Assembly: GCA_030674455.1 (NCBI GenBank)
Contig: JAUSGQ010000015.1
Coordinates: 5,574 to 69,573 of the forward strand
Direction of reading: 5' to 3'
Source: a bacterium
GTDB taxonomy: Bacteria > Patescibacteriota > Minisyncoccia > Phycocordibacterales > UBA2100
DNA length: 64,000 nt
Numbering within the stretch: the stretch's first letter is position 1; each line of letters begins with the position of its first letter. Below the pieces are notes generated by a model, which saw nothing but the letters and a program-made list of their open reading frames with translations, ran no database searches and was not told where the DNA came from. The position numbers and the translations under genes are program-made. This document shows positions 1 to 64,000 of this stretch, piece after piece.

Positions 1-1059
1 GAGGAGAATACTCTCGCGCTAACCATGCAATCCATTTTTGCGCTGCGCTATCCGCGCGACCTCCTGGAAACAATAATCGTTGACGATGGCTCAACTGATG
101 GCACACTCGCGGTCGCCAAGAAATTTGAGAGAAATGGAGTGCGTGTCCTTCAAAAGGAAAACGGCGGAAAATTCACAGCGCTGAATTTGGCTCTCGAGAA
201 CTCGGATGCAGAAATTATCGGATGCCTTGATGCGGATTCCACGGTGGGAGAAAACGCGCTTAGGCGAGCGGTTGCTGTGTTTGAGAATCCGGATATTGCA
301 GCAGTTACGCCCGGCGTTCACGTGAGAAAGCCAAAAACGGCGCTGCAACACATCCAGAATGCCGAATATGCGTTAAGCGTGTTCAATCGATTTATGTTCG
401 CCGCGCTCGGTTCTGTGTTCATCACTCCCGGCGCGTTTTCTATATATCGGGCAAAAACTATCCGGGATTTGGGCGGCTGGCGGCACGGACATTCCACAGA
501 AGACATGGAATTGGCTCTGCGCATGCAAGAAAATGGTCATAAAATCGCGAACGCCCCTACCGCCGCCGTTTTTACCGCGGCTCCGAGAACCATCGCCGGA
601 CTTTTCCACCAAAGAGTGCGGTGGACGTACGGTTTCTTGCGAAATTTGTCGGACTACAAATTTATGTTCGCTAACCGAGCATACGGCAATCTTGGATTGT
701 TCATCTTGCCGTTCGCGCTCATTTCTATCGGGACGGGAATATATTTTTTTATGCGAGTTCTTTGGTACGGGTTCGAAAATATTTATGACCTTATCGCGCG
801 GATAGAAATAACGGGAATAGCTCCGCATCCGTCATTTGATTTGTTTTACTTTAATACAAGCGCCATGCTCATGATTTCTATCGTTACGATAGCGCTCGTT
901 CTCGCTCTTATAAGCGCCGGCTCATGGCTCGGCACCGGCCGCAGAATGCCGCCGGTCGGGACGCCACTGTTTATTCTGCTCTACGGGCTTCTCGTACCTC
1001 TTTGGATAAGTACCGCTCTCTTTCGCGCTGTATTTAAAACAGGCGTGCGGTGGAGGTAA
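1..1059 (+). CDS. Family 2 glycosyltransferase (5' partial; the frame is open to the window start)
   Basis: Translation shows DDGSTDGT, DADS and QRVRW(T)YG motifs typical of GT2 (cellulose-synthase-like) enzymes, with a hydrophobic C-terminal multi-TM region. The frame continues upstream of the M at position 25 to base 1. Confidence 0.75.
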   Translation, partial: EENTLALTMQSIFALRYPRDLLETIIVDDGSTDGTLAVAKKFERNGVRVLQKENGGKFTALNLALENSDAEIIGCLDADSTVGENALRRAVAVFENPDIAAVTPGVHVRKPKTALQHIQNAEYALSVFNRFMFAALGSVFITPGAFSIYRAKTIRDLGGWRHGHSTEDMELALRMQENGHKIANAPTAAVFTAAPRTIAGLFHQRVRWTYGFLRNLSDYKFMFANRAYGNLGLFILPFALISIGTGIYFFMRVLWYGFENIYDLIARIEITGIAPHPSFDLFYFNTSAMLMISIVTIALVLALISAGSWLGTGRRMPPVGTPLFILLYGLLVPLWISTALFRAVFKTGVRWR

Positions 1060-1113
1060 GGGCTTGTCCCGCACAATCAGAGCGTAGCGAATGATTTTGT
1101 GGATGACAAACCT

Positions 1114-1191
1114 TACCCAGCACCTTTGTTTCATTGAGAAACGAAGGTGCTGGGTGTAAGATTTTCTAAACTCGTTATACTCGTTAACAAA
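1114..1191 (+). promoter_or_regulatory. Conserved hairpin (ACCCAGCACCTT...AAGGTGCTGGGT) plus conserved leader ending CTAACATG, copy 1 of 3, upstream of ORF 1199
   Basis: 13 bp perfect inverted repeat at 1114-1158 followed by TAAGATTTTCTAAACTCGTTATACTCGTTAACAAAATCTAAC-ATG. Near-identical copies in the same gene-relative orientation lie upstream of aroC (47364-47500) and trpE (52618-52694). Confidence 0.5.
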
Positions 1192-1198
1192 ATCTAAC

Positions 1199-1906
1199 AT
1201 GAACAGCCCAATCATCGGCGCGCGCGCCGCACAATTCAAGAACTACGGAATCGCGTTCGTCATCACAGCGGCGATTTTCGCGACCGCGCTGTATGCCTCC
1301 AACTATTTCAATGACCGGCGCATCGCCGAAATTCGCACGACGCAGGACAATATTTCCATAGACATTCTCTCGCTTGAAACTCAATTTGAGCTTCTTGCCG
1401 AACATTCGTGCAAAGATATTTCGGAAAATTCGGTTTTATCGAAGGAAATCCGTCCGTTGGCAGACCGTCTTTCATATCTTGAGAACCAAACTTCGGTAGA
1501 CGAGGAGGAACTGCTCCGGCTCAAGCGCTACTATTCCCTGCTTCAGATAAAAGACCTTCTACTGATGAAAAAAGTCGCTTCAAAATGCAAATTGAAATCC
1601 GTGTTCATTCTTTATTTCTATTCCAATGAAGGCGATTGCAAAGATTGCGAGAACCAAGGATACGTTTTGACTGCCCTATCCGAAAAGTACCCGCAGCTGC
1701 GCATCTATTCTTTCGACTACAATCTCGACCTCTCTGCCCTTCAAACGCTCCTCAGCATTAGCGATGTGGAAAATAAATTACCCGCGCTCTCTATCAACGA
1801 CAAGATTTATTATGGATTCAAAGGAGTGGATGATATTGAGAAAATCCTTCCGCAGCTGGCGACACTCGACAAGACAGCGACAAGTACGAAGAGCAGTTCC
1901 CGCTAG
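1199..1906 (+). CDS. Hypothetical membrane-anchored protein with a CxxC (CKDC) motif, possibly a thioredoxin-like fold
   Basis: 235 aa ORF with an N-terminal TM helix and a CKDC motif. The start codon sits in the conserved CTAACATG context. No confident family assignment. Confidence 0.45.
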   Translation: MNSPIIGARAAQFKNYGIAFVITAAIFATALYASNYFNDRRIAEIRTTQDNISIDILSLETQFELLAEHSCKDISENSVLSKEIRPLADRLSYLENQTSVDEEELLRLKRYYSLLQIKDLLLMKKVASKCKLKSVFILYFYSNEGDCKDCENQGYVLTALSEKYPQLRIYSFDYNLDLSALQTLLSISDVENKLPALSINDKIYYGFKGVDDIEKILPQLATLDKTATSTKSSSR

Positions 1907-1918
1907 CGCGCCCAACGT

Positions 1919-2368
1919 TTACTGAAACGTTATTCGAAAGTTATACATTCCCATTGAGCAGAGTCCTTGCATAGTGCCTTGGGCTTGTTCTGGGGAAATT
2001 GGGATTTCTTCCGTCCCTGTCGAACTTAAAAATTTCTGATACCGCAACTTTGGAATCACAAGACTGGCCGAGCAGTCGAATGTGCCTCTGGTGCTGACAC
2101 GAAGTAAGGTCGGCATGCCGGCTTTCGCTACTACGACGCGCGGCGAATAACCGCCCTTGGCCGAAATATCTATGAGCTGTCTGCCTCCCACAATGGAAAC
2201 CACTGATGAACTGTCGGGGCCACTTTGTCTTCCGGCAAACCAGACTGCGCCGAAGATTAGGAGCAGGCTGACGCAGATGGAAACGAGAATTGATTTGTTC
2301 ATCCCATTAGAGACATTTCGCGGTCGTGTATTATTTTGTGACGACATGGAATTTGTAACTTTATACAT
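1919..2368 (-). CDS. Hypothetical membrane-anchored secreted protein (possible cupredoxin-like domain)
   Basis: 149 aa with an N-terminal TM/signal (ILVSICVSLLLIFGAVWFAG) and Cys/Met-rich C-terminal motifs (TFDCSAS, GLCSMGMY). It is the last gene of the metal cluster. Confidence 0.4.
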   Translation of the reverse strand: MYKVTNSMSSQNNTRPRNVSNGMNKSILVSICVSLLLIFGAVWFAGRQSGPDSSSVVSIVGGRQLIDISAKGGYSPRVVVAKAGMPTLLRVSTRGTFDCSASLVIPKLRYQKFLSSTGTEEIPISPEQAQGTMQGLCSMGMYNFRITFQ

Positions 2369-2424
2369 GAAGTGAGTAATTCGATATTTTTTCGCACGAC
2401 CGCGGTCTCTAACGGGACAGGTCC

Positions 2425-3522
2425 CTAAAAATTAAAAAGTGGATTAATGATTCCGGCAGTCGCCAGTGCATTCGAAAGGTTGAGAAGCGCTAGCGCGATT
2501 ACGATGAGACCGGCTGTCTTGAAGAATATTCCTTTCCACGGCTTGTGCGCGATGTTGAGAGAGCCGAATGATAGGAGCGCCAGCATGGGAAGCGTGCCGA
2601 GAGCGAAGAATGTCATGGTGAGAGCGCCTGTCATGAAGCTGCCTGTCGAGAGCGCGTAGAGCTGCATTGATTGTGTGAATCCACACGGCAGAAAGAACGT
2701 TCCGATGCCGACGAGCACAGGGGCTAGGTAGTGATCGTGCCTGCTTCCGCGCACTACATGCCGCGAGAAAACTTTAGGGAGCGTGAACTGTAAGCGTTTT
2801 GTGAAATGGAACACGTCAAGCAGGTTAATTCCAAGAATGAGCATCACGAGAGCGACAATGACTCCAAGAACAATATTGGCCGTTAGTCCGAGATGAAGAG
2901 AATTACCGAGTATTCCCACAACGCCGCCCAAAACAAAAAAACCGGCCAATCTTCCAACATGAAATAACGATTGCGTTCTCCATGTCCCGCCTTCTTTTGC
3001 GGAACTTGCGGAAAGCGAGAGTACAAGCCCGCCCACTATCGCAAGACACGTAGAAACAGAGGCAATGAGTCCGATTACAAACGCAGTTCCATAACTCACA
3101 TCCGACGAAGTAATCAGATTGGTTAATCCGGCTTTTTGGAGTGCAAGAAATCCAACTATGATAACGAGCGCTATGGGAAATGCGTAGGCAAAATCTCCCC
3201 AGCCGGCATTCTTCTTAGCTTTTTCCAAAGAAAGCGTATAGCCGTGGCCTTTAACAAGCTTCGTCAGCTCTTCGGCTATCAACTCCGGCGCTTTGGCAAA
3301 CTCTCCCGCAATCGTTACCTGATGGCTTGCGAGCGAGGCCTCCACACGGGAAACATTCGGCAACTCCTTAAACGTCTCCTCAATGAGGAGCGTGCAGGAG
3401 GCGCAATGCATTCCGTGTACGTGAAAGGTGTAAGTCTGTTGTTGCGCTTCTGAGCCTATGAGTCCGACATCGGCACCTGTAGACGGACCGACCGATCCAT
3501 GGTCGGCATCTGTAGACGACAT
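2425..3522 (-). CDS. HMA (heavy-metal-associated) domain fused to a multi-TM DsbD_2/CcdA-like membrane domain
   Basis: GMHCASC metal-binding motif in a ferredoxin-like HMA domain, followed by about 8 TM helices with LPCGFT and STCLAIVGG motifs. The N-terminal 20 aa (MSSTDADHGSVGPSTGADVG) are encoded by a copy of the GTCTACAG palindromic element. Confidence 0.7.
   Translation of the reverse strand: MSSTDADHGSVGPSTGADVGLIGSEAQQQTYTFHVHGMHCASCTLLIEETFKELPNVSRVEASLASHQVTIAGEFAKAPELIAEELTKLVKGHGYTLSLEKAKKNAGWGDFAYAFPIALVIIVGFLALQKAGLTNLITSSDVSYGTAFVIGLIASVSTCLAIVGGLVLSLSASSAKEGGTWRTQSLFHVGRLAGFFVLGGVVGILGNSLHLGLTANIVLGVIVALVMLILGINLLDVFHFTKRLQFTLPKVFSRHVVRGSRHDHYLAPVLVGIGTFFLPCGFTQSMQLYALSTGSFMTGALTMTFFALGTLPMLALLSFGSLNIAHKPWKGIFFKTAGLIVIALALLNLSNALATAGIINPLFNF
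3470..3519 (-). repeat. In-frame copy of the GTCTACAG(A/G)TGCCGA palindromic element (doubled) encoding the HMA protein N-terminus
   Basis: On the coding strand the sequence is ATGTCGTCTACAGATGCCGACCATGGATCGGTCGGTCCGTCTACAGGTGCCGAC, which matches the intergenic element in repeats R1, R5 and R6. Confidence 0.6.
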
Positions 3523-3551
3523 AAGGCACCATCTTATCATGCCAGCATTCT

Positions 3552-3806
3552 TCACGCCTTAATTTTGTTGGACAGTATCGCGTACAAACCGACAGCCAAG
3601 TATGCAATCACATTCCAGATCACGAGACCGGTGATAAATGTCGTGAGCGTTGCGACGTTCTCGCCCACGTTTGCATTTGTGTGGAGACCGTAATACATAA
3701 ACGCTGACACGATGTTCGGAAACAAAGCTACTCCGAGATAACAAACCGCATACACGATGCTTATCCACGCCGCAGTAACCTTCAAAAGATGTTTTGTGTT
3801 TATCAT
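3552..3806 (-). CDS. Small hypothetical membrane protein (2-3 TM)
   Basis: 84 aa hydrophobic ORF in the co-directional metal cluster. Confidence 0.4.
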   Translation of the reverse strand: MINTKHLLKVTAAWISIVYAVCYLGVALFPNIVSAFMYYGLHTNANVGENVATLTTFITGLVIWNVIAYLAVGLYAILSNKIKA

Positions 3807-3864
3807 AAATATTAAATTTCATTCTAATAATAGACGCTAATAAATATCGACCTTTTTGTTGATG

Positions 3865-4347
3865 CTATTTGAGGGTCCATGTGAAATTCCTTTCGGGGAC
3901 GTCAATGTTGAGGATTTTTAGCTGTACCTGTTTCGGCACAGAAGTGCTTGTCATAAACGACAGAACGCCCTCGCGGTGGTGTCCGCCGGGAGGCGCTCCG
4001 TCCCATTTCGTGGGACGATATATCCTGTTGCTGTCGTCAACGAGAACCGCAGTTGTGAGCATGTCTTGGTCCAATGAACCGGAATGCACATCGAGTACCA
4101 CCTTGAATTTCCACACCGAGTCCGCGGCAGAAAGCTGGAATGGGGTAACCGTTACGGCGACTATTCCTTGCGAATCGGTTATTTCCTCATATCCCGCGCC
4201 CACTGAACTTTGTGCGGGCGGTTCGGGAGGAAAGCCGGAACTGGAACCAGGCTGCGGTTGACTGTTTTGTCCGTAAGCGAGAAACAGAGCAACGATAATA
4301 GCGCCTCCGATAACGAGAAGTGGTACGTTGTTTTTTGTTTTTTCCAT
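3865..4347 (-). CDS. Hypothetical secreted / membrane-anchored protein
   Basis: 160 aa with an N-terminal TM, a Gln/Pro/Ser-rich linker and a beta-rich C-terminal domain with a GGHH motif. Part of the metal cluster. Confidence 0.5.
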   Translation of the reverse strand: MEKTKNNVPLLVIGGAIIVALFLAYGQNSQPQPGSSSGFPPEPPAQSSVGAGYEEITDSQGIVAVTVTPFQLSAADSVWKFKVVLDVHSGSLDQDMLTTAVLVDDSNRIYRPTKWDGAPPGGHHREGVLSFMTSTSVPKQVQLKILNIDVPERNFTWTLK

Positions 4348-4355
4348 ATATTTTC

Positions 4356-4829
4356 TTATCTACTGATTTGCATAGCGTAAACTTTTCTTATGCTATTAAG
4401 TATGAAGGCAATCCCCGCAAGATTGAAGAGCAAGCCGACCCAGAATAATTCTACCTGATATTGCGTCACAAAGGTTACGGCTCCCGAAATACCGAGAATT
4501 GGAAGCAAATTCGCAAGATAATGAGTGCAGCACGAAATCATCGCGGCGGTAGAGGTTGTGCCGGTTACTCCCAAGACTTTCCCACTTCCTCCCCCGCCTG
4601 CGGTGAGCGGCGTCGAACTGCCGTGAACAAGATTGCGCAGATAGATAAAAAGGCCGATCTGTATTCCGAATCCAATCGCAAGAGCAACGACGAAGTACCA
4701 GAAGTCCAAGAACTGGTCGACGGTGAAACTCCAGCCGGAAACAAACGTCAGAGCAAGAAAATAGACAGCAAGCAGAATGAGAGATGCTCCGAGCCCAAAG
4801 ACGATTGATTTTGCTATTGTATTTCTCAT
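4356..4829 (-). CDS. MerT-like heavy-metal transport membrane protein (CC motif)
   Basis: 4 TM helices. ISCCTHYLANLLPILGISGA resembles the MerT signature SACCLGPLVLIALGFSGA. The upstream Arg-rich extension in the ORF track looks non-coding, so the start was taken at MRNTIAKS. Confidence 0.45.
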   Translation of the reverse strand: MRNTIAKSIVFGLGASLILLAVYFLALTFVSGWSFTVDQFLDFWYFVVALAIGFGIQIGLFIYLRNLVHGSSTPLTAGGGGSGKVLGVTGTTSTAAMISCCTHYLANLLPILGISGAVTFVTQYQVELFWVGLLFNLAGIAFILNSIRKVYAMQISR

Positions 4830-4861
4830 ATCATTCAACCATCCGAGAACTTTTACACGTT

Positions 4862-5134
4862 TCAATGGCAGCATCCGCCTTTCTCGTGGCTTTCCGTATC
4901 TGCCTGTTCGGATGCGGCGGCTTTGCTGTTTCCGTCGAAACCGCGTCCTCCATGTCCTTTCCACATCATCCAGACATGAGGCACAACGCAGACACCAAGG
5001 ATAATCAGCCACAGATATCCGGAGGAAAATAATTTCTCTCCGCCAAAAAATAGGAATCCGATAAGTAACAGACATGGGACCATCATCCAGAGCATGGCTT
5101 TGTGCCCGCCGTACTTGTTATTGTAATTGTGCAT
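4862..5134 (-). CDS. Small 2-TM membrane protein ending in ...GGCCH (putative metal-binding tail)
   Basis: 90 aa ORF in a different frame from the spurious N-terminal extension of the MerT-like ORF, with two clear TM helices and a C-terminal Cys-Cys-His. Confidence 0.4.
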   Translation of the reverse strand: MHNYNNKYGGHKAMLWMMVPCLLLIGFLFFGGEKLFSSGYLWLIILGVCVVPHVWMMWKGHGGRGFDGNSKAAASEQADTESHEKGGCCH

Positions 5135-5169
5135 AATGAATTAAATTGTGAATTAATTGCCATTCCCAA

Positions 5170-5197
5170 CGTTTTGCCTGCCCGCGCAGGCAAAACG
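5170..5197. promoter_or_regulatory. Perfect 28 bp palindrome CGTTTTGCCTGCCCGCGCAGGCAAAACG
   Basis: Read directly from the sequence. It lies between the His-rich protein gene and the small CCH protein gene and has no T tract, so it looks more like an operator than a terminator. Confidence 0.4.
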
Positions 5198-5216
5198 TCA
5201 AGTGTGCCACAATTGC

Positions 5217-6338
5217 CTAGATACCGCAGCCGCTTTGCTGGCGAGGCTGCGCAGACGCACCGCCGGCTTCTACGCCGCAGCCGCTGCCGCCTCCGCCCTG
5301 CGCGGGAGCGCTCACTTGCGATAGAATGTTCCGAAATCCTGCCGCACTTGAATAATTCACTCCTAGCATCTCGCGCGGAGAGACTTTTTTCCAATCAATT
5401 CCCTTGCCTTGCATGTATTCCGCCATGGTGAGATACGTGTCCGGGAACCAGTATGAGTTGACCTTTAGAGCATACTTGTACATATTCTCCTCGCTCATGC
5501 CTTGAGCAGCCATGAGTTCCAATAGCCCGAGCATCGCCATGCCGTGATTGCAGTCGGGGAAATGCGTGGAATTTCCGCAGCACGGCCGATAAATGTTTCG
5601 CGACACGCGGTCGACAAGTTCCTGCTGCTCTTCAGTCAACGCCACGAGCGCGTGCTTGCCGTAGTGTTCCATTGCGCCGCCTTTCGCAATTGTCCATCCG
5701 CCGGTTGAGGCAAAATTCCCGGCTCCGCCGTATGCCGGATTCATCATTTCCGTTTTGTCGCCCAGTATCGGATTTTCATTGGCAAGTCCGAATGCCCAGA
5801 GCAAATTCAAGAGATATCCGGCGTTATTTCCATCGATTGTAAGCTCACCATTGGTACGCCCTGAAAGAAGTTTTTCGTACTCGGAAGGGAACGAGCCGCC
5901 GGTTGTGGCGGCAGGCCAAGCCACGAAATCTGCTGATTCGCCTGTAGACGGACCGCGCGACTCGTAAACTTGTTTGAGCGCGACGGGGTCAATGGCACCG
6001 GCTTCAACCAGCCGCGCGCCCAAATCGCCCCACACAACCGGCAGCTTGACGCCTTTCGCCGGAAGAACCGCCTCTTCAATCGCAGAAGGACCGGAAGCAC
6101 TTCCTGTTTTTGCAAACAGATTCGCGATGCTTCCCCATTGCGAGCCGGGCATTGCGCTCGCGATAATAATTCCCGCGATAATGATACTGACCGGAGTTCC
6201 GTACTCTTGGTAAAGCGCTTTCCAGTTTACTCCTTTAGACGCGGAATGTTCCGAGTGATGATGCTGGCAGCACGAATGTGTGGCATGTTCCTGATGCGTG
6301 CCGGAATGATGTATATTATTCGACGAATGATTTTCCAT
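5217..6338 (-). CDS. His/Cys-rich membrane-anchored protein (putative metal-binding), novel
   Basis: N-terminus HHSGTHQEHATHSCCQHHHSEHS, one TM, then a large extracytoplasmic domain with CCGNSTHFPDCNHGM and a C-terminal GGGGSGCG...SGCGI. Contains an in-frame GTCTACAGG fragment (GPSTGES). Confidence 0.5.
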   Translation of the reverse strand: MENHSSNNIHHSGTHQEHATHSCCQHHHSEHSASKGVNWKALYQEYGTPVSIIIAGIIIASAMPGSQWGSIANLFAKTGSASGPSAIEEAVLPAKGVKLPVVWGDLGARLVEAGAIDPVALKQVYESRGPSTGESADFVAWPAATTGGSFPSEYEKLLSGRTNGELTIDGNNAGYLLNLLWAFGLANENPILGDKTEMMNPAYGGAGNFASTGGWTIAKGGAMEHYGKHALVALTEEQQELVDRVSRNIYRPCCGNSTHFPDCNHGMAMLGLLELMAAQGMSEENMYKYALKVNSYWFPDTYLTMAEYMQGKGIDWKKVSPREMLGVNYSSAAGFRNILSQVSAPAQGGGGSGCGVEAGGASAQPRQQSGCGI

Positions 6339-6363
6339 AGTTAAGTGATAATTAATTAATAAT

Positions 6364-6807
6364 CTAACAGCAATCTTTCATCTTCTGCTCGATTTCCGCG
6401 ACGGTTCCTTCACGCGGTTTTACTCGCGAAGACAAAAATAGGAACGATACCAGCACGAGAAATGCAAGAGCAAGAAACGCCGCCGCCCATAGCTCAGCAA
6501 GAATTCCATAAGCAGCGACGAATCCAGCCGGAATAAAGAGGATTTTAAGGAGGAGACGAGATTGCTGGGACGAGCCCGCAAGCATCTTCTCCATCTGGTA
6601 AGCGATGCCGACAACCGAACCGCCCATTAGAAGCGCCGGGATTATTAGAGTTATTTCGTAGCCCAGGAAGTGAGCGGCAAGAAGCCCTGCCCACGTGACA
6701 AACACGCCGGAACAAATCGGGCAAACCTGAACCGGCAGTATTTTGTTTGCCACCCACGTCAACCCCGTGATGATGAGGATTGAGACAACTGTGATTGTTA
6801 TGAGCAT
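6364..6807 (-). CDS. Membrane protein with CPIC (CxxC) in TM1 and a C-terminal CC
   Basis: 147 aa, 4 predicted TM helices, Cys motifs. Co-operonic with the metal cluster. Confidence 0.5.
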   Translation of the reverse strand: MLITITVVSILIITGLTWVANKILPVQVCPICSGVFVTWAGLLAAHFLGYEITLIIPALLMGGSVVGIAYQMEKMLAGSSQQSRLLLKILFIPAGFVAAYGILAELWAAAFLALAFLVLVSFLFLSSRVKPREGTVAEIEQKMKDCC

Positions 6808-6822
6808 ACTTGTTCGAGCTGA

Positions 6823-7602
6823 TCAGAATACGAGGATAAGAGTTCCCAATACTATCATGGCAATTCCGGCGATAAGGCGGACCCGGTCGATATGGTCGCG
6901 CTTCCATCCCTGCATTTTTTCTACGACTCCTTTATCCGCTGCAAACCAAAGCACCAAGACGAGCGGAACTATCAGCACGAGATTGTAGAGCAAGAGATAC
7001 CAGAATCCCGCGAAATAGGTTACCTGGTCGCGCAAGAGACCTATGACCATAAGGTATGGCCCGCCCATGCAGGGGAACTGGCAAATTCCCACAAGAAGTC
7101 CGAGGCCGAAAGCCGCTATAATGGAGGTCTTTTCCAACAGCTTCGCCATCGGTTTATGCGCTATTGCAGGCATCTTGAGCTTGAGGGGAATGTTCGGGAA
7201 GAATCTGTTCAGGAGATTGATGATGCCGAAGAGAATGAGAATTGATGCGCCAAGCTTGCCCATGAAGTGCGGCGTGTTGAAGAGGTGCAATACTTTCAAG
7301 AGTCCGAGCCCTATCAAGAGATAAGAGGCGAAAATGCCTGCAATGTATACGCCTCCTATCTGCAAGATTTTCTCCCGCGTCAACTGTAATCCGAACAGGA
7401 ATGCTATCGTGATGAGGAGAATCGAGAACGAGCATGGATGCACGCTATCGAGGAGCGAAGAGATGAGTACAAGCGGAAGAAGCCACGCGCCGCCTTGGCT
7501 TATGTTCCAGATTATCTCCGAAGTAGCCGGACTGAATTTAAGGATGAGTATCGCGAGAATGAACGTGCCAATAACGCCAGCGATGATTAGAAGCCGTTGC
7601 AT
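6823..7602 (-). CDS. Cytochrome c biogenesis CcdA / DsbD transmembrane-domain-like protein
   Basis: Multi-TM with conserved Cys in TM helices (HPCSF, CQFPC), typical of the DsbD/CcdA thiol-disulfide transporter family. Start taken at MQRLLIIAG to abut the DUF1573 gene stop. Confidence 0.6.
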   Translation of the reverse strand: MQRLLIIAGVIGTFILAILILKFSPATSEIIWNISQGGAWLLPLVLISSLLDSVHPCSFSILLITIAFLFGLQLTREKILQIGGVYIAGIFASYLLIGLGLLKVLHLFNTPHFMGKLGASILILFGIINLLNRFFPNIPLKLKMPAIAHKPMAKLLEKTSIIAAFGLGLLVGICQFPCMGGPYLMVIGLLRDQVTYFAGFWYLLLYNLVLIVPLVLVLWFAADKGVVEKMQGWKRDHIDRVRLIAGIAMIVLGTLILVF

Positions 7603-7603
7603 A

Positions 7604-8128
7604 CTAAGGTGTAACGAGTGCCTTGATATCAAGCTGAAGAACGCCGCCGGCTTCATCGGTGAGCGTCACGAACCGGTCGATTTGGCCGACGCCGGCAGGG
7701 CCGTGAGCATTGGGGTCATAGACTACGCGCACGGTTCGGCTTTCTCCCGGCTTCAACGTTTCGTTTGCGGGCGGAATGTAGCCCATGCCAGGCATTCGAA
7801 ACGGCCCTTTCACACTCCCCTCGGCAGTGAGGAGGTAGGCGGTAGTACACATGCAGGATGTGAACATGCTGCTAACTGTAATGTCTTTTTCGGTCGGATT
7901 CGTTACGCTGAATTCTTTGTACACGAGCCCATTCTTCATGGAGATAGTGCCAAAGTCGTAAAGAATTTCCGGAGCGGCAAGTTCGCTTTTTTGGCCGCCG
8001 GTCGTGGCGGCACCTGTAGACGGTCCTCCGCTTGCTTGCGCCGGCAGAGGCGCTTGATTGGTGCGGCCCCACCACATGAGGCCGAATCCGACGAGAACGA
8101 CAGCCGCGACTGTAAGTATTGTTTTCAT
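7604..8128 (-). CDS. DUF1573-like membrane-anchored protein
   Basis: N-terminal TM, Gly/Thr linker (containing in-frame GPSTGA from a GTCTACAGG fragment), then an Ig-like domain with an SCMCT motif, as in DUF1573 proteins. Confidence 0.6.
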   Translation of the reverse strand: MKTILTVAAVVLVGFGLMWWGRTNQAPLPAQASGGPSTGAATTGGQKSELAAPEILYDFGTISMKNGLVYKEFSVTNPTEKDITVSSMFTSCMCTTAYLLTAEGSVKGPFRMPGMGYIPPANETLKPGESRTVRVVYDPNAHGPAGVGQIDRFVTLTDEAGGVLQLDIKALVTP

Positions 8129-8162
8129 GTTGTTTAGGATTGATGTTCGTAATGGCAAACAC

Positions 8163-8218
8163 AAAACTCGCGTGTAAACGCGAGCGAGAGCGCAAAAAAA
8201 GCCCGGCTTTTTTTGCGC
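8163..8218 (-). terminator. Tandem hairpins (GCGCAAAAAAAGCC-CGG-GCTTTTTTTGCGC and CTCGCGTGTAAACGCGAG) followed by a T run on the minus strand
   Basis: Read from the sequence. Positioned just 3' of the 8221-8640 minus-strand gene. Confidence 0.6.
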
Positions 8219-8220
8219 TC

Positions 8221-8640
8221 TTAAAATGCGGACGGGCTATTTTCAAATAACGAGAGCCATCTTTTGGCCTCTCTATTCTGCGGAGAGGAAACGGGATGCC
8301 GCGAGTATCGTAAGAGCCCGGGCGAAAGTGCGGGCGGAGGAATCGTGAACAAGAAGAATCCGCACGCTAAGAGAAGTAGCGCAATAATAAAAATAATCGT
8401 ATTGATGACAACAGGCGCAGCCGTAAGCGATTGATATGCCGAGATATGATGAACGGCCGCCGCAACTAGATCTTGAGGGCAGAGCGGCTCTCCCATAACG
8501 GAGAACGGGCAATCGCTCTCTATGCCCGTGTCGGCGTGGGCCATTGTCGCAAAACTAAAAAATACGATTGCAAGAAGCGACACAAGCATGAACGCCGCGG
8601 CGATTCTTTTTTGCAGAGATGCATGATGTACTGTTTTCAT
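8221..8640 (-). CDS. Hypothetical membrane protein
   Basis: 139 aa with a signal/TM, a DCPF...PLCPQD motif and two further TM helices. Confidence 0.45.
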   Translation of the reverse strand: MKTVHHASLQKRIAAAFMLVSLLAIVFFSFATMAHADTGIESDCPFSVMGEPLCPQDLVAAAVHHISAYQSLTAAPVVINTIIFIIALLLLACGFFLFTIPPPALSPGLLRYSRHPVSSPQNREAKRWLSLFENSPSAF

Positions 8641-8804
8641 AAATACGGAGTGTCAGCCCTTACAGCATGACTGATAATTTCCAAATTGCAACTTTTGTGT
8701 TCCTTGCACCACGCCTCGCATCTCTTTTTCCACTCCTCCTCTTTGTAAGCTGATCCGCATTCGCTGCAAACGTATACGAGCGGCGTTATTTTAGATGTTG
8801 CCAT
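8637..8804 (-). CDS. Small Cys-rich (CxxC...CxxxC...C) zinc-ribbon-like protein, 56 aa, absent from the ORF track
   Basis: Manual translation gives MATSKITPLVYVCSECGSAYKEEEWKKRCEAWCKEHKSCNLEIISHAVRADTPYL*. Its stop overlaps the ATG of the downstream gene (ATGA). Confidence 0.35.
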   Translation of the reverse strand: MATSKITPLVYVCSECGSAYKEEEWKKRCEAWCKEHKSCNLEIISHAVRADTPYL

Positions 8805-8808
8805 GGTT

Positions 8809-11223
8809 TTAGAGCCGCTTCGCTTTCAAACGAAGCGAGTTCCCGACGACGGATACGCTTGAGAACGCCATGGCAAGCCCCGCGAACACGGGACTTAGCA
8901 GCCAGCCGAATAGTGGGAAGAATATTCCGGTCGCAAGAGGAATTCCCACGATATTGTATATGAATGCCCAGAAAAGATTCTGTTTGATGCCGCGCATCGT
9001 CAGTTTGGAAAGCCGGATGGCTTTCACCAGTTTTGAAATATCGCCGTGCAGGAGCGTGATACCCGCAGACTCAATGGCGACATCTGTTCCTGTCGCCATG
9101 GCGATGCCAACGTCGGCCTGTGCGAGGGCCGGTGCGTCGTTGACGCCGTCTCCCGCCATGGCTACTACCAGCCGCTGGCTGGAATTTTCAATTTTTAATT
9201 TCCAATTTTCAAATTTCCCAGACTGCAAATCTTTAATCAGATTAAGTTTATCTTCGGGCAGGACTTCGGCCACAACTTCGTCTATTCCCGCTTGCTCAGC
9301 AATGAATGCGGCGGTGCGTTTGTCGTCGCCCGTCAGCATGACCACTTTGATTCCGAGCGCGTGCAAATCCTTGACCGCAGCAACAGCTTCCGGTTTGATT
9401 TGGTCGGCTATCATCGCAACCGCAAGAACCGTATTTTCTGCAACAAGTATGACCGGGGTTTTTCCTTCCGATGTGTCCTTCTCAACCATGTCCCGCAACT
9501 TGGCGGTTGAACCGCCAAGTTGGTCGATACCTTTGATACTGCCGACAAAGTACTTTACGCCGCCGATACTGCCACCAATCCCCTTGCCTTTTACACTCTC
9601 AAATTCCTCAACGGGCAACAGCGTGATATTTTTCTCTTTTGCATTCGAAACAACCGCGTGCGCAATCGGATGCTCCGATTTATTTTCAAGCGAAGCAAGA
9701 ATCGCGATAATTTCCGCATCGCTTTTCCTCGATAGATTTTGCAGAGAAACCAATTCGGGCTTGCCTTTCGTAATCGTCCCGGTCTTATCCATTAAGACAA
9801 CGCTGACTTTGTGCAATTTCTCGAGAGTGGCCGCGTCTTTTACCAGTATCCCTTCACGCGCTCCCTTTCCGACTCCTACGATTATTGCTGTCGGTGTGGC
9901 GAGACCAAGTGCGCATGGGCATGCGATTACCAATATTCCCACGAACGAGACAAGACCGAATGAAAGTGCTTGAGAAAATCCGAGATATTGAGACCCGATT
10001 GCGAGCCACGCTCCCAGAGAAACGAACGCGATGACCAGTACAATGGGCACAAAAACGGCCGAAATTTTGTCCGCAAGCGCTTGTATGGGCGCGCGGCTTC
10101 CCTGCGCCTCCTCAACCATTTTCACTATGTGTGCAAGCATGGTTTCTTGGCCGACTTTCGTCGCTTTGAACGTAAATGAACCGCTCGTGTTTATTGTTCC
10201 GGCTACGACTGAATCACCGACGGCTTTTTTGACCGGCATCGGCTCGCCCGTCACCATTGATTCGTCCACGTGCGAGGAACCTTCCGTCAAAATTCCATCA
10301 ACGGGGATTTTACCCGCCGGTTTTACGACAACAATATCTCCCACGACCACTTGATCAATTGGGATTTCAATCTCTTGCCCTTCGAAGCCCTTGGGCGAAG
10401 TAGGGTCTTTTCCCTCCCGTATTACCAATGCGGTTTTTGCCTGCAAGTTCAAAAGTTTCTCTATCGCGTCCCCCGTCTTTACTTTCGCGCGGGCTTCAAG
10501 ATATTTTCCGAGAGCAATGAAAGTAATAACGATTATTGTTACGTCAAAGTACGTGGCGTCTATATTTATGAAGCGGCTTAAAGATGCTCCAAAAAACAGG
10601 ATGGCTAAACTGTATACATATGCGACGGAGGTTCCAAGTCCTATAAGCGTATCCATATTGGCCTTCCCATAGCGCAAAAAACGATAAAAACCCAAAAGGT
10701 ACGGTTTTCCAACGACAAAAAGTACGTAAGTCGCCATGAGCGGAAGCAAATAATTTATGGGAACTTTCAGCACGGATGGAATCGGGCCGACAGTGCCAAA
10801 TTGAGATAGAACATCCCACCCCAAAATGAGTGCGCTTATAATTGAGAGCGGTACAGCTGAAACTACCTTCCATTTCAAATCGGCGATTTCAGCGAGCTTT
10901 TCTTCCTTTGATTGGTTAAGCCCAAGATGAGCCGCGTGCTCATCCTCCGACATTCCCATTTCACTCGCACTGAGCGAAGTCGAAGTGTGCGCCGACATCC
11001 CCTCTCTTGCTTTCGGCTGAATGAAAGAGTATCCGAGCGGCTTTATTTTTTCCGAAAGATGATGCGGATTTGTTTTTACCTCGTCGTATGAGATTTTCGC
11101 CGCCTCGGTGCCGTAATTAACTTCCACGGATTGCACGCCTTCGACTTTCTTTAGCGTCTTTTCGATAATCGCCGCACAGCTGGCGCAATGCATGCCCCTT
11201 ATGTTAAGCGTCTTATTGATCAT
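8809..11223 (-). CDS. copA: Copper-translocating P1B-type ATPase CopA
   Basis: N-terminal HMA domain ([15 protein letters not shown]), [20 protein letters not shown] and 8 TM helices. Start taken at [10 protein letters not shown]; the longer ORF in the track overlaps csoR. Confidence 0.9.
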
Positions 11224-11267
11224 AAAATTGAAGCGCAACCTGCCCCGTAGCTCCGCTGGAGGCGGAT

Positions 11268-11291
11268 GGTACCGGGGTGCATTCCCCGGAG
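11268..11291. promoter_or_regulatory. GC-rich inverted repeat GGTACCGGGGTGCATTCCCCGGAG between csoR and copA (possible second CsoR site)
   Basis: Read from the sequence. The adjacent CTGGAGGCGGATGG resembles the GGATCC-linker palindromic element. Confidence 0.3.
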
Positions 11292-11361
11292 TTTGAAAGT
11301 ATTTGATTTCATGACTTGCATTTAGTATTTTTGCTGGAACCTGTAACCTGACACCTGACAC

Positions 11362-11616
11362 CTATTTCCTCTTGAGCTTATAAACATTGATAATTTCTCC
11401 GACCGCCTTTTTCGCGCTGCCGTTTTTTATCTGCTTCACCAAGCAGGTTGATAAGTGGTCCTGCAGTATCAAGTCTTCCACATTTGACAATCCCTGCTTT
11501 ACCGCTGAACTCTGCGTGATGACATCGATACAATACGCATCTTTTTCTATCATCTCGCGAAGTCCTCTCACCTGGCCCTCGATTATATTCAATCGCCGCA
11601 CAGTGTCCGTTTTCAT
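11362..11616 (-). CDS. csoR: CsoR/RcnR-family metal-sensing transcriptional repressor
   Basis: 84 aa with the DUF156 fold hallmarks: conserved C (YCIDV) and an H...C pair (HLSTC). Sits immediately upstream of copA. Confidence 0.8.
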   Translation of the reverse strand: MKTDTVRRLNIIEGQVRGLREMIEKDAYCIDVITQSSAVKQGLSNVEDLILQDHLSTCLVKQIKNGSAKKAVGEIINVYKLKRK

Positions 11617-11622
11617 ACTTGG

Positions 11623-11862
11623 TTATGCGTGAATATCCTTTTTCATGCTTTCAAACTGTTCCCTCGTAATCTCGCCCTTCGCATAGCGAGTCTTTAGGAT
11701 GTCGAGAGCCGACTCACGCGAAGTACCATTGCCGGTATTGGTGTTGCGCACAAGCCAAACGATGCCCGCGATGACGAGAGCCCAGAACGCGAGCATTCCG
11801 ATAAAACCCAAGAAATGAAACGGAAAGAATCCGCCATCGTAATTTCCGTAGTAGTACATCAT
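11623..11862 (-). CDS. SHOCT-domain membrane protein
   Basis: 79 aa with an N-terminal TM and a C-terminal ILKTRYAKGEITREQFESMKKDI, the SHOCT motif. Confidence 0.7.
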   Translation of the reverse strand: MMYYYGNYDGGFFPFHFLGFIGMLAFWALVIAGIVWLVRNTNTGNGTSRESALDILKTRYAKGEITREQFESMKKDIHA

Positions 11863-11941
11863 AGAGATAGGTAGCAGGTTATAGGTTACAGGTAGTAGTT
11901 AGTAGAGGATGCGAAACTAATGTGCCAATAATAGCGCTAGT

Positions 11942-11959
11942 ATACCCCCCAGGGGGTAT
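11942..11959. promoter_or_regulatory. CsoR-type operator ATACCCCCCAGGGGGTAT upstream of the SHOCT-csoR-copA operon
   Basis: GC-tract pseudo-palindrome matching the known CsoR operator architecture (ATACCC-N-GGGTAT), about 80 bp upstream of the first gene of the operon. Confidence 0.6.
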
Positions 11960-11993
11960 CTGTCAATGTGGATGTGGAAAACTCGCAACCCCC

Positions 11994-14471
11994 CTACATA
12001 ACCCCAATCGGCGCCGGCGGGGTTGGCATATCCCCGCCCATGCTGTTTTCCGCGCGAGGAGTGCCTGAAATCGTATTGCCTGACGCGTCTGTTTCAGCGG
12101 AAGCCGCCGTACTTATGCCTCTATGCCAATTGTCCGCGGTCGCATCACCCGGATTCGAATCGCGCTCCATGGTCATCGGATTAATTAAATCAGGGGCGAA
12201 AATAGCGCCAGAGACTCCGGAACACCAGCCCCCGCACAGGGAAACTGCGGGCGTGCCGTCAACTGTGGTCGTCGCGCTTCCGCTTCCCCACTCCAGCCGC
12301 AACTCTTCGCCGTCGTTTGAAAGTTCATCAAAGGCAAGGATAATATTTCCAGCGACACTTGTCGCTTCTTCACGCCGCTCAATAAGATAATATCCGCCTT
12401 GCGTAATCGCGCCGGAGAGCTGTATGTATGATGGAGACCCATCCGCGGAAACAAGCGCAAAGCGCGAAAGCGCAAGCGCGTACAGCGAGTTGTTTTTTAA
12501 TTCTATCCATTCATCGCTCGCTTCTGCTTGCGTTCCCGCCCACGCAATTTCATTGATTATTAACGGCTGTGTCGCGACGTAGACATCCACGGGGGTAGAG
12601 GTCGCGGCATTTCCCGCCGCGTTGTACGCACCAACAGAGAGAGTGGTTGAAGCGTTCGCGGCCAAGGAGAGCGCGACATTCGTTCCTGATGTAGTCGCCA
12701 CGGTCGCGCCGTTCACCGCGTACGCGTAATACTCTGTGCCTGCGACAGGCGACCAAGCGAGTGTCGCGCTGGTGGTTGGTATGAGACAAAACAGCGTTGA
12801 TAGAGACGCCGAGCATTCAGAAACAAACGCGGAGGGCGCCGTGCCAACGATAACCGTACGCGTAATCGCATCGGATGTGTTTCCCGCGCCATCGGCCGCG
12901 ACCACGCCGATTGAAATTGTCCCTTCCGGCAACGAGAGAGCTATGGACCAATCGCCGCCCGAATCGGCAACGGTTGCCACTGTTCCGCCCGCGTATGAAG
13001 CGACTACCGAGTAGCCGGAATTCGTCGTGCCGGAAAACGTAACTGGTGATGTCGCGAAAAACGCCCCTTCGAGGGGCGCTTGGACAGCGAGTGGAACGGA
13101 AACGGATACCGGCGCCGCGACCGGACTTGGAGCCGCGCCTCCCCCGCCTCCCCCGAAGCCGGGAGAAACACCGATGAGCGGCAACCCCGACCCCAGCGGA
13201 ACAATCATTTTCGGCTGGCTCGGTGAAGGCGCGGGCGGTGGCGAAACTGGCGGAGGCGGTGGCGGTGGCGGTGGCGAAGCCGGAGCTTTGGGCGTTATTG
13301 GAGCAACGACTGCGACTGTTTTTGGAGTTGGCGGCGCGGGGGCAACAGTGGGCGCGGGTTTAGCAGGGGCCGGCGCCGGAGGCGGCGAAGACATCTTGAG
13401 TAATGCGGGAGAGATCGCGGCGACTTGGCTCGCCGCGCCTGCTTTGCCGGCGGCCGAAGTCGCGGTTGCGAACACTTTTCTTATTTGGGCGGCCGCGTAT
13501 GCCGCGGCCGCGGCCGCTTTCTGCGCCGCGACTACGACTGCATTTGTTACAACATTAGCCGTATAAACGATTGCTTTTCCTGTAATAATTATTCCGGTAC
13601 CGAGGGCGCGGCCAGTCGCGGAAGCCGCTCCATCAATCGCGTTTACAACAGCAACGTCGGCGGTTTTTATCGCTTGCGCGACAGGGTCAGCGATAGCAAA
13701 CACGACAGCTTTCGTTTTGTGCGCGATAGTCTTAGGAGGCGGATTAAAGCATCCCTCGGAAACAGTGGAAGCGCTGGTTTTTAAGTTTCCGAGCGCGCGT
13801 GAAATGTCGGCGACGATTCTATCGGGTTCACCGGCAAGATAACTGCTACTAAAATGATGTCCGCCAGCTTTTTCGCTTATTTCATTTGGTGGAAGAGGAA
13901 TGGTTATGTTCGCTGGAAGCGGCGCCGGTGCGCCTGCCTTAGCCATCCATGGGCGAATTCCGTTAATCACTCTGTCGTTCGTAGAAGTGAGATACGCGCC
14001 TCCGCCTTCTACGCGGTCGGCCGGAGTAGCAAGATTGTATACGGCCAGCGATTCTACCGGCACTCCGTTATTGAGAAAATACTGATAGAGCGCATTGGTG
14101 TAGAAAGTCCCCTGCGAATGTCCGAGAAGAAGTATTTTGCGAGTGGAAACCTGCGGATGAATTTGCATCAAGATGGTATCGCGGTCAAAATCCGAGATTG
14201 AATTGCCGAAAGCTTGAGCTATTGATTGAAGCGTATCTCCAAAACCGCCGATGTGGGGTGGATTGTAGCCGTTAATAAATTGAACATCAGTTTCTTTACC
14301 TTTCTTTTCAAACTGTTTTGTGAGCGCATAAGTATCTTTATCAGCATCTTCTTTATTGGTCCAGATACCATTTACATACACAACCGTTGTTCCATTCGGC
14401 TCGCAAACAGCAAAAACATATGACGGAGTCAAAACAACAAGAAATACAAGAGTTAATGTCACTTTCTTCAC
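11994..14471 (-). CDS. Secreted multidomain protein: N-terminal alpha/beta-hydrolase (lipase-like, GHSQG), Pro-rich linker, Ig-like repeats, C-terminal lamin-tail domain (LTD)
   Basis: Signal peptide, nucleophile elbow LLLGHSQGT, a PPPPPPPP linker, and a C-terminus IINEIAWAGT...EWIELKN...YYLIERREEA typical of LTD (PF00932). Confidence 0.7.
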   Translation of the reverse strand: MKKVTLTLVFLVVLTPSYVFAVCEPNGTTVVYVNGIWTNKEDADKDTYALTKQFEKKGKETDVQFINGYNPPHIGGFGDTLQSIAQAFGNSISDFDRDTILMQIHPQVSTRKILLLGHSQGTFYTNALYQYFLNNGVPVESLAVYNLATPADRVEGGGAYLTSTNDRVINGIRPWMAKAGAPAPLPANITIPLPPNEISEKAGGHHFSSSYLAGEPDRIVADISRALGNLKTSASTVSEGCFNPPPKTIAHKTKAVVFAIADPVAQAIKTADVAVVNAIDGAASATGRALGTGIIITGKAIVYTANVVTNAVVVAAQKAAAAAAYAAAQIRKVFATATSAAGKAGAASQVAAISPALLKMSSPPPAPAPAKPAPTVAPAPPTPKTVAVVAPITPKAPASPPPPPPPPPVSPPPAPSPSQPKMIVPLGSGLPLIGVSPGFGGGGGGAAPSPVAAPVSVSVPLAVQAPLEGAFFATSPVTFSGTTNSGYSVVASYAGGTVATVADSGGDWSIALSLPEGTISIGVVAADGAGNTSDAITRTVIVGTAPSAFVSECSASLSTLFCLIPTTSATLAWSPVAGTEYYAYAVNGATVATTSGTNVALSLAANASTTLSVGAYNAAGNAATSTPVDVYVATQPLIINEIAWAGTQAEASDEWIELKNNSLYALALSRFALVSADGSPSYIQLSGAITQGGYYLIERREEATSVAGNIILAFDELSNDGEELRLEWGSGSATTTVDGTPAVSLCGGWCSGVSGAIFAPDLINPMTMERDSNPGDATADNWHRGISTAASAETDASGNTISGTPRAENSMGGDMPTPPAPIGVM

Positions 14472-14478
14472 ACCAATA

Positions 14479-15177
14479 TTACGTCCCTACGTCACAATCT
14501 TGTCCTGACAGAACCTTGAAAGACGTCCGGTACGCATCGAGGTTGGAATATTTCTGTTTTCGGTCCTTCGTGTTCCTAACCAAATCTTCCACCTCCGTTA
14601 CTTTTTTAGAATAATCCGTATTTCCATCCAAGGCATCAAACACACAACCAAAACCTTGTCCCCTCTTTTGTGCAACAGCTACCCAAGTCTCCGAATTAAA
14701 CACCTGCGTTAATTCCATCTGCAACGCCTTAGCATACTGCAACTCGGCGGCGCGGATTTTTGCCTCGTTAGGATATTTCTTAAAAATCGCAAGTTCGACA
14801 TCGTCGCGGATGCCGTTTCCGTTTGCGTCTATTCCCTCAACAGTCGCGTCAACTTGCGCGGGGTCGGGCGGCGGCGGGAGATTCTCGCCCATTACGTCTG
14901 CGAGCGTGAGTTTTTGCGCGTGAATTTGCGCGACTACTTCTTGTGTTTTTTCTTGCTCCAATACAAAAGGAAGGCGATAAATAAGCAGGGCGACAAAAAG
15001 CCAGAACGGCACGGCAATAACCCAAAACCACCACTTGCGATAAATGGAGCGGCGGGCTACCGAAATCAAGGGTTCCCCCTGATTCTCTTCATTCCCAGGG
15101 CTGCTCATATTTGAGATTGTAGCACCGTCTCTTTTCTTAACCTCATCACTATCCACAACCCTAGAAAAAACAAACAT
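14479..15177 (-). CDS. Hypothetical membrane protein
   Basis: 232 aa with one TM (WWFWVIAVPFWLFVALLIY). No family recognised. Confidence 0.45.
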   Translation of the reverse strand: MFVFSRVVDSDEVKKRDGATISNMSSPGNEENQGEPLISVARRSIYRKWWFWVIAVPFWLFVALLIYRLPFVLEQEKTQEVVAQIHAQKLTLADVMGENLPPPPDPAQVDATVEGIDANGNGIRDDVELAIFKKYPNEAKIRAAELQYAKALQMELTQVFNSETWVAVAQKRGQGFGCVFDALDGNTDYSKKVTEVEDLVRNTKDRKQKYSNLDAYRTSFKVLSGQDCDVGT

Positions 15178-15211
15178 CCCTATCTTGCGCGGTAGCGTAA
15201 GATAGGGATGT
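15174..15211. promoter_or_regulatory. 38 bp palindrome ACATCCCTATCTTGCGC-GGTA-GCGTAAGATAGGGATGT overlapping the start codon of the PaaX-like gene
   Basis: Read from the sequence. A second copy lies at 15866-15902, immediately downstream of the same gene. Confidence 0.6.
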
Positions 15212-15791
15212 GGGACAGATTGAGGAGAAATCCCGAAAACGCCGAAAGAAGGAGAACATTCAGCAGGCAGTTCTTGCCGCGATAGGAATCGCGGGCATTC
15301 TTGCCGTGACTATGATTGCGCCAAATATCTTTCAGGCGGTTCCCGGTCTCATGGGAAGAAAGCGATACAAACTGGCCTTTCAAGCTCGCACTGCCTCTTC
15401 TCGTCTCGCCATAAAGGGCTACGTGCGATTCATTTTGAAAAATGGAAAGAAATGGATTGAGATTACTGATGCTGGAAGACGCGCTCTGTTGCTCGAGCAT
15501 GAAAAAGCGCGACTCGATGTCATACAGGGCAAACGGTGGGACAAGCGTTACAGACTGGTCATGTTTGACATCCCGCAGAAACGCAAAAACACGAGGGACA
15601 GTGTAAGACGGTTGTTGCGCGAGTGCGGGTTCCTTCGATTGCAGGACAGCGTGTGGGTATTTCCCTACGACTGCGAGGAGTTGATTGTTCTAATTAAGTC
15701 GGATATGCGGCTCGGCAAGGATTTACTGTATGTCATTGTTGATTCGATAGAGAACGACGGTTGGATAAAAAAACACTTCGGCTTGGGATGA
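15210..15791 (+). CDS. PaaX-like transcriptional regulator (N-terminal TM, winged HTH, WDxRW...FDIP central domain); paralog 1
   Basis: RWDKRYRLVMFDIPQKRKNTRDSVRRLLRECGFLRLQDSVWVFPYD resembles the PaaX central/C-terminal (Cas2-like fold) region WDGKWLLLL, and GYVRFILKNGKKWIEITDAGRRALL resembles the PaaX wHTH. GTG start. A paralog lies at 58173-58748. Confidence 0.55.
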   Translation: MGQIEEKSRKRRKKENIQQAVLAAIGIAGILAVTMIAPNIFQAVPGLMGRKRYKLAFQARTASSRLAIKGYVRFILKNGKKWIEITDAGRRALLLEHEKARLDVIQGKRWDKRYRLVMFDIPQKRKNTRDSVRRLLRECGFLRLQDSVWVFPYDCEELIVLIKSDMRLGKDLLYVIVDSIENDGWIKKHFGLG

Positions 15792-15865
15792 TGCGAGAGA
15801 TAGAAATGCGATTGATTCATTTTTGCCCTTTAGCTTTCGATGTCCATTGCATTTCACATTTCCCA

Positions 15866-15902
15866 ACATCCCTATCTCGCGCTACCGCGCAAGATAGGGA
15901 TG
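15866..15902. promoter_or_regulatory. Second copy of the ACATCCCTATCTCGCGC-tacc-GCGCAAGATAGGGATGT palindrome, 3' of the PaaX-like gene
   Basis: Read from the sequence. Together with 15174-15211 it brackets the gene. Confidence 0.6.
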
Positions 15903-15958
15903 TTTGAATGGTTGAGCGTGTAAAACTGTAAAATCGCGAATTACAGAGTCCGAGGGCG

Positions 15959-16183
15959 CTACTCCGCTACAGATAACATCTTTGACGGGGCGTGATGCCC
16001 GCTTATTATTCGCACTTTTTTCGCTGGGACGCCGAGCTTCTCCGCTATTATTTTTATTACTCTAGCGTTCGCGGAATTTCTTTCCGCTTTTTCTTTTACC
16101 GCAATCTTAAAAACATCTCTCGAAATAAGTTCAATGCTCTCCTTTTTCTGCCCCGTTTTCACCCGCGCCTTTATGTACACCAT
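15959..16183 (-). CDS. DUF167 (YggU) family protein
   Basis: 74 aa, MVYIKARVKTGQKKESIEL...IKIIAEKLGVPAKKVRIISG, typical of DUF167. Confidence 0.65.
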   Translation of the reverse strand: MVYIKARVKTGQKKESIELISRDVFKIAVKEKAERNSANARVIKIIAEKLGVPAKKVRIISGHHAPSKMLSVAE

Positions 16184-16396
16184 GTGAGATACGGCATCAT
16201 ATACCCATGCTAAGAATACCGAAAATATCGAACTCCTCCGCCCAGATTTTCATCCCTAAATTATATCAACAATTTCTTTGAGCCGCCTCCGCAGACATCT
16301 GGGAAACTCTCGGTTTTCCCAATCCTTCCGACACGAGGAACTCCCGTTCCCCGACCCCCTCCCAGTCTGGGAGTCGTCTCTTACGCTTCGCCTTAG

Positions 16397-16469
16397 AGCC
16401 GCCTCCCAGACTCGAACTGGGGACCTTCACTTTACAAAAGTGTTGCTCTACCAACTGAGCTAAGGCGGC
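16397..16469 (-). tRNA. tRNA-Thr (anticodon UGU)
   Basis: Reverse complement GCCGCCTTAGCTCAGTTGGTAGAGCAACACTTTTGTAAAGTGAAGGTCCCCAGTTCGAGTCTGGGAGGCGGCT gives a 7 bp acceptor stem, D arm, anticodon loop TTTGTAA, and T arm CCCAG-TTCGAGT-CTGGG. CCA is not encoded. The ORF 16266-16454 is therefore spurious. Confidence 0.85.
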
Positions 16470-16645
16470 TTATCTAATATCTAAAGAACAATCTTTTACT
16501 ACCAAAGCCGACGCTTCGGTCGGCTCCCCGACCCCACAGGGCGTCGGAGCTGAGCTAAGGCGGCATTCACCATCTTACTGAGTCCCGACGTTTCAGTCGG
16601 GATCCCGACCGCTTTACGCGTCGGGACTAAGGCGGCGTGAGACTA
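16470..16645 (-). repeat. Two partial duplicates of the tRNA-Thr 5' end (GCCGCCTTAG...), each fused to GC-rich hairpins (GCCGAC-CGAAGC-GTCGGC and CCCGAC-TGAAAC-GTCGGG)
   Basis: Read from the sequence. On the minus strand, GCCGCCTTAGCTCAG and GCCGCCTTAGTCCC copies begin near 16568 and 16640. Confidence 0.5.
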
Positions 16646-17068
16646 CTATAATCTTTCCGCGCCGTTCTGACCACTGTTCGCGCCAGAATCCTTGCCATTG
16701 CGTAATGGATGCTCGCTCACCTGCTTCAAGAATTCCGAGTGTGTTTCCTTCTTTTCGAAATTGTGTTTGTGGGAAACGAGGTCTGCCAAACGATGTGCCT
16801 GCGTTTCAAGGTATCGCGCGAATCGCGCCGCCTCGAGCGCGCCCCAGTGTATAGCCATGCGGGACAAAAGCAAAAGAATGCCGGGGAGTTTTGATAGCTC
16901 TTCCCTTTTTTCCAGAATGCGCTCCTTAAGTTCTATTGCTTTTTCGTCTGCTATTTTGCGTAAGTTGGGAGAAAGCACCTTTTGACTGCGTTCCTCAAAC
17001 TGCTTCACGACGAACAGGCCGACGATTCCGAGCAGTGACAGAAAAAAGATTACGGATGCGAAAAGCAT
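16646..17068 (-). CDS. Hypothetical membrane protein
   Basis: Start taken at MLFASVIFF. The upstream 20 aa of the ORF (MSVFYSQLFVDWNSFVDW) are read-through into repeat R1 and are repeated verbatim at the sufD ORF. Confidence 0.45.
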   Translation of the reverse strand: MLFASVIFFLSLLGIVGLFVVKQFEERSQKVLSPNLRKIADEKAIELKERILEKREELSKLPGILLLLSRMAIHWGALEAARFARYLETQAHRLADLVSHKHNFEKKETHSEFLKQVSEHPLRNGKDSGANSGQNGAERL

Positions 17069-17071
17069 AAA

Positions 17072-17207
17072 GTGCCAATCAACGAATGAATTCCAATCTA
17101 CAAATAACTGCGAATAAAATACGCTCACCGTCTACAGGTGCCGACCAATGACCGGTCGGCCATTTGTAGCCATTTGTAGTATTCGGATGATTTGTATATT
17201 GGGACAT
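17072..17207. repeat. MITE-like intercistronic element R1 (ends GTGCCAATCAACGAATGAATTCCAATCTACAAAT ... ATTTGTATATTGGGAC), carrying the nested GTCTACAGGTGCCGACCAATGACCGGTCGGC palindrome
   Basis: Shares more than 100 bp with R5 (35290-35459) and R6 (37475-37640). Confidence 0.8.
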
Positions 17208-17210
17208 AGG

Positions 17211-17795
17211 TTATTTCACTGAAAGACGTTCGAATCTGACTACTTCTATCTTCTCGCCGAATTTCTGAATGGCTGAATCTATGAGCCCGCGAATCGTTAT
17301 CGTCGGGTCTTTTACATACGACTGTTCCAGAAGTATGCGTTCTTTGAGGTAGCTCTCGATCTTGCCCTCAACCGCGCGCACTCGCACCGCCTCGGGAAGA
17401 CTCTCGGCTTCTTTTTCAAACACTTCCAGAGCCGCCCGCTTGTCTGCATCTTTCACGTCCGCGCGCGACCTGAACTGCGGGTTCATCGCTGCGACATGCA
17501 TCGCGATTCCGTATGCCAATTTCGCAAATTCCTCGTTCTTCGCGACGAAGTCGGTCTCGCACGCGAGAACGACCGCTCCGACGACGCTTCCGCCGGCATG
17601 CGTGTAGGCGCTCGCGACCCCAGCGCCGAGCGCGCGGCCGGATTTCTTCGACGCTATCGAGGAACTCTGTTTGCGAAGAATTACTTTCGCCTTCTCCATG
17701 TCGCCACCAGCCTCCTGCAGAGCTTTCTTGCACTGCATGACTGAAACGCCGGTCTCATCTCGTAAAGATTTAATGAGTTCAGTAGTTATTTCCAT
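17211..17795 (-). CDS. tsf: Elongation factor Ts
   Basis: N-terminal UBA-like ITTELIKSLRDETGVSVMQCKKALQEAGGDMEKA and the dimerisation domain. Start taken at MEITTE; the longer ORF reads into repeat R2. Confidence 0.9.
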   Translation of the reverse strand: MEITTELIKSLRDETGVSVMQCKKALQEAGGDMEKAKVILRKQSSSIASKKSGRALGAGVASAYTHAGGSVVGAVVLACETDFVAKNEEFAKLAYGIAMHVAAMNPQFRSRADVKDADKRAALEVFEKEAESLPEAVRVRAVEGKIESYLKERILLEQSYVKDPTITIRGLIDSAIQKFGEKIEVVRFERLSVK

Positions 17796-17901
17796 AAGAT
17801 GTTCCAATCTACAAATACATTCCAATCTACAAATTACCACGAATATGACGTGGTGTTATTTGTGGATATTTGTAGCATTCGCATCATTCGCAGATTGGGA
17901 C
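17794..17901. repeat. MITE-like element R2 between rpsB and tsf; it encodes the last 14 aa and the stop codon of rpsB
   Basis: CATAAGATGTTCCAATCTACAAAT...GCAGATTGGGAC. The rpsB C-terminus SQSANDANATNIHK* lies inside the element. Confidence 0.75.
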
Positions 17902-18644
17902 TTCCCCTTCTCGTATGCCTCCGCAATCGCGTTCACCACGAGCCGGATACTGCGCACGGATGTGTCGTTCGCCGGCACCGGATACTGCACTTGAGAAAAG
18001 TCGCAGTCCGAGCTTGAAAGGCCGATGACTGGAATTCCCAACTGGTTCGCCTCGCGTACCGCTGTAAACTCACGCTTCGTATCTACGATGAAAAGCGCCG
18101 CCGGAAGGTCAAGCATTTTCACCAATCCGCCAAAGCGCGCAAGAAGCTCTGTTATCTCCCGGTCAATGAGAAGGCGTTCTTTTTTCGTGTACTTCTCAAG
18201 CTCGCCCGAGTCACGTTCGCTCATAAGCTTTTCCAAACGGTCGATTCGCTTTCGGATATTCTTGAAATTCGTGAGCGAGCCCCCTATCCAGCGTCCGGCA
18301 ACATACGGCGCGCCAATACGCAGGGCGACTTCCTTAACGATATCAACCGCCTCATTCTTGCCGCCGACGAAGAGAAGCTGTTTTGAACTCACAGACTTCG
18401 CACCAGCTTGCGGAGCGCCAACAGCGGGAGTATTACCCGCGATAGAACGCGCGAATTCGCAAGCCGCCTCGAGGCGCTTCTGGGTTTGCTCAAGGTCAAA
18501 AATGTCGTTGCGGTCTTTAGTGCCGAAAATGAAAGGCGAAGCTGTTGGGTGGCGGCGCGTGCGCGAATAGCCAAAATGTGCGCCTGCATCAAACAGAGTT
18601 TTAATGTCTTGTGTTCCTGCGGTCACCCCATTAGAAGTTATCAT
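17856..18644 (-). CDS. rpsB: 30S ribosomal protein S2
   Basis: HFGYSRTRRHPTASPFIFG...and a conserved S2 core. An alternative start lies at 18680. Confidence 0.9.
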   Translation of the reverse strand: MITSNGVTAGTQDIKTLFDAGAHFGYSRTRRHPTASPFIFGTKDRNDIFDLEQTQKRLEAACEFARSIAGNTPAVGAPQAGAKSVSSKQLLFVGGKNEAVDIVKEVALRIGAPYVAGRWIGGSLTNFKNIRKRIDRLEKLMSERDSGELEKYTKKERLLIDREITELLARFGGLVKMLDLPAALFIVDTKREFTAVREANQLGIPVIGLSSSDCDFSQVQYPVPANDTSVRSIRLVVNAIAEAYEKGKSQSANDANATNIHK

Positions 18645-18845
18645 GGTTGTATGTGATTGTTTTTTGGATTCTTTAAGCACCCCCTCGTCGCATTAAAACC
18701 ACGCGTTTTCTGAACTTCAAACGGGGCAGGTGTCGCGCGAGTGTATCACAGGCAATAGGCACTAGGCAAATGACCGTACAGTCCGTAACCAGCAGTTACT
18801 AGTTAGTTGTCAATGTACCAAGGGGCGCCCTTGCCGCTTCTTTGT

Positions 18846-18883
18846 ATTGCTTTAGCAAATGCGGCCGCATTTTCTAAAGCAAT
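18846..18883. promoter_or_regulatory. Palindrome ATTGCTTTAGCAAATGCGGCCGCATTTTCTAAAGCAAT (core ATGCGGCCGCAT) in the rpsB upstream region
   Basis: One of three ATGCGGCCGCAT-centred long palindromes in the window; the others are at 20989-21028 and 40015-40056. Confidence 0.6.
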
Positions 18884-19006
18884 ATGCAGTCATACCAACA
18901 TTTTCAGTATCCGATACTTAGTTATAGACCTAAGTATCTGGATGCAAAAATCGCGAGACGCTCTGGACACTTTCGCCACTTTGTACTTATTGGTATCGTA
19001 TAGGTT

Positions 19007-19348
19007 ATGGGAAAACGCATGATAGTCCGGCGTCGGAACATACCCTGCTCGATATGCGAGAGGGTCATGCACGTTGTTTTCTACAGAGACCGTAGCTATC
19101 GCGGCGGACATTATTTTGGAAAAATTCCGATGTATCGGAAATCGGAGTTGGACAAAATGAGGCATCGCGGGCTCCACAAATCAAACATCACTCCAACGTG
19201 GACAGTCGATGTCTACAATTATGACCCCAAGCCATATGCTCATTTCGAGTATTGGGAGTGTCCGGAATGCTACTGGCATCCGAGAGTAAGAATCAACGAG
19301 ATACGCGCTTCTCGGGTCAAGGTTGCAGTGAAAAAGAAGAGGTGCTAA
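19007..19348 (+). CDS. Hypothetical Cys-rich (CxxC...CxxC) zinc-ribbon protein
   Basis: 113 aa with PCSICERV and ECPECYW motifs. Basic. Confidence 0.45.
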   Translation: MGKRMIVRRRNIPCSICERVMHVVFYRDRSYRGGHYFGKIPMYRKSELDKMRHRGLHKSNITPTWTVDVYNYDPKPYAHFEYWECPECYWHPRVRINEIRASRVKVAVKKKRC

Positions 19349-19382
19349 AAGCGTCTACTAAATCGCTGGATTCTACAAGTGC

Positions 19383-19420
19383 TTGCACAATTTTGTACAT
19401 TTTGTACAATGTGTGCATGA
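19383..19420. promoter_or_regulatory. Nested inverted repeat GCTTGCACAA-TTTTGTACATTTTGTACAA-TGTGTGCATG overlapping the phd start (candidate toxin-antitoxin operator)
   Basis: Read from the sequence. A TTGTACA direct/inverted repeat flanked by TGCACAA/TTGTGCA. Confidence 0.5.
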
Positions 19421-19668
19421 AGATTCTCACAACAACCAGCGCGCGCAAGCACATCGGAGACATTGTGAATCGCGCGAAATACCGCGGTGAGGTTTTTGCG
19501 ATCGGCAGGCGCGACTCGATTGATGCGGTTCTCATTGGATTCCCCAGATTCTACAATGCGGCGCTGGACGACATAACGAATGTGAACGCGTATTCCAGAA
19601 GCTTCGATTTTTTGGAGAACGAGCCCGATATCTATTCCGCTTCCGATTTGAAGGAGCGCTATGTCTAA
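19417..19668 (+). CDS. Phd/YefM-family antitoxin
   Basis: MKILTTTSARKHIGDIVNRAKYRGEVFAIGRR... is a typical Phd/YefM N-terminus. The stop overlaps the toxin start. Start taken at the internal M. Confidence 0.7.
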   Translation: MKILTTTSARKHIGDIVNRAKYRGEVFAIGRRDSIDAVLIGFPRFYNAALDDITNVNAYSRSFDFLENEPDIYSASDLKERYV

Positions 19669-19981
19669 AGGGCGCATTGTCCTCATTCCATTCCCTTTCA
19701 CCGACCTCTCGGGACAGAAAGTTCGTCCCGCGCTTATACTGCACGTATCGCGCGGCGATGATTGCATCGTCGCATTCATTTCTTCGCGAGCCGAGCAGAA
19801 AAGTCCTTTTGATGTTCGCATCTCCGCGACACATGCGAACGGCCTCAAAATAAATTCGGTCATAAAAGTCGATAAGCTCGCGACACTGCAAAAGAAGATT
19901 GTTATCGGTGAGCTAGGCGTTGCAGAACATCCGGTGCGTCGCGCCGTGGACGCGGCACTGCGGAAATTACTCCGCGTATGA
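19661..19981 (+). CDS. MazF/PemK-family toxin (type II toxin-antitoxin endoribonuclease)
   Basis: KGRIVLIPFPFTDLSGQKVRPALILH is the MazF/PemK signature. 8 bp overlap with the antitoxin gene. Confidence 0.75.
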   Translation: MSKGRIVLIPFPFTDLSGQKVRPALILHVSRGDDCIVAFISSRAEQKSPFDVRISATHANGLKINSVIKVDKLATLQKKIVIGELGVAEHPVRRAVDAALRKLLRV

Positions 19982-20019
19982 ACGTGTGGACGCAGACGAG
20001 GTAAATTCATGATAAAGTA

Positions 20020-20631
20020 GTGCTTATGAATAAACACAGCAAAGAACGCACGCTCGTTATCATCAAGCCCGATGGCATCCAGCGCTCGCTCATCGGCGAA
20101 ATAATGGTGCGATACGAACGGCTCGGCCTCAAGTTGGTTGGCCTCAAAATGGTCATCCCTACCACAGAGCAAATCGAGGGCCACTACACACTAGACCCGA
20201 ATTGGCGGCGCGTAACGGGCGAAAAGACGATTAAGAGCTACCGCGACCGGGGGCTTCCCCCACCGTCGGAAGACCCGCTCGCGATTACGGCGGTAATTCT
20301 CAAAAATCTCAAAAAGTACATGACAGCCGGCCCCGTCATCTGCATGGTGTGGGAGGGCGCGCACGCGGTAGAGCTCGTCCGCAAGATTACAGGCGGCACG
20401 GAACCGCGCTCGGCGCAAGTTGGAACCATCCGCGGAGACTTCGTGCTGGATTCCTACATAATGTCAGACCAAGACGACAGGGCCGTACGCAATCTCATCC
20501 ACGCTTCCGGTTCTGTTCCCGAAGCGGAAATGGAAATCCCCCACTGGTTCGAAAAAGAAGAGCTTATTGATTACAAAGTCTCGCACGAAGATATCATTTA
20601 CGGAAAAGAGTTGGAGGGAATTCTTCCTTGA
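20020..20631 (+). CDS. ndk: Nucleoside diphosphate kinase (long form with insert)
   Basis: ERTLVIIKPDGIQRSLIGEIMVRYERLGLKLVGLKM and the NLIHASGS active-site region. Confidence 0.85.
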   Translation: MLMNKHSKERTLVIIKPDGIQRSLIGEIMVRYERLGLKLVGLKMVIPTTEQIEGHYTLDPNWRRVTGEKTIKSYRDRGLPPPSEDPLAITAVILKNLKKYMTAGPVICMVWEGAHAVELVRKITGGTEPRSAQVGTIRGDFVLDSYIMSDQDDRAVRNLIHASGSVPEAEMEIPHWFEKEELIDYKVSHEDIIYGKELEGILP

Positions 20632-20942
20632 CCAAACGCGAGTGTATCTTGCATTAAGTATCTGTGAACAACTTCCTTTACAAATTTTTATGTCGCGGGA
20701 TACTTAACCCAGCGACAGGTATCACACCTGCTGGTACAACTTAGGGAGCTCGAATCGCTTCATGCTTTTGGTGTGAATGCTGAGAGCACCCACCTGGTAA
20801 AACCCAGGCTTGCCGTGCCTGCCGCGCCTTGCCGCCCCGCTAACTGCGGGGCGCTAGAGCGTAAGGGTAATCTAAAGACTGAAAGACAAACTCGAGAGCG
20901 TGCCGCAAGATGGAAAGGGCGTTTTCGGGGCCGCCCATAGAA

Positions 20943-20972
20943 ACTCCGCATCCGCGGGGTTTTTGTGTTTTA
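20943..20972 (+). terminator. Rho-independent terminator module CTCCGCATCCGCGGGG-TTTTTGTGTTTT (copy 1)
   Basis: GC hairpin plus a T run. The identical 32 bp module ATAGAAACTCCGCATCCGCGGGGTTTTTGTGT recurs at 21650-21684 after relE. Confidence 0.6.
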
Positions 20973-20988
20973 GGGAGTGCGGATGCGG

Positions 20989-21028
20989 TATCATCGTAGC
21001 CGATGCGGCCGCATCGGCTATGATGATA
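20989..21028. promoter_or_regulatory. Palindrome TATCATCGTAGCCGATGCGGCCGCATCGGCTATGATGATA (ATGCGGCCGCAT core) abutting the relBE -35 TTGACA (21034-21039)
   Basis: Read from the sequence. Operator-like position immediately upstream of the TTGACA...TATA(T/A)A promoter, 30 bp before the relB ATG. Confidence 0.6.
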
Positions 21029-21068
21029 CGGTCTTGACATATGTTTAAGCTATATATAAACTATACGC

Positions 21069-21335
21069 ATGACTACACAGGTGGTATTTAATATAGACTC
21101 GAAGGTAAAGGCGCGCGCAATGGAACGAGCCAAGCGCGAGGGTATTCCCTTTGCTTCAGTGTTGAAGCTCGCCACAAAAGCTTTTGCCGAGGGGCAATTC
21201 TCCATTGGAATCGTTGATGAAATTCTTCCTCAAAAGATGCGGCTGCTTGAGCGTGAGTCAAAATTGCTTGACAAAGGAAAAGGCCGTCGTTTTTCTTCTG
21301 TGAAAGACGCTCTCGCTTTTGTGGAGCATCTATAA
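21069..21335 (+). CDS. RelB/DinJ-like antitoxin
   Basis: 88 aa with a ribbon-helix-helix-like N-terminus (VVFNIDSKVKARAMERAKREG). Immediately upstream of the RelE-like toxin. Confidence 0.55.
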   Translation: MTTQVVFNIDSKVKARAMERAKREGIPFASVLKLATKAFAEGQFSIGIVDEILPQKMRLLERESKLLDKGKGRRFSSVKDALAFVEHL

Positions 21336-21338
21336 TAT

Positions 21339-21620
21339 ATGCGCGAGCGAGAACCGAATCGGCTGACTTTCTCGCCTTGGTTCGAGAAGGTGCTTCGGTC
21401 CTTAAAACGAAAGAATCCGAATCTGGTTCGCGCGTTTGCAAAACACCTGCCAAAAATTGTTGCGAATCCAGAACTGGGCAAGCCGTTACGACATTCTCTT
21501 CGAAACTATCGTCGCATTCATATTGAAGGTTCATTTGTCCTTTTGTATGAGATACGAGAACGCGAGGTATACCTTATTGACCTCGACCACCACGATAAGG
21601 TATACAAAAAATACTCGTAG
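21339..21620 (+). CDS. RelE/ParE-family toxin
   Basis: 93 aa with ...LRNYRRIHIEGSFVLLYEIREREVYLIDLDHH typical of RelE/YoeB-like mRNA interferases. Confidence 0.65.
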   Translation: MREREPNRLTFSPWFEKVLRSLKRKNPNLVRAFAKHLPKIVANPELGKPLRHSLRNYRRIHIEGSFVLLYEIREREVYLIDLDHHDKVYKKYS

Positions 21621-21659
21621 TCGGACTCAAAGGGCTACCCTTGGAATGGTTCATAGAAA

Positions 21660-21684
21660 CTCCGCATCCGCGGGGTTTTTGTGT
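21660..21684 (+). terminator. Rho-independent terminator module (copy 2) after relE
   Basis: CTCCGCATCCGCGGGG-TTTTTGTGT. Confidence 0.65.
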
Positions 21685-21688
21685 AATA

Positions 21689-22186
21689 CTATTGTCCTCT
21701 TGTCGTTCTTTCAATCATTTTATTGAGATCATCTAAATACGGACCCTGGCAATTGGCTAATTTAAAGAAGGTTATATACCCACTTATAACTGCACCCTTG
21801 GCAAATCCTTGCGCTGTGTCTTTTTCATAATCTCTGACGTCAACGATACAGTTCATCCCAAGCATCCTTGTTCCATCGGTTAGAGAAGGTCCTTCCAAAT
21901 AAATCTCACAGTTACTTATTGACCCGCCCTTAATTACCGTAGCGCCACCGCCGACTTTTGCGGGCGTACACGTTTTATAGTTTCTCGTAAAGCAGTTTTG
22001 ATCAGTGCCACAGTCAATAGCGTTGTTAGTTGCTGAAGTTGAGGGTTGCGTAGTAACTTGACTAGTAACCTGTGTCGCTGGTGTGTTTGATGTAGATTTT
22101 GATTGTTGATTTTTATTAAAGTAAAAATAACCAAAACCCGCAACTACCAGTAGAACAATCAAATCGATTATAATTTTTTTACTCAT
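21689..22186 (-). CDS. Hypothetical secreted protein (TM anchor, Thr/Ser-rich linker, Cys-containing globular domain)
   Basis: 165 aa ORF. No family recognised. Confidence 0.45.
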   Translation of the reverse strand: MSKKIIIDLIVLLVVAGFGYFYFNKNQQSKSTSNTPATQVTSQVTTQPSTSATNNAIDCGTDQNCFTRNYKTCTPAKVGGGATVIKGGSISNCEIYLEGPSLTDGTRMLGMNCIVDVRDYEKDTAQGFAKGAVISGYITFFKLANCQGPYLDDLNKMIERTTRGQ

Positions 22187-22330
22187 ATCATTTAATAATC
22201 ATTTCTTTTTATTTCTAATGCCGTAATGCTACCCCCCCCTCAAGATACGCAAGCGACAAAAAAGGAAAGGTCCTCGGAAGTTCACCTCCGTGTTTGAAGG
22301 GGACACCTTGACGCTCCCAGCTTCAACGAG

Positions 22331-22388
22331 AAGGTACGAGGTTTTTTGACGGTACGGGTTCATCTTCCGTCAAAAAACCTCGTACCTT
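22331..22388. other. Long perfect hairpin (22 nt arms AAGGTACGAGGTTTTTTGACGG / CCGTCAAAAAACCTCGTACCTT)
   Basis: Read from the sequence. Lies upstream of the leuC promoter motif. Confidence 0.6.
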
Positions 22389-22398
22389 TGAGCCCCTC

Positions 22399-22436
22399 CC
22401 TCTCGCAAGAGAGGCCAGGTTTGTTATATTAGTAAG
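22399..22436 (+). promoter_or_regulatory. Conserved promoter-like motif CTCTCGCAAGAGAGGCCAGGTTTGTTATATTAGTAAG (-10 TATATT 22425-22430) upstream of leuC
   Basis: An almost identical motif sits upstream of leuA (25269-25306). Confidence 0.55.
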
Positions 22437-22449
22437 TACAACTAAATGT

Positions 22450-23907
22450 ATGGCAAAAGCAAAAACTGAAACAACAAGCAAGGCGACAAAAAAGACCCTG
22501 TACGAAAAGCTGTGGGATGCGCATGTGGTGCGCGAAGCAAAGGGCGAACCTACTATATTGTATATAGACCTGCATCTAATCCACGAGGTTACTACGCCGC
22601 AGGCATTCACCGGATTGCACAACCGCAAACTGCCTGTTCGCCGTACCGACCTCACCATCGCGACCATGGACCATTCGGTGCCTTCCGCAAATCGCAAGAA
22701 GCTCCCGTGGCCCGACGTCATGGCGCAAAAGCAAGTAGAGATGCTGGCGAAGAACTGCAAGAAGCATGGCATCACGCTCTACGGTCTCGACAGCGAGCAT
22801 CAGGGTATCGTACACGTCATCGGGCCGGAACTTGGTATCACACAACCGGGAAAAACAATCGTCTGCGGAGACAGCCACACATCCACGCACGGCGCTTTCG
22901 GTGCGCTTGCCTTCGGCATCGGCACGTCGGAAGTCGAGCACGTACTCGCCACACAGTGCCTGCTTCAGAACAAAACAAAAACGATGGCAATCACCGTAAA
23001 CGGCTCGCTCAAGCCCGGCGTCTATTCCAAAGACATTATCCTGCGCATCATCCACGAGCTCGGCATCGGCGGAGGAACCGGCTATACCTTTGAATATCGC
23101 GGGAGCGCCATCCGCGCCCTCTCGATGGAAGCGCGCATGTCGATCTGCAATATGAGTATCGAAGCCGGCGCGCGCGCGGGAATAATAGCTCCCGACCAGA
23201 CCACAATTGATTACCTCGAAAAGCGCGTGAAATTCAAAAATGATGGCCGTCTACAGGTGCCGACCATGGACCGGTCGGCCGAAAAAAAGCAGGCCATCGC
23301 GAAGTGGCTCTCATGGCAATCCGATGAAGGCGCAAAATTCGACGAAGAACTCATCATTGATGCGGCTACTATTGAGCCGATGGTCACATGGGGTACGAAC
23401 CCGGGCATGTCTGTCGGCATCAGCCAAAAAATCCCAAAAGAAGAAAACGAGGACATCAAAAAAGCACTGGAGTATATGGGGCTCAAGGGAGGCCAAATGA
23501 TGCGCGGGCAAAAAATTGATTACGTATTTTTCGGCAGCTGCACCAACTCCCGCATTGAAGACCTGCGCATAGAAGCGAATATCCTCAAAGGCAAAAAAAT
23601 CGCTCCCGGCGTCACCGTCTTCGCGGTTCCCGGCTCATTCGAGGTCAAAAAGCAGGCCGAAGCCGAGGGACTCCACAAAATATTTCTCGATGCCGGGTGT
23701 GAGTGGCGCGAAGCTGGCTGCTCAATGTGCATCGGCATGAATGGCGACCTTGTGCCTTCGGGAAAATACTGCGCTTCCACTTCAAACCGCAACTTCATCG
23801 GCCGCCAAGGCCGAGGAGCCCGCACGCTCCTCATGTCGCCCGCGATGGCCGCGGTCGCCGCAATTCTAGGCGCTGTCGGCGATTCCCGCGACTACATAAA
23901 GATATGA
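22450..23907 (+). CDS. leuC: 3-isopropylmalate dehydratase large subunit
   Basis: Aconitase-family motifs (GDSHT, SCTNSRIEDL, CIGMNGD). Contains a roughly 12 aa in-frame insertion RLQVPTMDRSAE encoded by the GTCTACAGG palindromic element at 23248-23280. Confidence 0.9.
   Translation: MAKAKTETTSKATKKTLYEKLWDAHVVREAKGEPTILYIDLHLIHEVTTPQAFTGLHNRKLPVRRTDLTIATMDHSVPSANRKKLPWPDVMAQKQVEMLAKNCKKHGITLYGLDSEHQGIVHVIGPELGITQPGKTIVCGDSHTSTHGAFGALAFGIGTSEVEHVLATQCLLQNKTKTMAITVNGSLKPGVYSKDIILRIIHELGIGGGTGYTFEYRGSAIRALSMEARMSICNMSIEAGARAGIIAPDQTTIDYLEKRVKFKNDGRLQVPTMDRSAEKKQAIAKWLSWQSDEGAKFDEELIIDAATIEPMVTWGTNPGMSVGISQKIPKEENEDIKKALEYMGLKGGQMMRGQKIDYVFFGSCTNSRIEDLRIEANILKGKKIAPGVTVFAVPGSFEVKKQAEAEGLHKIFLDAGCEWREAGCSMCIGMNGDLVPSGKYCASTSNRNFIGRQGRGARTLLMSPAMAAVAAILGAVGDSRDYIKI
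23248..23280 (+). repeat. In-frame copy of the palindromic element CGTCTACAGGTGCCGACCATGGACCGGTCGGCC within leuC
   Basis: Identical core to the intergenic copies in R1, R5 and R6. E. coli LeuC lacks these roughly 12 residues at this position. Confidence 0.75.
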
Positions 23908-24040
23908 AGTCCCAATCTACAAATGATACGAATACTACCTGCCCGCCGAAGCCTCGGCGCAGGCGGGCGAATGGCTACGAATACACGTGGTTTAACATTT
24001 GTAGTTATTTGTAGATTGGAATAAATTTGTAGATTGGTAC
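23908..24040. repeat. MITE-like intercistronic element R3, filling the leuC stop to leuD start gap
   Basis: AGTCCCAATCTACAAAT...ATTTGTAGATTGGTACACCT-ATG, with a nested GC hairpin module CCTGCCCGCCGAAGCCTCGGCGCAGGCGGGCG. Confidence 0.8.
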
Positions 24041-24044
24041 ACCT

Positions 24045-24644
24045 ATGAAATCATCTCAATTCAAAGACCTCACATCCACGCTCGCACCCCTGATGCGCGA
24101 CAATGTCGACACCGACCAGATAATTCCGGCGCGCTTTCTCACGGCAACCGACAAAAAGGGATTCGGCATGCGCCTCTTCATGGATTTGCGCTACGAGGAT
24201 GACGGCTTCACGCCCAAGCCCGATTTCGTCCTGAACCAAAAGAAATACAAGAGCGCAAAAATCCTTCTCGCGCATGAAAATTTCGGCTGCGGTTCCTCAC
24301 GCGAACACGCGCCCTGGGCCATCATCGGCGCAGGCTTTACTGCCGTCATCGCGGTCTCATTCGCCGACATATTCAAAAATAATTCGGCAAAAAATGGCTT
24401 GCTCCTCGTCGAACTGCCCCGAGAAGTGATAGACGCGATGCATGCCGACGTCGAAAAAAACCCTAAAGAGAAAGCAAGTATAAATTTGGAAAAGCAAACG
24501 CTCACGTGGAAAAAGCAGGCGCACACATTCGCAATCAACCCGTTCGTTAAGAAGTGCCTTATGGAAGGCCTTGATGACATCGGATACACTTTAAGCTTCG
24601 CTAAGGAAATCAAATCGTTCGAAAACACAAGAGATCAGGCATAA
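24045..24644 (+). CDS. leuD: 3-isopropylmalate dehydratase small subunit
   Basis: LMRDNVDTDQIIPARFL... is a typical LeuD sequence. Confidence 0.9.
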   Translation: MKSSQFKDLTSTLAPLMRDNVDTDQIIPARFLTATDKKGFGMRLFMDLRYEDDGFTPKPDFVLNQKKYKSAKILLAHENFGCGSSREHAPWAIIGAGFTAVIAVSFADIFKNNSAKNGLLLVELPREVIDAMHADVEKNPKEKASINLEKQTLTWKKQAHTFAINPFVKKCLMEGLDDIGYTLSFAKEIKSFENTRDQA

Positions 24645-24754
24645 ATGCTCGGGGCATGCGACCTTTCATTGACGATTCATGGATGTGCCTATATGAGCAA
24701 TGTGCCTGTGGGCGGAAGCCCCTTTTCGGCTAAGGATTCCCAAAGCTGAAGACA

Positions 24755-24797
24755 GGCGCACCAAAGAGCGCCACCATACGGTGGTGTTTTTTGTTTT
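24755..24797 (+). terminator. Rho-independent terminator after leuD (CCACC-ATAC-GGTGG followed by TGTTTTTTGTTTTC)
   Basis: Read from the sequence. Confidence 0.7.
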
Positions 24798-24870
24798 CTA
24801 ATCTAACCACTGCTAGCAAAACCATTTTTGCTTTCAATTCTCACCTCGCTCCCACATTTTCTAACCATTC

Positions 24871-25161
24871 TCATTCTAACATTTTGCAAAATGTTAGAAC
24901 GTGAACTGCACGGGCGGTTAGCTTATGCCTTACGCTCCTCGCGTCGTAGCGTTTCAGAATGAGTCCTGCAATTGCCATCTTGCGCAGGTGGTCGGATGCA
25001 TTCTCGTACCCGATGTTCAATCGCTCGGCGATATCCTCAACCGAAAGCTCCGGCTCTTTGTGCAACAGGTTAAGAATTTCGAGCCGCCGGTGATTCGCAA
25101 AACCTTTTACCACCCTCTCAAGCCGCCGATAGTTAGTTGGATTGTTAGTCGCTCCTGTCAT
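24871..25161 (-). CDS. ArsR/SmtB-family HTH transcriptional regulator (paralog 1)
   Basis: 96 aa with ...RRLEILNLLHKEPELSVEDIAERLNIGYENASDHLRKMAIAGLI... (wHTH). The C-terminal ...VLTFCKMLE is encoded by the 3' palindrome. Confidence 0.75.
   Translation of the reverse strand: MTGATNNPTNYRRLERVVKGFANHRRLEILNLLHKEPELSVEDIAERLNIGYENASDHLRKMAIAGLILKRYDARSVRHKLTARAVHVLTFCKMLE
24874..24899. promoter_or_regulatory. Palindrome TTCTAACATTTTGCAAAATGTTAGAA overlapping the 3' end (C-terminal codons) of ArsR paralog 1
   Basis: Read from the sequence. Same core as the 44 bp palindrome upstream of the gene. Confidence 0.65.
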
Positions 25162-25170
25162 GCTTGCATG

Positions 25171-25214
25171 TTATCCACATTCTAACATTTTGCAAAATGT
25201 TAGAATGTGGATAA
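25171..25214. promoter_or_regulatory. Perfect 44 bp palindrome TTATCCACATTCTAACATTTTGCAAAATGTTAGAATGTGGATAA between the ArsR gene (divergent) and leuA
   Basis: Read from the sequence. 10 bp upstream of the ArsR start codon. Confidence 0.7.
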
Positions 25215-25268
25215 CCGAATGAGCGGAGAGATGAAATCTCGATGAGAAAACGGTCGAGACGTAGCCGC

Positions 25269-25306
25269 GCCTCTCGCAAGAAAAGCCAGTTCTGCTATAT
25301 TAGTGA
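25269..25306 (+). promoter_or_regulatory. Conserved promoter-like motif CCTCTCGCAAGAAAAGCCAGTTCTGCTATATTAGTGAG (-10 TATATT 25285-25290) upstream of leuA
   Basis: Paralogous to the motif at 22399-22436 upstream of leuC. Confidence 0.55.
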
Positions 25307-25318
25307 GACCAAAACAAT

Positions 25319-27049
25319 ATGCGTAATTCAGCAAAAAAATACCGTTCGTTTCCGCCCGTCGGCCTCAAAGACCGGACGTGGCCAAACAAGACCATAACCA
25401 AAGCGCCTCGCTGGTGCTCTGTCGATTTGCGCGACGGCAATCAGGCGCTCATAACGCCGATGAACCTTGAGCAGAAACTCAACATGTTCAAACTGCTCGT
25501 GGACATAGGATTCAAGGAAATCGAGGTGGGCTTCCCTTCCGCTTCGCAGGTGGAATTTGATTTTGTCCGCACGCTTATCGAGCGCAAGTTGATTCCGGCC
25601 GACGTTACCATCCAAGTGCTGACGCAAGCGCGCGAACACCTCATCGAAACCACGTGCCGCTCGCTCGTGGGAGCTAAGCGCGCGCTCATTCACGTGTACA
25701 ACTCCACTTCGGAACTCCAGCGCCGCGTCGTATTCCGAATGGGCAAGAAGGAGGTAAAAGAGCTGGCCGTCAAAGGAACCGCATGGACGCGCCAGTACAG
25801 CGAGAAATATCTTAATGGCACGGATGTCTTCTACGAATACAGTCCCGAAAGCTTCATGGGAACAGAGCTGGATTTCGCAGTTGAGGTGTGCGACGCAGTC
25901 GTCGATGAATGGAAACCGAAAGCTGGAGAAAGGGTCATCATCAATTTGCCCAACACGGTTGAACTCGCAACCCCCAATATTTACGCCGACCAAATCGAGT
26001 GGTTCTGCCGACACTTCAAATCACGCGACAAAGCGATTATCAGTCTTCACTGCCACAACGACCGCGGGAGCGCAGTTGCTGCGTCCGAGCTCGGCATCAT
26101 GGCCGGCGCCGAACGCGTGGAAGGCACGCTCTTCGGCAACGGCGAGCGCACCGGCAATGTCGACATCATCACGCTCGCGCTCAATCTCCACACACAGGGC
26201 ATCGACCCGGGACTCGACCTGCACGATATGGACCACTGCATTGAAGTCTACGAATCATGCACCGACCTCACCGTCCCCCCGCGCCATCCATACGCGGGCG
26301 AATTGGTCTTTACCGCATTTTCCGGCTCGCATCAAGACGCGATAGACAAGGGCTTCCGTGCGATGAAAGATTCCGGGAAAACTCTCTGGGAAGTTCCCTA
26401 CATCCCGATGGACCCCAAAGATGTCGGCCACACCTACGAGGCGGTCATCCGCATCAACAGCCAGTCCGGCAAGGGAGGCGTTGCGCACATTCTGCGCGTC
26501 GAGTTCGGCTACAACACACCGAAGGCGATGCACCCCGAGTTGGGCAAGATGATCCAACGCATTTCCGACGCGACCGGCCAAGAAGTACTGCCAGGAGTAA
26601 TCCGAAAAGCGTTTGAGGATGAATATCTGAATCGTTCGAGCCCAGTCTCGCTCGAGAGTTTCAAGATCAGCGACCAGAGCGGCCTAAATGGCGACGTCAC
26701 CTCAATTTCTGCAGTCATCAAAAAGGACGGGAAAAAGCGCACGGTTAAAGACACCGGCAACGGCCCTATCGATGCCTTCAGCAAAGCACTCAAGCGCGCT
26801 GGCGCTGGCCACTACACGTTCCTCTCATACGAGGAACACGCGCTCGGCAAAGGCGAAGACGCGCGCGCCGTCGCCTACATTCAAATAGCCGATGAACATG
26901 GCAAAGCATATTTCGGCGTCGGCACCGATTTCAACATTGTCGGCGCATCTCTGCGCGCTCTTTTGAGCGCACTGAATCGTTCGGAACAATCTAAAACCGA
27001 CAAATCAAAACAGAAAGCATCCGCCACCGGCGCAAAGAAACACACATGA
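25319..27049 (+). CDS. leuA: 2-isopropylmalate synthase (long form with C-terminal regulatory domain)
   Basis: DLRDGNQ, HCHND and a LeuA dimer/regulatory C-terminal domain. 576 aa. Confidence 0.9.
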   Translation: MRNSAKKYRSFPPVGLKDRTWPNKTITKAPRWCSVDLRDGNQALITPMNLEQKLNMFKLLVDIGFKEIEVGFPSASQVEFDFVRTLIERKLIPADVTIQVLTQAREHLIETTCRSLVGAKRALIHVYNSTSELQRRVVFRMGKKEVKELAVKGTAWTRQYSEKYLNGTDVFYEYSPESFMGTELDFAVEVCDAVVDEWKPKAGERVIINLPNTVELATPNIYADQIEWFCRHFKSRDKAIISLHCHNDRGSAVAASELGIMAGAERVEGTLFGNGERTGNVDIITLALNLHTQGIDPGLDLHDMDHCIEVYESCTDLTVPPRHPYAGELVFTAFSGSHQDAIDKGFRAMKDSGKTLWEVPYIPMDPKDVGHTYEAVIRINSQSGKGGVAHILRVEFGYNTPKAMHPELGKMIQRISDATGQEVLPGVIRKAFEDEYLNRSSPVSLESFKISDQSGLNGDVTSISAVIKKDGKKRTVKDTGNGPIDAFSKALKRAGAGHYTFLSYEEHALGKGEDARAVAYIQIADEHGKAYFGVGTDFNIVGASLRALLSALNRSEQSKTDKSKQKASATGAKKHT

Positions 27050-28140
27050 GCAAGACCGGCACCATAGCAGTCCTGCCGGGCGACGGCATCGGCCCCGAGA
27101 TAATGGCCTCAGCAATCAAGGTCTTGGACGCAGTCAGCGCGAAATGCGGCCACACATTTGAGACAAAAGAAGGATTAACCGGCGGCCTCGCGTACGACAA
27201 ATTCGGCGTCCACCTGCCGGAAGAGACAATAAAAATCTGTGAAGCTTCCGACGCAATCCTCTTCGGCGCCGTCGGCGGTCATGTTTCCGACCAGGAATCC
27301 CCGCGCTGGAAAGATGCCGAAAAGAACGTCATCCTTGGGCTTCGCAAGAAATTCAATCTGTTCGCCAACCTGCGCCCGCTCAAAGTCTGGCCCGGAACGG
27401 AATCTTTTAGCCCGCTTCAGGAGCGCTTCATCAAAGGCACCGACGTTTTAATCGTGCGCGAACTTATCGCCGGTCTCTACTTCGGCCCGATGCGCCGCTT
27501 TGAAGAGAATGGAGAAATTACAGCGGAAGAAACGAGCCGCTACACATGGAAACAAATCGAGAACGTCGTGCGCATCGCGTTTCAGGCCGCGCAAAAGAGA
27601 AAAAAGAAACTCACCGTCGTCGACAAAGCGAATGTGCTGGAAACGTCGCGTCTCTGGCGCGAAGTCGCGCGCAAAATCCAGCTCGAGTTCCTTGATGTCG
27701 CCATGGATTTTATGTTCGTCGACAACGCGGCCCAACAGCTCGTTCGCTCACCCGCTTCGTTTGATGTCATTGCGACAGACAACATGTTCGGCGACATTTT
27801 AAGCGACCTCGGCGGCGCCGTCGTCGGCTCTCTCGGCTTGGTACCTTCCGCCAGCATATCCGCCAAAGGCGGAGAAAAGAAATTCGGCCTTTACGAACCC
27901 GCCCACGGCTCCGCGCCTGACATTGCAGGGAAAGGAATCGCGAACCCGACCGCGCAAATCCTCTCGCTCGCGATGCTCCTGCGCTACACCTACGAGCTAG
28001 ACAAAGAGGCGCAGGCAATTGAGGAAGCGGTGCTCGCAGCATGGAAAGCAGGCAAGAAAACGAAAGACCTCGCGGCCCCGGGCGAAGCGAGTCTTTCTAC
28101 CGATGAGTTCACATCTTGCGTCATCGAGAGATTGAAGTAA
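27046..28140 (+). CDS. leuB: 3-isopropylmalate dehydrogenase
   Basis: MSKTGTIAVLPGDGIGPEIM..., NMFGDILSDLGG, GSAPDIAGKG. Confidence 0.9.
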   Translation: MSKTGTIAVLPGDGIGPEIMASAIKVLDAVSAKCGHTFETKEGLTGGLAYDKFGVHLPEETIKICEASDAILFGAVGGHVSDQESPRWKDAEKNVILGLRKKFNLFANLRPLKVWPGTESFSPLQERFIKGTDVLIVRELIAGLYFGPMRRFEENGEITAEETSRYTWKQIENVVRIAFQAAQKRKKKLTVVDKANVLETSRLWREVARKIQLEFLDVAMDFMFVDNAAQQLVRSPASFDVIATDNMFGDILSDLGGAVVGSLGLVPSASISAKGGEKKFGLYEPAHGSAPDIAGKGIANPTAQILSLAMLLRYTYELDKEAQAIEEAVLAAWKAGKKTKDLAAPGEASLSTDEFTSCVIERLK

Positions 28141-28156
28141 TAATCAGGTGACTATG

Positions 28157-28260
28157 AAGTCCCAATCTGCAAATGATACGAATACTACGAATGGCTACAA
28201 ATATTACACATCTTACATTTGTAGTTATTTGTAGATTGGGATAGATTCGTAGATTGGTAC
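28157..28260. repeat. MITE-like intercistronic element R4, filling the leuB stop to ilvE start gap
   Basis: GAAGTCCCAATCTGCAAATGATACGAATAC...ATTTGTAGATTGGGATAGATTCGTAGATTGGTACAC. Confidence 0.8.
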
Positions 28261-28265
28261 ACTCT

Positions 28266-29204
28266 ATGCAAGCGACAAAATACATCTGGTTTAATGGGAA
28301 GCTCGTTCCATGGAAGAGCGCAAAAATCCATGTGCTATCGCACTCGCTCCACTATGGTACTGCTGCTTTCGAGGGCATCCGCATGTACGACACAAAAAAA
28401 GGTCCTGCCATCTTCCACCTGAAACGACACATGGAACGCCTCATCTTCTCGGCCAAAAGTCTCGGGATGGATTTGCCGTATACACTCCCCCAGCTCATGC
28501 AGGCCGCGGTAGACACGGTGAGCAAGAATAAATTGAAGTCGTGCTACATCCGCCCCATCGCCTACTACGGTTTCGGCGAAGTGCGCGTGCTCCCCACCAA
28601 CTGCCCTATCGAAGTCGCTATCGCCGCATGGCCGTGGGGCGCCTACTTGGGCGACGAGCCGGCTCGCATCACAGTGGTAAAGACGCTCCGCATCCATCCG
28701 CAAACGCTCCGCGTGAAAGCGAAAATCAGCGGCCACTATGTGAACTCCATGCTCGCTGGCCGCGAGGCCACAGACCGCGGATTCACCGAAGCGCTTCAAC
28801 TAGACTACAAGGGCAATATCGCCGAAGGCCCGGGCGAAAATTTCTTTATCGTTAAGGGAAAGACCCTTACGACGCCGGCACTCGGCTCGATTCTCCCCGG
28901 CATTACTCGCGAATCTGTCATCACCCTCGCGCGCGACTTGGGCTACAAAGTGGTGGAGCGTGCGGTAACGGTTAAAGACGCGCTTTCTGCCGACGAATGT
29001 TTCTTCACCGGCACCGCCGCGGAAGTGACGGCCATCGCCTCGATAGACAATAAGAAAATGAAAACCGCTAGTGGTTCGTCTACAGATGCCGATGCCTACT
29101 CCATCGGCCCAGTCACTAAACAAATCCGCGAAGAATTCCTCAAAATAACGAGAGGCGAAAATCCAAAGTACAAAAAGTGGCTGACGTTTGTAAAAGAATA
29201 CTAG
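28266..29204 (+). CDS. ilvE: Branched-chain amino acid aminotransferase (class IV)
   Basis: YIWFNGKLVPW, a C-terminal EGPGENFF...GTAAEV motif region. ATG at 28266; the track's TTG start at 28254 lies inside R4. Contains an in-frame palindromic element (SSTDADAYS) at 29077-29108. Confidence 0.85.
   Translation: MQATKYIWFNGKLVPWKSAKIHVLSHSLHYGTAAFEGIRMYDTKKGPAIFHLKRHMERLIFSAKSLGMDLPYTLPQLMQAAVDTVSKNKLKSCYIRPIAYYGFGEVRVLPTNCPIEVAIAAWPWGAYLGDEPARITVVKTLRIHPQTLRVKAKISGHYVNSMLAGREATDRGFTEALQLDYKGNIAEGPGENFFIVKGKTLTTPALGSILPGITRESVITLARDLGYKVVERAVTVKDALSADECFFTGTAAEVTAIASIDNKKMKTASGSSTDADAYSIGPVTKQIREEFLKITRGENPKYKKWLTFVKEY
29077..29108 (+). repeat. In-frame copy of the type-B palindromic element CGTCTACAGATGCCGATGCCTACTCCATCGGC within ilvE
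   Basis: The same element occurs intergenically at 36767-36799 and at the purD 3' end at 56746-56778. E. coli IlvE is about 10 aa shorter at this position. Confidence 0.7.
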
Positions 29205-29312
29205 CGGTTCCCATCGTATTCTCGAGGTGACTCCTGCCTTAACTTCGGACTCACCGAGGTGACTCCTTGGCATTTGCAAGGTGTCTCCTCGGGTTCGACC
29301 TCTCGCTTTCGC

Positions 29313-29708
29313 TCATCTATTCAAAATAGTTACCGTCAGCTGCAAAATTGTCGCAAAAGAAACCCAGAGAAGATACGGGATTTGAATGTACGTAATCCAG
29401 CGCGCAAAGGGATATATGGCGAGCATCGCCCAAATAAGCGTCGCGAGCACTAGAACAACGTCCACCGCAGCAAGCTCATTATTTTTCAGGCCGAATTGGA
29501 TCCACGTGAACGCGAAATTGAAGACAAGATTCAGAAGAAATGGCAGAGCAACCAGGAACGGAATTTCTTTTTGCCAGGCCATAAAAAACACTTTCCCGAA
29601 CGAAACCGCAATCAATATATACAGCACGCTCCACACCGGTCCGAATATCCAGCCGGGCGGCGCCCACGATGGCTTGATGAGGGTCTGGTATGAGGCGTAT
29701 GAATCCAT
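29313..29708 (-). CDS. TspO/MBR (tryptophan-rich sensory protein) family membrane protein
   Basis: LIKPSWAPPGWIFGPVWSVLYILIAVSFG matches the TspO signature PxWxPPxWxFGPVWxxLY. 131 aa, 4-5 TM. Confidence 0.6.
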   Translation of the reverse strand: MDSYASYQTLIKPSWAPPGWIFGPVWSVLYILIAVSFGKVFFMAWQKEIPFLVALPFLLNLVFNFAFTWIQFGLKNNELAAVDVVLVLATLIWAMLAIYPFARWITYIQIPYLLWVSFATILQLTVTILNR

Positions 29709-29731
29709 AACTGCTCCCGCATTATAACCCG

Positions 29732-30001
29732 CTAATCTTCCCTCAAGTGCTTATTGCGCGACTTTTTCATGCTCTCCATCCTGCCCTTCATGAGCGTAGA
29801 CCAGCCCAAAATCCCAATGGCCGACCGCACCGCCTCCGCCTCATCATCGCTAAGCGGATACTTACTAATCAGCTTTGTTAACACATCAATCGCCGTCTTA
29901 TCTTCCATCCCAAAATTATACCAAACCACCAACCGCCAATCCCAACCCGTCTCCAATGACACTCTCACATTCTTGAGAATGTGAGAATGTTCATAAGACA
30001 A
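29732..30001 (-). CDS. Hypothetical small protein
   Basis: 89 aa ORF preceded by the palindrome TCTCACATTCTTGAGAATGTGAGA (29958-29981). Start uncertain. Confidence 0.3.
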   Translation of the reverse strand: MSYEHSHILKNVRVSLETGWDWRLVVWYNFGMEDKTAIDVLTKLISKYPLSDDEAEAVRSAIGILGWSTLMKGRMESMKKSRNKHLRED

Positions 30002-30025
30002 GCCGTACCGATATTGCTTTCTTTT

Positions 30026-31177
30026 TTAGCGCCAGCTTTTTGCACCCTCAAAAACAATCTTCGCGGAAGAACCGAGAACAATCAGAACTAGTACGAATTT
30101 AGCGAGACCGCCGAGCACGGGGATAAGTCCGAGCAACGTGTAGATAAGCACGCCGAGCAGTATCGTCTGCCATGTGAGCTGATATTCCGCTTGTTTGTAG
30201 AATTTCTTATACACGTATGCGCCGAGAAGCACCGCCGCCCACGCCGAAGCCGTGAGCATAAGCGCCCCGAAGAGGAGGAGCCCCAGCACGCCGAATGGAA
30301 TGCCGATGAGCGTTACAAGCGCAATGACAGAAGCTATCGGAAGAACAATAAGTACGATGAATCCTCGGCCAATTTCTTGGAACGGATGTGCCGCTGCGCT
30401 CGCGACAACCGCGAACGCAAAGCGTTTGAATAAGAGTCCGAGTACGAGTGCGAAGAGAAGCGCAGCCAGGAACTTACCGAGGAAGAGAGCGGACAGAATC
30501 GCGATTATGCCCTCTTTTGTAATCGGACTTTTTGCAGGACTCGTTAGCTGCGTGAAGGTCGTCTTCCCTTTCACCACAGCGCCGGTTTCAATAGTGGCTT
30601 CCGATGCCGCTGCGTAATCCAGATTGCCGTCGATAACAGCATCTTTGCCCAGTGTAAGTTTGTTGCCGGTGAATATTACATTTCCGCTCACATGAGAATT
30701 GATGACGACTTCGCCGCCCTTTAACTGCATCTTTCCTCCCACCGGAGCGTTTACCGCGAGAGCACCGCCTGCCCATACCACATCTCTGCCGACACTGCCG
30801 GAAATTTGCGTTTGTCCGCCCGCCACTACGATATCTTTTCCGACTTTACCGGCAATAGAAATGTTACCGCCCGCTACGCGCAAATCATCGCCAACATCCG
30901 AAAGAATAGCAATCGAGCCGCCGCCGATGAGAGCATCCTGCGAGACCGGACCATTAACTGAAACATTGCCTCCGCCGATAACAAGATCGCCGACCACCGT
31001 GCCGCCGCTTGAGATATTGCCGCCGAGGAGATAGAGGTCGTTATTTACCGTTTCTGTCGCGGAAAGCGTTGGCGACTCGCCCGTGCGAATCTCCGCCGCT
31101 ATCGCAGCTACCGGAATAATAAGCGTACTAATGATAATTGCCGCCCACGCCCACGAACCCTTTAAAGAGTTGCTCAT
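30026..31177 (-). CDS. Bactofilin-like polymer-forming protein with a C-terminal multi-TM domain
   Basis: Signal/TM, then degenerate beta-helix repeats (GGNIS.GG, GDLVIGGGNVSVNG, VAGGNISIAG, as in bactofilin/CcmA) and 4-5 C-terminal TM helices. Confidence 0.55.
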   Translation of the reverse strand: MSNSLKGSWAWAAIIISTLIIPVAAIAAEIRTGESPTLSATETVNNDLYLLGGNISSGGTVVGDLVIGGGNVSVNGPVSQDALIGGGSIAILSDVGDDLRVAGGNISIAGKVGKDIVVAGGQTQISGSVGRDVVWAGGALAVNAPVGGKMQLKGGEVVINSHVSGNVIFTGNKLTLGKDAVIDGNLDYAAASEATIETGAVVKGKTTFTQLTSPAKSPITKEGIIAILSALFLGKFLAALLFALVLGLLFKRFAFAVVASAAAHPFQEIGRGFIVLIVLPIASVIALVTLIGIPFGVLGLLLFGALMLTASAWAAVLLGAYVYKKFYKQAEYQLTWQTILLGVLIYTLLGLIPVLGGLAKFVLVLIVLGSSAKIVFEGAKSWR

Positions 31178-31212
31178 GAATAAATGATACCCCCTCCCAC
31201 AGGCTTTTCAAC

Positions 31213-31255
31213 TCCCTTATCAACCCCCTTTTCAACCCCCTTTTCAACCCCTATT
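31213..31255. repeat. Short tandem repeat (TTCAACCCCCTT)x3
   Basis: Read from the sequence. It creates the STPFSTPFSTP spurious ORF. Confidence 0.7.
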
Positions 31256-31257
31256 TT

Positions 31258-31291
31258 CTTATTGCAGTGTTTTGCAAAACACTGCAATAAG
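31258..31291. promoter_or_regulatory. Perfect 34 bp palindrome CTTATTGCAGTGTTTTGCAAAACACTGCAATAAG
   Basis: Read from the sequence. Related copies lie at 31356-31387 and 31652-31683, flanking ArsR paralog 2. Confidence 0.65.
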
Positions 31292-31355
31292 ATACTGAAA
31301 GAAAAAATCGGCGCTATCGTTTTTACACTTTATCGCCCCGTCACTCAATTTCTCG

Positions 31356-31637
31356 CTATTGCAGTCTTTTGCAAAACACTAGAATAGACTCCCCGCGCGG
31401 CGTTAGTTTGTGTCGGACACTGGGTCCCTCGTTTCGCTTCAGCACAAGACCTGCAATCGCAAGTTTGCGAACATGGTCGGACGCATTTTCGTATCCAATA
31501 TCCAACCTTTCGGAAATATCCTCTACTGATAACTCCGGTTCGCGCTTCAGCAAATCCATAATCTGAACGCGCCGGTGATTAGCGAACCCCTTCACGATTC
31601 GTTCGATATTTCTGTACTGACTACTATCTACCGCCAT
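31356..31637 (-). CDS. ArsR/SmtB-family HTH transcriptional regulator (paralog 2)
   Basis: 93 aa, about 60% identical to paralog 1 (RVQIMDLLKREPELSVEDISERLDIGYENASDHVRKLAIAGLVLKR). The C-terminal ILVFCKRLQ is encoded by the palindrome at 31356-31387. Confidence 0.75.
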   Translation of the reverse strand: MAVDSSQYRNIERIVKGFANHRRVQIMDLLKREPELSVEDISERLDIGYENASDHVRKLAIAGLVLKRNEGPSVRHKLTPRGESILVFCKRLQ

Positions 31638-31651
31638 GCTCCCATTTTACC

Positions 31652-31683
31652 CTATTGCAGTGTTTTGCAAAACACTGGAATAG
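31652..31683. promoter_or_regulatory. Palindrome CTATTGCAGTGTTTTGCAAAACACTGGAATAG, 15 bp upstream of the ArsR paralog 2 start
   Basis: Read from the sequence. Confidence 0.65.
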
Positions 31684-31746
31684 AGAAAACTGTTTATAAC
31701 CGTGTACAGACAGTACAGACGAGGTGTGCGCTCCGTCGGAAACTGG

Positions 31747-32061
31747 CTAGTATGAATACGTAATTTCCCTAATTTGCGGCAATACCTTTTTTATCTTTTC
31801 ATCCATGCTTACGCCGAAGTGAAGGTCTGCCAATCCGCATCCTTGGCAATTTCCGACCAAGCGCAAGATAACCGAATCCGACTCCACGGCAACGAGTTCC
31901 GCGCCCCCTCCGTGTTCCGTGAACATGGGCTCAAATTCTTTCAAAACTGCCTCAACCGCGGCGATGATTTGTTTTGTGGTCTTCTTTTTAGTTGGTTTTG
32001 TGCTCTTTTTCCCTGCCCCACTAGAGACAGTTCGCGCTCGTATGTCTTTCTTTATAGTCAT
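31747..32061 (-). CDS. NifU-like (Nfu) Fe-S cluster carrier domain protein
   Basis: C-terminal ...LRLVGNCQGCGLADLHF... (CxxC Nfu motif), with an N-terminal Lys/Thr-rich tail. Confidence 0.55.
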   Translation of the reverse strand: MTIKKDIRARTVSSGAGKKSTKPTKKKTTKQIIAAVEAVLKEFEPMFTEHGGGAELVAVESDSVILRLVGNCQGCGLADLHFGVSMDEKIKKVLPQIREITYSY

Positions 32062-32132
32062 AGGTCATTTAGTGTATCAAAAACCAGCAAACATTCGATA
32101 TTTTTTTCTCTAATGGAGAACTTTTGAGTTGT

Positions 32133-33032
32133 TCACTTTGATTCACCAATTCCGATCAGAGTGTCTCCGATTCGCACGATGCGAATTTCATCATTATCCA
32201 TTTCACACACCAGCCCCGTAAAATTGCTGCGTACAAAGTTTCTTGTTCTATCGGAAATCATCTCTCCTACTACATCCCCTTTCAAGATTTTTTTGCCGAG
32301 AGCAAGCTGTTTGTTTTTAATAAACTCTCCTGTTTTTTCTGATTTGATAAGATTTATTACAACATGGGGAATTTCATCAAATTCAATTGCTTTGAAATTA
32401 TTTTTATTTTCACGACCCTGCAGATAAGCAATTAATCCAGATACGATTCGGTCTATCTGCTCTCGACTCACTTTATGCTCAACTGGTACTTCGAGAAGAA
32501 TGTATGGGATGCGCGATTCTTTTAAATACTGCGCCAATGTTCCGGTCTTTCGGTTCTTATGCTCCGCGGGTGAGGAGCGGACCACATCTGGATCGAAGAG
32601 GGTCGCTACCTGATCTGCACGGCCAACATGATTAGAGACAACTTGAATCAAGCCCGCGGTAGTGAAATTGTGCAGGTCAATAACGCAATCATGTTGTTTT
32701 GCAATACTGATAATCTTTCTGATGATTCCATGCGCGAGACCCTCATCAACTGCGTCAAAGAAATGTCTGTTCAGATCGAGACCAGAGGTACTTTCCTGGC
32801 GAGAATTTGCCAGAAAACCTGTGGGATTTGCGATCGGCAGGATAGTTAATGTGCCAATAAATGTCGGCAATTTCTGCATTAATTCGCCAATGATAATCTG
32901 TCCCGATTTTTCATTACCATGTATGCCGGATATCAATAATGTTTTCGGCGCACCCCCACCAAATGAAAGACAATCAAGGAAAATCGGTTCATCCGGGTTG
33001 GGAATCGAGAGTTTGCTTTTTACAAAATCCAT
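32133..33032 (-). CDS. Succinylglutamate desuccinylase / aspartoacylase (AstE/AspA) family zinc hydrolase
   Basis: ISGIHGNEKSG and the ...DLHN... motifs typical of AstE_AspA. 299 aa. Confidence 0.55.
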   Translation of the reverse strand: MDFVKSKLSIPNPDEPIFLDCLSFGGGAPKTLLISGIHGNEKSGQIIIGELMQKLPTFIGTLTILPIANPTGFLANSRQESTSGLDLNRHFFDAVDEGLAHGIIRKIISIAKQHDCVIDLHNFTTAGLIQVVSNHVGRADQVATLFDPDVVRSSPAEHKNRKTGTLAQYLKESRIPYILLEVPVEHKVSREQIDRIVSGLIAYLQGRENKNNFKAIEFDEIPHVVINLIKSEKTGEFIKNKQLALGKKILKGDVVGEMISDRTRNFVRSNFTGLVCEMDNDEIRIVRIGDTLIGIGESK

Positions 33033-33106
33033 CGGAATGGCGCAGCCAGAACTACTGAACGCACTTTTTAACGATATTTTTTAACTTTCAACTACAGGCG
33101 AATGGG

Positions 33107-34711
33107 TTACTGGTTGAGAGCCGCGCGGGTACTCGGGCCGACATAGCCGGCCGCTTTAATGCCTTTCGCGTTTTGGAATTTCTTGACTGCGGCTTCTGTC
33201 ACTTTCCCGAAGTATCCGGTCGCCGAGCCCGAGAAAAATCCAAGCCCGGCGAGGCGCTTCTGGAGTTCAAGAACGTCCGTCCCAGTGTCGCGCAGGCCGA
33301 TGAAATTCTTGAAGACGTACGCATCTCCCGCCGTCGTGCTCGCGCCCCCACTTGCGTTCGCCGCTCCGGAGGAACTCTGTGGCAGCGCATTGAGAGCCGC
33401 GCGAGTCGCGGGACCGACGATACCGACCGCCTGCAATCCGTTCGCCTTTTGGAATTTCTTGACGGCGGCGGTCGTGGCCGGCCCGAAGTGGCCATTCGGA
33501 ACGGCCGTTAGGAATCCTTGCTCCGCGAGTACTTTTTGCAATTGTAAAACGATATCGCTCGTTTGCCCTGGGCGCAGAGTTGCGCTGAAGATGCCGACGG
33601 AAGAAGGCGCGGGATTCGCGGCGCTTGCTGGAGTCGATAGAGTGGCGATTTGAGCCTGAACTTTGGCGACTTGGTCCAGCAGAGCGGAAAGCGCCGTACT
33701 GCTCGCGGTGCCTGATGTGGAACTGGCGACACTAGCGGAACTGGAAGCGGAAACTGCCGACGAGGGGTCAACTCCGCCGGGGCCCAGAACGACGATGGTC
33801 TGCGTCGTTGAAGCGGATTGTCCGTATGAGCCTATCGTTCCGATGACTTTGATGACATGCGTTCCGAAATCGCTCGCGAGCGGCGTCCACGAGAAGAGCC
33901 CCGACGCGTTAATGTTGCTGTTCGTTATGGATGATGTTGTACCGGTGAACGCGTCGGAGACGGAAAAGGTAGTGGGCCAATAACCCGCAGCGCTCGTCGT
34001 AAATGTAACGGTCTGACCGGGGGTAATGTTTCCCGATGGAGAGACGGACGGGATAGTGAGCGTCGGGTCCGCGCCCACGCGCAATGTTTTACTGACTGAG
34101 GCACTGCGGCCTAAAGAATCGCGGGCATATACCGTGAGAAGGTGTTCGCCTTGCTGATCCACATCCGGAGTCCAAGAGAAATTCCCCGCTGCATCAATGT
34201 TTGTATCCCTGATACTTGTCCCAGCGGTTCCGCCGAACGAATCACCGAGGGAAAAAATCGGGTTGGTGAATCCCGATGTAGTCGCGGTAAACGTAAGTTT
34301 TGCGGCGGATAAAACGGTTGTTCCGGGGGATAGTGATTGGATCGAAATCGAGGGCGGCGGAATTACGACAATCGTCGCGGTCGTACTCGCCGCATTGCCA
34401 ATATTATCAGAGGCGCTGATAGTGAGCGGGTGAGTGCCTACGTCGCTTACTGCCGGAGTCCAAGAGAACTCACCGACGACGCTGAAGTTGCTATTTGATA
34501 CAGTTGATGTGCCAAAGGCATCCGATATTACGTATATGCGCGAGGTGAAACCAGTGGGCACGATAGTGAATGCGATAGTTGTGCCGGCAGGTACCGCACC
34601 CGTTGGAGAAAGCGATTGGACGGCAATCGACAGTGTGTCTGCGAATGCAAAAGGGGCTACGAAGAGTACGCACCCGAATACCGCCGCGACAAGATGCTTA
34701 AGCGATTTCAT
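33107..34711 (-). CDS. Secreted protein with Ig-like repeats and two C-terminal peptidoglycan-binding (PG_binding_1) domains
   Basis: Signal peptide, four roughly 90 aa beta-rich repeats, then 2x ...LQKVLAEQGF...GHFGPATTAAVKKFQKANGL.... Confidence 0.65.
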   Translation of the reverse strand: MKSLKHLVAAVFGCVLFVAPFAFADTLSIAVQSLSPTGAVPAGTTIAFTIVPTGFTSRIYVISDAFGTSTVSNSNFSVVGEFSWTPAVSDVGTHPLTISASDNIGNAASTTATIVVIPPPSISIQSLSPGTTVLSAAKLTFTATTSGFTNPIFSLGDSFGGTAGTSIRDTNIDAAGNFSWTPDVDQQGEHLLTVYARDSLGRSASVSKTLRVGADPTLTIPSVSPSGNITPGQTVTFTTSAAGYWPTTFSVSDAFTGTTSSITNSNINASGLFSWTPLASDFGTHVIKVIGTIGSYGQSASTTQTIVVLGPGGVDPSSAVSASSSASVASSTSGTASSTALSALLDQVAKVQAQIATLSTPASAANPAPSSVGIFSATLRPGQTSDIVLQLQKVLAEQGFLTAVPNGHFGPATTAAVKKFQKANGLQAVGIVGPATRAALNALPQSSSGAANASGGASTTAGDAYVFKNFIGLRDTGTDVLELQKRLAGLGFFSGSATGYFGKVTEAAVKKFQNAKGIKAAGYVGPSTRAALNQ

Positions 34712-34775
34712 TAGCTTTAATTATACGCCAGAGCTGAAAACGTACCAGTCCAGCTTGGGTGCGCATCTTGCGTCA

Positions 34776-34900
34776 TTGCGAGCGGAGCGGAGCAAGCCAG
34801 AATCCTTCCCCAAGGTGAGACCTTAGGAGTGACTCTTTAAGGTCTCACCTTAAGAATTCAAATTTCCTGGATTGCTTCGCATAGCTCACAATGACAATTC
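34776..34900. repeat. Palindromic repeat R11 (TTGCGAGCGGAGCGGAGCAAGCCAG ... GGATTGCTTCGCATAGCTCACAATGACAATTC) with an inserted AAGGTGAGACCTT hairpin
   Basis: A shorter relative, R10, lies at 36805-36882. Confidence 0.6.
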
Positions 34901-34914
34901 AAGGGTATGGGTGA

Positions 34915-35289
34915 CTACTCTCCAGCTACCGCCTTTTGAAGTGCATATAGCGAAAGAAGCATGCAGGGTAACCTGGCCGGTCCTATTTTGGCGCGCATTA
35001 ATTCTTGAATCTGGTCGGGGCCGGTGGATTTTAGTTTTTTGACAGTTTTGCCAACCATCCATTCGGTAAATTGAGAGCTGGACGCAACGGAAAGCGCACA
35101 CCCCGAACCGCTGAAACGCACTTTCTCAACGACACCTTTCTTGTTCACCTTTAACTGTAAACGAATTTTGTCGCCGCACAATGGATTTACCGCTTCCGCT
35201 TCATACGTTGGATTTTTCATCACGCCGAAATTTTGCGGATTTCGGTAATGCTCCATTATTTCCTCTCTGTAGATGTCATTATTATCCAT
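34915..35289 (-). CDS. sufU: SufU/IscU-like Fe-S cluster assembly scaffold (sulfur acceptor)
   Basis: NPLCGDKIRL...GSGCALSVASSS...ARLPCMLL. Start taken at MDNND. Confidence 0.75.
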   Translation of the reverse strand: MDNNDIYREEIMEHYRNPQNFGVMKNPTYEAEAVNPLCGDKIRLQLKVNKKGVVEKVRFSGSGCALSVASSSQFTEWMVGKTVKKLKSTGPDQIQELMRAKIGPARLPCMLLSLYALQKAVAGE

Positions 35290-35459
35290 ACTTGTACCAA
35301 TCAACGAATGAATTCCAATCTACAAATAACTGCGAATGAACAACTCGCACCGTCTACAGGTGCCGACCAATGACCGGTCGGCCATTTGTAGCCATTCGCC
35401 CGCCTGCGCCGAGGCTTCGGCGGGCAGGTAGTATTCGGATGATTTGTAGATTGGGACAT
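35290..35459. repeat. MITE-like intercistronic element R5 (sufS-sufU junction) with nested GTCTACAGG and GC-hairpin modules
   Basis: Near-identical to R6 over about 165 bp. Confidence 0.85.
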
Positions 35460-35467
35460 ATAGTTTT

Positions 35468-36718
35468 TTATTGAAATTTCCTTTGAATCGTAACGAGCGC
35501 ACTCACCAATCGGTCAACCTCTTCGGCGGTATTGTAAATACAAAGACTAGCTCTCACCGATGCATCAAGCGAAAGGCTCTCGTGCAAAATCTGCGCGCAG
35601 TGGTGGCCGGCGCGAACGGCAATCCCCTCTCTATCAAGCAGGGTCGCAATATCGTGCGCGTGAATTCCTTTGATCGTAAAACTGAATATCGGCGCTCTCG
35701 CCTTCGTTGTCGCGGGGCCGAGCAGTGCGAGGCCGGGAACATTTTTGAGTGCGCGGAGCGCGTAGGCAGTCAGACTGCCTTCATATTTCGCAATGTTATT
35801 CAATCCGATACTTTGCAGAAATGAAATCGCCGCGCCCAAGCCGATAACTTCGGCAACGGGCGGCGTCCCGCCTTCAAATTTCTCGGGCAAGGGCGCGTAG
35901 GTAGTCTTTGTGCGCGTGACTTCTGCTATCATGTGGCCGCCGAATTTATGAGGCGGCAATTTCTCCAACAGTTCTTTTTTACCGTACAAAACGCCAATCC
36001 CCGTCGGACCGTACATTTTATGGCCGGAAAAGGCCAAGAAATCGCACCCGAGCGCCTGCACGTCAACCGCGCCGTGCGCTATTGATTGCGCCGCGTCCAC
36101 CAGCACCAACGCGCCTGCCTTGTGCGCGAGTGAGATCATCTCCCGAACAGGATTCTCAGTTCCCAGTACGTTTGAAACATGAGTAACGCCGACAAACTTC
36201 GGCTTGTGCTTCGCCAATAATTTCTTGAAAGCGCCAATATCAATTCTTCCCTCGCTATTGAGCGGAACAAAATCTAGTTTCAATTTCTTCCGCGCGGTCG
36301 ACCGATCAATGGTCGACACCTGTAGACGGGCTGCGGCCTGCCACGGCACAATCATCGCGTGATGCTCCATGTCTGATAGCAAAATCCGGTCTCCACGTTT
36401 CAAAAAAGCCTCGGATAATCCGGCAACGACGACATTGATGCTCTCGGTTGCTCCCGAAGTAAATATGATTTCTTCGCGATGCTTTGCGTTTACAAATTCT
36501 TTTACCTGGTCGCGAACTTTCTCGTACGCTGCAGTCGCGCCTTCGGCAAGCGCGTACACGCCGCGATGAACCGGCGCATTCTGCGAGCGGTAAAATTTGT
36601 CCATCGCTTCAATAACCGTAGCGGGCTTCTGCGTCGTCGCCGCGTTGTCCAAATACGCCAGGGGCTTCAGGCCTCGCTTTTGAAATATGGGAAATTGATT
36701 GCGGATTTTGGGAATCAT
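35468..36718 (-). CDS. sufS: Cysteine desulfurase SufS
   Basis: Class V aminotransferase, PLP-lysine region ...FLAFSGHKMYGPTGIG..., and a C-terminal ...RAGHHCAQ.... Contains an in-frame palindromic element (RLQVSTIDRST) at 36296-36329. Confidence 0.9.
   Translation of the reverse strand: MIPKIRNQFPIFQKRGLKPLAYLDNAATTQKPATVIEAMDKFYRSQNAPVHRGVYALAEGATAAYEKVRDQVKEFVNAKHREEIIFTSGATESINVVVAGLSEAFLKRGDRILLSDMEHHAMIVPWQAAARLQVSTIDRSTARKKLKLDFVPLNSEGRIDIGAFKKLLAKHKPKFVGVTHVSNVLGTENPVREMISLAHKAGALVLVDAAQSIAHGAVDVQALGCDFLAFSGHKMYGPTGIGVLYGKKELLEKLPPHKFGGHMIAEVTRTKTTYAPLPEKFEGGTPPVAEVIGLGAAISFLQSIGLNNIAKYEGSLTAYALRALKNVPGLALLGPATTKARAPIFSFTIKGIHAHDIATLLDREGIAVRAGHHCAQILHESLSLDASVRASLCIYNTAEEVDRLVSALVTIQRKFQ
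36296..36329 (-). repeat. In-frame copy of GTCTACAGGTGTCGACCATTGATCGGTCGACC within sufS
   Basis: On the coding strand this gives CGTCTACAGGTGTCGACCATTGATCGGTCG. E. coli SufS is about 11 aa shorter here. Confidence 0.7.
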
Positions 36719-36766
36719 ATAGGACCTACGCAAGAACCTCAAAAAACAGCGCAAAACCGAGCTTCT

Positions 36767-36799
36767 CGTCTACAGATGCCGATGCATACCCCATCGGCC
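36767..36799. repeat. Intergenic type-B palindromic element CGTCTACAGATGCCGATGCATACCCCATCGGCC
   Basis: Read from the sequence. Confidence 0.7.
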
Positions 36800-36804
36800 T
36801 GTCT

Positions 36805-36882
36805 TTGCGAGCGGAGCGAAGCAATCCAGGTTCTATGGCTCTAATCCTAGATTGCTTCGGCAAAGCCTCGCAATAACGATTC
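36805..36882. repeat. Palindromic repeat R10 (TTGCGAGCGGAGCGAAGCAATCCAGG...CCTAGATTGCTTCGGCAAAGCCTCGCAA)
   Basis: Related to R11 at 34776-34900. Confidence 0.6.
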
Positions 36883-36901
36883 AGATGTTGCGTAAGTCCT
36901 T

Positions 36902-37468
36902 TCATAGTTTTAATAATGCGGAACGGATTTCTTTTGATTCCGCGGGAGGAAACTCATCCACAAACGACTCCAGAAATCCGCGCACAATCATTTTCTTCGC
37001 CTCTTTGCGGGAAAGTCCTCGAGTCGCGAGATAAAACAGTTCCTCCTCGCCGACTTTTCCCACCGTGGCGCCGTGTCCGGCCTTGACTTCATTTTCCAAG
37101 ACTTCGAGCCGCGGAATTGCACCCGCGCGCGCGCCCTGCGAAAGCAAAATTGCGTGTTCATTCAAATCCGCGTCCGCGTTTTTCGCTCCCTTCTTGATAA
37201 CGACGAGCCCTTCGTAGTTTGCAACAGCGTCTCCATCCAGCACGCCTTTGACGAGAGTTCGGGAAAAAGTGTTAGGTGCGTCGTGAATAACCTCGGTCTC
37301 CAATTTGAACATGCCCTTTTTCGCAAAGAAAATGCAAAGTACCTTGACCGACCCGCCGGGCGCATCCATTAGAATCCGTGCTTTTACATGGCGGTCGCCA
37401 CGGCCCAACCATACGATAGGAACAATTCTTTTTTCGTCGACTCCTACATGTACGTCAATAGTTTCCAT
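36902..37468 (-). CDS. sufD: SufD-like Fe-S assembly protein (short form)
   Basis: Beta-helix core and a C-terminal helical region similar to SufB/SufD. Start taken at METIDV; the track's upstream extension reads into R6. Confidence 0.7.
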   Translation of the reverse strand: METIDVHVGVDEKRIVPIVWLGRGDRHVKARILMDAPGGSVKVLCIFFAKKGMFKLETEVIHDAPNTFSRTLVKGVLDGDAVANYEGLVVIKKGAKNADADLNEHAILLSQGARAGAIPRLEVLENEVKAGHGATVGKVGEEELFYLATRGLSRKEAKKMIVRGFLESFVDEFPPAESKEIRSALLKL

Positions 37469-37474
37469 AGTTAT

Positions 37475-37640
37475 GTGCCAATCAACGAATGAATTCCAAT
37501 CTACAAATAACTGCGAATAAAATACGCTCACCGTCTACAGGTGCCGACCAATGACCGGTCGGCCATTTGTAGCCATTCGCCCGCCTGCGCCGAGGCTTCG
37601 GCGGGCAGGTAGTATTCGGATGATTTGTAGATTGGGACAT
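37475..37640. repeat. MITE-like intercistronic element R6 (sufB-sufD junction)
   Basis: TGTGCCAATCAACGAATGAATTCCAATCTACAAAT...GATTTGTAGATTGGGACAT. About 97% identical to R5. Confidence 0.85.
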
Positions 37641-37647
37641 ACGATAT

Positions 37648-39072
37648 TCATCCAAGGGAGCCTTCCATTTCGAGCTGGATAAGCCGGTTCAATTCAACGG
37701 CATATTCGAGCGGAAGCGTTTTTATAACCGGCTCCATAAACCCTTGTACTACAAGGTTAATAGCCTCCTCTTCGGTAAGCCCGCGGCTCATTAGATAAAA
37801 CACCTGCTCTTCGGAAATTCTGCCGATTTTCGCCTCGTGTCCGATAGTCACGTCCTCTTCGTCGACAGTTATATACGGCACAGTATTGGAGACTGAAATG
37901 TTGTCGGGCATCAGAGCGTCGCACTGCACGTGCGAGGTGGCACCCTTCGCACCTTTCACGATTTTGAGCTGGCCTCGATATGTGGAGATGCCGCCGCCGA
38001 AACTGATGCTTTTTGAGATAACGGTTGAAGATGTCTGCGGAGCCAGATGAATGACTTTCGCGCCAGTGTCTTTGTGCTGACCGGGGCCCGCGACCGCGAT
38101 GTTCAGATGCTCGGCGCGCGCGCCGCGGCCTTGCAGAATCGAGCACGGATAGAGCATTGTCGTCTTGCTTCCCATGCTCCCTCCAACCCATTCTTGAATC
38201 CCATCTTCTTCCACAATTGAGCGCTTCGTATTCAGGTTGTAAACATCCTTGCTCCAATTCTGAATCGTCGTGTATCGGCATCGCGCTCCCTTTTTTACGA
38301 AAATCTCTACAACCGCCGCATGAAGCGACGAAGTATTGTACATTGGCGCAGTGCATCCTTCTATGTACTGTACCGAGGCACCCTCATCGACAATTATTAA
38401 CGTGTGTTCAAATTGGCCAGACGCACGCGCGTTCATGCGGAAATATGTTTGGAGAGGCATGTCTACATGCACGCCATTCGGCACATACAAGAAACTCCCG
38501 CCCGACCACACGGCCCCATGGAGAGCCGCAAGCTTGTGCTCGCTGGTCTTCACGCACTTCGTCATAAAATATTCTTTTACCAATTCGGGATATTTCTGGA
38601 CCGCAGTATCAGTGTCGCAAAAGATAACGCCTTTATCTTCCCATTTCGGGCGCAACTTTTGATAGAAGCCTTCGGATTCGTACTGGCCGATGACGCCGGC
38701 GAGAAAAGCGCGCTCGGCTTGAGGTACGCCGATTTTTTCAAACGTATTTTTAATATCGGCTGGCACATCATCCCAGCTTTTGTATCTCCCTTCTTCAGTA
38801 CGTTGGTAGTATGTAATCTCATCGAAATGGAGACCGCTCAAATCCGGCCCCCATGTGGGAACCGGCAGGCGCATAAATTCCTCGAATGACTTGAGCCGCA
38901 ATTCCCGCATCCACGCCGGCTCATTTTTGATTGTTGAAATTTCCTCAACAACCTCGCGCGTAATCCCCTTTTTAGCGCGATAGAGGAAGCGATCCGGAAT
39001 GGCTGTTGCTCCGCCGTCTTTTGTTTGTTCTCCGATAGGTGCTTGGGTTTGGGTCTTCATAGCATGTGCCAA
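37648..39072 (-). CDS. sufB: Fe-S cluster assembly protein SufB
   Basis: Highly conserved SufB (..FYQKLRPKWEDKG..., C-terminal ...LMSRGLTEEEA...). The track uses a TTG start at 39072; an ATG lies at 39060. Confidence 0.9.
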   Translation of the reverse strand: MAHAMKTQTQAPIGEQTKDGGATAIPDRFLYRAKKGITREVVEEISTIKNEPAWMRELRLKSFEEFMRLPVPTWGPDLSGLHFDEITYYQRTEEGRYKSWDDVPADIKNTFEKIGVPQAERAFLAGVIGQYESEGFYQKLRPKWEDKGVIFCDTDTAVQKYPELVKEYFMTKCVKTSEHKLAALHGAVWSGGSFLYVPNGVHVDMPLQTYFRMNARASGQFEHTLIIVDEGASVQYIEGCTAPMYNTSSLHAAVVEIFVKKGARCRYTTIQNWSKDVYNLNTKRSIVEEDGIQEWVGGSMGSKTTMLYPCSILQGRGARAEHLNIAVAGPGQHKDTGAKVIHLAPQTSSTVISKSISFGGGISTYRGQLKIVKGAKGATSHVQCDALMPDNISVSNTVPYITVDEEDVTIGHEAKIGRISEEQVFYLMSRGLTEEEAINLVVQGFMEPVIKTLPLEYAVELNRLIQLEMEGSLG

Positions 39073-39168
39073 TTTACGAATGATGCGAATACTACAAATG
39101 GCTACAAATATAAGAAGCCTGGTATTCGTAGTTATTCGTAGATTGGAATAAATTTGTAGATTGGGACT
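39066..39168. repeat. MITE-like intercistronic element R7 (sufC-sufB junction)
   Basis: GTGCCAATTTACGAATGATGCGAATAC...ATTCGTAGATTGGAATAAATTTGTAGATTGGGAC. Confidence 0.8.
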
Positions 39169-39179
39169 TCATATATTTT

Positions 39180-39950
39180 CTAGATGTAATCGCTATATCC
39201 ATTTTTCTCGATGTCTTTTGCGAGCGCCTGCGTGCCGGATTTAATAATCTTTCCTTTGTGCAAAATGTGCACTCTGTCGGCCTTTATCCACCGCAGTATG
39301 CGGTTGTAGTGCGTGATGATAATGATGGAGACGCCGCGCGCGCGAAGTTTCGTGATTTGTTTGGCAACAAGCTTTAGAGCGTCGATATCCAGCCCCGAAT
39401 CTATCTCGTCAATTATGACGCATTTGGCGGGCAAGAGTGACAACTGCAGAATTTCCATTTTCTTTTTTTCTCCTCCCGAAAACCCATCGTTTAGGGAGCG
39501 CGAGAGAAACTCGTCCTGTATGTGGAGAGCTTTCGCGGTCTCTTTTATATCGTTGCGAAAATGCGCCATTTTGAAATCCTTCCGTTTCACAGAAAATTTC
39601 CGTATAGCAATCGTGAGCAGATTCGTGACTGAAACTCCCGAGACTGCCTGAGGATGCTGGAGAGCGAGCAAGACGCCCGCGCGCGCGATTTCGTCGGTCT
39701 TCATCGAAGAAAGCTTGTTTTTGCCGAACGCTATTGTGCCTCTCGCTATCTTGCAGCTTGGATGCCGAAGTATTGTGTTGCCAAGCGTAGATTTGCCCGA
39801 GCCGTTCGGACCCATAATCACATGCGTCTTGCCCTGCGGCAAAATCAAATTGATGCCGTTCAAAATCGGCTTAGCTTCAAGCGTAACGTGCAGATTCTTG
39901 ATGGTGAGTGTGGACATAATGTTCATTTGCCCGCCTAAACGGCTACGCAT
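39180..39950 (-). CDS. sufC: Fe-S cluster assembly ATPase SufC
   Basis: Walker A GPNGSGKST, ABC signature LSGGEKKK, Walker B IIDEIDSGLD. Start possibly at 39920 (MNIMSTL). Confidence 0.9.
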   Translation of the reverse strand: MRSRLGGQMNIMSTLTIKNLHVTLEAKPILNGINLILPQGKTHVIMGPNGSGKSTLGNTILRHPSCKIARGTIAFGKNKLSSMKTDEIARAGVLLALQHPQAVSGVSVTNLLTIAIRKFSVKRKDFKMAHFRNDIKETAKALHIQDEFLSRSLNDGFSGGEKKKMEILQLSLLPAKCVIIDEIDSGLDIDALKLVAKQITKLRARGVSIIIITHYNRILRWIKADRVHILHKGKIIKSGTQALAKDIEKNGYSDYI

Positions 39951-40014
39951 TATGGGGCTGGATTAGCTCTCGAGCAATAGCACGCGAGGGTCGGATATAA
40001 ACTCGACTTCTAGC

Positions 40015-40056
40015 ATATTGCTGTAGCAAATGCGGCCGCATTTGCTACAGCAATAT
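40015..40056. promoter_or_regulatory. Perfect 42 bp palindrome ATATTGCTGTAGCAAATGCGGCCGCATTTGCTACAGCAATAT upstream of the suf operon
   Basis: Read from the sequence. Same ATGCGGCCGCAT core and near-identical arms to 18846-18883. Confidence 0.65.
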
Positions 40057-40083
40057 GCAACTGGAATCATTTCTCCAAATTCG

Positions 40084-41373
40084 CTAAATAATAAATTTAA
40101 AGACGGGGCTGTCAGTCTTCAAAAGCTCATACGACATGCCGATAGCGTCCATTCGCTTCAGCAATGGCTTTAGGTCTTCTTTTTTCGCGAGTTCGATTCC
40201 CACGAGCGCCGGACCGCTTTCGCGATTATTCTTCTTCGTGTACTCAAAAAGAGTAATGTCATCCGTTGGCCCGAGTGCCTCGTTTAAGTATCGGCGAAGA
40301 GCGCCGGGCCTCTGGGAGAAATTTATGATGAAGTAATGTTTCAGCCCCTGGTGTACAAGGCTGCGTTCTATTATTTCGGGATATCGGCTGATGTCGTTGT
40401 TACCGCCGGAGAGAATACACACGACTGTTTTTCCCTTTCCGCCGGAGGCGGATCCTCCTCCGGAGGACAATTCTCCTTTAAGCTGTTCGAGCGCGGCAAT
40501 AGAAAGCGCGCCCGCCGGCTCCGCGACAATGCCATCGCGCTGGTAGAGAGAAATCATCGTCTCGCACACCTTGCCTTCCGGCACTAAAAGTAATTTATCA
40601 AGAACCTTCTTGCAGAGTTGAAACGTGAGATCGCCAACAGTTCGCACCGCCGCTCCGTCAACGAACGTGTCCAGTTTTTCGAGCGTTACAACCTTGCCTG
40701 CTTTCAGCGCTTTGTCCATTGAGGGCGCACCGGCAGGTTCCGCTCCGATTATTTTTACCGAAGGATTCTTCGATTTGAGATACGAGCCGATGCCCGCGCA
40801 CAATCCGCCGCCGCCGATTGGCACAACAACTGTATCAACTTTCTCGATGCCGGCAGCAGACAACTGTTCAATTATTTCCGCGCCCACCGTTCCTTGTCCG
40901 GCAATTACATACGGGTCGTTGAATGGGTGCACCAAAACCATTCCCTTCTTTTTCGACACACTCTGTGCTTCCGCAAACGATTCATCGAACGTGTCGCCAT
41001 AAAGTTCAATGGTGACGTATGAGCCGCCGAGGGTGCGCACGCGGTCAATCTTTTGCTTTGGGGTGTTCTGCGGCATGTAAATCACGCCTTGGGTTTTCAG
41101 GGCTTTGCAGCTAAATGCCACGCCCTGCGCATGATTTCCGGCGCTTGCGCACACGATGCCGCGCTTTTTCTCCGCCTCGGTGAGTAGGCGCATTCTGTTG
41201 TATGCCCCGCGCAGTTTGTATGAACGAACGACCTGCAAATCTTCCCGCTTCAAATAAATCTTCGCGCCATACCTTTCCGAAAGCGGTTTGTGCAATTGGA
41301 GAGGCGTTTCTTTCACCACATCGCGCAAATGTTCGCGCGCTTCTTCCACCATTTTTACATCAAATTGTTTCAT
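40084..41373 (-). CDS. ilvA: Threonine dehydratase (biosynthetic, with C-terminal regulatory domain)
   Basis: PLP-lysine region (..SYKLRGAYN..), GNHAQGVA, a Gly-rich loop, SGGNND. Contains an inserted SSGGGSASGG linker encoded by a GGATCC palindrome (40439-40467). Confidence 0.9.
   Translation of the reverse strand: MKQFDVKMVEEAREHLRDVVKETPLQLHKPLSERYGAKIYLKREDLQVVRSYKLRGAYNRMRLLTEAEKKRGIVCASAGNHAQGVAFSCKALKTQGVIYMPQNTPKQKIDRVRTLGGSYVTIELYGDTFDESFAEAQSVSKKKGMVLVHPFNDPYVIAGQGTVGAEIIEQLSAAGIEKVDTVVVPIGGGGLCAGIGSYLKSKNPSVKIIGAEPAGAPSMDKALKAGKVVTLEKLDTFVDGAAVRTVGDLTFQLCKKVLDKLLLVPEGKVCETMISLYQRDGIVAEPAGALSIAALEQLKGELSSGGGSASGGKGKTVVCILSGGNNDISRYPEIIERSLVHQGLKHYFIINFSQRPGALRRYLNEALGPTDDITLFEYTKKNNRESGPALVGIELAKKEDLKPLLKRMDAIGMSYELLKTDSPVFKFII
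40439..40467. repeat. GGATCC-centred palindromic element TCCGCCGGAGGCGGATCCTCCTCCGGAGGA, in-frame within ilvA
   Basis: The 18 nt TCCGCCGGAGGCGGATCC stretch is identical in trpA (45499-45527) and aroC (46892-46920). Confidence 0.7.
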
Positions 41374-41379
41374 ATGAAT

Positions 41380-41500
41380 TGGAGTTTATCTGCGTTAATG
41401 TGCGTTAGTTCTGCGTAAATCTGCATGTATTTTGTATTTGCGTTAATCTGCGTTAGTTCTGCGTAAATTTGCGTGTATTTTTTATCTGCGTAAATCTGCG
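41380..41500. repeat. About 48 bp tandem direct repeat (2.5 copies) made of phased CTGCGT(T/A)A units at roughly 10.5 bp spacing
   Basis: ATCTGCGTTAATGTGCGTTAGTTCTGCGTAAATCTGCATGTATTTTGTAT / TTGCGTTAATCTGCGTTAGTTCTGCGTAAATTTGCGTGTATTTTTTAT / CTGCGTAAATCTGCG, between the ilvA start and the ridA stop. Confidence 0.7.
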
Positions 41501-41506
41501 AGGTCT

Positions 41507-41932
41507 TTAGCCGACAAGGCCGGTGTCGGCACCTGTAGACGGTTTGCGTGAATCTGCGACTCGTAGGGCGATGCACGAAACTTCTATGCGCGCATTCTTC
41601 GGCAGAGAAGATACGCCGACCGTAGCCCGCGCCGGTTTATGCTCGCCAAAAACAGCCGCATACACTTCGTTCATGTCTTTAAAATCATTCATGTCGCGAA
41701 GATACACATTGACGCTCGCGACCGAGGCAAAGCCAACGCCGGCGGCGCGAAGAACTTCTCCAAGATTCTTGAATATCTGCTCGGTTTGCTCCCTTATTCC
41801 TCCTTTTACGAATTCTCCTGTAGCCGGGTCAATTGCAATCTGCCCCGAGCAAAATATCGTATCCCCCGCCACAGTGGCCTGCGAATACGGACCGATTGCC
41901 TTGGGTGCCTTCTCTGTCTGAACTGTGTGCAT
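41507..41932 (-). CDS. ridA: RidA (YjgF/TdcF) family reactive-intermediate deaminase
   Basis: PKAIGPYSQA..., ...ARATVGVSSLPKNARIEV.... The 13 aa C-terminal extension ...RKPSTGADTGLVG is encoded by a GTCTACAGG element copy (41526-41543). Confidence 0.8.
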   Translation of the reverse strand: MHTVQTEKAPKAIGPYSQATVAGDTIFCSGQIAIDPATGEFVKGGIREQTEQIFKNLGEVLRAAGVGFASVASVNVYLRDMNDFKDMNEVYAAVFGEHKPARATVGVSSLPKNARIEVSCIALRVADSRKPSTGADTGLVG

Positions 41933-41963
41933 AAAGATAGATTGTTACATCATTTTTAATATT

Positions 41964-42005
41964 AAACCAGCCTCCCGATGGGAGGCTGGTTTGCTGGTCT
42001 TTGTT
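41964..42005. terminator. Hairpin AAACCAGCCTCCC-GAT-GGGAGGCTGGTTT followed by a U-rich tract on the + strand; gene assignment ambiguous
   Basis: Read from the sequence. Lies between the ridA start and the trpF stop, which are both minus-strand genes. Confidence 0.4.
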
Positions 42006-42130
42006 TGGAACAACGGCGTGCAAATCAAACCCCCATCGTGGGTCGAATGATAATGCGAATCGCTATGGCCGTTGCCGCTCCTTTCATGCGTTTAATCTTA
42101 ACCATTAAGTGACAGTCTGTCAATACCTGG

Positions 42131-42781
42131 CTATAGGTTAGACTTTCTCGCCCAATTAACAAACAACTTCACTTTCTCCAAATCTTTTGTTCCATCCGCA
42201 TTTGATACTCCAGAATTTACATCGACGCCGTATGGGCGGACTTTTTCCACCGCATCGGCTACGTTATCGGGATTCAAGCCGCCGGCCAAAATTATCGGAA
42301 GCTTGATTGATTCCACAATTCTTTTGCTGATGTTCCAATCGTGAGTCTTCCCCGTTCCACCCTTCTGCCCATTCTCCTTAATTCCAGAGTCAAGAACGAG
42401 CCCGTCTGCCGCACCCTCATAGCTCTTCGCTTCCTCAATCGCGCTTTCGTCGTACACATTGACCACTTTAAATAATTTGATGTTCGGAAGTACTGATTTG
42501 ATTTTGTGCATTCCATCTACGTCTGCATGCGTTTGAACGGCTTTGACCCCCGTTTTTTTAACAAGCCCAATAAGTTCTTCCGGGTCAGTAACCGATGTCA
42601 CCAAAACCGGCGTAGAATCTTTCGGCAATTGCGAAATAATGTCGGCTGCTTTCTCGATGGTGATAGGATTCCTCGCGTGCTTGAGCTCGATGTGAAAACC
42701 GAGCATATCTGCTCCGCGCGCGAGCACCGCACGAGCAGTTTCGATATCCATGATTCCGCAGATTTTCACGAGAGCATTCAT
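42131..42781 (-). CDS. trpF: Phosphoribosylanthranilate isomerase
   Basis: VKICGI...ARGADMLGFHIE... is the PRAI TIM-barrel signature. Divergent from trpCBA. Confidence 0.85.
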   Translation of the reverse strand: MNALVKICGIMDIETARAVLARGADMLGFHIELKHARNPITIEKAADIISQLPKDSTPVLVTSVTDPEELIGLVKKTGVKAVQTHADVDGMHKIKSVLPNIKLFKVVNVYDESAIEEAKSYEGAADGLVLDSGIKENGQKGGTGKTHDWNISKRIVESIKLPIILAGGLNPDNVADAVEKVRPYGVDVNSGVSNADGTKDLEKVKLFVNWARKSNL

Positions 42782-42884
42782 ACCAATATACAAATGTATT
42801 CCAATCTACAAATAACTACAAATGTAAAGCAATGTAATATTTGTAGCCATTCGTAGTATTCGTATCATTTGCAGATTGGGACAT
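42782..42884. repeat. MITE-like element R8 in the divergent trpF/trpC promoter region
   Basis: TACCAATATACAAATGTATTCCAATCTACAAATAACTACAAATG...ATTTGCAGATTGGGACAT. Confidence 0.75.
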
Positions 42885-42912
42885 GGTACTTAGAAGACTC
42901 TTAAAATCATAG

Positions 42913-43710
42913 ATGTATAATGACACGGTGAGCATACTAGACGAAATAGTGAACAACAAGAAAATCGAGGTCGAGGCCTTAAAGGCTGTTCGGCCGCTTG
43001 AAATTTTGCAAGAAGAGGCCGCCGAGGTAACTATCAAAAAGCGTCCGTTTCGCGAACTTTTTAAGAAGGGCCCCGTATTGATTGCCGAGATTAAGCCCCA
43101 CTCTCCTTCCATGGGAGAAATCATGGATGAGTCTCCGCTTGAAATGGCAGACCTCTACTCAAAAAGCGATGCCGATGTGATCTCTGTTCTCACCGATTCC
43201 GAATATTTCGGTGGCAGCAACGAACTGCTTCGGGATGTTCGCGGGCGCGTCCCACAAGCAATCCTGCGCAAAGATTTCATTATCGACGAATATCAGGTCT
43301 ACGAAACGCTCCTTCTACCGGCTGACGCATTCTTATTGATTGCATCCATTCTGACAGAGAGCGAACTCGCGAATTTGCTTAAGCTCGGGAGCAAACTAGG
43401 CCTTGATGCGCTCGTTGAGGTTCACGACGAGGAAGACATCGAAAAAGCGCTCCGCGCGGGAGCAAAAATCATGGGAATAAATAATCGCGACTTAAAGACT
43501 TTCAAAACCGACATTGCCGTTACTGAAAAACTAATGGCAAAAATTCCCAAAGGAACCTTCGTCGTGAGCGAATCAGGAATTGGGTCTGCAGACGACGTAA
43601 AAAAGGTGCGCCGAAGCGGCATTAGCGGTATTCTGGTAGGTACATCGGTTCTGCAAGCCACTGACCCAATTGCAAAAATAAATGAATTGAAACAGGCACT
43701 AAACTCATGA
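42913..43710 (+). CDS. trpC: Indole-3-glycerol phosphate synthase
   Basis: ...LIAEIKPHSPSMGEI..., ...INNRDLKTF... are IGPS motifs. Confidence 0.9.
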   Translation: MYNDTVSILDEIVNNKKIEVEALKAVRPLEILQEEAAEVTIKKRPFRELFKKGPVLIAEIKPHSPSMGEIMDESPLEMADLYSKSDADVISVLTDSEYFGGSNELLRDVRGRVPQAILRKDFIIDEYQVYETLLLPADAFLLIASILTESELANLLKLGSKLGLDALVEVHDEEDIEKALRAGAKIMGINNRDLKTFKTDIAVTEKLMAKIPKGTFVVSESGIGSADDVKKVRRSGISGILVGTSVLQATDPIAKINELKQALNS

Positions 43711-44933
43711 ATAAAGAAATTAAATACGGCGGTGCATACGTTCCTGAAATGTTATGGGATACGTTGAGGAAGCTCACCGAAGAATTTGAGCGCGCAAAAA
43801 AAGACGAAGCGTTTCAAAGCGAATTCCAAGACCTTCTTCGCAATTTCTCCGGCCGTCCGACGCCGCTCATTTTCGCCGCGCGTGCGACAGCCGACCTCGG
43901 CGGACTGACCGGCCAGGGCGCAAAAGTCTATCTCAAAAATGAGGGCGCAAATCACACGGGCGCGCACAAAATAACGCACTGCCTCGGGCAAGGGCTTCTT
44001 GCAAAACGCCTCGGGAAATCGATGCTCATTGCCGAAACTGGCGCAGGCCAACATGGCGTTGCCACCGCCACTGCGGCCGCCAAATTAGGGCTTGAATGCG
44101 TCGTTTTTATGGGCAGCCATGACATCAAGCGGCAACGCCCCAACGTGTTCCTTATGGAGCGCTTGGGCGCAAAAGTCGTACCCGTGGAATACGGAAGCAA
44201 AACGCTCAAAGATGCCGTGAATGAGGCGCTCAAATTCTGGATGGAACATTTAGACGAAGCGCACTACTGTATCGGCTCGGTCTTGGGGCCGGCGCCCTAC
44301 CCCGAGATGAACCGATACTTCCAGTCTGTCATCGGGCGGGAGATTCGCGCGGAGCTTTCAGAACGAGAAAATAAACTTCCAGACGCAATCGTCGCATGCG
44401 TCGGCGGAGGCTCAAATGCAATGGGAAGTTTTTATGATTTCATTCCCGAAAAGTCGGTGCGTCTTATCGGCGTCGAAGCCGGAGGAGTCGGAAAGAAAAT
44501 GGGAGAACATGCGTCGCGCAAAATTGCCGGAGAGCTCGGCATTTTCCAGGGTTACAAATCTCTTTTCTTGCAAACGGATGAGGGGCAAATCGCGCCCACA
44601 CATTCCATCTCTGCCGGTCTGGATTACCCGGGGGTCGGCCCCGAGCTTGCAGAGCTTTACACCAGTGGCCGTGTCGAGCTGACATATGCCACTGATGCGG
44701 AAGCGGTTTCTGCCGTGGATTATTTCGCCAAGCTTGAAGGCGTTATTTCCGCGCTTGAGAGCGCGCACGCGCTCGCGGAAGTGCGCAAAATCGCACCCAA
44801 AATGCCAAAGAATTCCATAGTGGTCGCAACTCTCTCCGGCCGCGGCGACAAAGACCTATTCAACTTCGCCCGCGCGTTCAAAGATGAAAGCTTCCGCGAA
44901 TTTTTGAAGGACGAGTACAATCGGTATGAGTAA
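43707..44933 (+). CDS. trpB: Tryptophan synthase beta chain
   Basis: FSGRPTPL, GAKVYLKNEGANHTGAHKI, GGGSNAMG. Confidence 0.9.
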   Translation: MNKEIKYGGAYVPEMLWDTLRKLTEEFERAKKDEAFQSEFQDLLRNFSGRPTPLIFAARATADLGGLTGQGAKVYLKNEGANHTGAHKITHCLGQGLLAKRLGKSMLIAETGAGQHGVATATAAAKLGLECVVFMGSHDIKRQRPNVFLMERLGAKVVPVEYGSKTLKDAVNEALKFWMEHLDEAHYCIGSVLGPAPYPEMNRYFQSVIGREIRAELSERENKLPDAIVACVGGGSNAMGSFYDFIPEKSVRLIGVEAGGVGKKMGEHASRKIAGELGIFQGYKSLFLQTDEGQIAPTHSISAGLDYPGVGPELAELYTSGRVELTYATDAEAVSAVDYFAKLEGVISALESAHALAEVRKIAPKMPKNSIVVATLSGRGDKDLFNFARAFKDESFREFLKDEYNRYE

Positions 44934-44953
44934 TTACTCTGCGTCGCATCAAG

Positions 44954-45796
44954 GTGACTCCTTGCGTGCAAGGTGTCTCCTTGATGCATTTCACCACCAT
45001 GAATAACCTTGGAACACTACTTTCGGAATCTAGAGGCAAAAAACCTCTCTTCATGGCGCATATGATTGCCGGATACCCCACAATTGAGGATTCGGAAAAA
45101 GTGGCGGAAGCTCTTGTAAAAGGCGGAGCGGATATTATTGAACTGCAAATTCCTTTTTCCGACCCCATGGCCGATGGTCCGGCAATCGCGGTTGCGAGCG
45201 AAGAAGCAATAAAGGCAGGCGCGACGGTTGCAAAATCTCTTTCCCTTCTGAAAAAGGTGGCGGCTCTTGGAAAGCCGGTTGCAGTGATGACATACGTAAA
45301 TATTCCTTTCAGATACGGAATTCCCAAATTCGTAAAATCTATTGCGGATGCGGGCGCAAGCGCCCTAATAGTCCCGGACTGCCCGTTCGATACTCAAGAA
45401 GGTCAGACCTTCTTCGACAGTTGCAAAGAATGTGGCGTGTATTTTGTTCCCGTCGTTTCGCCCGGTGTGCCAAAGGAACGGCTGGAACAACTAGCATCCG
45501 CCGGAGGCGGATCCTCCTCTGGAGGAAAAGATTCAAGAGGATTCGTCTATTGCACCTCGCGCCAAGGAATCACGGGAGCAAACAGCAAATTCGCGAAAGA
45601 ACTGTTTGATTTCGTGAAAGAATTGAAACAAATTTTCAAGCTCCCCATAGCCGTCGGCTTCGGCGTTAAATCAAAGGAAGATGTCGCCGAGCTGGCACAA
45701 GTAGCCGATATAGTCATCGCCGGCAGTGTTTTTGTGAATGCAATTAAGAATTCCGGCATTGGACATGTTGAACCTCTGGTGCGAACGCTGATGTAA
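44954..45796 (+). CDS. trpA: Tryptophan synthase alpha chain
   Basis: ...MIAGYPT..., ...IIELQIPFSDPMADGP.... Contains an inserted AGGGSSSGG linker from the GGATCC palindrome (45499-45527). Start uncertain (44954, 44978 or 44993). Confidence 0.85.
   Translation: MTPCVQGVSLMHFTTMNNLGTLLSESRGKKPLFMAHMIAGYPTIEDSEKVAEALVKGGADIIELQIPFSDPMADGPAIAVASEEAIKAGATVAKSLSLLKKVAALGKPVAVMTYVNIPFRYGIPKFVKSIADAGASALIVPDCPFDTQEGQTFFDSCKECGVYFVPVVSPGVPKERLEQLASAGGGSSSGGKDSRGFVYCTSRQGITGANSKFAKELFDFVKELKQIFKLPIAVGFGVKSKEDVAELAQVADIVIAGSVFVNAIKNSGIGHVEPLVRTLM
45499..45527. repeat. GGATCC-centred palindromic element TCCGCCGGAGGCGGATCCTCCTCTGGAGGA, in-frame within trpA
   Basis: Shares an identical 18 nt half with the ilvA and aroC copies. 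Confidence 0.7.
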
Positions 45797-45872
45797 CGGA
45801 ACACCCAATATAGAATGAACTAGCATCATATTTGTCGAAATTTGTACCCCATTTTTATTTTCCCGTAAGTGA

Positions 45873-46259
45873 TTAGGATTGTCCAACATTATCAAACCCT
45901 TGTAAGGGCTCATTATGCTCCCAATCATCTGTAAAACGTGTTTTTATTAGATCCCCCCATTTAGATACTTTTACTAACAATTCCATTGCATCTCGTACAG
46001 ATTCCGAGGTTGTCGTTCCAGCATGCAGCGAATCCGCATGCGCAAATCCCACAGCTCGAGGGAAGTTAGGGTGCGTGTCTAGATATTTCGCGAAGTTAGC
46101 TGCATATCTTGCAACTTCTCTTTTATGAGCGTCCATACAATTATCCAAATATTCGTGCCAAATTTGCTGATTTTTAACCTCGAAAGATGGCAGAGCCGCG
46201 CGCCAATTTTTTAGAACTTCCGTGCCCTGACGGTTGAGATGCTTATCCATTTTGGGCAC
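45873..46259 (-). CDS. Hypothetical protein
   Basis: 128 aa, overlaps aroC by 17 nt, co-directional with aroC and aroAK. No family recognised. Confidence 0.4.
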
Positions 46260-47355
46260 GATTGCGCAAAAAGTGATCCATGATGACGAGTGCTGACATC
46301 GCGTCTACTATCGGAACTGCGCGCGGAAGAACACACGGGTCGTGGCGGCCGGAGGCCTCAAGCTTCGTCGCTTCGCCTCCTATTTTCACCGTTTCTTGTT
46401 CCTTGCGTATCGTTGAAACCGGCTTGAAAACAACGCGGAAGTGAATTGTTTCTCCGTTCGAAATCCCGCCTATGGTGCCGCCGGCGTTGTTCGTTTTTGT
46501 GTGTATGTTGCCGTTTTTATCGGTGTAAAACGGGTCGTTGTGTTCGCTTCCGCGCATGCCGACGCTTCGAAAGCCGAGACCGATGTCGAATCCCTTAACC
46601 GCGTTGATTGAGAGCATGGCACGCCCTAGGTCTGAATTGAGTTTGTCGAACACAGGCTCGCCCAGACCGGCGGGTACGTTTCGGATGACACCCTGAATGA
46701 TGCCACCGATAGAATCGCCGTCTTTTCGCACCTCGTCAACAAGCTCGATCATCTTCTCGGCAACTTTTTGGTCGGGACAGCGGATGATATTTGATTCAAT
46801 GTCTTCCGCCTTCACCGCATTGAAATCCACTTCGGCCTTGATATCGCCCACCTGGGTCACGTAGCTCAATATTTCGACGCCGGAATGTTTTCCGCCGGAG
46901 GCGGATCCGCCTATGGCGGACAGATATTTCTGCGCGATAGCGCCAGCGGCAACGCGCGCGAGAGTTTCCCGCGCCGAAGCGCGGCCGGACCCCCTCCAAT
47001 CACGAGTCCCGTATTTCGCTTCGTAAGTGTAATCGGCATGCGATGGGCGATATAAATCTTTGAGAGCCAGATAATCCTCCGGCTTCGCGTCTTCGTTGAG
47101 TACCATCATGAGAATCGGCGTACCCGTCGTCTTCCCCTCAAAGTAACCAGAAAGAATGTGAATTTTGTCGGACTCTTTTCTCGGAGTCGTTATTTTACTT
47201 TGCCCCGGTCGCCGTCTATCAAGCGCCACCTGGATTTCCTCTTCCGTGATTTCAATACCCGGCGGGCATCCGTCTACCACAACGCCCACAGCCCCGCCGT
47301 GCGACTCGCCGAATGTCGTTATGCGAAAAAGTTGTCCGAATGAATTTCCTGCCAT
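46243..47355 (-). CDS. aroC: Chorismate synthase
   Basis: [33 protein letters not shown]... is the canonical AroC N-terminus. Contains an inserted IGGSASGG linker from the GGATCC palindrome (46892-46920). Confidence 0.9.
46892..46920. repeat. GGATCC-centred palindromic element TCCGCCGGAGGCGGATCCGCCTATGGCGGA, in-frame within aroC
   Basis: Shares an identical 18 nt half with the ilvA and trpA copies. Confidence 0.7.
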
Positions 47356-47363
47356 GTTAGATT

Positions 47364-47500
47364 TTGTTACGAGTAATTACGAGTTAGAAAATCTTACACC
47401 CAGCACCTTTCACGCTCATTCTACCATTTAATCGGCGAGTGACATCTGTTGTTTGTGGTTTACAAATGTAACTAATTCCACATTAAAGGTGCTGGGTTAT
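47364..47500 (-). promoter_or_regulatory. Hairpin (ACCCAGCACCTT / AAGGTGCTGGGT, with a roughly 70 nt loop) plus conserved leader ...TAACAAAATCTAACATG upstream of aroC (copy 2)
   Basis: Same element and orientation relative to the gene start as 1114-1191 and 52618-52694. Confidence 0.5.
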
Positions 47501-47543
47501 AGAAAATGTAGTCACTTCGTTTCTTATTTTCTTATAATAACCC

Positions 47544-49391
47544 TTATTTTTCTACAATACCGCGTCTTTCTAATCGCTCGAGCACTTCCTCTGTTTTCTG
47601 CTCCAGCGTCAGATTGGTGTCCATAACAATCTCATCTGCTGCAGCCTCATAGAGCTTTTTGCGCTCGGCGAGAACCGTCTCAATCTCTTCGCGCGTGCTT
47701 GCTGCATTCGTAAGAGCCGGCCTTCCGGGGTCGTGCTCAATTCGCTCCGCCAGGATATCCGCCGGCGCATTCAGGAAGATGAGAATGCCGTTCTCCTTCA
47801 AAACAGCGACATTTTCCGGACGCTCTATCACGCCTCCGCCGGTGGAAATGATAGTGTCTTTCTGCTTGCCAACTTCCGATACAATCTCTGATTCCCGGTC
47901 CCTGAAATATTCCCAACCGCGCTTCTGCACTGTCTCCGCTATCTTCATCCCCTCGCGCTCTTCTATTAGGTCGTCTATATCTATGAGCTCTTTATTGAGT
48001 TTCTGCGCAAGCAAGCGCCCCACCGTGGTCTTGCCGCCGCCGCGCATACCGATAAGAATGATGTTCGGATGCTCGTAGCTGATGGAGAATGGGGCGCCGG
48101 CGAGCGCAAGCGATTTCCAAAAACGCGGGAAGGTCTTCGTGACGACATCAGGATCTACGATCTCCATGCCGGGCAATTTTGCGGCGGCAACCGCGAACGC
48201 CATCGCCATGCGGTGGTCGCCGTACGTGTCTATGCGGGCTGGCTTTGGTTTGCCGCCGTACACGGTGAGCGTGTCCTGCGTCGATTCGGCACGTATACCC
48301 ATCTTCTTGAGCTCTGTTTCGATGGCGGCGACGCGTTCGGTTTCTTTGACGCGGAGCGACTGCACGCCTCTTATGGTCGTTGTTCCATCCGCAAACGCAG
48401 CGAGCACAGAAAGAGTCTGCGCCTGATCGGGACAGTCTTGCATGTCAACGGAAACTGCTTTCACGCCTTTGCCCGTAATGGTTATTGAGTGCTCTCCATA
48501 GGTGACTTCGTTCCCCATATCCTCAAGGATTTTCAAGAAGCGAATGTCGGCTTGATAGGTTTTCGGATTGAGATTGGTGAGCGTCAGGGTTGAACGTGTC
48601 AAAGCTGCAATGGCGAAGAAGTAGGCGGCGCTCGAAAAATCACCCTCTACCGTATGTTCAGTAGCGCGATACGCCTGTCCGGCAGGCACGAAGTAGTGCT
48701 TGTAACCATCGTTCTCTACCGATACGCCGAACGAGCGCATGGCGTCGATTGTCATATCGATATACGGCTTGGATATCTGATTACCCACTATGTCAATGCG
48801 AAGCTCGCCGATCAAGGGCGCGATCATAAGAATGGCCGAAAGAAATTGGCTCGAGACCGTGCCTTTTATCTTCACAACTCCGGACTCAAGATGCGAAGAA
48901 AGAACCTTGACCGGCGGATAGCCGTGCTTGTCTACATATTCTATGCGCGCGCCGAGCTGCTCGAGGGATTCCACGAGATGTGCGATCGGACGCTCGTTGA
49001 GGCGGCCGCGGCCGCGTATGATTTTGATACCCGGAACAATCGCGGAAAGCGCGAGAACAAAACGGATAGCTGTTCCAGAGAGATTGGCGTTGAGATGGTA
49101 CTCGCCTTCTCGTATCGCGCTTATGTCGGAAGTAACTATTAGAGAACCGGGCTGCCGCGCGATGTCTTCCGGAGCAAGCATGTCATCCTTAAAAGCGAAG
49201 TGTATCCCCAATTCCCGCAAGCACGCTATCATCGCGTGCGTATCGTCTGAAACGAGCGGGTTGTTGATGGTGACTGTGCCTTTTGTGAGAGCGGCGAGAA
49301 GAAGTGCCCTGTTGGTATAGCTTTTCGAACCCGGAATGGCGATGGTCGCAGTCACCGGCTTATTGAACGGGGTTATCCGGACGGTTTTCAT
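47544..49391 (-). CDS. aroA: Bifunctional 3-phosphoshikimate 1-carboxyvinyltransferase / shikimate kinase (AroA-AroK fusion)
   Basis: N-terminal EPSP synthase (about 430 aa), then a C-terminal shikimate kinase (GMRGGGKTT Walker A, ...DIDDLIEEREGM...). Confidence 0.85.
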   Translation of the reverse strand: MKTVRITPFNKPVTATIAIPGSKSYTNRALLLAALTKGTVTINNPLVSDDTHAMIACLRELGIHFAFKDDMLAPEDIARQPGSLIVTSDISAIREGEYHLNANLSGTAIRFVLALSAIVPGIKIIRGRGRLNERPIAHLVESLEQLGARIEYVDKHGYPPVKVLSSHLESGVVKIKGTVSSQFLSAILMIAPLIGELRIDIVGNQISKPYIDMTIDAMRSFGVSVENDGYKHYFVPAGQAYRATEHTVEGDFSSAAYFFAIAALTRSTLTLTNLNPKTYQADIRFLKILEDMGNEVTYGEHSITITGKGVKAVSVDMQDCPDQAQTLSVLAAFADGTTTIRGVQSLRVKETERVAAIETELKKMGIRAESTQDTLTVYGGKPKPARIDTYGDHRMAMAFAVAAAKLPGMEIVDPDVVTKTFPRFWKSLALAGAPFSISYEHPNIILIGMRGGGKTTVGRLLAQKLNKELIDIDDLIEEREGMKIAETVQKRGWEYFRDRESEIVSEVGKQKDTIISTGGGVIERPENVAVLKENGILIFLNAPADILAERIEHDPGRPALTNAASTREEIETVLAERKKLYEAAADEIVMDTNLTLEQKTEEVLERLERRGIVEK

Positions 49392-49619
49392 CCCGTTAGA
49401 AGCCCGCCTGCCATCGCCTGAAGCCGCGATAGTAAGATGGCTTGGTTAGTTAATAAATACATAGCATTCATTTCTATCATTGATTCCCCCGCTCTGGCTT
49501 TGGCGGGCAGGTAGGAAGCTCACGCTTCCGACTCGGAAGTTATTGCTTGTAAGCATACGACCAATGTTAAACATATAGAGAATGTACCACATGTGAACTT
49601 CCGCGACTTCTAACGGGAT

Positions 49620-50630
49620 TCATACGGAATTGCTCTCTTTTATGAGGCGCTCAAGCGCTTCTCGGGCAGTGCCGGAATCCAATGAACGCTCCGCAAGTTC
49701 GATTCCCTCTTTCGGCGTCTTTGCTATACCAGCGACGTAAAGGCCGAGCGCGGCGTTCAGAACCACAATGTCGCGCTTCGGCCCTTTCTCACCGTTCAAA
49801 ATTGCGCGAATCATCGCAGCATTTTCTTCAGGTCCGCCGCTTTGAAGCTCCAAAATGGATGCCTTTTTAAATCCAAGCTTTGCCGGATCAATCGCGTACT
49901 TTTTTACATGCCGTTCGGTAATCTCAAAAACGTGCGTCGGGGCGCTGATGCTGACCTCATCCATGCCGTCCTCGCTCGTCACTATGAGCAAATGTTTGTA
50001 TTCGAGCTCGCGCGCCACCTCGGCCAACTTTTCCGCAAGTGCAAGATTCGGCACGCCGACAAGCTGCCGCTTGGTGCTCGCCGGATTTGAGAACGGCCCT
50101 AAAACATTGAAAATCGTGCGAATTTTGAGTTCCTTGCGCACCAAAACAACTTGCTTCATTGATGGATGGTAGAGGGGCGCGAACAAAAAGACCATGCCTA
50201 CATTTCTAAATACGTCTTCCGCCTGTGTAGGCGTAAGTACTATTCGCACGCCGAGAGCTTCAAGTACATCGGCACTCCCGCATTTACTGCTCGCCGCGCG
50301 ATTCCCGTGCTTCGCAATTTTCGCACCCGCACCGCAGGCAACGAATGCGGCGGCCGTTGAAATATTAAATGTGCCGGTCCCGTCGCCACCCGTGCCGACG
50401 ACATCAATCGCATCCTTTGCGCGCACCGTAAGCATTTTCTCGCGCATGCCCTCTATCAATCCTTTCACTTCGGCAACGCTTTCCCCTTTCATGCGGAATG
50501 CAGTCAAGATTGCTCCCGTTTGCACGGGGGAAATCACTCCTTCCATCACATCAAGAAGAAACTGCCTCGCATCGGCAGATGTGAGATCCTTCTTTTCAAC
50601 CAGTGTGTTCAAGATTTCTGTAGCATTCAT
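49620..50630 (-). CDS. trpD: Anthranilate phosphoribosyltransferase
   Basis: GTGGDGTGTFNISTAAAFVACGAG...KHGNRAASSKCGSADVLEALG. Confidence 0.9.
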   Translation of the reverse strand: MNATEILNTLVEKKDLTSADARQFLLDVMEGVISPVQTGAILTAFRMKGESVAEVKGLIEGMREKMLTVRAKDAIDVVGTGGDGTGTFNISTAAAFVACGAGAKIAKHGNRAASSKCGSADVLEALGVRIVLTPTQAEDVFRNVGMVFLFAPLYHPSMKQVVLVRKELKIRTIFNVLGPFSNPASTKRQLVGVPNLALAEKLAEVARELEYKHLLIVTSEDGMDEVSISAPTHVFEITERHVKKYAIDPAKLGFKKASILELQSGGPEENAAMIRAILNGEKGPKRDIVVLNAALGLYVAGIAKTPKEGIELAERSLDSGTAREALERLIKESNSV

Positions 50631-50647
50631 ACGTAGAGTCTATCCTA

Positions 50648-51244
50648 TTATCGCGCAATGAAATTCGCGAGCAATTGTTTTCCGCCTTCCGTCGCAAACG
50701 ACTCAGGATGGAATTGGATTCCTTCTATCGGATATTCCAAATGCCGCAAGCCCATGATCTCTCCAGTATCCAGCGATGTCGCGGTTACCGCAAGACATGA
50801 GGGCAACGTGGCTCTTTCAGCGATAAGCGAATGATAACGCATCACCTCCAATTTTTGTGGCAAACCCTTGAACACGCCCTTGCCGTCATGTTCGATAATA
50901 CTGGTTTTTCCATGCATCGGTTTTTGTGCGCGCACAACACCTCCGCCAAAGCAGTATGCTATTCCCTGCATTCCAAGGCACACGCCGAGAACCGGAGTGG
51001 TCTTCCCTATTTTTGTAATGACATCCGCGCATACGCCGAAATATTTTGGGTCGCGCGGGTCTCCGGGGCCGGGAGAAATAATTATTTTGTCGTACTTCCG
51101 TTTTTCTATTTCCGCGAGCGTTATTTCGTCGTTCCGCACGACATCCAATGTGAACTTCTCTCCGTTCTCGGAAAGTATCTCTCCCACGTACTGGTAGAGA
51201 TTGAATGTGAACGAATCGTAATTATCTATTATTAGGACTTTCAT
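50648..51244 (-). CDS. trpG: Anthranilate synthase component II (glutamine amidotransferase)
   Basis: MKVLIIDNYDSFTFNLYQY..., a catalytic Cys in GVCLGMQ, and the HPES motif. Start taken at MKVLII; 4 nt overlap with trpE. Confidence 0.85.
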   Translation of the reverse strand: MKVLIIDNYDSFTFNLYQYVGEILSENGEKFTLDVVRNDEITLAEIEKRKYDKIIISPGPGDPRDPKYFGVCADVITKIGKTTPVLGVCLGMQGIAYCFGGGVVRAQKPMHGKTSIIEHDGKGVFKGLPQKLEVMRYHSLIAERATLPSCLAVTATSLDTGEIMGLRHLEYPIEGIQFHPESFATEGGKQLLANFIAR

Positions 51245-52608
51245 ACTTTTTTTGCGGAAACGCCAAGCACCTCTTTCATCGCGGCGGATTTGTTTTGAAT
51301 CTCCTCGTACTCTTTTTTCGGAACGGAGTCGTATACGATGCCTCCGCATGTTTGAGTATACGCATCTTCGCCGGTAATGAAAACCGAGCGCAGGGCGAGC
51401 GCGAATGTGCAGTCGCCGTTGAACCCAAAATGCCCAACTCCTCCGCCATACGGTCCGCGCGCCTCTTTTTCGTTAGCATCTATAATTTTTATGGTCTCTA
51501 TCTTCGGCGTCCCGCACACCGTTCCCATCGGAAATTGGCTCGCAAAACCGGAAAACATGTCTTCCTCGGGGCGAATCGTGCCAACAACCTCGCTCGAAAT
51601 GTGCTGTACATGGCTGAACTTCTTAACGGTCATAAGGTCGCGGATTTTCACCGTGCCGAATTTGGCCACTTTTCCGAGGTCATTTCTGTGCAGGTCCACG
51701 AGCATGTTGTGCTCGGCGCGCTCTTTTTCGTCGTTCACAAGTTCGCGCGCGAGCTTCTGGTCTTCCTTCTCATCGGCGCCTCGACGGATCGTTCCCGCGA
51801 GCGGCCGCGTCGTCATTTCCCCATCGCGCAATGAGAACAATAATTCCGGACTCGCGCCGATAATTCTTTTTCCTTGGAATTTGAGGTAGTACATGAACGG
51901 CGACGGGTTTATTTCTCTCAATCGTTCATAGATTTTCACCGTATCGCCTTTAATCTTGTATTTCGTCTTGAATCCGACTTCGCACTGAAATGTTTTCCCT
52001 TCTCTGATTTTCTCCTTCACATCCTCCACGATTTTCGCGTGTTCAGTTTCCGAAAGTCCTTCGTCGACGCACTGCGCACTGAAAGGCTCCGCGCTGATTT
52101 CGGAAGCAATTATTTCCTTCAGTATCGCGCTTCTATCAGTTTCGTAATAAAAATATGTCAGTTCATCGGTCTGCTTGTCCATTATTAATCCGTCCGTATA
52201 GGCCCCAAAAAGGAACTGGTCGAACGTGTCGTGCACTTTGACGTGGAGAGAGGGTTCCATAAGATTAATCGCCTCATAGCTTAAGTATCCGACGAGCCCT
52301 CCGTCGTAATTTCTCCCGATAGTGCGCGCGGGCATGGTATCGCGCAGGGCGTAGTATGGATTCGCAACGGAATAATCTTTTCCATCAACGGTCAAAGTTT
52401 TTTCCCTGCCGCTAATCAGATGTGCAGGCTCAAAACCCAATATTGAGTAGCGGGCGAATTTTCCTTCGTCTCCCAATGATTCAAAAATAAAACAGGTATC
52501 AAATCGCCGTTCGATTTTCCTGAACAATTCGAAGAAGTCCACTCCGTCCGCAAGTTTGACGTATGTCGGTTTCTGCGAAATCTTGATTTTTGGAATTTCT
52601 TTTGTCAT
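51241..52608 (-). CDS. trpE: Anthranilate synthase component I (chorismate-binding)
   Basis: Chorismate-binding enzyme C-terminal motifs (..GAYTDGLIMD.., ..RGPYGGGVGHFGFNGD..). Assigned as TrpE rather than PabB from the trpG-trpD context. Confidence 0.8.
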   Translation of the reverse strand: MTKEIPKIKISQKPTYVKLADGVDFFELFRKIERRFDTCFIFESLGDEGKFARYSILGFEPAHLISGREKTLTVDGKDYSVANPYYALRDTMPARTIGRNYDGGLVGYLSYEAINLMEPSLHVKVHDTFDQFLFGAYTDGLIMDKQTDELTYFYYETDRSAILKEIIASEISAEPFSAQCVDEGLSETEHAKIVEDVKEKIREGKTFQCEVGFKTKYKIKGDTVKIYERLREINPSPFMYYLKFQGKRIIGASPELLFSLRDGEMTTRPLAGTIRRGADEKEDQKLARELVNDEKERAEHNMLVDLHRNDLGKVAKFGTVKIRDLMTVKKFSHVQHISSEVVGTIRPEEDMFSGFASQFPMGTVCGTPKIETIKIIDANEKEARGPYGGGVGHFGFNGDCTFALALRSVFITGEDAYTQTCGGIVYDSVPKKEYEEIQNKSAAMKEVLGVSAKKV

Positions 52609-52617
52609 GTTAGTTTT

Positions 52618-52694
52618 TCTTAACGAGTTTACGAGTTTAGAAACAGCTTACACCCAGCACCTTTGTTTCAGTAAGAAACGAAGGTGCTGGGTTA
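52618..52694 (-). promoter_or_regulatory. Hairpin ACCCAGCACCTT-TGTTTCAGTAAGAAACG-AAGGTGCTGGGT plus conserved leader ...TTAAGAAAAACTAACATG upstream of trpE (copy 3)
   Basis: See 1114-1191 and 47364-47500. Confidence 0.5.
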
Positions 52695-52727
52695 GGAATA
52701 TGTAATTCGCTTCGCTCATAACACTTC

Positions 52728-52781
52728 CTAAAAATAAAAACCGCCCTCACCGCACAAGTATACCTTGTGCTGTAAGGGCGG
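52728..52781 (-). terminator. Strong rho-independent terminator on the minus strand (CCGCCCTTACAGCACAAGG-TATAC-TTGTGCGGTGAGGGCGG followed by TTTTTATTTTT)
   Basis: Read from the sequence. It ends the candidate ncRNA. Confidence 0.7.
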
Positions 52782-52993
52782 ATTTCCGCGGTACCACCTT
52801 ATTTCGGATAGTTTACAGTTGACAGTGAACAGTCTACAGAAACATCCATCTCATCCCGATGCGGGATTGCTCTGTTACGGGAGAACCCGGACCCGCACAC
52901 GCCTTTCGATAAACTCAGGACAAGCACGAGTCGCTGTTGTCATTTCCGAGCCCAATCTCTTGCTTTTACAAGAGACCCGGACAGCGTTAACTA
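52741..52993 (-). ncRNA. Candidate structured ncRNA (about 250 nt) between a sigma70-like promoter (TCGACA-16 bp-TATAAT at 53027-53000) and a strong intrinsic terminator; class unassigned
   Basis: No credible ORF. Promoter and terminator were read from the sequence. The internal hairpins UCUCUUG-UAAAAG-CAAGAGA and CCCG-CAU-CGGG and the segment GCGUGUGCGGGUCCGGG...AACAGAGCAAUCCCGC loosely resemble SRP/RNase P conserved regions but do not match either fully. Confidence 0.4.
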
Positions 52994-53008
52994 TTGGTAA
53001 TTATACCA

Positions 53009-53893
53009 CTAATCTTCTACCTGTCGAGACGCAGATATTTTCATCACCAGGAAAAACGAAGGCAACCGGCATAATCCGTATCGGCTAAATACATACCTCT
53101 CACTGCGTATTATTCTTTGTAATGAAATACTCTTATTCTGTACGCTGGCAATTTGCATTAAAGCCCGGAAAACAAGTTCTATATCTTCGCACGCGTCTTT
53201 GCCCTTTGTAAGAAAATTGAGATGTTTCCTATCAGCTGCAGGAACTCCAAAAGGATATGCGGGAAATTTCCCTTCCAAAATAATTTCTCCGTTTGGTTTG
53301 GTGATACGAACTGCCTCTTCGAATGTCTTTTCCTGATCTGTATCGAAGTCTAGGAAATACGACAGAAATGCCAGATCAAAATGATTTGTCGGGAAGCCTA
53401 GGTGTTCTATCCTTCCCGTATATCCGTGGAAACCATTCGCGCGAATTATCGCGGTACTTGCCGGACTTATGTCTGTACCATGTAATTGACGGCTGTTAAC
53501 GCCAAACTGGTGGTGTAAAAAACGGAGGAGTTCGTTGCTTCCCGCTCCAATATCGATAATTTGTAAATCATTGAGTTTAGGCGCCGCAATGCCGGTTATT
53601 TTATTAAATTGCTCCGGGAAAAGGAGTGCATTCAAATACATATAGTTTGGTCGGTTGCCCTGGTATTCGATATCGTAGATAGAGGCAATAACCTGTTCCG
53701 AACCGGAACTCATCTTATAGGCATGTTTCGCGAGCCTTTGCACTGCATAAAGCCCCGCCATGCGCTTTAATGCCTCGAATCTAAATGCCCAAAGCGGGCG
53801 GCAAAAAAGTCCTGATAGACCGGACAGGGTTTTGATGTGCACGTATTTCGCGCCAAACGAATTTGCGAAGCGAAGTAGTTTGCCGTCTTGCAT
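53009..53893 (-). CDS. Class I SAM-dependent methyltransferase
   Basis: Motif I IIDIGAGSNELL and post-I acidic D (HGTDIS). No DPPY/NPPY, so probably not a DNA methyltransferase. Confidence 0.6.
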   Translation of the reverse strand: MQDGKLLRFANSFGAKYVHIKTLSGLSGLFCRPLWAFRFEALKRMAGLYAVQRLAKHAYKMSSGSEQVIASIYDIEYQGNRPNYMYLNALLFPEQFNKITGIAAPKLNDLQIIDIGAGSNELLRFLHHQFGVNSRQLHGTDISPASTAIIRANGFHGYTGRIEHLGFPTNHFDLAFLSYFLDFDTDQEKTFEEAVRITKPNGEIILEGKFPAYPFGVPAADRKHLNFLTKGKDACEDIELVFRALMQIASVQNKSISLQRIIRSERYVFSRYGLCRLPSFFLVMKISASRQVED

Positions 53894-53905
53894 ACATTTC
53901 AGCTA

Positions 53906-56725
53906 TCACTGAAACGGCTGCATCATGGGGTCGGCAGGTTTCTCCTCGACATATCGCGCGCGAATATCGGCCTCTATCTCTTCCCTGTCTTTTCCGTATG
54001 TCAGATATGAAAGTTCTTTGAGCGCTGGCACTTTGCTGGAATCCGAAACCTCCGGCTTCACCGTCTGTATAGTGAACGGCCGCGCCGGTACCCCGTTTAC
54101 AAGGAGTGACATCACAGCGTTGTAGTTAGGGAGATTTTCCAAATCGGGCGCGGTGAAACCCGGTTCAAATTGCTTTGCAAGGAATTCGGCATCGGTTGTG
54201 CCTACGCGGAATGCCGCTTTCGTACCGACGTTGCCGATGACGGCATCGCGTATTTTCTCGTCTAACTGCGCGATGAACTGGTGCGCGATGATGAGCGAGA
54301 GTTTGTATTTTCGCGCCTCGGAAAGAATAGTTCCGATAGAGGGTGTCGCAAAGTTCTGGAATTCGTCGATGTAGAGATAGAACACCGGAAGATTGCCGCC
54401 TACCGAATCAATGCGTGAGAATGCGGCCTGGAGGAATTTGGAAACCAGAACAAGCCCCAGGAGCGAAGTGTTCCTGTCGCCTAAACGCCCCTTTGAGAGG
54501 TTCGCGAGGAAGATTTTCTTGTCGTCCATGATTTTTCGGAAGTCGAACGCGGATTTTTCCTGCGCGACGATAGGCCGCATGATGTCGTTGGCGAGAAAGA
54601 CGTCGAATTTGCTGGAAATGTACGGTGTCACGTTCTCGAGCGAAGCATCTCCGCCAGCCGCTTCGGCGATTTTCCGCCAGAATTGGATGATGACCGGATT
54701 TTTGCACTTCGAGATCTTGAGGTCGCGGAATGTGGGGTCGGCAAATACGCGCGGAACTTCGAGGAACGTGGAACCCGATTCCGGGTCTTCGACGACGAGT
54801 TGAACGGCGTTGCGATAGTATTGCTCGAACATCGGGCCGAAGGCTTCAGGAACATCCGCATAGAGCTTACGGAAAATCCCATACACTTCATCCACCACGA
54901 ATGTTTTCATTTCCGGCTTTGAGCGGTCGTATTCCAGCATGTTGAGGCCCATCGGGCGTGCTGTGTAGGCAGGGTCAAAGTAGATGACATCGTTCATTCG
55001 CTCCGGAGGAATTGCCGCGAGAATGTCTTCGATGTCGTTTCCGTGCGGGTCTATGAACGCGACCCCTTCCCCGTTCTTGATGTCCTGAATAATCATGTTC
55101 TTGATAAGCGTCGTTTTTCCTGTACCCGTCTGCCCGATGACGTAGCAATGACGCATGCGGTCGGCTGGTGCGAATCGAACCGGAGTTTCCGTAGCACCGT
55201 ATCGATTGATACCAAGAACAACACCTTCCGAAGCCATTGCGACGGGCGCCGGCATCTGCTTGGCAAACGCCCGCTTGAGTTCGCGCGAGGTCGTAACGCG
55301 TTCGGCGGTAAAGTGGAACATAGTCGTCACCTCCGCAAGACTAAGCGGCATCGTAATTGACCGGTCGAAAGCGCGATATATGTAATCGCGCAAAAAACTC
55401 TGCAGGCTCCAACTGCTTACTTCTTTAAAGCCCATGTGATTCCCCTTTGGGTCGTCGTATTGGTTGAACGGCGCCATCAAATTCTGGAGAATATCCTGCG
55501 CGCGTTTTTTATCAGGCGCCGAAGCCACAAGACGGATAAGCACGGGGGCAATGCGACTCTTAATTTTGCGTCCGATGACTTCCGTTGCGACTTGATCTGT
55601 GGCGCGCCTATATTCCTTGTCTTTTTCTTCTTTGTAAAGTTCCGGCATGAAAATTGCCCTTCCAAGTTCAGAGGCAAAATCTCCAATAACGGTTTCCGGA
55701 ACTTGGAGCGCCCGAGAAATATGCCAACCCTTTTCTATCACGCGGATCATTTTCTTATAGTGTCTGTTGTATCTGTCGCCTTCATTGCCTACGACAAACT
55801 GGATAGCAGCGCCTTCCCCATGCTTAGCGAGCTTTGCAAACGCGGAAAGCAATACGTTCATAGGGTCGTGCTCGAACATCTCGGCAGTCTTCAGAGGAAA
55901 GGCGGGGTGGTCGGCAAGCTTCCCTATCGCGCCGGCGTTTTCCCCTTCATAATTAAAAATATTGTAGTCGCCGCGGCTCTCGGAAATACGCGCGTTCGGA
56001 AATACTGATGAAATTAAGCGCTCGGCGAGGACTTGCTTGGCGCGCGGAACACCGAGATAGAGGGAAGCTTCCTCGGACCCGTTCGGAACCGCGATTTCAA
56101 GAGAGAACCCTTCGTCCCGAGATATGAGCGACGTGAGACCCGCATAGAGTTGTTCGGAGGATGAAAGAATTTGCTCCAATTTCATCTGCCCCATCTGCTT
56201 CTCATCTTTTTCCCCATGCGCCTGCGGTTGTATCTCAAAAAGAACCATGTGAAGCGCGCGCTTCACTTTTTCCGGCGGCGCAAATCCTTTTTCAGGAAGC
56301 CCTTCGGCAATGTAGCGCACCAGCATCCTGTGCAAATCGTCTTCCAAATGCGGATTTTTCATGCGAGCCGCCACCGAAAGTGCGTTGCGTATACCATGTT
56401 CGGCGACAATCTTGAGAAGCCCGTCCATTTGCGCATCGTGCTCTTCCGGTTCAAGGTTCAGCGCGTGCCGGATCGTGTCATGCTCCGGCATGACTGCCTC
56501 CTCGTGGAGAACTGCGTGCGCGGGCGTCGCCGCGTACGCGGCGATTTCGCGTTTTGCAATTCGGTCCTTCTCGATGCGATTTTCTGCGGTTTCTAATTCC
56601 CCCGTCTTTTCTTTTACCTGCTCGCGTAAATAAGCAAGCTCCTCTTGCGGAGATTTGAATTTTTCCGCCGTCTTAGTGATACGCTCTGCAATAAAGCGCG
56701 GTTCGTGTGTAGCCAATGCCACCAT
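53906..56725 (-). CDS. Large P-loop ATPase with a VirD4/TraG/TraD (T4SS coupling protein)-like C-terminal half and a unique roughly 480 aa N-terminal domain; no TM segments
   Basis: Walker A VIGQTGTGKTT, FIDPHGND (as in DPKGE of VirD4), Walker B-like YLYIDEFQNF, followed by a TraM-recognition-like region. Confidence 0.55.
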   Translation of the reverse strand: MVALATHEPRFIAERITKTAEKFKSPQEELAYLREQVKEKTGELETAENRIEKDRIAKREIAAYAATPAHAVLHEEAVMPEHDTIRHALNLEPEEHDAQMDGLLKIVAEHGIRNALSVAARMKNPHLEDDLHRMLVRYIAEGLPEKGFAPPEKVKRALHMVLFEIQPQAHGEKDEKQMGQMKLEQILSSSEQLYAGLTSLISRDEGFSLEIAVPNGSEEASLYLGVPRAKQVLAERLISSVFPNARISESRGDYNIFNYEGENAGAIGKLADHPAFPLKTAEMFEHDPMNVLLSAFAKLAKHGEGAAIQFVVGNEGDRYNRHYKKMIRVIEKGWHISRALQVPETVIGDFASELGRAIFMPELYKEEKDKEYRRATDQVATEVIGRKIKSRIAPVLIRLVASAPDKKRAQDILQNLMAPFNQYDDPKGNHMGFKEVSSWSLQSFLRDYIYRAFDRSITMPLSLAEVTTMFHFTAERVTTSRELKRAFAKQMPAPVAMASEGVVLGINRYGATETPVRFAPADRMRHCYVIGQTGTGKTTLIKNMIIQDIKNGEGVAFIDPHGNDIEDILAAIPPERMNDVIYFDPAYTARPMGLNMLEYDRSKPEMKTFVVDEVYGIFRKLYADVPEAFGPMFEQYYRNAVQLVVEDPESGSTFLEVPRVFADPTFRDLKISKCKNPVIIQFWRKIAEAAGGDASLENVTPYISSKFDVFLANDIMRPIVAQEKSAFDFRKIMDDKKIFLANLSKGRLGDRNTSLLGLVLVSKFLQAAFSRIDSVGGNLPVFYLYIDEFQNFATPSIGTILSEARKYKLSLIIAHQFIAQLDEKIRDAVIGNVGTKAAFRVGTTDAEFLAKQFEPGFTAPDLENLPNYNAVMSLLVNGVPARPFTIQTVKPEVSDSSKVPALKELSYLTYGKDREEIEADIRARYVEEKPADPMMQPFQ

Positions 56726-56745
56726 CGTTGAATTATATCATCACT

Positions 56746-56778
56746 CCGTCCACAGATGCCGATACCTACCTCATCGGC
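56746..56778. repeat. Type-B palindromic element CCGTCCACAGATGCCGATACCTACCTCATCGGC forming the purD C-terminus (..ALAMPMR*) and 3' flank
   Basis: Read from the sequence. Confidence 0.6.
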
Positions 56779-58046
56779 ATAGCAAGCGCCTTCCTGCCGA
56801 TATCGCGGCGGAAATATTTTCCCTCAAAATGAATCAGCTCTACGGCCTCGTACGCTCGCGCAAGTGCCTCCTTGAGCGTGTCGCCCACGGCAGAAACTCC
56901 AAGTACGCGTCCCCCCGCCGTAATCAAGGACTCCCCTTGATTTGAGGTGCCGGAGTGAAATACGACAACACCCGGGACTTTTTCTGCTTCCTCTATTCCC
57001 GTTATTGGGAATCCTTTTTTGTAAGCATCGGGATATCCGCCGGAAGCAAGAACAATATTTACCGCGAATCCCGAATTCCACTCAATTTTTGCACTGCCTA
57101 GTTTGCCATCGGCAGACGCTTCCAAAGCATCTAGCAAGTCTGTCTTTAAGAGACGCGTGTAAACTTGGCACTCCGGGTCGCCAAAGCGCGCGTTAAATTC
57201 AAGGACTTTGTGTCCCTGCGACGACATTTTGAGACCCGGATACAAAATCCCGACAAACGGCGCACCGTGTTCCGCAAGCGCGCGAAGCGTGGGGCGCACT
57301 ACGCGCGTTTCTATATCTTTCAGAGCTTCCGCTCCAACCCACGGGACGGGGACTATTGCGCCCATGCCACCCGTATTTTTTCCAGTATCATTTTCGCCTA
57401 TCTGCTTGTGGTCCTGCGATGGCGGAAATAGTACAAAATCCTTTCCATCCGAAAGCGCGTGAATGGAGATTTCCTGTCCATCGAGATATTCCTCGATGAC
57501 AACCTCGTCGCCCGCATCTTTAAAAACGCGTTCTACCATAATTTCATTGAGAGCGGCTTCAGCTTCCGCAAGAGTCGAACAGACATACACCCCCTTCCCC
57601 AAGGAAAGCCCGCTCGCTTTGATAACGATGGGCGCTCCGCGCTCTCGCACATACGAGAGCGCATCGTCGTGATTCGAGAAAACCTCGAATTCTGCGGTAG
57701 GCACGCCCGCCTCTCTCATCAAGCGCTTCGCAAATGCCTTTGAACCTTCAATGTGCGCTGCAGCTTTCACCGGCCCCCACACTCGCAACCCGCGCTGTTT
57801 GAAAAAATCGACAATGCCTTCGCCCAATGGATTGTCGGGACCCACAACTGTGAAAGCTATATTTTTCTCTTTTGCAAATTTCGCGAGACCTTCAAAATCC
57901 ATCGCATCAATCAGTACGTTTTCACCCACGAGCCGTGTACCGCCATTTCCCGGCGCAATGTAGAGCTTCCCGATGCGTGGAGACTGCTTAAGTTTCCACG
58001 CGAGAGAATGTTCTCTCCCCCCAGAACCAATAACCAAAACATCCAT
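56766..58046 (-). CDS. purD: Phosphoribosylamine--glycine ligase
   Basis: MDVLVIGSGGREHSLAWKL..., ATP-grasp motifs. Confidence 0.9.
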   Translation of the reverse strand: MDVLVIGSGGREHSLAWKLKQSPRIGKLYIAPGNGGTRLVGENVLIDAMDFEGLAKFAKEKNIAFTVVGPDNPLGEGIVDFFKQRGLRVWGPVKAAAHIEGSKAFAKRLMREAGVPTAEFEVFSNHDDALSYVRERGAPIVIKASGLSLGKGVYVCSTLAEAEAALNEIMVERVFKDAGDEVVIEEYLDGQEISIHALSDGKDFVLFPPSQDHKQIGENDTGKNTGGMGAIVPVPWVGAEALKDIETRVVRPTLRALAEHGAPFVGILYPGLKMSSQGHKVLEFNARFGDPECQVYTRLLKTDLLDALEASADGKLGSAKIEWNSGFAVNIVLASGGYPDAYKKGFPITGIEEAEKVPGVVVFHSGTSNQGESLITAGGRVLGVSAVGDTLKEALARAYEAVELIHFEGKYFRRDIGRKALAMPMR

Positions 58047-58124
58047 GATTAGATTATATACGAGAATTCAAAAAAAGGTTCTTGTGTACGTGCCCTCTTA
58101 TCCTTATTAACTTATTATTTGCAT

Positions 58125-58160
58125 GGTACAATCAATCAACAGGTGTTGATGGATTGTACC
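58125..58160. promoter_or_regulatory. Palindrome GGTACAATCAATCAACAGGTGTTGATGGATTGTACC, 12 bp upstream of PaaX-like paralog 2
   Basis: Read from the sequence. A second copy lies 3' of the gene at 58764-58797. Confidence 0.6.
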
Positions 58161-58172
58161 TGACGCACCGTA

Positions 58173-58748
58173 ATGATAACGCCCAATATAAAAACTCTAA
58201 ATAATAAAAGTCGGCGCGAGCGAACTGTGCAAGTCTTAAAGATGATAGCCATCGGCGCACTTATTATTGGTATCGGTGCCGTGCCATCTCCGCGAGCAAT
58301 GAGTAAACTTCTTTCTGAATTGGCACTTGGAGATAACCAAAGAAATAGAAAGTATGCGGGCCGAAAAATCCGTGAACTGAAGAAGCGAGGATATCTTGAG
58401 GAGCATGGAGTTAGATATGCTGTCAGCGACAAAGGCCAGGAAATACTTTCTCGCGAACACATTACGAATCTTGTAATACCAAGGCCACGCAAGTGGAACG
58501 GGAAGTGGCATTTTATCATGTTTGACATTCCGCTAACAGATTCGTATGCACGTCAGGCCCTGAATAAGATTCTACTCGGCATGGGTCTGGTGCAGTATCA
58601 GCAGTCGGTTCTTATATACCCGTATCCAATCAAAGAAACTGTTCTGCATGTCTGCAGGTTTTACAAAGTCGCCCGTTATGTATCGTTCGTTACCGCGGAA
58701 GATATTGATGGCTTTGATAAACTCAAAAGACAGTTCGGCTTAACATGA
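58173..58748 (+). CDS. PaaX-like transcriptional regulator (paralog 2)
   Basis: N-terminal TM (IAIGALIIGIGAV), wHTH (HGVRYAVSDKGQEIL), and RKWNGKWHFIMFDIPLTDSYARQALNKILLGMGLVQYQQSVLIYPY, paralogous to 15210-15791. Confidence 0.55.
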   Translation: MITPNIKTLNNKSRRERTVQVLKMIAIGALIIGIGAVPSPRAMSKLLSELALGDNQRNRKYAGRKIRELKKRGYLEEHGVRYAVSDKGQEILSREHITNLVIPRPRKWNGKWHFIMFDIPLTDSYARQALNKILLGMGLVQYQQSVLIYPYPIKETVLHVCRFYKVARYVSFVTAEDIDGFDKLKRQFGLT

Positions 58749-58763
58749 AATTGCTCTGCGGTA

Positions 58764-58797
58764 GGACAATCAATCGACACCTGTTGATTGATTGTCC
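58764..58797. promoter_or_regulatory. Palindrome GGACAATCAATCGACACCTGTTGATTGATTGTCC, 3' of PaaX-like paralog 2
   Basis: Read from the sequence. Confidence 0.6.
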
Positions 58798-58820
58798 TTT
58801 GTCCTCTTGTCATGTCGTAA

Positions 58821-59354
58821 CTATTTGTGATTCTTCTCGATATACCCTATCGCTTCTTCCGGTGTATCGGCAAAATACACAAGTTCTTTGAGCGAAAAAG
58901 GTAAAAATCCTTCTTCATCCATTTTTGCAAGTTGAATTTTAAGCCCTTCGTAGAAATTGTCAGTGTTCAGTATAACTACGAGCTTTTGGTGCATTTTGTG
59001 TTTTTTTAGTTCAAGAATTTCTGTCACTTCGTCCAAGGTACCAACTCCACCAACCAGCACGATTATTACGTCTGCTCGTTTAAGCAACGTTTCCTTCCGC
59101 TCCTTAATGTCTTTCGTGATTATCATCTCGTCCGCATTTTTGCGCGCGTGGTCTTTCAAGAATTCAACCGATATCCCTACGACTTTACCGTTGGCTCTTT
59201 GAACGCCATTGGCTAGAACCTTGAGTAATCCCCTATCAGAACCACCATATATCAAGGTATGGCCGTTCTCTCCGATCAATTTCGCGAGTCCAGCCGTAGC
59301 TTGTGCGTACTTCTTTTCTACATCGTTTACAGAACCAAAGACACAGATGTTCAT
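58821..59354 (-). CDS. LOG-family protein (TIGR00730; cytokinin riboside 5'-monophosphate phosphoribohydrolase-like)
   Basis: ...IYGGSDRGLL..., ...LVGGVGTLDEV... (PGGxGTxxE-like). Confidence 0.75.
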   Translation of the reverse strand: MNICVFGSVNDVEKKYAQATAGLAKLIGENGHTLIYGGSDRGLLKVLANGVQRANGKVVGISVEFLKDHARKNADEMIITKDIKERKETLLKRADVIIVLVGGVGTLDEVTEILELKKHKMHQKLVVILNTDNFYEGLKIQLAKMDEEGFLPFSLKELVYFADTPEEAIGYIEKNHK

Positions 59355-59368
59355 TCGGTTATTCTAAC

Positions 59369-60139
59369 CTATTCTTTGGTCAAAATCTCCGGGCCGTTTT
59401 TGGTTACGATTATCGTGTGTTCACAGTGCGCCGTGCGCGAGCCGTCTTTTGTGCGATACGAGTGGCCGTCTTTATCGACATAAAGGTCGCCCGAGCCGAG
59501 CGTCATCATTGGCTCGATAGCAATCACTAATCCTTCTTCGAGTTTTACGCCGCTTCCTGGAGCCCCAAAATTCGGTACATGCGGTTCTTCGTGAACCCGA
59601 AGTCCCACGCCATGCCCGGAAAGATTTCGCGGGAATCCAAACTGGTATTTCTTTGCTACACGCTCCACGGCATAACCGATGTCTCCAGTCGTGTTCCCGA
59701 TCATAGCCCTCGCAATGCCGGCTGCGAGCGCTTCCTGCGTGCCCTTGAGCAAGCGTACATCCTCCGGGTCGCGCTTCGTGCCCGCTATTACCGTAACCGC
59801 GGAATCGGTAAAGAATCCTTCGTGCCTGATGCCGAAGTCCAGACAAACGATATCGCCATTGAGTATCGCGGTATGGTTCAGTGCGGCGGGGCTGTGTACG
59901 ATGATGTCGTTAACAGAAACGCACAGGCCAGACGGATAGGGTTCCTCATTTTTGCCTGTCTTGTAACCTAAAAAAGCCAGGTCATCGCCGTCTTTTGCGA
60001 CCATTTCCTGGGCATTGTCCTCAAGCTCTTTCGGCGTAATCCCCGGCTCAACCATTTCACTCAATATTCGAAGGTGCTTCGCCAGGCGACGGCCTCCCTC
60101 GCGCAACGCTGATATTTCTTTTTCAGTTCTGGCAATCAT
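59369..60139 (-). CDS. map: Type I methionine aminopeptidase
   Basis: Pita-bread fold metal ligands (..DIVCLDFG.., ..GHGVGL..HE.., ..EPMM..). Confidence 0.9.
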   Translation of the reverse strand: MIARTEKEISALREGGRRLAKHLRILSEMVEPGITPKELEDNAQEMVAKDGDDLAFLGYKTGKNEEPYPSGLCVSVNDIIVHSPAALNHTAILNGDIVCLDFGIRHEGFFTDSAVTVIAGTKRDPEDVRLLKGTQEALAAGIARAMIGNTTGDIGYAVERVAKKYQFGFPRNLSGHGVGLRVHEEPHVPNFGAPGSGVKLEEGLVIAIEPMMTLGSGDLYVDKDGHSYRTKDGSRTAHCEHTIIVTKNGPEILTKE

Positions 60140-60311
60140 ATTAGAGATTCTTAGTGAGCATAGCGAGCTTAGAAACTCTTATATCCGCCCAAATTTTTGA
60201 CTTCGGAAACTTTGTGGCAAAATGCTCAAAATTCGGCATGTGATTGATGTTTAGCATAACTCCGGCACGGCCAAAAATTTAGGCGGATCGTTAAAAACAT
60301 ATTCGCTTCGC

Positions 60312-60911
60312 TCATTGTTTTAGCCCAAGGGCAACGAGAATAGACTTGTGTATAACGGCCACCTCCGGCTCTCCGTTAATTTCATGGATAACGCGGCCGC
60401 GGCTTTTAAGAAGATCGAGCTGCGGCAGCACATCTGTCTTCGTCCATGCGAGTCGCCTGCGAATTCCCTCCTCGGTGTCGTCATTGCGCCCGCGGCTTAT
60501 TAATCGCTTCACCGCAGTGTCGTCGGAAATGACGAGATTGACAACCTGCAGATTATCGCGCTTGAAAAATTTCATCATGTCGTCGAACGCGCGCGTCTGG
60601 TCGTCACCGCGTGCAAGCCCATCAGCAATAATGTGTTCCTCGCCTGTAAAACTATCTATGAGCAATTTGGTTTGAAGATAAATGGCCATGAAATCATAGA
60701 TGCGGATTCCGTTGTCTATTATCTCGCCCGTTAATTTGCCCGCGTACGTTCCCGTATCGCGCAACTTGCGAAGTTCGTGGCCCATGTCAATACGAATAAC
60801 TTTTCGGTCAGATTTGGTCTTCAAGTAATCCGCAAGCAGCTGCACCTGGGTGCCTTTGCCGGCGCCTTGTGAGCCAAAGAAAAGCAGCGTGACAGGCTTG
60901 GATAGAGTCAT
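60312..60911 (-). CDS. adk: Adenylate kinase
   Basis: P-loop FFGSQGAGKGTQ, AMP-binding and LID segments. Confidence 0.85.
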   Translation of the reverse strand: MTLSKPVTLLFFGSQGAGKGTQVQLLADYLKTKSDRKVIRIDMGHELRKLRDTGTYAGKLTGEIIDNGIRIYDFMAIYLQTKLLIDSFTGEEHIIADGLARGDDQTRAFDDMMKFFKRDNLQVVNLVISDDTAVKRLISRGRNDDTEEGIRRRLAWTKTDVLPQLDLLKSRGRVIHEINGEPEVAVIHKSILVALGLKQ

Positions 60912-60975
60912 ATTTTAAGAGTATACCTTTTACTATACGTTGATGAAAGTGTTTTCTTTATTTATTTTCTGTTAT

Positions 60976-61560
60976 TTATTTGAGATCGTATCCTTCTTTT
61001 CTAAGAATCGCCACTACCTGCTCAACCGCTTCGTTTAATTTTCCGTCTGCATTCACTACGGTGTAATCGTAAAAAGACTTTTCATCTTTCATTTCCGCTT
61101 CCGCATTCTCTCGACGCTTCGCAATGTCTGCGTCTGCAAGTTCAGGATTCCTCTGTCTAAGACGGCGCTCTATGGTCTCAATATTCTCCGGCACGATAAA
61201 AATAGTTGCCGCGCTAAAATTAGCCTTGTAGTATTTTGCACCGACAATGTCGGGATTTACTATTACTATCTTTTGAGAATCGATTTTTTCTTTCAGATCA
61301 GATGCATAAGTGCCGTAATATGTATTCCTGTTCGGAATGTACGTTGACTCCAAAATGGCGCCATTTTGCTTATACCGTAAAAATTCGTCCTGCGTAATAA
61401 AATAGTAATCTTTACCATTCCTTTCATCCGCTCTTGGTTTGCGAGTTGTCGCTGTTACGAGCCGGCTCGCCGTACCGGGGAAACGCTTAACGATTTCGTT
61501 CGTGATTGTTGTTTCCCCGCTCCCGGTTGGACCGGCAATAACCACTACTTGTTTAGGCAT
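60976..61560 (-). CDS. gmk: Guanylate kinase
   Basis: AGPTGSGETT P-loop and ATTRKPRADERNGKDYYFITQDEF (GMP-binding TTRxPRxGE..G.dY.F). Start taken at MPKQVVV. Confidence 0.75.
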   Translation of the reverse strand: MPKQVVVIAGPTGSGETTITNEIVKRFPGTASRLVTATTRKPRADERNGKDYYFITQDEFLRYKQNGAILESTYIPNRNTYYGTYASDLKEKIDSQKIVIVNPDIVGAKYYKANFSAATIFIVPENIETIERRLRQRNPELADADIAKRRENAEAEMKDEKSFYDYTVVNADGKLNEAVEQVVAILRKEGYDLK

Positions 61561-61704
61561 AGCACAGTATACGATGCGATAAACAATTTTCAATTTGCAA
61601 TTTTCAATCAATTTTCAAATTTTAATGACCAAAAGCGTCCGCCTGAAAATTGGGTCTTGAAAATTCAATGCAAATTGAGAATTAAAAATTAAAAATTCCG
61701 CGAG

Positions 61705-62985
61705 TTAGTACTCGCGGATAGAAGTTTGCGCATCAACTTTCTTAACGACATCCAAAACTACGGACACAACGATCAAAAGCGCCGTGCCGCCGATAGTAAC
61801 CGCTGTAATTCCTGTAACTCCCTGCAAAATAATAGGCAAAATAGCCAGGAATCCGAGGAAGAGCGCACCCACGAGCGTGATGCGCGTAATGATATTGCCG
61901 AGATATTCCGAGGTCATCACTCCCGGACGTACTCCGGGAATAAATGCTCCGTTCTTTTGCAGATTTTTAGCGATTTGTGTTGGCTCGAACGTGATAGCCG
62001 TATAGAAGTATGTGAACAAAAACACCATTACGAAATACAACGCTCCATATATCCACTGGTTCGCCAAAACCGCGACTATCCACGATGCAACGGCGGCAAC
62101 AATTGCTATTGAGCTTTGTGCGAGGAACGACGCGATCATTTGCGGGAAAAGCAGGATTGAGAGCGCGAAAATTATCGGCATGACTCCCGCTTGATTGACG
62201 CGGATAGGCAAATATGTGGAGACGCCTCCCATGACCTTCATACCGCGTATGCGCTTCGCGTAGGTAACGGGGATAGGCCTTTCCGCTTCCGTCACGTAGA
62301 CGACTCCTGCCACAATGACGAGAGCAACGGCCGCAAATCCCAAATATGCGGGCAATTGGGAAATATCAAAGGTGAAAATAAATTGCGATATGGCGTTGGG
62401 AATTCCCGCTACTATTCCCGCAAATATCAGTAGCGAGATTCCGTTACCGACGCCGAATTCAGTAATCAGTTCCCCTATCCACATGAGCAGGATCGCTCCT
62501 GCGGCAATCACGACCACGTTAGTGAGGGTGTGAATAAAATCCATCTGCGGAACAATGCCATTCTGGCGTAAAAGAACAAGAAAACCGAATGCCTGTATAA
62601 AGGCGAGCGGTACGGTAAGATATCGCGAATACTGCGTGAAGCGCATTCTTCCGGAGTCTCCTTCTTCCTGATACATGGCTTTGAGCGAGGGAGAAAGAAC
62701 CGACATCAGCTGCATAACAATTGACGCAGTAATGAATGGAGAAACTCCAATCATCATTATGGAAAGGTTTGAGAATCCGCCGCCGGAAAATACGTTCAGC
62801 AATCCTAAGAATTGTCCGGCACTTCCGGAAAAGAATCTCTCCAATGCCCCTGCATCAACGCCCGGAATAGGAATCGCCGCAAGCAAGCGGAACACGACAA
62901 GAGCGCCCAACACGAACAAAATTCGATTGCGAAGTGTCTCGTCGGTGACGATGAGTTTGAGCTTGCGAATGAAGGTATCGAACAT
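61705..62985 (-). CDS. secY: Preprotein translocase subunit SecY
   Basis: 10 TM, ...LAAIPIPGV..., a plug and lateral gate regions typical of SecY. Confidence 0.9.
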   Translation of the reverse strand: MFDTFIRKLKLIVTDETLRNRILFVLGALVVFRLLAAIPIPGVDAGALERFFSGSAGQFLGLLNVFSGGGFSNLSIMMIGVSPFITASIVMQLMSVLSPSLKAMYQEEGDSGRMRFTQYSRYLTVPLAFIQAFGFLVLLRQNGIVPQMDFIHTLTNVVVIAAGAILLMWIGELITEFGVGNGISLLIFAGIVAGIPNAISQFIFTFDISQLPAYLGFAAVALVIVAGVVYVTEAERPIPVTYAKRIRGMKVMGGVSTYLPIRVNQAGVMPIIFALSILLFPQMIASFLAQSSIAIVAAVASWIVAVLANQWIYGALYFVMVFLFTYFYTAITFEPTQIAKNLQKNGAFIPGVRPGVMTSEYLGNIITRITLVGALFLGFLAILPIILQGVTGITAVTIGGTALLIVVSVVLDVVKKVDAQTSIREY

Positions 62986-63093
62986 AAGATATGTACCAAT
63001 CTACGAATTTATTCCAATCTACGAATGACTACGAATAAGAAACACGAGTATTTGTAGCCATTTGTAATATTCTTATCATTTGTAGATTGGGAC
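62986..63093. repeat. MITE-like intercistronic element R9, filling the rplO stop to secY start gap exactly
   Basis: AAGATATGTACCAATCTACGAAT...ATCATTTGTAGATTGGGAC. Confidence 0.8.
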
Positions 63094-63094
63094 T

Positions 63095-63544
63095 TCATAT
63101 GGTTATTGTTCCACCAGCTTTTTCAATTGCTGCGCGTGCTGTAGCGGAAACCGCGCATCCTTTGAAATTCAATTTCTTGCTTATCGAGCCGCCCATTATT
63201 TTGACCGGCGGAAAGAGCGGGCCGCGCGCGCGAATAATCCTCTTTTCATTCAAACCCTTCGGTGTAACTTCCGCTCCGTCTTCAAAATGCGACTGGAGAA
63301 CCGCGAGTGAAACCGGGATGGCGTCTTTGCGTGAGGGATTGACTGTGCGTCCGCGATTCTTGCCGTACCCGCGGCGTTTCGGAAGCTTTTTGATGATGTC
63401 GCGCATCTCGGGGCGCTTCTTTCGGCCCGCGCGCGCGTTCTGACCCTTTGTGCCGCGTCCGGCAGTTTTTCCGCGCTTTCCGCCGCGACCAACTCGCTTG
63501 CGCGAACGCGCCGCAATTCTTTTGAGCATGTGTAATCCGGACAT
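63095..63544 (-). CDS. rplO: 50S ribosomal protein L15
   Basis: MLKRIAARSRKRVGRGGKRGKTAGRGTKGQNARAG... Start taken at MSGLHML. Confidence 0.85.
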   Translation of the reverse strand: MSGLHMLKRIAARSRKRVGRGGKRGKTAGRGTKGQNARAGRKKRPEMRDIIKKLPKRRGYGKNRGRTVNPSRKDAIPVSLAVLQSHFEDGAEVTPKGLNEKRIIRARGPLFPPVKIMGGSISKKLNFKGCAVSATARAAIEKAGGTITI

Positions 63545-63599
63545 AAAGTAGGTTATAGGTGTTAGGTTATAGGTTACAGTAAAAAATACAGATAAAAAA

Positions 63600-64000
63600 T
63601 CATTTCTTAGATACTGCTTTAAGCGCCTCCATCGCTGCGCGCGCATTGTTAAGCGGATTCTTGCTTCGCGAAAGAAGTTTCGCCGTAACGTCGGAAATTC
63701 CCGCCAACTCCAACACCGCACGCACCGATGAACCGGCGACAAGACCGCGGCCCGGGCTCGGCCTGATTTCAACGACTGAAGCGCAGTATTTTGCTTCAAT
63801 GTTGCGCGGAATGCTTCTCGTTTTTGTCAGATTTACCGTTAACATACCGCGTTTCGCCGCGCGCGTGGCCTTCTCGATGGCAAGCGCAGTGTCGGCGGCT
63901 TTACCCAAACCAACGCCGACTCGTCCCTTTTTGTCGCCCAACACGAGCGCCGCGCTGAAGTTAAATCGGCGTCCGCCTGCCATGACACGCGCAACGCGGC
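63600..64000 (-). CDS. rpsE: 30S ribosomal protein S5 (N-terminus beyond the window end)
   Basis: ...GRRFNFSAALVLGDKKGRVGVGLGKAADTALAIEKA... is S5. No L30 gene lies between rpsE and rplO. Confidence 0.8.
   Translation of the reverse strand, partial: RVARVMAGGRRFNFSAALVLGDKKGRVGVGLGKAADTALAIEKATRAAKRGMLTVNLTKTRSIPRNIEAKYCASVVEIRPSPGRGLVAGSSVRAVLELAGISDVTAKLLSRSKNPLNNARAAMEALKAVSKK

What the first reader, a model, noticed from the sequence alone, without database searches (positions are those of the whole stretch)
23248..23280. A roughly 34 bp palindromic element (GTCTACAG[G/A]TGCCGA...) is inserted in-frame into many unrelated genes, in the manner of Rickettsia palindromic elements
The same element, always sense-oriented relative to the host gene, occurs in at least seven protein-coding genes:
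- leuC at 23248-23280, giving RLQVPTMDRSAE.
- sufS at 36296-36329, giving RLQVSTIDRST.
- ilvE at 29077-29108, giving SSTDADAYS.
- The HMA protein N-terminus at 3470-3519, giving MSSTDADHGSVGPSTGADVG.
- The ridA C-terminal tail at 41526-41543, giving KPSTGADTG.
- The purD C-terminus at 56746-56778.
- Short GPSTG(A/E) fragments in the DUF1573 protein (8009-8026) and the His-rich protein (5935-5955).

It also occurs intergenically inside the MITE-like repeats R1, R5 and R6 and at 36767-36799. E. coli LeuC, SufS and IlvE are about 10-12 residues shorter exactly where the element sits, so these are insertions into surface loops or termini rather than ancestral sequence. The antisense orientation would introduce a TAG codon, which explains the orientation bias. 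Pervasive in-frame mobile palindromes are rare outside Rickettsia (RPE elements), so this is a striking genome-wide phenomenon.
Basis: partly seen in the sequence, partly recalled or inferred. Interest (0 to 1): 0.85.

Follow-up and report, generated by a model that had tools for sequence, protein, structure and literature searches.

The report
33-base palindromic element inserted inside genes
A 33-base hairpin-forming repeat has been inserted, without disturbing the reading frame, into many unrelated housekeeping genes of a group of uncultivated groundwater bacteria; it is a real new family, but small palindromic repeats that sit in-frame inside genes were already known in Rickettsia and a few other bacteria.

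Summary
The repeat is real. The window holds 12 clear copies and one remnant of a 33-nt unit, YCGTCTACAG-R-T-GCCGAYN(7-nt loop)NRTCGGC; chance predicts 0.14. The same unit occurs in 14 related genome bins and 117 metagenome stretches, giving 186 unique copies. Its 7-bp stem covaries.

Orthologue comparisons show clean 33-nt (11-residue) presence/absence differences in leuC, sufS, ilvE, the HMA protein and others. There are 19 filled/empty pairs, mostly without target-site duplication. These are discrete insertions, not ancestral sequence.

About 41-48% of copies lie in frame inside ORFs, in four of the six frames. The encoded peptides are loop-like, for example PSTGADxxx[IV]G and GPxGxxSAPVDG.

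The purD copy is antisense, and across the lineage the count is 48 sense to 29 antisense. That is the ratio expected from three open sense frames and two open antisense frames.

The best reading is a REP-like miniature mobile element with a CGTC-type tag. It may move as single-stranded DNA with help from an enzyme encoded elsewhere, but no transposase was linked to it.

Intragenic REPs and Rickettsia RPEs are the closest known kinds, so this is a new variant rather than a new category. A second, unrelated 33-nt in-frame palindrome family lies in ilvA, trpA and aroC.

The parts
23247..23279 (+). 33-nt element inside leuC (ORF 22450-23907 +), sense, frame giving GRLQVPTMDRS(A)
   Evidence: The exact 33-nt segment is absent from the syntenic E14 genome and from 24 LeuC orthologues. 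In the AF2 model it lies in a loop between helices 250-257 and 275-287, and residues 266-273 have pLDDT below 50.
36297..36329 (-). 33-nt element inside sufS (ORF 35468-36754 -), sense, RLQVSTIDRST; stem variant GTCGAC/GTCGAC
   Evidence: It is absent from the E14 sufS and from 22 relatives down to 84% identity. B. subtilis SufS (5xt5) has an 11-residue gap at this point.
29076..29108 (+). 33-nt element near the 3' end of ilvE (ORF 28254-29204 +), sense, SSTDADAYSIG
   Evidence: It is shared, 33/33 identical, with E14 (L016/L059) and ERP119705 (L031) although the flanks are about 80% identical. It is absent from 17 other IlvE orthologues, including ones 92-93% identical. IlvE structure 4whx has a 10-residue gap here.
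3487..3519 (-). Upstream copy of a tandem pair directly after the ATG of the HMA-domain membrane protein (ORF 2425-3555 -), SSTDADHGSVG
   Evidence: It is absent from the orthologue in L021. E14 (L049) has a different copy (loop TACCGACCC) at the same place.
3454..3486 (-). Downstream copy of the tandem pair in the HMA protein, PSTGADVGLIG; 3' arm decayed (CATAGGC)
   Evidence: It is orthologous to copies in L049 and L021, which share the loop TGTCGGACT. The window copy differs from them at both position -2 and position +9 (T..A changed to C..G).
41510..41542 (-). Element forming the C-terminal tail of ridA (ORF 41507-41932 -), PSTGADTGLVG, followed directly by the TAA stop
   Evidence: The RidA profile TIGR00004 ends at residue 123 of 141.
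7991..8023 (-). Variant copy (stem GCCGCC/GGCGGC) in the DUF1573-like/choice-of-anchor protein (ORF 7604-8164 -), PSTGAATTGGQ
   Evidence: The L021 orthologue is 11 residues (33 nt) shorter here. The same variant occurs in L020.
5941..5951 (-). Decayed remnant (CCGTCTACAGG only) in the His-rich protein (ORF 5217-6338 -), GPSTGE
   Evidence: The E14 orthologue (L012) has an intact copy (PSTGADANPIG) at this site and L021 has none.
56746..56778 (+). Slightly diverged copy (GTCCACAGA) overlapping the 3' end of purD (ORF 56766-58046 -) in ANTISENSE; it encodes the last 4 residues (MPMR) and the TAG stop lies in its loop
36766..36798 (+). Intergenic copy just upstream of sufS
   Evidence: An identical 33-nt copy sits at the orthologous place in L007.
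17128..17160 (+). Intergenic copy at the apex of a large palindrome (17071-17238) between tsf and a hypothetical ORF
   Evidence: The composite folds at -22 kcal/mol (z = -4.4). The E14 syntenic spacer has no such copy.
35350..35382 (+). Intergenic copy at the apex of a large palindrome (35293-35460) between sufS and the nifU-like gene
37531..37563 (+). Intergenic copy at the apex of a large palindrome (37474-37641, 96% identical to 35293-35460) between sufB and sufD

Best explanation
This is a family of very small (33-nt) non-autonomous mobile elements of the REP type.

Anatomy. Each unit has three parts:
- a conserved, unpaired 5' tag, YCGTCTACAGRT, which contains CGTC;
- a 7-bp G+C-rich stem with a 7-nt loop;
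- no terminal inverted repeats other than the hairpin itself.

What is shown:
- The unit enters DNA as one discrete 33-nt piece without duplicating the target.
- 33 is a multiple of three, and the conserved part is free of stop codons in five of the six frames. An insertion into a gene therefore adds 11 residues instead of breaking the gene.
- In the two most used frames the peptide is small, polar and rich in Gly and Pro (PSTGADxxx[IV]G, GPxGxxSAPVDG). Copies survive in surface loops and at protein ends. Copies in less tolerant places are presumably removed by selection.
- Insertions have been gained, and probably lost, repeatedly since the related species diverged.
- Some copies are decaying.

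What is inferred and not shown:
- The hairpin plus tag may be recognised on single-stranded DNA by an HUH/Y1-type enzyme encoded elsewhere (RAYT or IS200-like). That enzyme would cut and paste or copy it without a target duplication.
- Intergenic copies inside operons may also act as RNA or DNA hairpins.
For: Over-representation:
- 12 copies in the window against 0.14 expected.
- The pattern carries about 41 bits, yet it gives 58 genomic loci in 14 related MAGs and 117 metagenome stretches.

Structure (186 unique copies selected only on positions 1-15):
- The 3' arm is complementary in 93-96% of copies.
- Pair 16/26 is T-A 121, C-G 56, other 9.
- Pair 17/25 uses four Watson-Crick types: G-C 65, A-T 54, C-G 39, T-A 4. 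That is 87% paired, against 32% expected from the column composition.
- G.T pairs are rare, as expected for a DNA hairpin that must form on either strand.

Discrete insertion:
- Exact 33-nt gaps appear in leuC, in sufS and in the N-terminal ilvE site, where the gap is reciprocal: E14 has the copy and the window does not.
- The His-rich, DUF1573-like and HMA genes show the same.
- There are 19 distinct filled/empty pairs with a 33-nt gap, and microhomology is 0-1 nt in 12 of them. An example is L018 tatacgtataat|CC...GGC|cttccgtacaaa against L054 tatacgtataat|cttccgtacaaa.
- Tandem copies are always 33 nt apart, seen 12 times.

Tolerance in genes:
- 77 of 186 copies (41%) lie in ORFs of at least 150 codons with positive coding score. 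Another 13 are ambiguous.
- Frames used: sense PSTGAD 33, sense RLQVP 13, antisense GPxGxxSAPVDG 19, antisense ADxxxxGTCRR 10.
- The sense frame VYRCR is used twice and the TAG-containing antisense frame never.

Loop location: AF2 model of LeuC and gaps in solved SufS, IlvE and TrpA homologues.

Literature: tagged REPs, intragenic REPs and CGTC REPs without a known transposase are described in PMC3733652. The REPIN/RAYT model is in PMC3116915.
Against: - No mobilising enzyme is linked to the element. phmmer with IS608 TnpA and E. coli RAYT against six-frame ORFs of 1.19 Mb around copies found only one IS200-like tnpA (L070 3993-4445). Its flanks do not resemble the element. None of the 50 window ORFs scanned against Pfam or NCBIfam is a transposase.
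- There is no strand bias in the window (7 on +, 6 on -) although the GC skew is monotonic. Lagging-strand ssDNA transposition would predict a bias.
- The most similar filled/empty pair has flanks only 87% identical. Current activity is therefore not shown.
- Orthologous copies are better conserved than their flanks. The C-terminal ilvE copy is 33/33 identical in three genomes whose flanks are about 80% identical. Simple selfish DNA that decays neutrally does not predict this. It suggests a constraint, gene conversion or lateral spread.
- The detailed anatomy does not fit any of the published REP families.
Confidence: 0.75

Rival explanations
1. It is a functional DNA signal kept by selection or molecular drive, not a transposon. 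One example would be a DNA-uptake or recombination signal, as with DUS/USS. Such signals also occur on both strands, sit inside genes in tolerant frames and are conserved across species.
For: - Orthologous copies are more conserved than their flanks: the C-terminal ilvE copy is 33/33 identical against about 80% in the flanks, and HMA copy B is identical in E14 and L021.
- The family is conserved across at least 14 species-level bins.
- Both orientations occur.
- No transposase was found.
Against: Uptake signals accumulate by point mutation within existing sequence. Here orthologues differ by clean 33-nt indels at 19 or more sites, and units form exact 33-nt tandem arrays. A hairpin with a free loop and a covarying stem is not a feature of known uptake signals. 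Density, about 1 per 5 kb in the window, is lower than for DUS/USS (about 1 per kb; own knowledge).
Confidence: 0.07
2. The copies spread by recombination-type processes rather than by a dedicated transposase. Candidates are gene conversion between copies, hairpin-induced template switching or replication slippage. Tandem arrays and same-site replacements would be by-products.
For: - Exact 33-nt tandem arrays of up to 4 copies (L074).
- The window and E14 carry different extra copies at the same HMA site.
- Orthologous copies differ by coupled changes at -2 and +9, as if replaced by another sub-type. This is seen in HMA copy B and in the C-terminal ilvE copy of L164 compared with L031.
- The upstream flank resembles the element's own 3' end (CGGC) in 38 of 186 copies.
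- No transposase was found.
Against: De novo insertions occur at sites with no similarity to the element and no neighbouring copy, such as leuC, sufS, L018/L054 and L046/L099. Conversion or slippage cannot seed these. It may explain maintenance and arrays but not dispersal.
Confidence: 0.1
3. It is a classical MITE moved by a DDE transposase.
For: It is small, palindromic, dispersed and non-coding. Three copies sit inside larger MITE-like palindromes.
Against: - There is no target-site duplication: microhomology is 0-1 nt in 12 of 19 filled/empty pairs.
- There are no terminal inverted repeats apart from the internal hairpin.
- At 33 nt it is far below MITE sizes (PMC10969869).
- Inverted pairs 166-370 nt apart share no internal sequence.
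Confidence: 0.03
4. The extra residues are ancestral, or are convergent low-complexity coding sequence, and the DNA similarity is incidental.
For: The peptides are Gly/Ser/Pro-rich, like natural linkers.
Against: - The same 33-nt DNA occurs in non-coding DNA, in both orientations and in four reading frames.
- Close orthologues lack it.
- The chance expectation is 0.14 copies.
Confidence: 0.01

Closest known systems
CGTC-tagged REPs (Di Nocera, De Gregorio & Rocco 2013, BMC Genomics 14:522; PMC3733652), which include Rickettsia conorii RPE-4/RPE-6 and Neisseria dRS3
   Same: - A short (20-40 nt) palindromic repeat with an unpaired CGTC motif at one end.
- A short C-rich tail.
- Many sequence variants of stem and loop.
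- Some units inside ORFs, read through in frame.
- No dedicated transposase known.
   Different: - Here 7 nt (TACAGRT) separate the tag from the stem.
- The stem is 7 bp and G+C-rich, not 8-9 bp starting with A-T pairs.
- The loop is 7 nt, not 4-5.
- Units are mostly single or in head-to-tail 33-nt arrays, not head-to-head dimers.
- The intragenic share (41-48%) is far higher than described.
- The host lineage is not among the phyla listed.
Rickettsia palindromic elements (RPE-1 type; Ogata et al. 2000 and 2002, as summarised in PMC10969869)
   Same: Palindromic selfish repeats inserted in frame into many unrelated housekeeping genes, adding a peptide at sites compatible with the fold.
   Different: - RPE-1 type elements are about 100-150 bp and encode 30-50 residues. 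This unit is 33 nt and encodes 11 residues.
- There is no sequence similarity.
- The hosts here are free-living or episymbiotic groundwater bacteria, not Rickettsia.
- This element is used in four reading frames and both orientations.
GTAG REPs / REPINs mobilised by RAYT (Bertels & Rainey 2011, PMC3116915; Messing et al. 2012, PDB 4er8)
   Same: - Hairpin plus conserved unpaired tag.
- No target duplication is expected from HUH chemistry.
- Dispersed high-copy family.
- Clusters occur.
   Different: - GTAG appears only on the complementary strand and on the other side of the hairpin.
- There are no REPIN doublets.
- No RAYT was found near copies.
- REPs/REPINs are essentially extragenic.
Very small dispersed repeats of heterocystous cyanobacteria (Elhai et al. 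2008, Genome Res 18:1484; own knowledge, the paper is not in the library)
   Same: Mobile-looking repeats of only about 20-30 nt that form hairpins, are absent from orthologous sites, nest in one another and occur inside genes. Their mechanism is unknown.
   Different: Different sequence, host and unit length. Not tested here.

Membership tests
REP (repetitive extragenic palindrome), generic | 20-40 nt unit with an imperfect palindromic core able to form a stem-loop | tested here: met
   The unit is 33 nt. The 7-bp stem is supported by covariation at 16/26 and 17/25 in 186 copies. DNA folds show the stem.
REP (repetitive extragenic palindrome), generic | High copy number, dispersed through the genome | tested here: met
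   13 copies in 64 kb and 186 unique copies in 1.19 Mb of related DNA. Whole-genome counts are not available.
REP (repetitive extragenic palindrome), generic | Extragenic location | tested here: not met
   41% of copies (up to 48% with ambiguous cases) lie inside long ORFs. In the window 9 of 13 copies touch ORFs.
CGTC-tagged REP superfamily (PMC3733652) | Unpaired terminal CGTC motif | tested here: met
   Positions -1 to 3 read C 183, G 186, T 186, C 185 of 186 copies. Filled/empty pairs place the element boundary 1 nt before it.
CGTC-tagged REP superfamily (PMC3733652) | Stem of 8-9 bp directly after the tag, starting with A-T pairs; loop of 4-5 nt | tested here: not met
   There is a 7-nt spacer TACAGRT, the stem is GCCGAYN/NRTCGGC (7 bp), and the loop is 7 nt.
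CGTC-tagged REP superfamily (PMC3733652) | Mostly head-to-head dimers; short CCA tail | tested here: not met
   There are 12 head-to-tail pairs at 33 nt and a single head-to-head pair (L043). The tail is C at +32 in 66% of copies and C at +33 in 47%.
GTAG REP / REPIN-RAYT system | GTAG at the 5' end next to the stem | tested here: not met
   The element strand reads CTAC 5' of the hairpin. On the other strand GTAG lies 3' of the hairpin.
GTAG REP / REPIN-RAYT system | A RAYT (Y1 transposase) gene flanked by the repeats | tested here: inconclusive
   No RAYT-like ORF was found in 1.19 Mb around copies (best E = 0.12). Complete genomes were not searchable.
GTAG REP / REPIN-RAYT system | Inverted doublets (REPINs) as the replicative unit | tested here: not met
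   Single 33-nt units are what appear and disappear between orthologues.
Rickettsia palindromic elements (RPE-1 type) | About 100-150 bp palindromic unit encoding a conserved peptide of 30-50 residues | tested here: not met
   The unit is 33 nt and encodes 11 residues.
Rickettsia palindromic elements (RPE-1 type) | In-frame insertion into unrelated protein-coding genes at fold-compatible sites | tested here: met
   Seen in leuC, sufS, ilvE, HMA, ridA and others.
IS200/IS605-derived non-autonomous elements (PATE) | No target-site duplication | tested here: met
   Microhomology is 0-1 nt in 12 of 19 filled/empty pairs.
IS200/IS605-derived non-autonomous elements (PATE) | Distinct left and right subterminal hairpins matching those of a resident IS with tnpA | tested here: not met
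   The unit has a single hairpin. The only IS200-like tnpA found (L070 3993-4445) has unrelated flanks.
DDE-type MITE | Terminal inverted repeats and a target-site duplication | tested here: not met
   One search shows no duplication. One search shows no composite structure.

The most novel reading that the evidence does not exclude
The lineage carries at least two unrelated families of exactly 33-nt palindromic units that are adapted to the reading frame. They seed 11-residue loops across its housekeeping proteome and are actively maintained rather than merely tolerated.

Three observations point that way:
- Orthologous copies are more conserved than the surrounding coding DNA.
- The first base of the unit (-2) and the base 2 nt before the stem (+9) change together, both across the family (C-G 139, T-A 41, other 6) and twice between orthologous copies.
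- No known transposase is linked to the element.

This would mean either an undescribed mobilisation machinery whose cleavage site is read by base pairing with a guide next to the hairpin (as in IS608, but on a 33-nt substrate), or a host function such as a genome-wide recognition signal.
Probability: 0.15. Interest if true: 0.8.

Novelty: new variant of a known kind. Interest (0 to 1): 0.55.

Why it matters
- It adds a well-resolved case of selfish DNA living inside essential genes. The host is a poorly known, uncultivated groundwater lineage deposited under Patescibacteria/CPR names.
- The element is about as small as a mobile unit can be, and its boundaries are known to the nucleotide.
- With 19 filled/empty site pairs and 186 copies, it offers a clean data set on three questions: how proteins tolerate random 11-residue loop insertions; how repeat length and sequence become compatible with translation in four frames; and how tagged REPs without a known transposase move.
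- In practice, such units inflate apparent protein divergence and can mislead gene callers at N-termini and stop codons in these MAGs.

Tried and rejected
- Y1/HUH transposase search. phmmer with IS608 TnpA and E. coli RAYT (both sequences checked against PDB 2a6m and 4er8) was run against all six-frame ORFs of the window and 176 loci. It found nothing near copies except one IS200-like tnpA in L070 with unrelated ends.
- Pfam/NCBIfam scans of 50 window ORFs found no transposase, integrase or nuclease candidate.
- Composite-transposon idea. Inverted pairs of copies 166-370 nt apart (L041, L052, L030, L008) share no internal sequence.
- Target-site duplication or a strict target. Neither was found. 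The upstream CGGC enrichment (38 of 186) is partly explained by tandem or decayed upstream copies.
- A permuted unit (GTC...GGCYC inserted after a YC target) fits the cleanest empty sites worse than YC...GGC does.
- Rfam at gathering threshold finds only one tRNA in the window and nothing at the element.
- An RNA-only hairpin is disfavoured. G.T pairs are rare and both orientations occur in genes.
- Population-level polymorphism. All-against-all blastn found no filled/empty pair with flanks more than 87% identical.
- The window's own LeuC is not on record for contig look-up.
- Literature searches for such repeats in CPR/Patescibacteria found nothing relevant. Elhai et al. 2008 is not held in the library.
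Full report
**1. The observation**

The 15-mer GTCTACAGRTGCCGA occurs 12 times in the window with at most 2 mismatches, against 0.14 expected; none of 100 shuffles reaches 12. Reading every copy with its flanks gives a common unit: YC-GTCTACAG-R-T-GCCGAY-N9-RTCGGC. A profile HMM built from 149 copies recovers the same 12 copies plus an 11-nt remnant at 5941-5951, and nothing else in the 64 kb.

- LeuC, ORF 22450-23907 +
- SufS, ORF 35468-36754 -
- IlvE, ORF 28254-29204 +
- an HMA-domain membrane protein, ORF 2425-3555 -
- RidA, ORF 41507-41932 -
- PurD, ORF 56766-58046 -
- a DUF1573-like protein and a His-rich protein

One detail is wrong. The purD copy lies on the + strand, antisense to purD. 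It contributes only the last four codons and the TAG stop, which sits in the element's loop. In ridA the element forms the last 11 residues, followed directly by TAA.

**2. Anatomy**

The pattern GTCTACAGRTGCCGAYN9RTCGGC carries about 41 bits. Scans with it returned:
- 58 loci from 14 species-representative MAGs, all deposited under Patescibacteria-type names (Kaiserbacteria, "Saccharibacteria", Paceibacterota, Taylorbacteria, "bacterium");
- 117 metagenome stretches, mostly groundwater.

After removing duplicates there are 186 unique copies, selected only on positions 1-15. In these copies:
- G1, T2, A5, C6 and A7 are invariant, and C3 is present in 185 of 186. C at -1 is present in 183, and position -2 is a pyrimidine in 185.
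- The unselected 3' arm is complementary in 93-96% of copies.
- Pair 16/26 is T-A 121, C-G 56, other 9.
- Pair 17/25 is G-C 65, A-T 54, C-G 39, T-A 4, which is 87% Watson-Crick against 32% expected from the column composition.

The unit is therefore a 12-nt unpaired tag followed by a 7-bp stem with a 7-nt loop. G.T pairs are rare, which suits a DNA hairpin that can form on either strand.

An unexpected coupling links the first base (-2) and position +9: C..G 139, T..A 41, other 6.

Tandem copies are always exactly 33 nt apart (12 cases). L074 has four in a row.

**3. Insertions, not ancestral sequence**

- **LeuC.** An alignment with 24 orthologues, including ones 87% identical, shows the 11 residues GRLQVPTMDRS only in the window protein.
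- **E14 synteny.** The region from E14_metabat.bin.210 (L059) is about 80% identical at the DNA level. It has an exact 33-nt gap in leuC. It also carries a copy near the 5' end of ilvE that the window lacks, so the difference is reciprocal.
- **SufS.** The insertion is unique to the window genome among 22 relatives, the closest 84% identical. It is missing from the E14 gene.
- **ilvE C-terminal copy.** It is shared with E14 and ERP119705 but absent from 17 other orthologues, including two that are 92-93% identical.
- **His-rich gene.** E14 has an intact copy, the window a decayed one and L021 none.
- **DUF1573-like gene.** The window has a variant copy and L021 none.
- **HMA gene.** One copy is shared by three genomes. 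A second, different copy was added upstream in the window and in E14.
- **All loci.** An all-against-all comparison found 19 distinct filled/empty pairs with an exact 33-nt gap. Microhomology at the junction is 0-1 nt in 12 of them. The cleanest are L018/L054 and L046/L099. They define the inserted piece as YC...RTCGGC, without target-site duplication.
- **Solved structures.** SufS and IlvE homologues have gaps of 11 and 10 residues at the same places.
- **AlphaFold model of LeuC** (mean pLDDT 73.8). The insertion lies in the coil between helices 250-257 and 275-287, and residues 266-273 have pLDDT below 50.

**4. Where copies sit and how they are read**

I used a codon-usage score trained on long ORFs of the same loci. 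By this test 77 of 186 copies (41%) lie inside ORFs of at least 150 codons with positive coding score. Another 13 are in long ORFs with ambiguous score. About 86% of the window is ORF. Genes are therefore under-used roughly two-fold, yet used far more than by classical REPs.

| Frame | Typical peptide | Copies |
|---|---|---|
| sense | PSTGADxxx[IV]G / SSTDAD... | 33 |
| sense | xRLQVPxxxxSA | 13 |
| antisense | GPxGxxSAPVDG | 19 |
| antisense | ADxxxxGTCRR | 10 |
| sense | VYRCR | 2 |
| antisense, contains TAG | closed | 0 |

Overall that is 48 sense to 29 antisense, or 62% sense. This is what three open sense frames and two open antisense frames predict (60%). The 8:1 ratio in the window is a small-sample effect. 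One 781-codon ORF (L041) carries a sense copy and an antisense copy.

**5. Mechanism**

Shown:
- discrete 33-nt gain, and probably loss;
- no target duplication;
- a conserved tag plus a structurally constrained hairpin;
- tandem arrays;
- persistence in frame.

Inferred: mobilisation in trans on single-stranded DNA by an HUH/Y1-type enzyme, as proposed for REPs/REPINs and shown for IS200/IS605 (PMC3116915; own knowledge of IS608 biochemistry).

I could not link an enzyme to the element:
- 1.19 Mb around copies holds no RAYT-like ORF.
- It holds one IS200-like tnpA (L070 3993-4445, E = 1e-17 against IS608 TnpA), whose ends are unrelated.
- No transposase is present in the window.
- The window shows no strand bias (7 on +, 6 on -) despite a steady GC skew.

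Di Nocera et al. [quoted passage not shown]

Three observations go beyond a simple selfish-DNA picture.
- Orthologous copies are more conserved than their flanks. The C-terminal ilvE copy is 33/33 identical in three genomes with about 80% flank identity.
- Two orthologous copies differ between genomes by simultaneous change at -2 and +9. These are HMA copy B and the C-terminal ilvE copy in L164 compared with L031.
- The distribution of the C-terminal ilvE copy does not follow protein identity. That suggests precise loss or lateral spread.

Gene conversion among copies or a recognition constraint would explain these. I cannot tell which.

**6. Comparison with known systems**

The nearest described kind is the CGTC-tagged REP superfamily, which already includes the small Rickettsia RPE-4/RPE-6 and has intragenic members (PMC3733652). 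The present family shares the CGTC tag, the size class and in-frame residence. It fails the published stem, loop and dimer features (see the membership table).

It works like RPEs (PMC10969869) but is three to four times shorter. It is not a GTAG REP/REPIN, a PATE or a DDE MITE. The very small mobile repeats of cyanobacteria (Elhai 2008; own knowledge) are a further functional parallel.

Verdict: a new variant of a known kind, moderately interesting.

**7. Other points**

- A second, unrelated 33-nt palindrome (TCCGCCGGAGGCGGATCC...) sits in frame in ilvA, trpA and aroC. It encodes SAGGGSSSGGK-type loops. It coincides with a 10-residue gap in a solved TrpA homologue and recurs in the related loci.
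- The window is also rich in large intergenic palindromes. Three of them carry the element at their apex.

Noticed in passing
window 40438-40470 (ilvA), 45497-45529 (trpA), 46891-46923 (aroC); also L002, L016, L020, L038, L048, L065, L103, L138, L170: A second, unrelated 33-nt palindromic unit, TCCGCCGGAGGCGGATCC(T/G)CCTCCGGAGGACAA, symmetric about GGATCC, lies in frame in three biosynthetic genes. It encodes Gly/Ser loops ([35 protein letters not shown]). A solved TrpA homologue (5ey5) has a 10-residue gap exactly there. About 15-18 further sites occur in the related loci.
   Followed up: partly
window 17066-17238, 17795-17903, 23903-24042, 28153-28262, 35288-35460, 37469-37641, 39060-39169, 42774-42884, 62987-63095: Nine large intergenic palindromes are built from CCAATCTACAAAT / ATTTGTAGATTGG-type short units (repeat finder families D2, D3, D5, D7). 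Three carry the 33-nt element at the apex. Two of those (35293-35460 and 37474-37641) are 96% identical and flank sufS-sufD. The syntenic spacer in E14 instead has CTGTAATCTGTAAAC-type units.
   Followed up: partly
window 1115-1155 and 52652-52692; 18845-18888 and 40016-40059; 20936-20968 and 21652-21684; 24867-24903, 25173-25209; 31248-31289, 31345-31386, 31641-31682; 15173-15224 and 15865-15916; 41387-41482: Several further families of near-perfect intergenic palindromes are present, some with a GCGGCCGC core, plus a 2 x 48-nt tandem repeat upstream of ridA (repeat finder D8-D16). They may be terminators or other repeat families.
   Followed up: no
LeuC orthologues P0002, P0042, P0057 (alignment A1, columns about 330-415): Other members of the lineage carry different and much longer insertions (14 to about 70 residues, Arg/Ser-rich, two sharing ...LLRDAPE) at the same LeuC loop where the window has the 33-nt unit. 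This loop is a hot spot for in-frame insertions.
   Followed up: no
whole window (leuCDAB-ilvE 22450-29204; sufBCDS 35468-39950; ilvA 40084-41373; trpFCBA, aroC, aroA-aroK, trpD, trpG, trpE 42131-52608; purD 56766-58046): The window encodes complete leucine, tryptophan and shikimate-pathway gene clusters and a SUF system. Its closest relatives are nevertheless deposited as Patescibacteria/CPR (Kaiserbacteria, Parcubacteria), a group usually described as lacking amino-acid biosynthesis. Either the labels or the lineage are unusual.
   Followed up: no
L070 3993-4445: This is the only IS200/IS605-type tnpA found in 1.19 Mb of related DNA (E = 1e-17 against IS608 TnpA). It lies 1.4 kb from an antisense intragenic copy of the element at 5833-5863. 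Its own flanks carry different hairpins, one of them CGTCTTTGAGACG.
   Followed up: partly
window 36902-37531 (sufD-like ORF): The SufD-like ORF is only 209 residues and matches only profile positions 111-273 of TIGR01981. Its GTG start abuts the palindrome that carries the element at 37531. The gene may be short in this lineage or its 5' end may have been affected by the repeat.
   Followed up: no
window 53906-56725: A 939-residue ORF has a weak TraG/TraD C-terminal (coupling-protein-like) Pfam hit, next to a methyltransferase and directly upstream of the purD-end copy. This is a possible remnant of a conjugative or mobile region.
   Followed up: no

What the first reader, a model, noticed from the sequence alone, without database searches (positions are those of the whole stretch)
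24871..25214. ArsR-family gene bracketed by cognate palindromes, with the 3' palindrome encoding the protein's last residues
ArsR paralog 1 (24871-25161) has a perfect 44 bp palindrome (TTATCCACATTCTAACATTTTGCAAAATGTTAGAATGTGGATAA) 10 bp upstream of its start. A second copy of the core, TTCTAACATTTTGCAAAATGTTAGAA, overlaps its last 8 codons (...VLTFCKMLE*). The upstream copy also sits in the divergent leuA promoter region, so this regulator may control leuABilvE as well as itself. Operator sequences at both gene ends suggest autoregulatory DNA looping or a cassette-like unit.
Basis: seen in the sequence. Interest (0 to 1): 0.6.

Follow-up and report, generated by a model that had tools for sequence, protein, structure and literature searches.

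The report
Repressor gene that encodes its operator
A small repressor gene from an ultra-small (CPR/Patescibacteria) bacterium has its own DNA-binding site upstream and a second copy written into its last nine codons; about 150 related genes share this layout and the sites co-evolve, so each gene records what its protein probably binds.

Summary
Gene 24871-25161(-) encodes a 96-aa ArsR/SmtB-fold winged-helix protein. A perfect 46-bp palindrome (25170-25215) lies 8 nt before its ATG. The 26-bp core recurs exactly at 24874-24899, inside the last 8 codons. Paralog 31356-31637(-) has the same layout with different palindrome arms.

In 72/72 relatives the site centre lies 13 nt before the stop, and a cognate site lies upstream. 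That upstream site overlaps the -35 and spacer of an apparently leaderless promoter. Synonymous sites are saturated in the gene body but frozen in the last 10 codons (TTT-TGC-AAA in 69/69). Each gene's two sites co-vary (z=12.5).

A sister clade ending in FLRTLE carries a different core, TTCTTRAGAA, at both positions. One gene ending in FCRILE carries TTCTGCAGAA at both.

Best reading: a self-contained autorepression module with a promoter operator and an auxiliary operator embedded in the helix-alpha5 codons. Whether the second site acts by looping or as a roadblock is unresolved. Control of leuA is not supported. No published description was found. The call is a new variant of a known kind, of high interest.

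The parts
24871..25161 (-). P1: 96-aa ArsR/SmtB-fold winged-helix gene (a1 10-21, a2 24-35, a3 41-48, recognition helix a4 52-64, wing 68-81, a5 83-95)
25170..25215 (.). P1 promoter operator: perfect 46-bp palindrome with core 25180-25205 and centre at 25192/25193. The centre TTGCAA resembles a -35 element. The outer arms are TTATCCACA / TGTGGATAA.
25168..25173 (-). Putative -10 (TAACAT) 6 nt before the ATG, implying a leaderless mRNA. This is inferred from family geometry. TGTTAGAAT at 25187-25179 is an alternative extended -10.
24874..24899 (.). P1 second operator copy. It is identical to the core and encodes residues 88-96 (VLTFCKMLE), the C-terminal two thirds of helix a5. Its centre is 13 nt before the stop codon.
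24794..24870 (-). G-rich, C-poor tract following the stop codon, a family-wide feature of unknown role. It ends at the leuD intrinsic terminator (24762-24793, + strand).
31356..31637 (-). P2: 93-aa paralog, 67% identical to P1, ending in ...ILVFCKRLQ*
31644..31683 (.). P2 promoter operator (palindrome 31652-31683). It overlaps a -35-like TTTGCA (31671-31666), a 16-nt spacer and a -10 TAAAAT (31649-31644), which lies 6 nt before the ATG.
31357..31386 (.). P2 second operator copy in its last codons. It differs from the upstream copy at 2 positions.
31255..31294 (.). Third P2-type site, a near-perfect 40-bp palindrome. It lies between P2 and the next gene (30026..31177, -), about 97 nt upstream of that gene's ATG.
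29951..29978 (.). Site of the sister-clade type (core TTCTTGAGAA). It lies 54 nt upstream of TATAAT (29910-29905), which is followed by 6 nt and the ATG (29898) of a small ORF. No gene of that clade is in the window.

Best explanation
This is a self-contained autorepression module of a small ArsR/SmtB-type winged-helix repressor.

Shown from sequence: the upstream palindrome overlaps the -35-like centre and the spacer of the gene's own promoter. The -10 of that promoter lies 6 nt before the ATG, which implies a leaderless mRNA. A second copy of the same site is written into the last 9-10 codons (helix alpha5), with its centre 13 nt before the stop. It is held there by selection on the nucleotides, not only on the protein.

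Inferred: the encoded dimer binds both sites. The promoter copy shuts off initiation. The copy inside the gene is an auxiliary operator. It may cooperate with the promoter copy across about 290 bp (a loop or a dimer-of-dimers bridge). It may also block RNA polymerase that enters or leaves the gene. Either way, expression of a very low-copy regulator would be tight and insulated from neighbouring transcription. Paralogs carry private operator variants, so each regulates itself.
For: 1. Universality. All 72 genes of the FCK clade (70 genome loci plus 2 in the window) have a TTTTGCAAAA-centred site 13 nt before the stop and another site upstream. In the sister clade, 77 of 80 genes have both; 2 of the other 3 carry a variant upstream site and the third lacks upstream sequence.

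2. Nucleotide-level selection. Synonymous entropy is near its maximum over roughly 70 body codons but close to zero in the tail. Phe is TTT in 69/69, Cys TGC in 69/69, Lys AAA in 69/69, Leu CTA in 64/68, Ser TCT in 36/36 and Glu GAA in 37/37. In the sister clade the tail Phe is TTC in 71/71, whereas another Phe in the same genes is TTT in 59/72. Arg is AGA in 72/72.

3. Co-evolution. A gene's upstream site matches its own 3' site at 17.1 of 22 variable positions, against 13.97 +/- 0.25 for shuffled pairings (z=12.5). The sister clade gives z=12.4. Three operator cores go with three C-termini: TTTTGCAAAA with FCK, TTCTTRAGAA with FLR, and TTCTGCAGAA with FCR.

4. Promoter overlap. A TAnnnT hexamer lies exactly 6 nt before the ATG in 38/71 and 36/78 genes, and 4-9 nt before it in 55/71 and 55/78. 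About 3-6% would be expected by chance. The P2 promoter scan fits this geometry.

5. The binder is probably the encoded protein. The wing-tip residue (R75 in P1; R/K versus other residues) co-varies with the operator's inner triplet, AAC versus AGT. The fold is ArsR/SmtB.

6. An unrelated regulator family (PaaX_M/Cas2-like) is bracketed the same way by locus-specific palindromes. This holds for both copies in the window and for 4 of 5 homolog loci. The downstream copy lacks the -10.
Against: No binding or expression data exist for any member. Everything about binding and repression is inferred.

Operator spacing (272-340 bp in one clade, 274-417 bp in the other) shows only weak periodicity (R about 0.25). 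The signal disappears when each distance is counted once. A strictly phased loop is therefore not supported.

The upstream site resembles the 3' site better in direct than in inverted orientation (39 loci versus 15, and 39 versus 10). Several loci have 32/32 identity even though the site is not a perfect palindrome. Binding by a symmetric dimer does not by itself predict this. It hints at copying between the two sites.

Many 3' sites are poorer palindromes than the upstream ones, with 9-10 of 13 symmetric positions.

The G-rich, C-poor 80 nt after the stop and the 31 extra 'solo' sites are not explained by this model.
Confidence: 0.6

Rival explanations
1. The 3' site is mainly the operator or upstream promoter element of the next gene downstream. 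It would be pushed into the coding region by genome compaction, so the regulator controls its neighbour as well as itself.
For: The next gene is co-directional in 50 of 68 loci. In some loci a -10 and a leaderless ATG follow the G-rich tract. Solo sites in the window lie 54-97 nt upstream of leaderless promoters.
Against: No -10 is conserved at the position where it follows the upstream site. In 18 of 68 loci, including P1 here, the next gene is convergent, yet the site is fully conserved. Neighbours are not conserved.
Confidence: 0.15
2. The two sites are direct repeats left by, or used for, recombination. The roughly 300-bp unit would be a small mobile or excisable cassette. In circular or tandem form one site would serve both as the gene's 3' end and as its promoter-operator. 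Solo sites would be empty or excised positions.
For: Similarity between the two sites is biased toward direct orientation, and some loci have exact 32-nt direct repeats. Solo sites resemble gene 3' ends, with a stop triplet followed by a G-rich flank. Homology between P1 and its orthologs starts exactly at the upstream site, and the genomic contexts differ. Genomes hold several paralogs and there is no synteny.
Against: The unit contains no recombinase. Site arms and cores differ between paralogs of one genome, so no single host recombinase site is shared. No tandem arrays appear in 160 loci. Frozen codons and wing co-variation are what operator function predicts. No empty-site/filled-site pair was found, but none was systematically sought.
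Confidence: 0.07
3. The 3' palindrome works at the RNA level, as an mRNA 3' hairpin for termination or stability. Its likeness to the promoter palindrome would then be secondary.
For: The 30-nt RNAs fold with a median of about -6 kcal/mol. No canonical terminator follows the gene.
Against: There is no U-tract. The stems are AU-rich and weak, -3.9 kcal/mol in the common ...RLQ type, where the two arms (TTCTAG and CTGCAA) are not complementary. The invariant 10-bp centre shows conservation, not compensatory change. The promoter copy lies upstream of the inferred transcription start and yet co-varies with the 3' copy.
Confidence: 0.07
4. One reading: the upstream palindrome also gives this regulator control of the divergent leuA-leuB-ilvE genes.
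For: The palindrome lies in the 157-nt P1-leuA intergenic region.
Against: The site centre is about 100 nt from leuA's own extended -10. That promoter module is shared with leuC, which has no such palindrome (D18). Orthologs of P1 lie in other contexts and the family has no conserved neighbours.
Confidence: 0.1
5. It is a coincidence of protein conservation. The C-terminal peptide is conserved for folding or dimerisation and merely happens to read as a palindrome.
For: The tail is part of helix alpha5, the usual ArsR dimer interface, and has a hydrophobic pattern L-x-F-x-x-x-L.
Against: Protein constraint cannot fix synonymous positions. It also cannot make them co-vary with a non-coding site about 290 bp away.
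Confidence: 0.01

Closest known systems
ArsR/SmtB-family autorepressors (SmtB, CadC, CzrA, HlyU, BigR, SqrR)
   Same: Same fold, and a profile match: HlyU at E=1e-9, Foldseek TM 0.7-0.83. It is a small protein, presumably a dimer, with an inverted repeat overlapping its own promoter.
   Different: It has no metal or thiol sensor motif. The only Cys is replaced by Leu in the sister clade. The mRNA appears leaderless. A second operator sits inside the gene's own last codons. To my knowledge (from memory, plus literature that found nothing) this has not been described for the family.
Auxiliary operators inside transcribed or coding DNA: lac O2 in lacZ, gal OI in galE, araO2 in the araC leader, purR operator O2 in the purR coding region (recalled from the literature, not checked here)
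   Same: A second cognate operator lies downstream of the promoter, inside a gene, and helps repression by looping or as a roadblock. In purR the site is in the regulator's own coding sequence.
   Different: Here the site is at the extreme 3' end, at a fixed codon position. It is conserved across a superfamily and visibly dictates the amino acids and codons of the regulator's C-terminal helix. Oligomerisation beyond the dimer, and looping itself, are unknown.
Phage lambda immunity region, with the cI gene lying between OR and OL (recalled)
   Same: A repressor gene is bracketed by cognate operators. cI is transcribed as a leaderless mRNA from PRM. Long-range cooperation between the flanking operators tightens autoregulation.
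   Different: The lambda operators are tripartite, 2.4 kb apart, intergenic, and control outward lytic promoters. Here there are single sites about 290 bp apart, one of them coding, and no phage context.
parS inside the spo0J/parB gene of Bacillus subtilis (recalled); the archaeal ArsR-like centromere binder AspA is a weak PDB hit at E about 5e-5
   Same: A DNA-binding protein whose palindromic site lies within its own coding sequence.
   Different: No ParA or ParB partners are present. The other copy of the site overlaps the promoter, which indicates regulation rather than segregation.

Membership tests
ArsR/SmtB family (Pfam HTH_5, PF01022) | Sequence profile match above the curated threshold | tested here: met
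   HTH_5 scores 32.4 bits against a cut-off of 22 for P1, and 28.2 for P2. A PDB profile search finds HlyU, CadC, CzrA and SmtB.
ArsR/SmtB family (Pfam HTH_5, PF01022) | a1-a2-a3-a4-b1-b2-a5 winged-helix fold | tested here: met
   The AF2 model has pLDDT 88 with the elements in that order. Foldseek matches CadC, HlyU and CzrA with TM 0.7-0.83.
ArsR/SmtB family (Pfam HTH_5, PF01022) | Inverted-repeat operator overlapping the regulator's own promoter | tested here: met
   A palindrome overlaps the -35-like centre and spacer, and the -10 follows it. Binding itself was not tested.
ArsR/SmtB family (Pfam HTH_5, PF01022) | Inducer site: a3/a3N Cys motif, a5 Asp/His/Glu metal site, or a redox Cys pair | tested here: not met
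   By inspection of alignments A1 and A2 there is no CxC in a3 and no His/Asp/Glu ligand set in a5. The single Cys92 is Leu in the sister clade. The effector, if there is one, is unknown.
ArsR/SmtB family (Pfam HTH_5, PF01022) | Homodimer formed through a1/a5 | not testable with these tools
   Only a monomer model was made.
Looping or auxiliary-operator repressor systems | Two or more cognate operators in cis | tested here: met
Looping or auxiliary-operator repressor systems | Helical phasing of operator spacing | tested here: inconclusive
   R is 0.24-0.27 near 10.5-11 bp (p about 0.004-0.006 uncorrected). When each distance is counted once, R is 0.12-0.17 and not significant.
Looping or auxiliary-operator repressor systems | The repressor bridges two sites (a tetramer or higher) | not testable with these tools
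   This needs biochemistry.
Mobile cassette (MITE/PATE, Xer 'dif module', integron-like) | Ends shared among copies in one genome and recognised by one recombinase or transposase | tested here: not met
   P1 and P2 have different arms, and the sister-type site has a different core. No recombinase lies in or next to the units.
Mobile cassette (MITE/PATE, Xer 'dif module', integron-like) | Filled-site versus empty-site polymorphism | not tested
   Only loci that contain the gene were fetched.
Intrinsic terminator | GC-rich stem followed by a U-tract | tested here: not met
   Neither 3' palindrome is called as a terminator. The only terminator in 24600-25400 is leuD's, at 24762-24793 on the + strand.

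The most novel reading that the evidence does not exclude
The operator-gene-operator layout may be a general way for these ultra-small bacteria to build regulators, not a quirk of one family. Each low-copy repressor would fence its own gene with its own binding sites. That would close a loop or block incoming and outgoing polymerases, in place of conventional terminators. In the ArsR-like superfamily the fence has been absorbed into the coding sequence, so the operator dictates the protein's C-terminal residues. The exact direct repeats and solo sites would then mark occasional excision and re-insertion of about 300-bp units, in which one site serves as both the gene end and the promoter.
Probability: 0.15. 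Interest if true: 0.9.

Novelty: new variant of a known kind. Interest (0 to 1): 0.75.

Why it matters
1. It is a clear natural case of dual coding. A transcription-factor binding site fixes the codons, and even the amino acids, of the factor's own dimerisation helix: FCK, FLR or FCR according to the operator core.

2. Every gene of this large CPR superfamily carries a copy of its presumed operator (1,777 representative clusters at E<=1e-3). Metagenomes therefore hold thousands of ready-made protein-to-site pairs. This makes the co-evolution of winged-helix specificity directly readable. One example is the wing-tip R/K paired with the inner triplet AAC.

3. It gives a first concrete and testable picture of promoter and operator architecture in Patescibacteria, whose gene regulation is essentially unstudied. 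The picture includes leaderless geometry with the -10 placed 6 nt before the ATG.

4. A second, unrelated regulator family is bracketed in the same way. This suggests a design principle suited to tiny cells with very few repressor molecules.

Tried and rejected
- Chance or generic repeat: rejected. No matches are expected by chance. The site type occurs almost only with family genes, with 31 extra sites in 398 kb.
- Conserved target operon or leu regulon: rejected. Clustering of neighbouring genes found nothing shared. The largest non-family cluster of real neighbour genes covers 7 loci; a 9-locus cluster is the antisense ORF of the family gene itself.
- Conserved -10 after the 3' site: looked for and not found.
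- Intrinsic terminator: not found.
- Known RNA family: Rfam found only a tRNA in the window.
- Helical phasing: weak and not robust.
- Literature: searches for the motif, for CPR or Patescibacteria with ArsR, operator or leaderless, and for operators within a regulator's own coding sequence returned nothing relevant. Two searches failed on syntax.
A narrower alignment worked.
- One homolog locus had no DNA on file.
- Xer/dif-type site: considered because of the arm-centre-arm shape of 11+6+11 bp. Rejected because arms and centres differ between paralogs in one genome.

Full report
OBSERVATION. The minus-strand ORF 24871..25161 encodes a 96-aa protein ending in ...VLTFCKMLE*. A perfect 46-bp palindrome at 25170-25215 ends 8 nt before the ATG. 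The 26-bp core TTCTAACATTTTGCAAAATGTTAGAA occurs exactly twice in the window, at 25180-25205 and 24874-24899. No match with up to 3 mismatches appeared in 100 shuffles. The second copy abuts the stop codon and covers the last 8 codons.

A SECOND COPY OF THE DESIGN IN THE WINDOW. A paralog at 31356..31637(-) is 93 aa, 67% identical, and ends in ...ILVFCKRLQ*. It has the same layout with different arms: TATTGCAGTGTTTTGCAAAACACTGCAATA. One copy is upstream (31652-31683), one is in the last codons (31357-31386, 2 differences), and a third is at 31255-31294. The two palindromes share only the skeleton TTnnAnnnTTTTGCAAAAnnnTnnAA. The centre TTT-TGC-AAA reads Phe-Cys-Lys.

WHAT THE PROTEIN IS. Pfam places both proteins in ArsR-type HTH families; HTH_5 scores 32.4 bits against a cut-off of 22. 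A profile of the family hits HlyU (1e-9), CadC, CzrA and SmtB in the PDB. An AlphaFold model (pLDDT 88) shows a1-a2-a3-a4-wing-a5. Foldseek ranks CadC, HlyU and CzrA first, with TM 0.7-0.83. The coding palindrome specifies residues 88-96, the C-terminal two thirds of a5. No metal or thiol sensor motif is present (by inspection).

THE LAYOUT IS A FAMILY PROPERTY. The protein has 883 close relatives. Those that carry names come from Patescibacteria: Kaiserbacteria, Paceibacterota and Magasanikbacteria. All 120 listed relatives end in x-L-x-F-C-K-x-L-x. I fetched 80 genomic loci. In 72 of 72 genes (70 loci plus the two window genes) a TTTTGCAAAA-centred site lies with its centre exactly 13 nt before the stop. 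A second such site lies upstream, most often centred 30 nt before the ATG. Centre-to-centre distance is 272-340 bp.

SELECTION ACTS ON THE DNA, NOT ONLY ON THE PROTEIN. From the KGFANHRR motif to the stop codon the genes align without gaps. Synonymous positions are saturated through codon 68; for example Phe is TTC 37 / TTT 32 and Lys is AAA 47 / AAG 22. In the last ten codons they are frozen. Phe is TTT in 69/69, Cys TGC in 69/69, Lys AAA in 69/69 and Leu CTA in 64/68, although CTA is the rarest Leu codon elsewhere in these genes. Ser is TCT in 36/36 and Glu GAA in 37/37. In the sequences listed, the variable residue after FCK is K, R, T, I or M, all with codons starting with A, as the AAAA half of the centre requires; where it is Arg, the codon shown is AGA.

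THE TWO SITES CO-EVOLVE. At 22 variable positions a gene's upstream site matches its own 3' site at 17.1 positions. Shuffled pairings give 13.97 +/- 0.25 (z=12.5). Rare variants are shared by both sites of one gene: TTTTGGAA in L052, TTCAAG in L076 and AGCT in the ...LAFCK... genes.

The strongest test came from a sister clade, found with a profile search of 1.8 billion representatives. That search gave 1,777 hits at E<=1e-3, many ending in ...LKFLRTLE*. Eighty metagenomic loci of this clade carry a different core, TTCTT[A/G]AGAA, again centred 13 nt before the stop. A site with the same core lies upstream in 77 of 80. One gene ending in FCRILE has TTCTGCAGAA at both positions, and another shares an unusual AATTATAGAAT arm between its two sites. 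In this clade the tail Phe is TTC in 71/71, while another Phe in the same genes prefers TTT (59/72). Arg is AGA in 72/72. Own-pair identity again gives z=12.4. So the operator core and the C-terminal residues change together.

THE UPSTREAM COPY IS A PROMOTER OPERATOR. Aligned on the site centre, a TAnAAT box appears at +19..+24, and the ATG follows 6-7 nt later. A TAnnnT hexamer lies exactly 6 nt before the ATG in 38/71 and 36/78 genes, and 4-9 nt before it in 55/71 and 55/78. About 3-6% would be expected by chance. This geometry implies leaderless mRNAs. It makes the palindrome centre (TTGCAA/TTTGCA) the -35 region, as the consensus scan also finds for P2: TTTGCA, 16 nt, TAAAAT, 6 nt, ATG. 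In P1 the corresponding hexamer is TAACAT at 25173-25168. A protein bound to the palindrome would occlude the promoter.

WHO BINDS. The arms are paralog-specific. The residue at the wing tip (R75 in P1) shows the highest mutual information with the inner operator triplet. R or K goes with AAC(R), and other residues go with AGT(R) or AGC. P1 (RYDARS, AACA) and P2 (RNEGPS, AGTG) fit this pattern. The statistics are not corrected for phylogeny. Still, this is the pattern expected if the encoded protein recognises both sites.

WHAT THE 3' COPY DOES (INFERENCE). It is not a general promoter for the next gene. No -10 is conserved after it. In 18 of 68 loci, including P1, the next gene is convergent. 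It is not an intrinsic terminator. As RNA it would be a weak, AU-rich hairpin, often mismatched, with a median of -6 kcal/mol and -3.9 in the ...RLQ type. The best-supported reading is an auxiliary operator. It would be bound by the same repressor, and would either cooperate with the promoter operator across about 290 bp or act as a roadblock at the gene boundary. Spacing shows only weak periodicity that vanishes when each distance is counted once, so looping is neither supported nor excluded.

A second, unrelated regulator family supports the boundary idea. The two PaaX_M/Cas2-like genes of the window (15210..15791 and 58173..58748) are each bracketed by their own ~40-bp palindromes. So are 4 of 5 homologs elsewhere. 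In those, the upstream copy holds a -10 placed 7 nt before the ATG, and the copy after the stop has the -10 destroyed.

WHAT DOES NOT FIT. The upstream site resembles the 3' site better in direct than in inverted orientation (39 versus 15, and 39 versus 10). Several loci have 32/32 identity although the site is not a perfect palindrome. This suggests occasional copying between the two sites.

Thirty-one extra sites occur in 398 kb around the genes. Many resemble gene 3' ends, with a stop triplet followed by a G-rich flank.

The 80 nt after the stop are G-rich and C-poor, with a GC skew of +0.34. G exceeds C in 60 of 69 loci, and runs of four or more G outnumber such runs of C by 59 to 8. The skew is equal whether the next gene is convergent or co-directional, and is absent from ordinary upstream regions.

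P1's homology with its orthologs begins exactly at the upstream site, and the flanking genes differ. These points keep a cassette or recombination reading alive at low probability. Against it, no recombinase is present, the ends differ between paralogs, and no tandem arrays were seen.

The site centre is 126 nt from the leuA ATG and about 100 nt from leuA's own extended -10. That -10 lies in a 43-nt module shared with leuC (22399-22441 versus 25270-25312, D18). Neither orthologs nor the family at large are linked to leu genes. The idea is not supported, though not excluded.

KNOWN OR NEW. Autorepression by an ArsR-type dimer at a promoter palindrome is ordinary. Auxiliary operators inside genes are known: lac O2, gal OI and purR O2. 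So are repressor genes lying between operators (lambda cI) and a binding site inside the binder's own gene (parS in spo0J). These four are recalled from memory, not checked here. What I could not find described is an operator fixed in the last codons of the regulator itself, conserved across a superfamily, and co-evolving with the promoter copy so that it sets the C-terminal residues. I file it as a new variant of a known kind.

CAVEATS. All loci come from metagenome assemblies. Gene starts and promoters are predicted. Loci are not phylogenetically independent, so z-scores and p-values overstate significance, although the three independent core-to-tail switches do not depend on them. No experimental data exist.

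Noticed in passing
window 15174-15211 and 15865-15904 (gene 15210..15791 +); 58125-58160 and 58763-58798 (gene 58173..58748 +); loci L162-L165: Two PaaX_M/Cas2-like regulator genes are each bracketed by their own ~40-bp palindromes. Four of 5 homologs elsewhere show the same, with locus-specific sequences. The upstream copy contains a -10 placed 7 nt before the start codon, and the copy after the stop has the -10 destroyed.
   Followed up: partly
window 29951-29978: An operator of the sister-clade type (core TTCTTGAGAA) lies 54 nt upstream of TATAAT, which is followed by 6 nt and the ATG (29898) of a small ORF. No gene of that clade is in the window, so the regulator must be encoded elsewhere in the genome.
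   Followed up: partly
window 24794-24870 (- strand); the same position in L001-L080: An ~80-nt G-rich, C-poor tract follows the stop codon of the ArsR-like genes (GC skew +0.34; G exceeds C in 60 of 69 loci). It is present whichever way the next gene points. Its function is unknown.
   Followed up: partly
window 31190-31253 (- strand): Four tandem GGGGGTTGAAAA-like units lie between the third P2-type site and the leaderless promoter (TTGAAA, 16 nt, TATCAT, 6 nt, ATG at 31177) of a 383-aa membrane protein. The pattern fits a G-quadruplex motif, or a run of -35-like TTGAAA elements.
   Followed up: no
window 17048-17238, 17790-17904, 23896-24047, 28138-28271, 35287-35460, 37469-37651, 39058-39191, 42774-42903, 62980-63106: A dispersed family of intergenic inverted-repeat elements is built from ATTYGTAG / CTACRAAT octamers. 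Some have a central hairpin CCGTCTACAGGTGCCGACC...GGTCGGCC. Copies lie between genes within operons (leuC/leuD, leuB/ilvE) and overlap gene ends.
   Followed up: no
window 18845-18884, 20988-21029, 40011-40060: Three long palindromes of 40-50 bp share the centre GCGGCCGC. Two of them (18845 and 40011) are 93% identical.
   Followed up: no
window 22399-22441 and 25270-25312: leuC and leuA share a 43-nt upstream module, 81% identical. It contains a CCTCTCGCAAGAGAGG-type hairpin and an extended -10 (TGnTATATT) about 10 nt before the start codon. This is a likely common control region for the leucine genes.
   Followed up: no
window 25171-25179 and 25206-25214: The outer arms of the P1 upstream palindrome are the only two perfect matches in the window to the DnaA-box consensus TTATCCACA. 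Relatives of the same operator type carry TATCCCCACA just upstream of their site. One-mismatch matches are enriched in the window: 21 against 9.8 expected.
   Followed up: partly
window 1111-1202 and 52605-52696: A 92-nt inverted repeat pair lies 51 kb apart. Each copy contains a 41-nt hairpin, ACCCAGCACCTTTGTTTCA...GAAACGAAGGTGCTGGGT.
   Followed up: no
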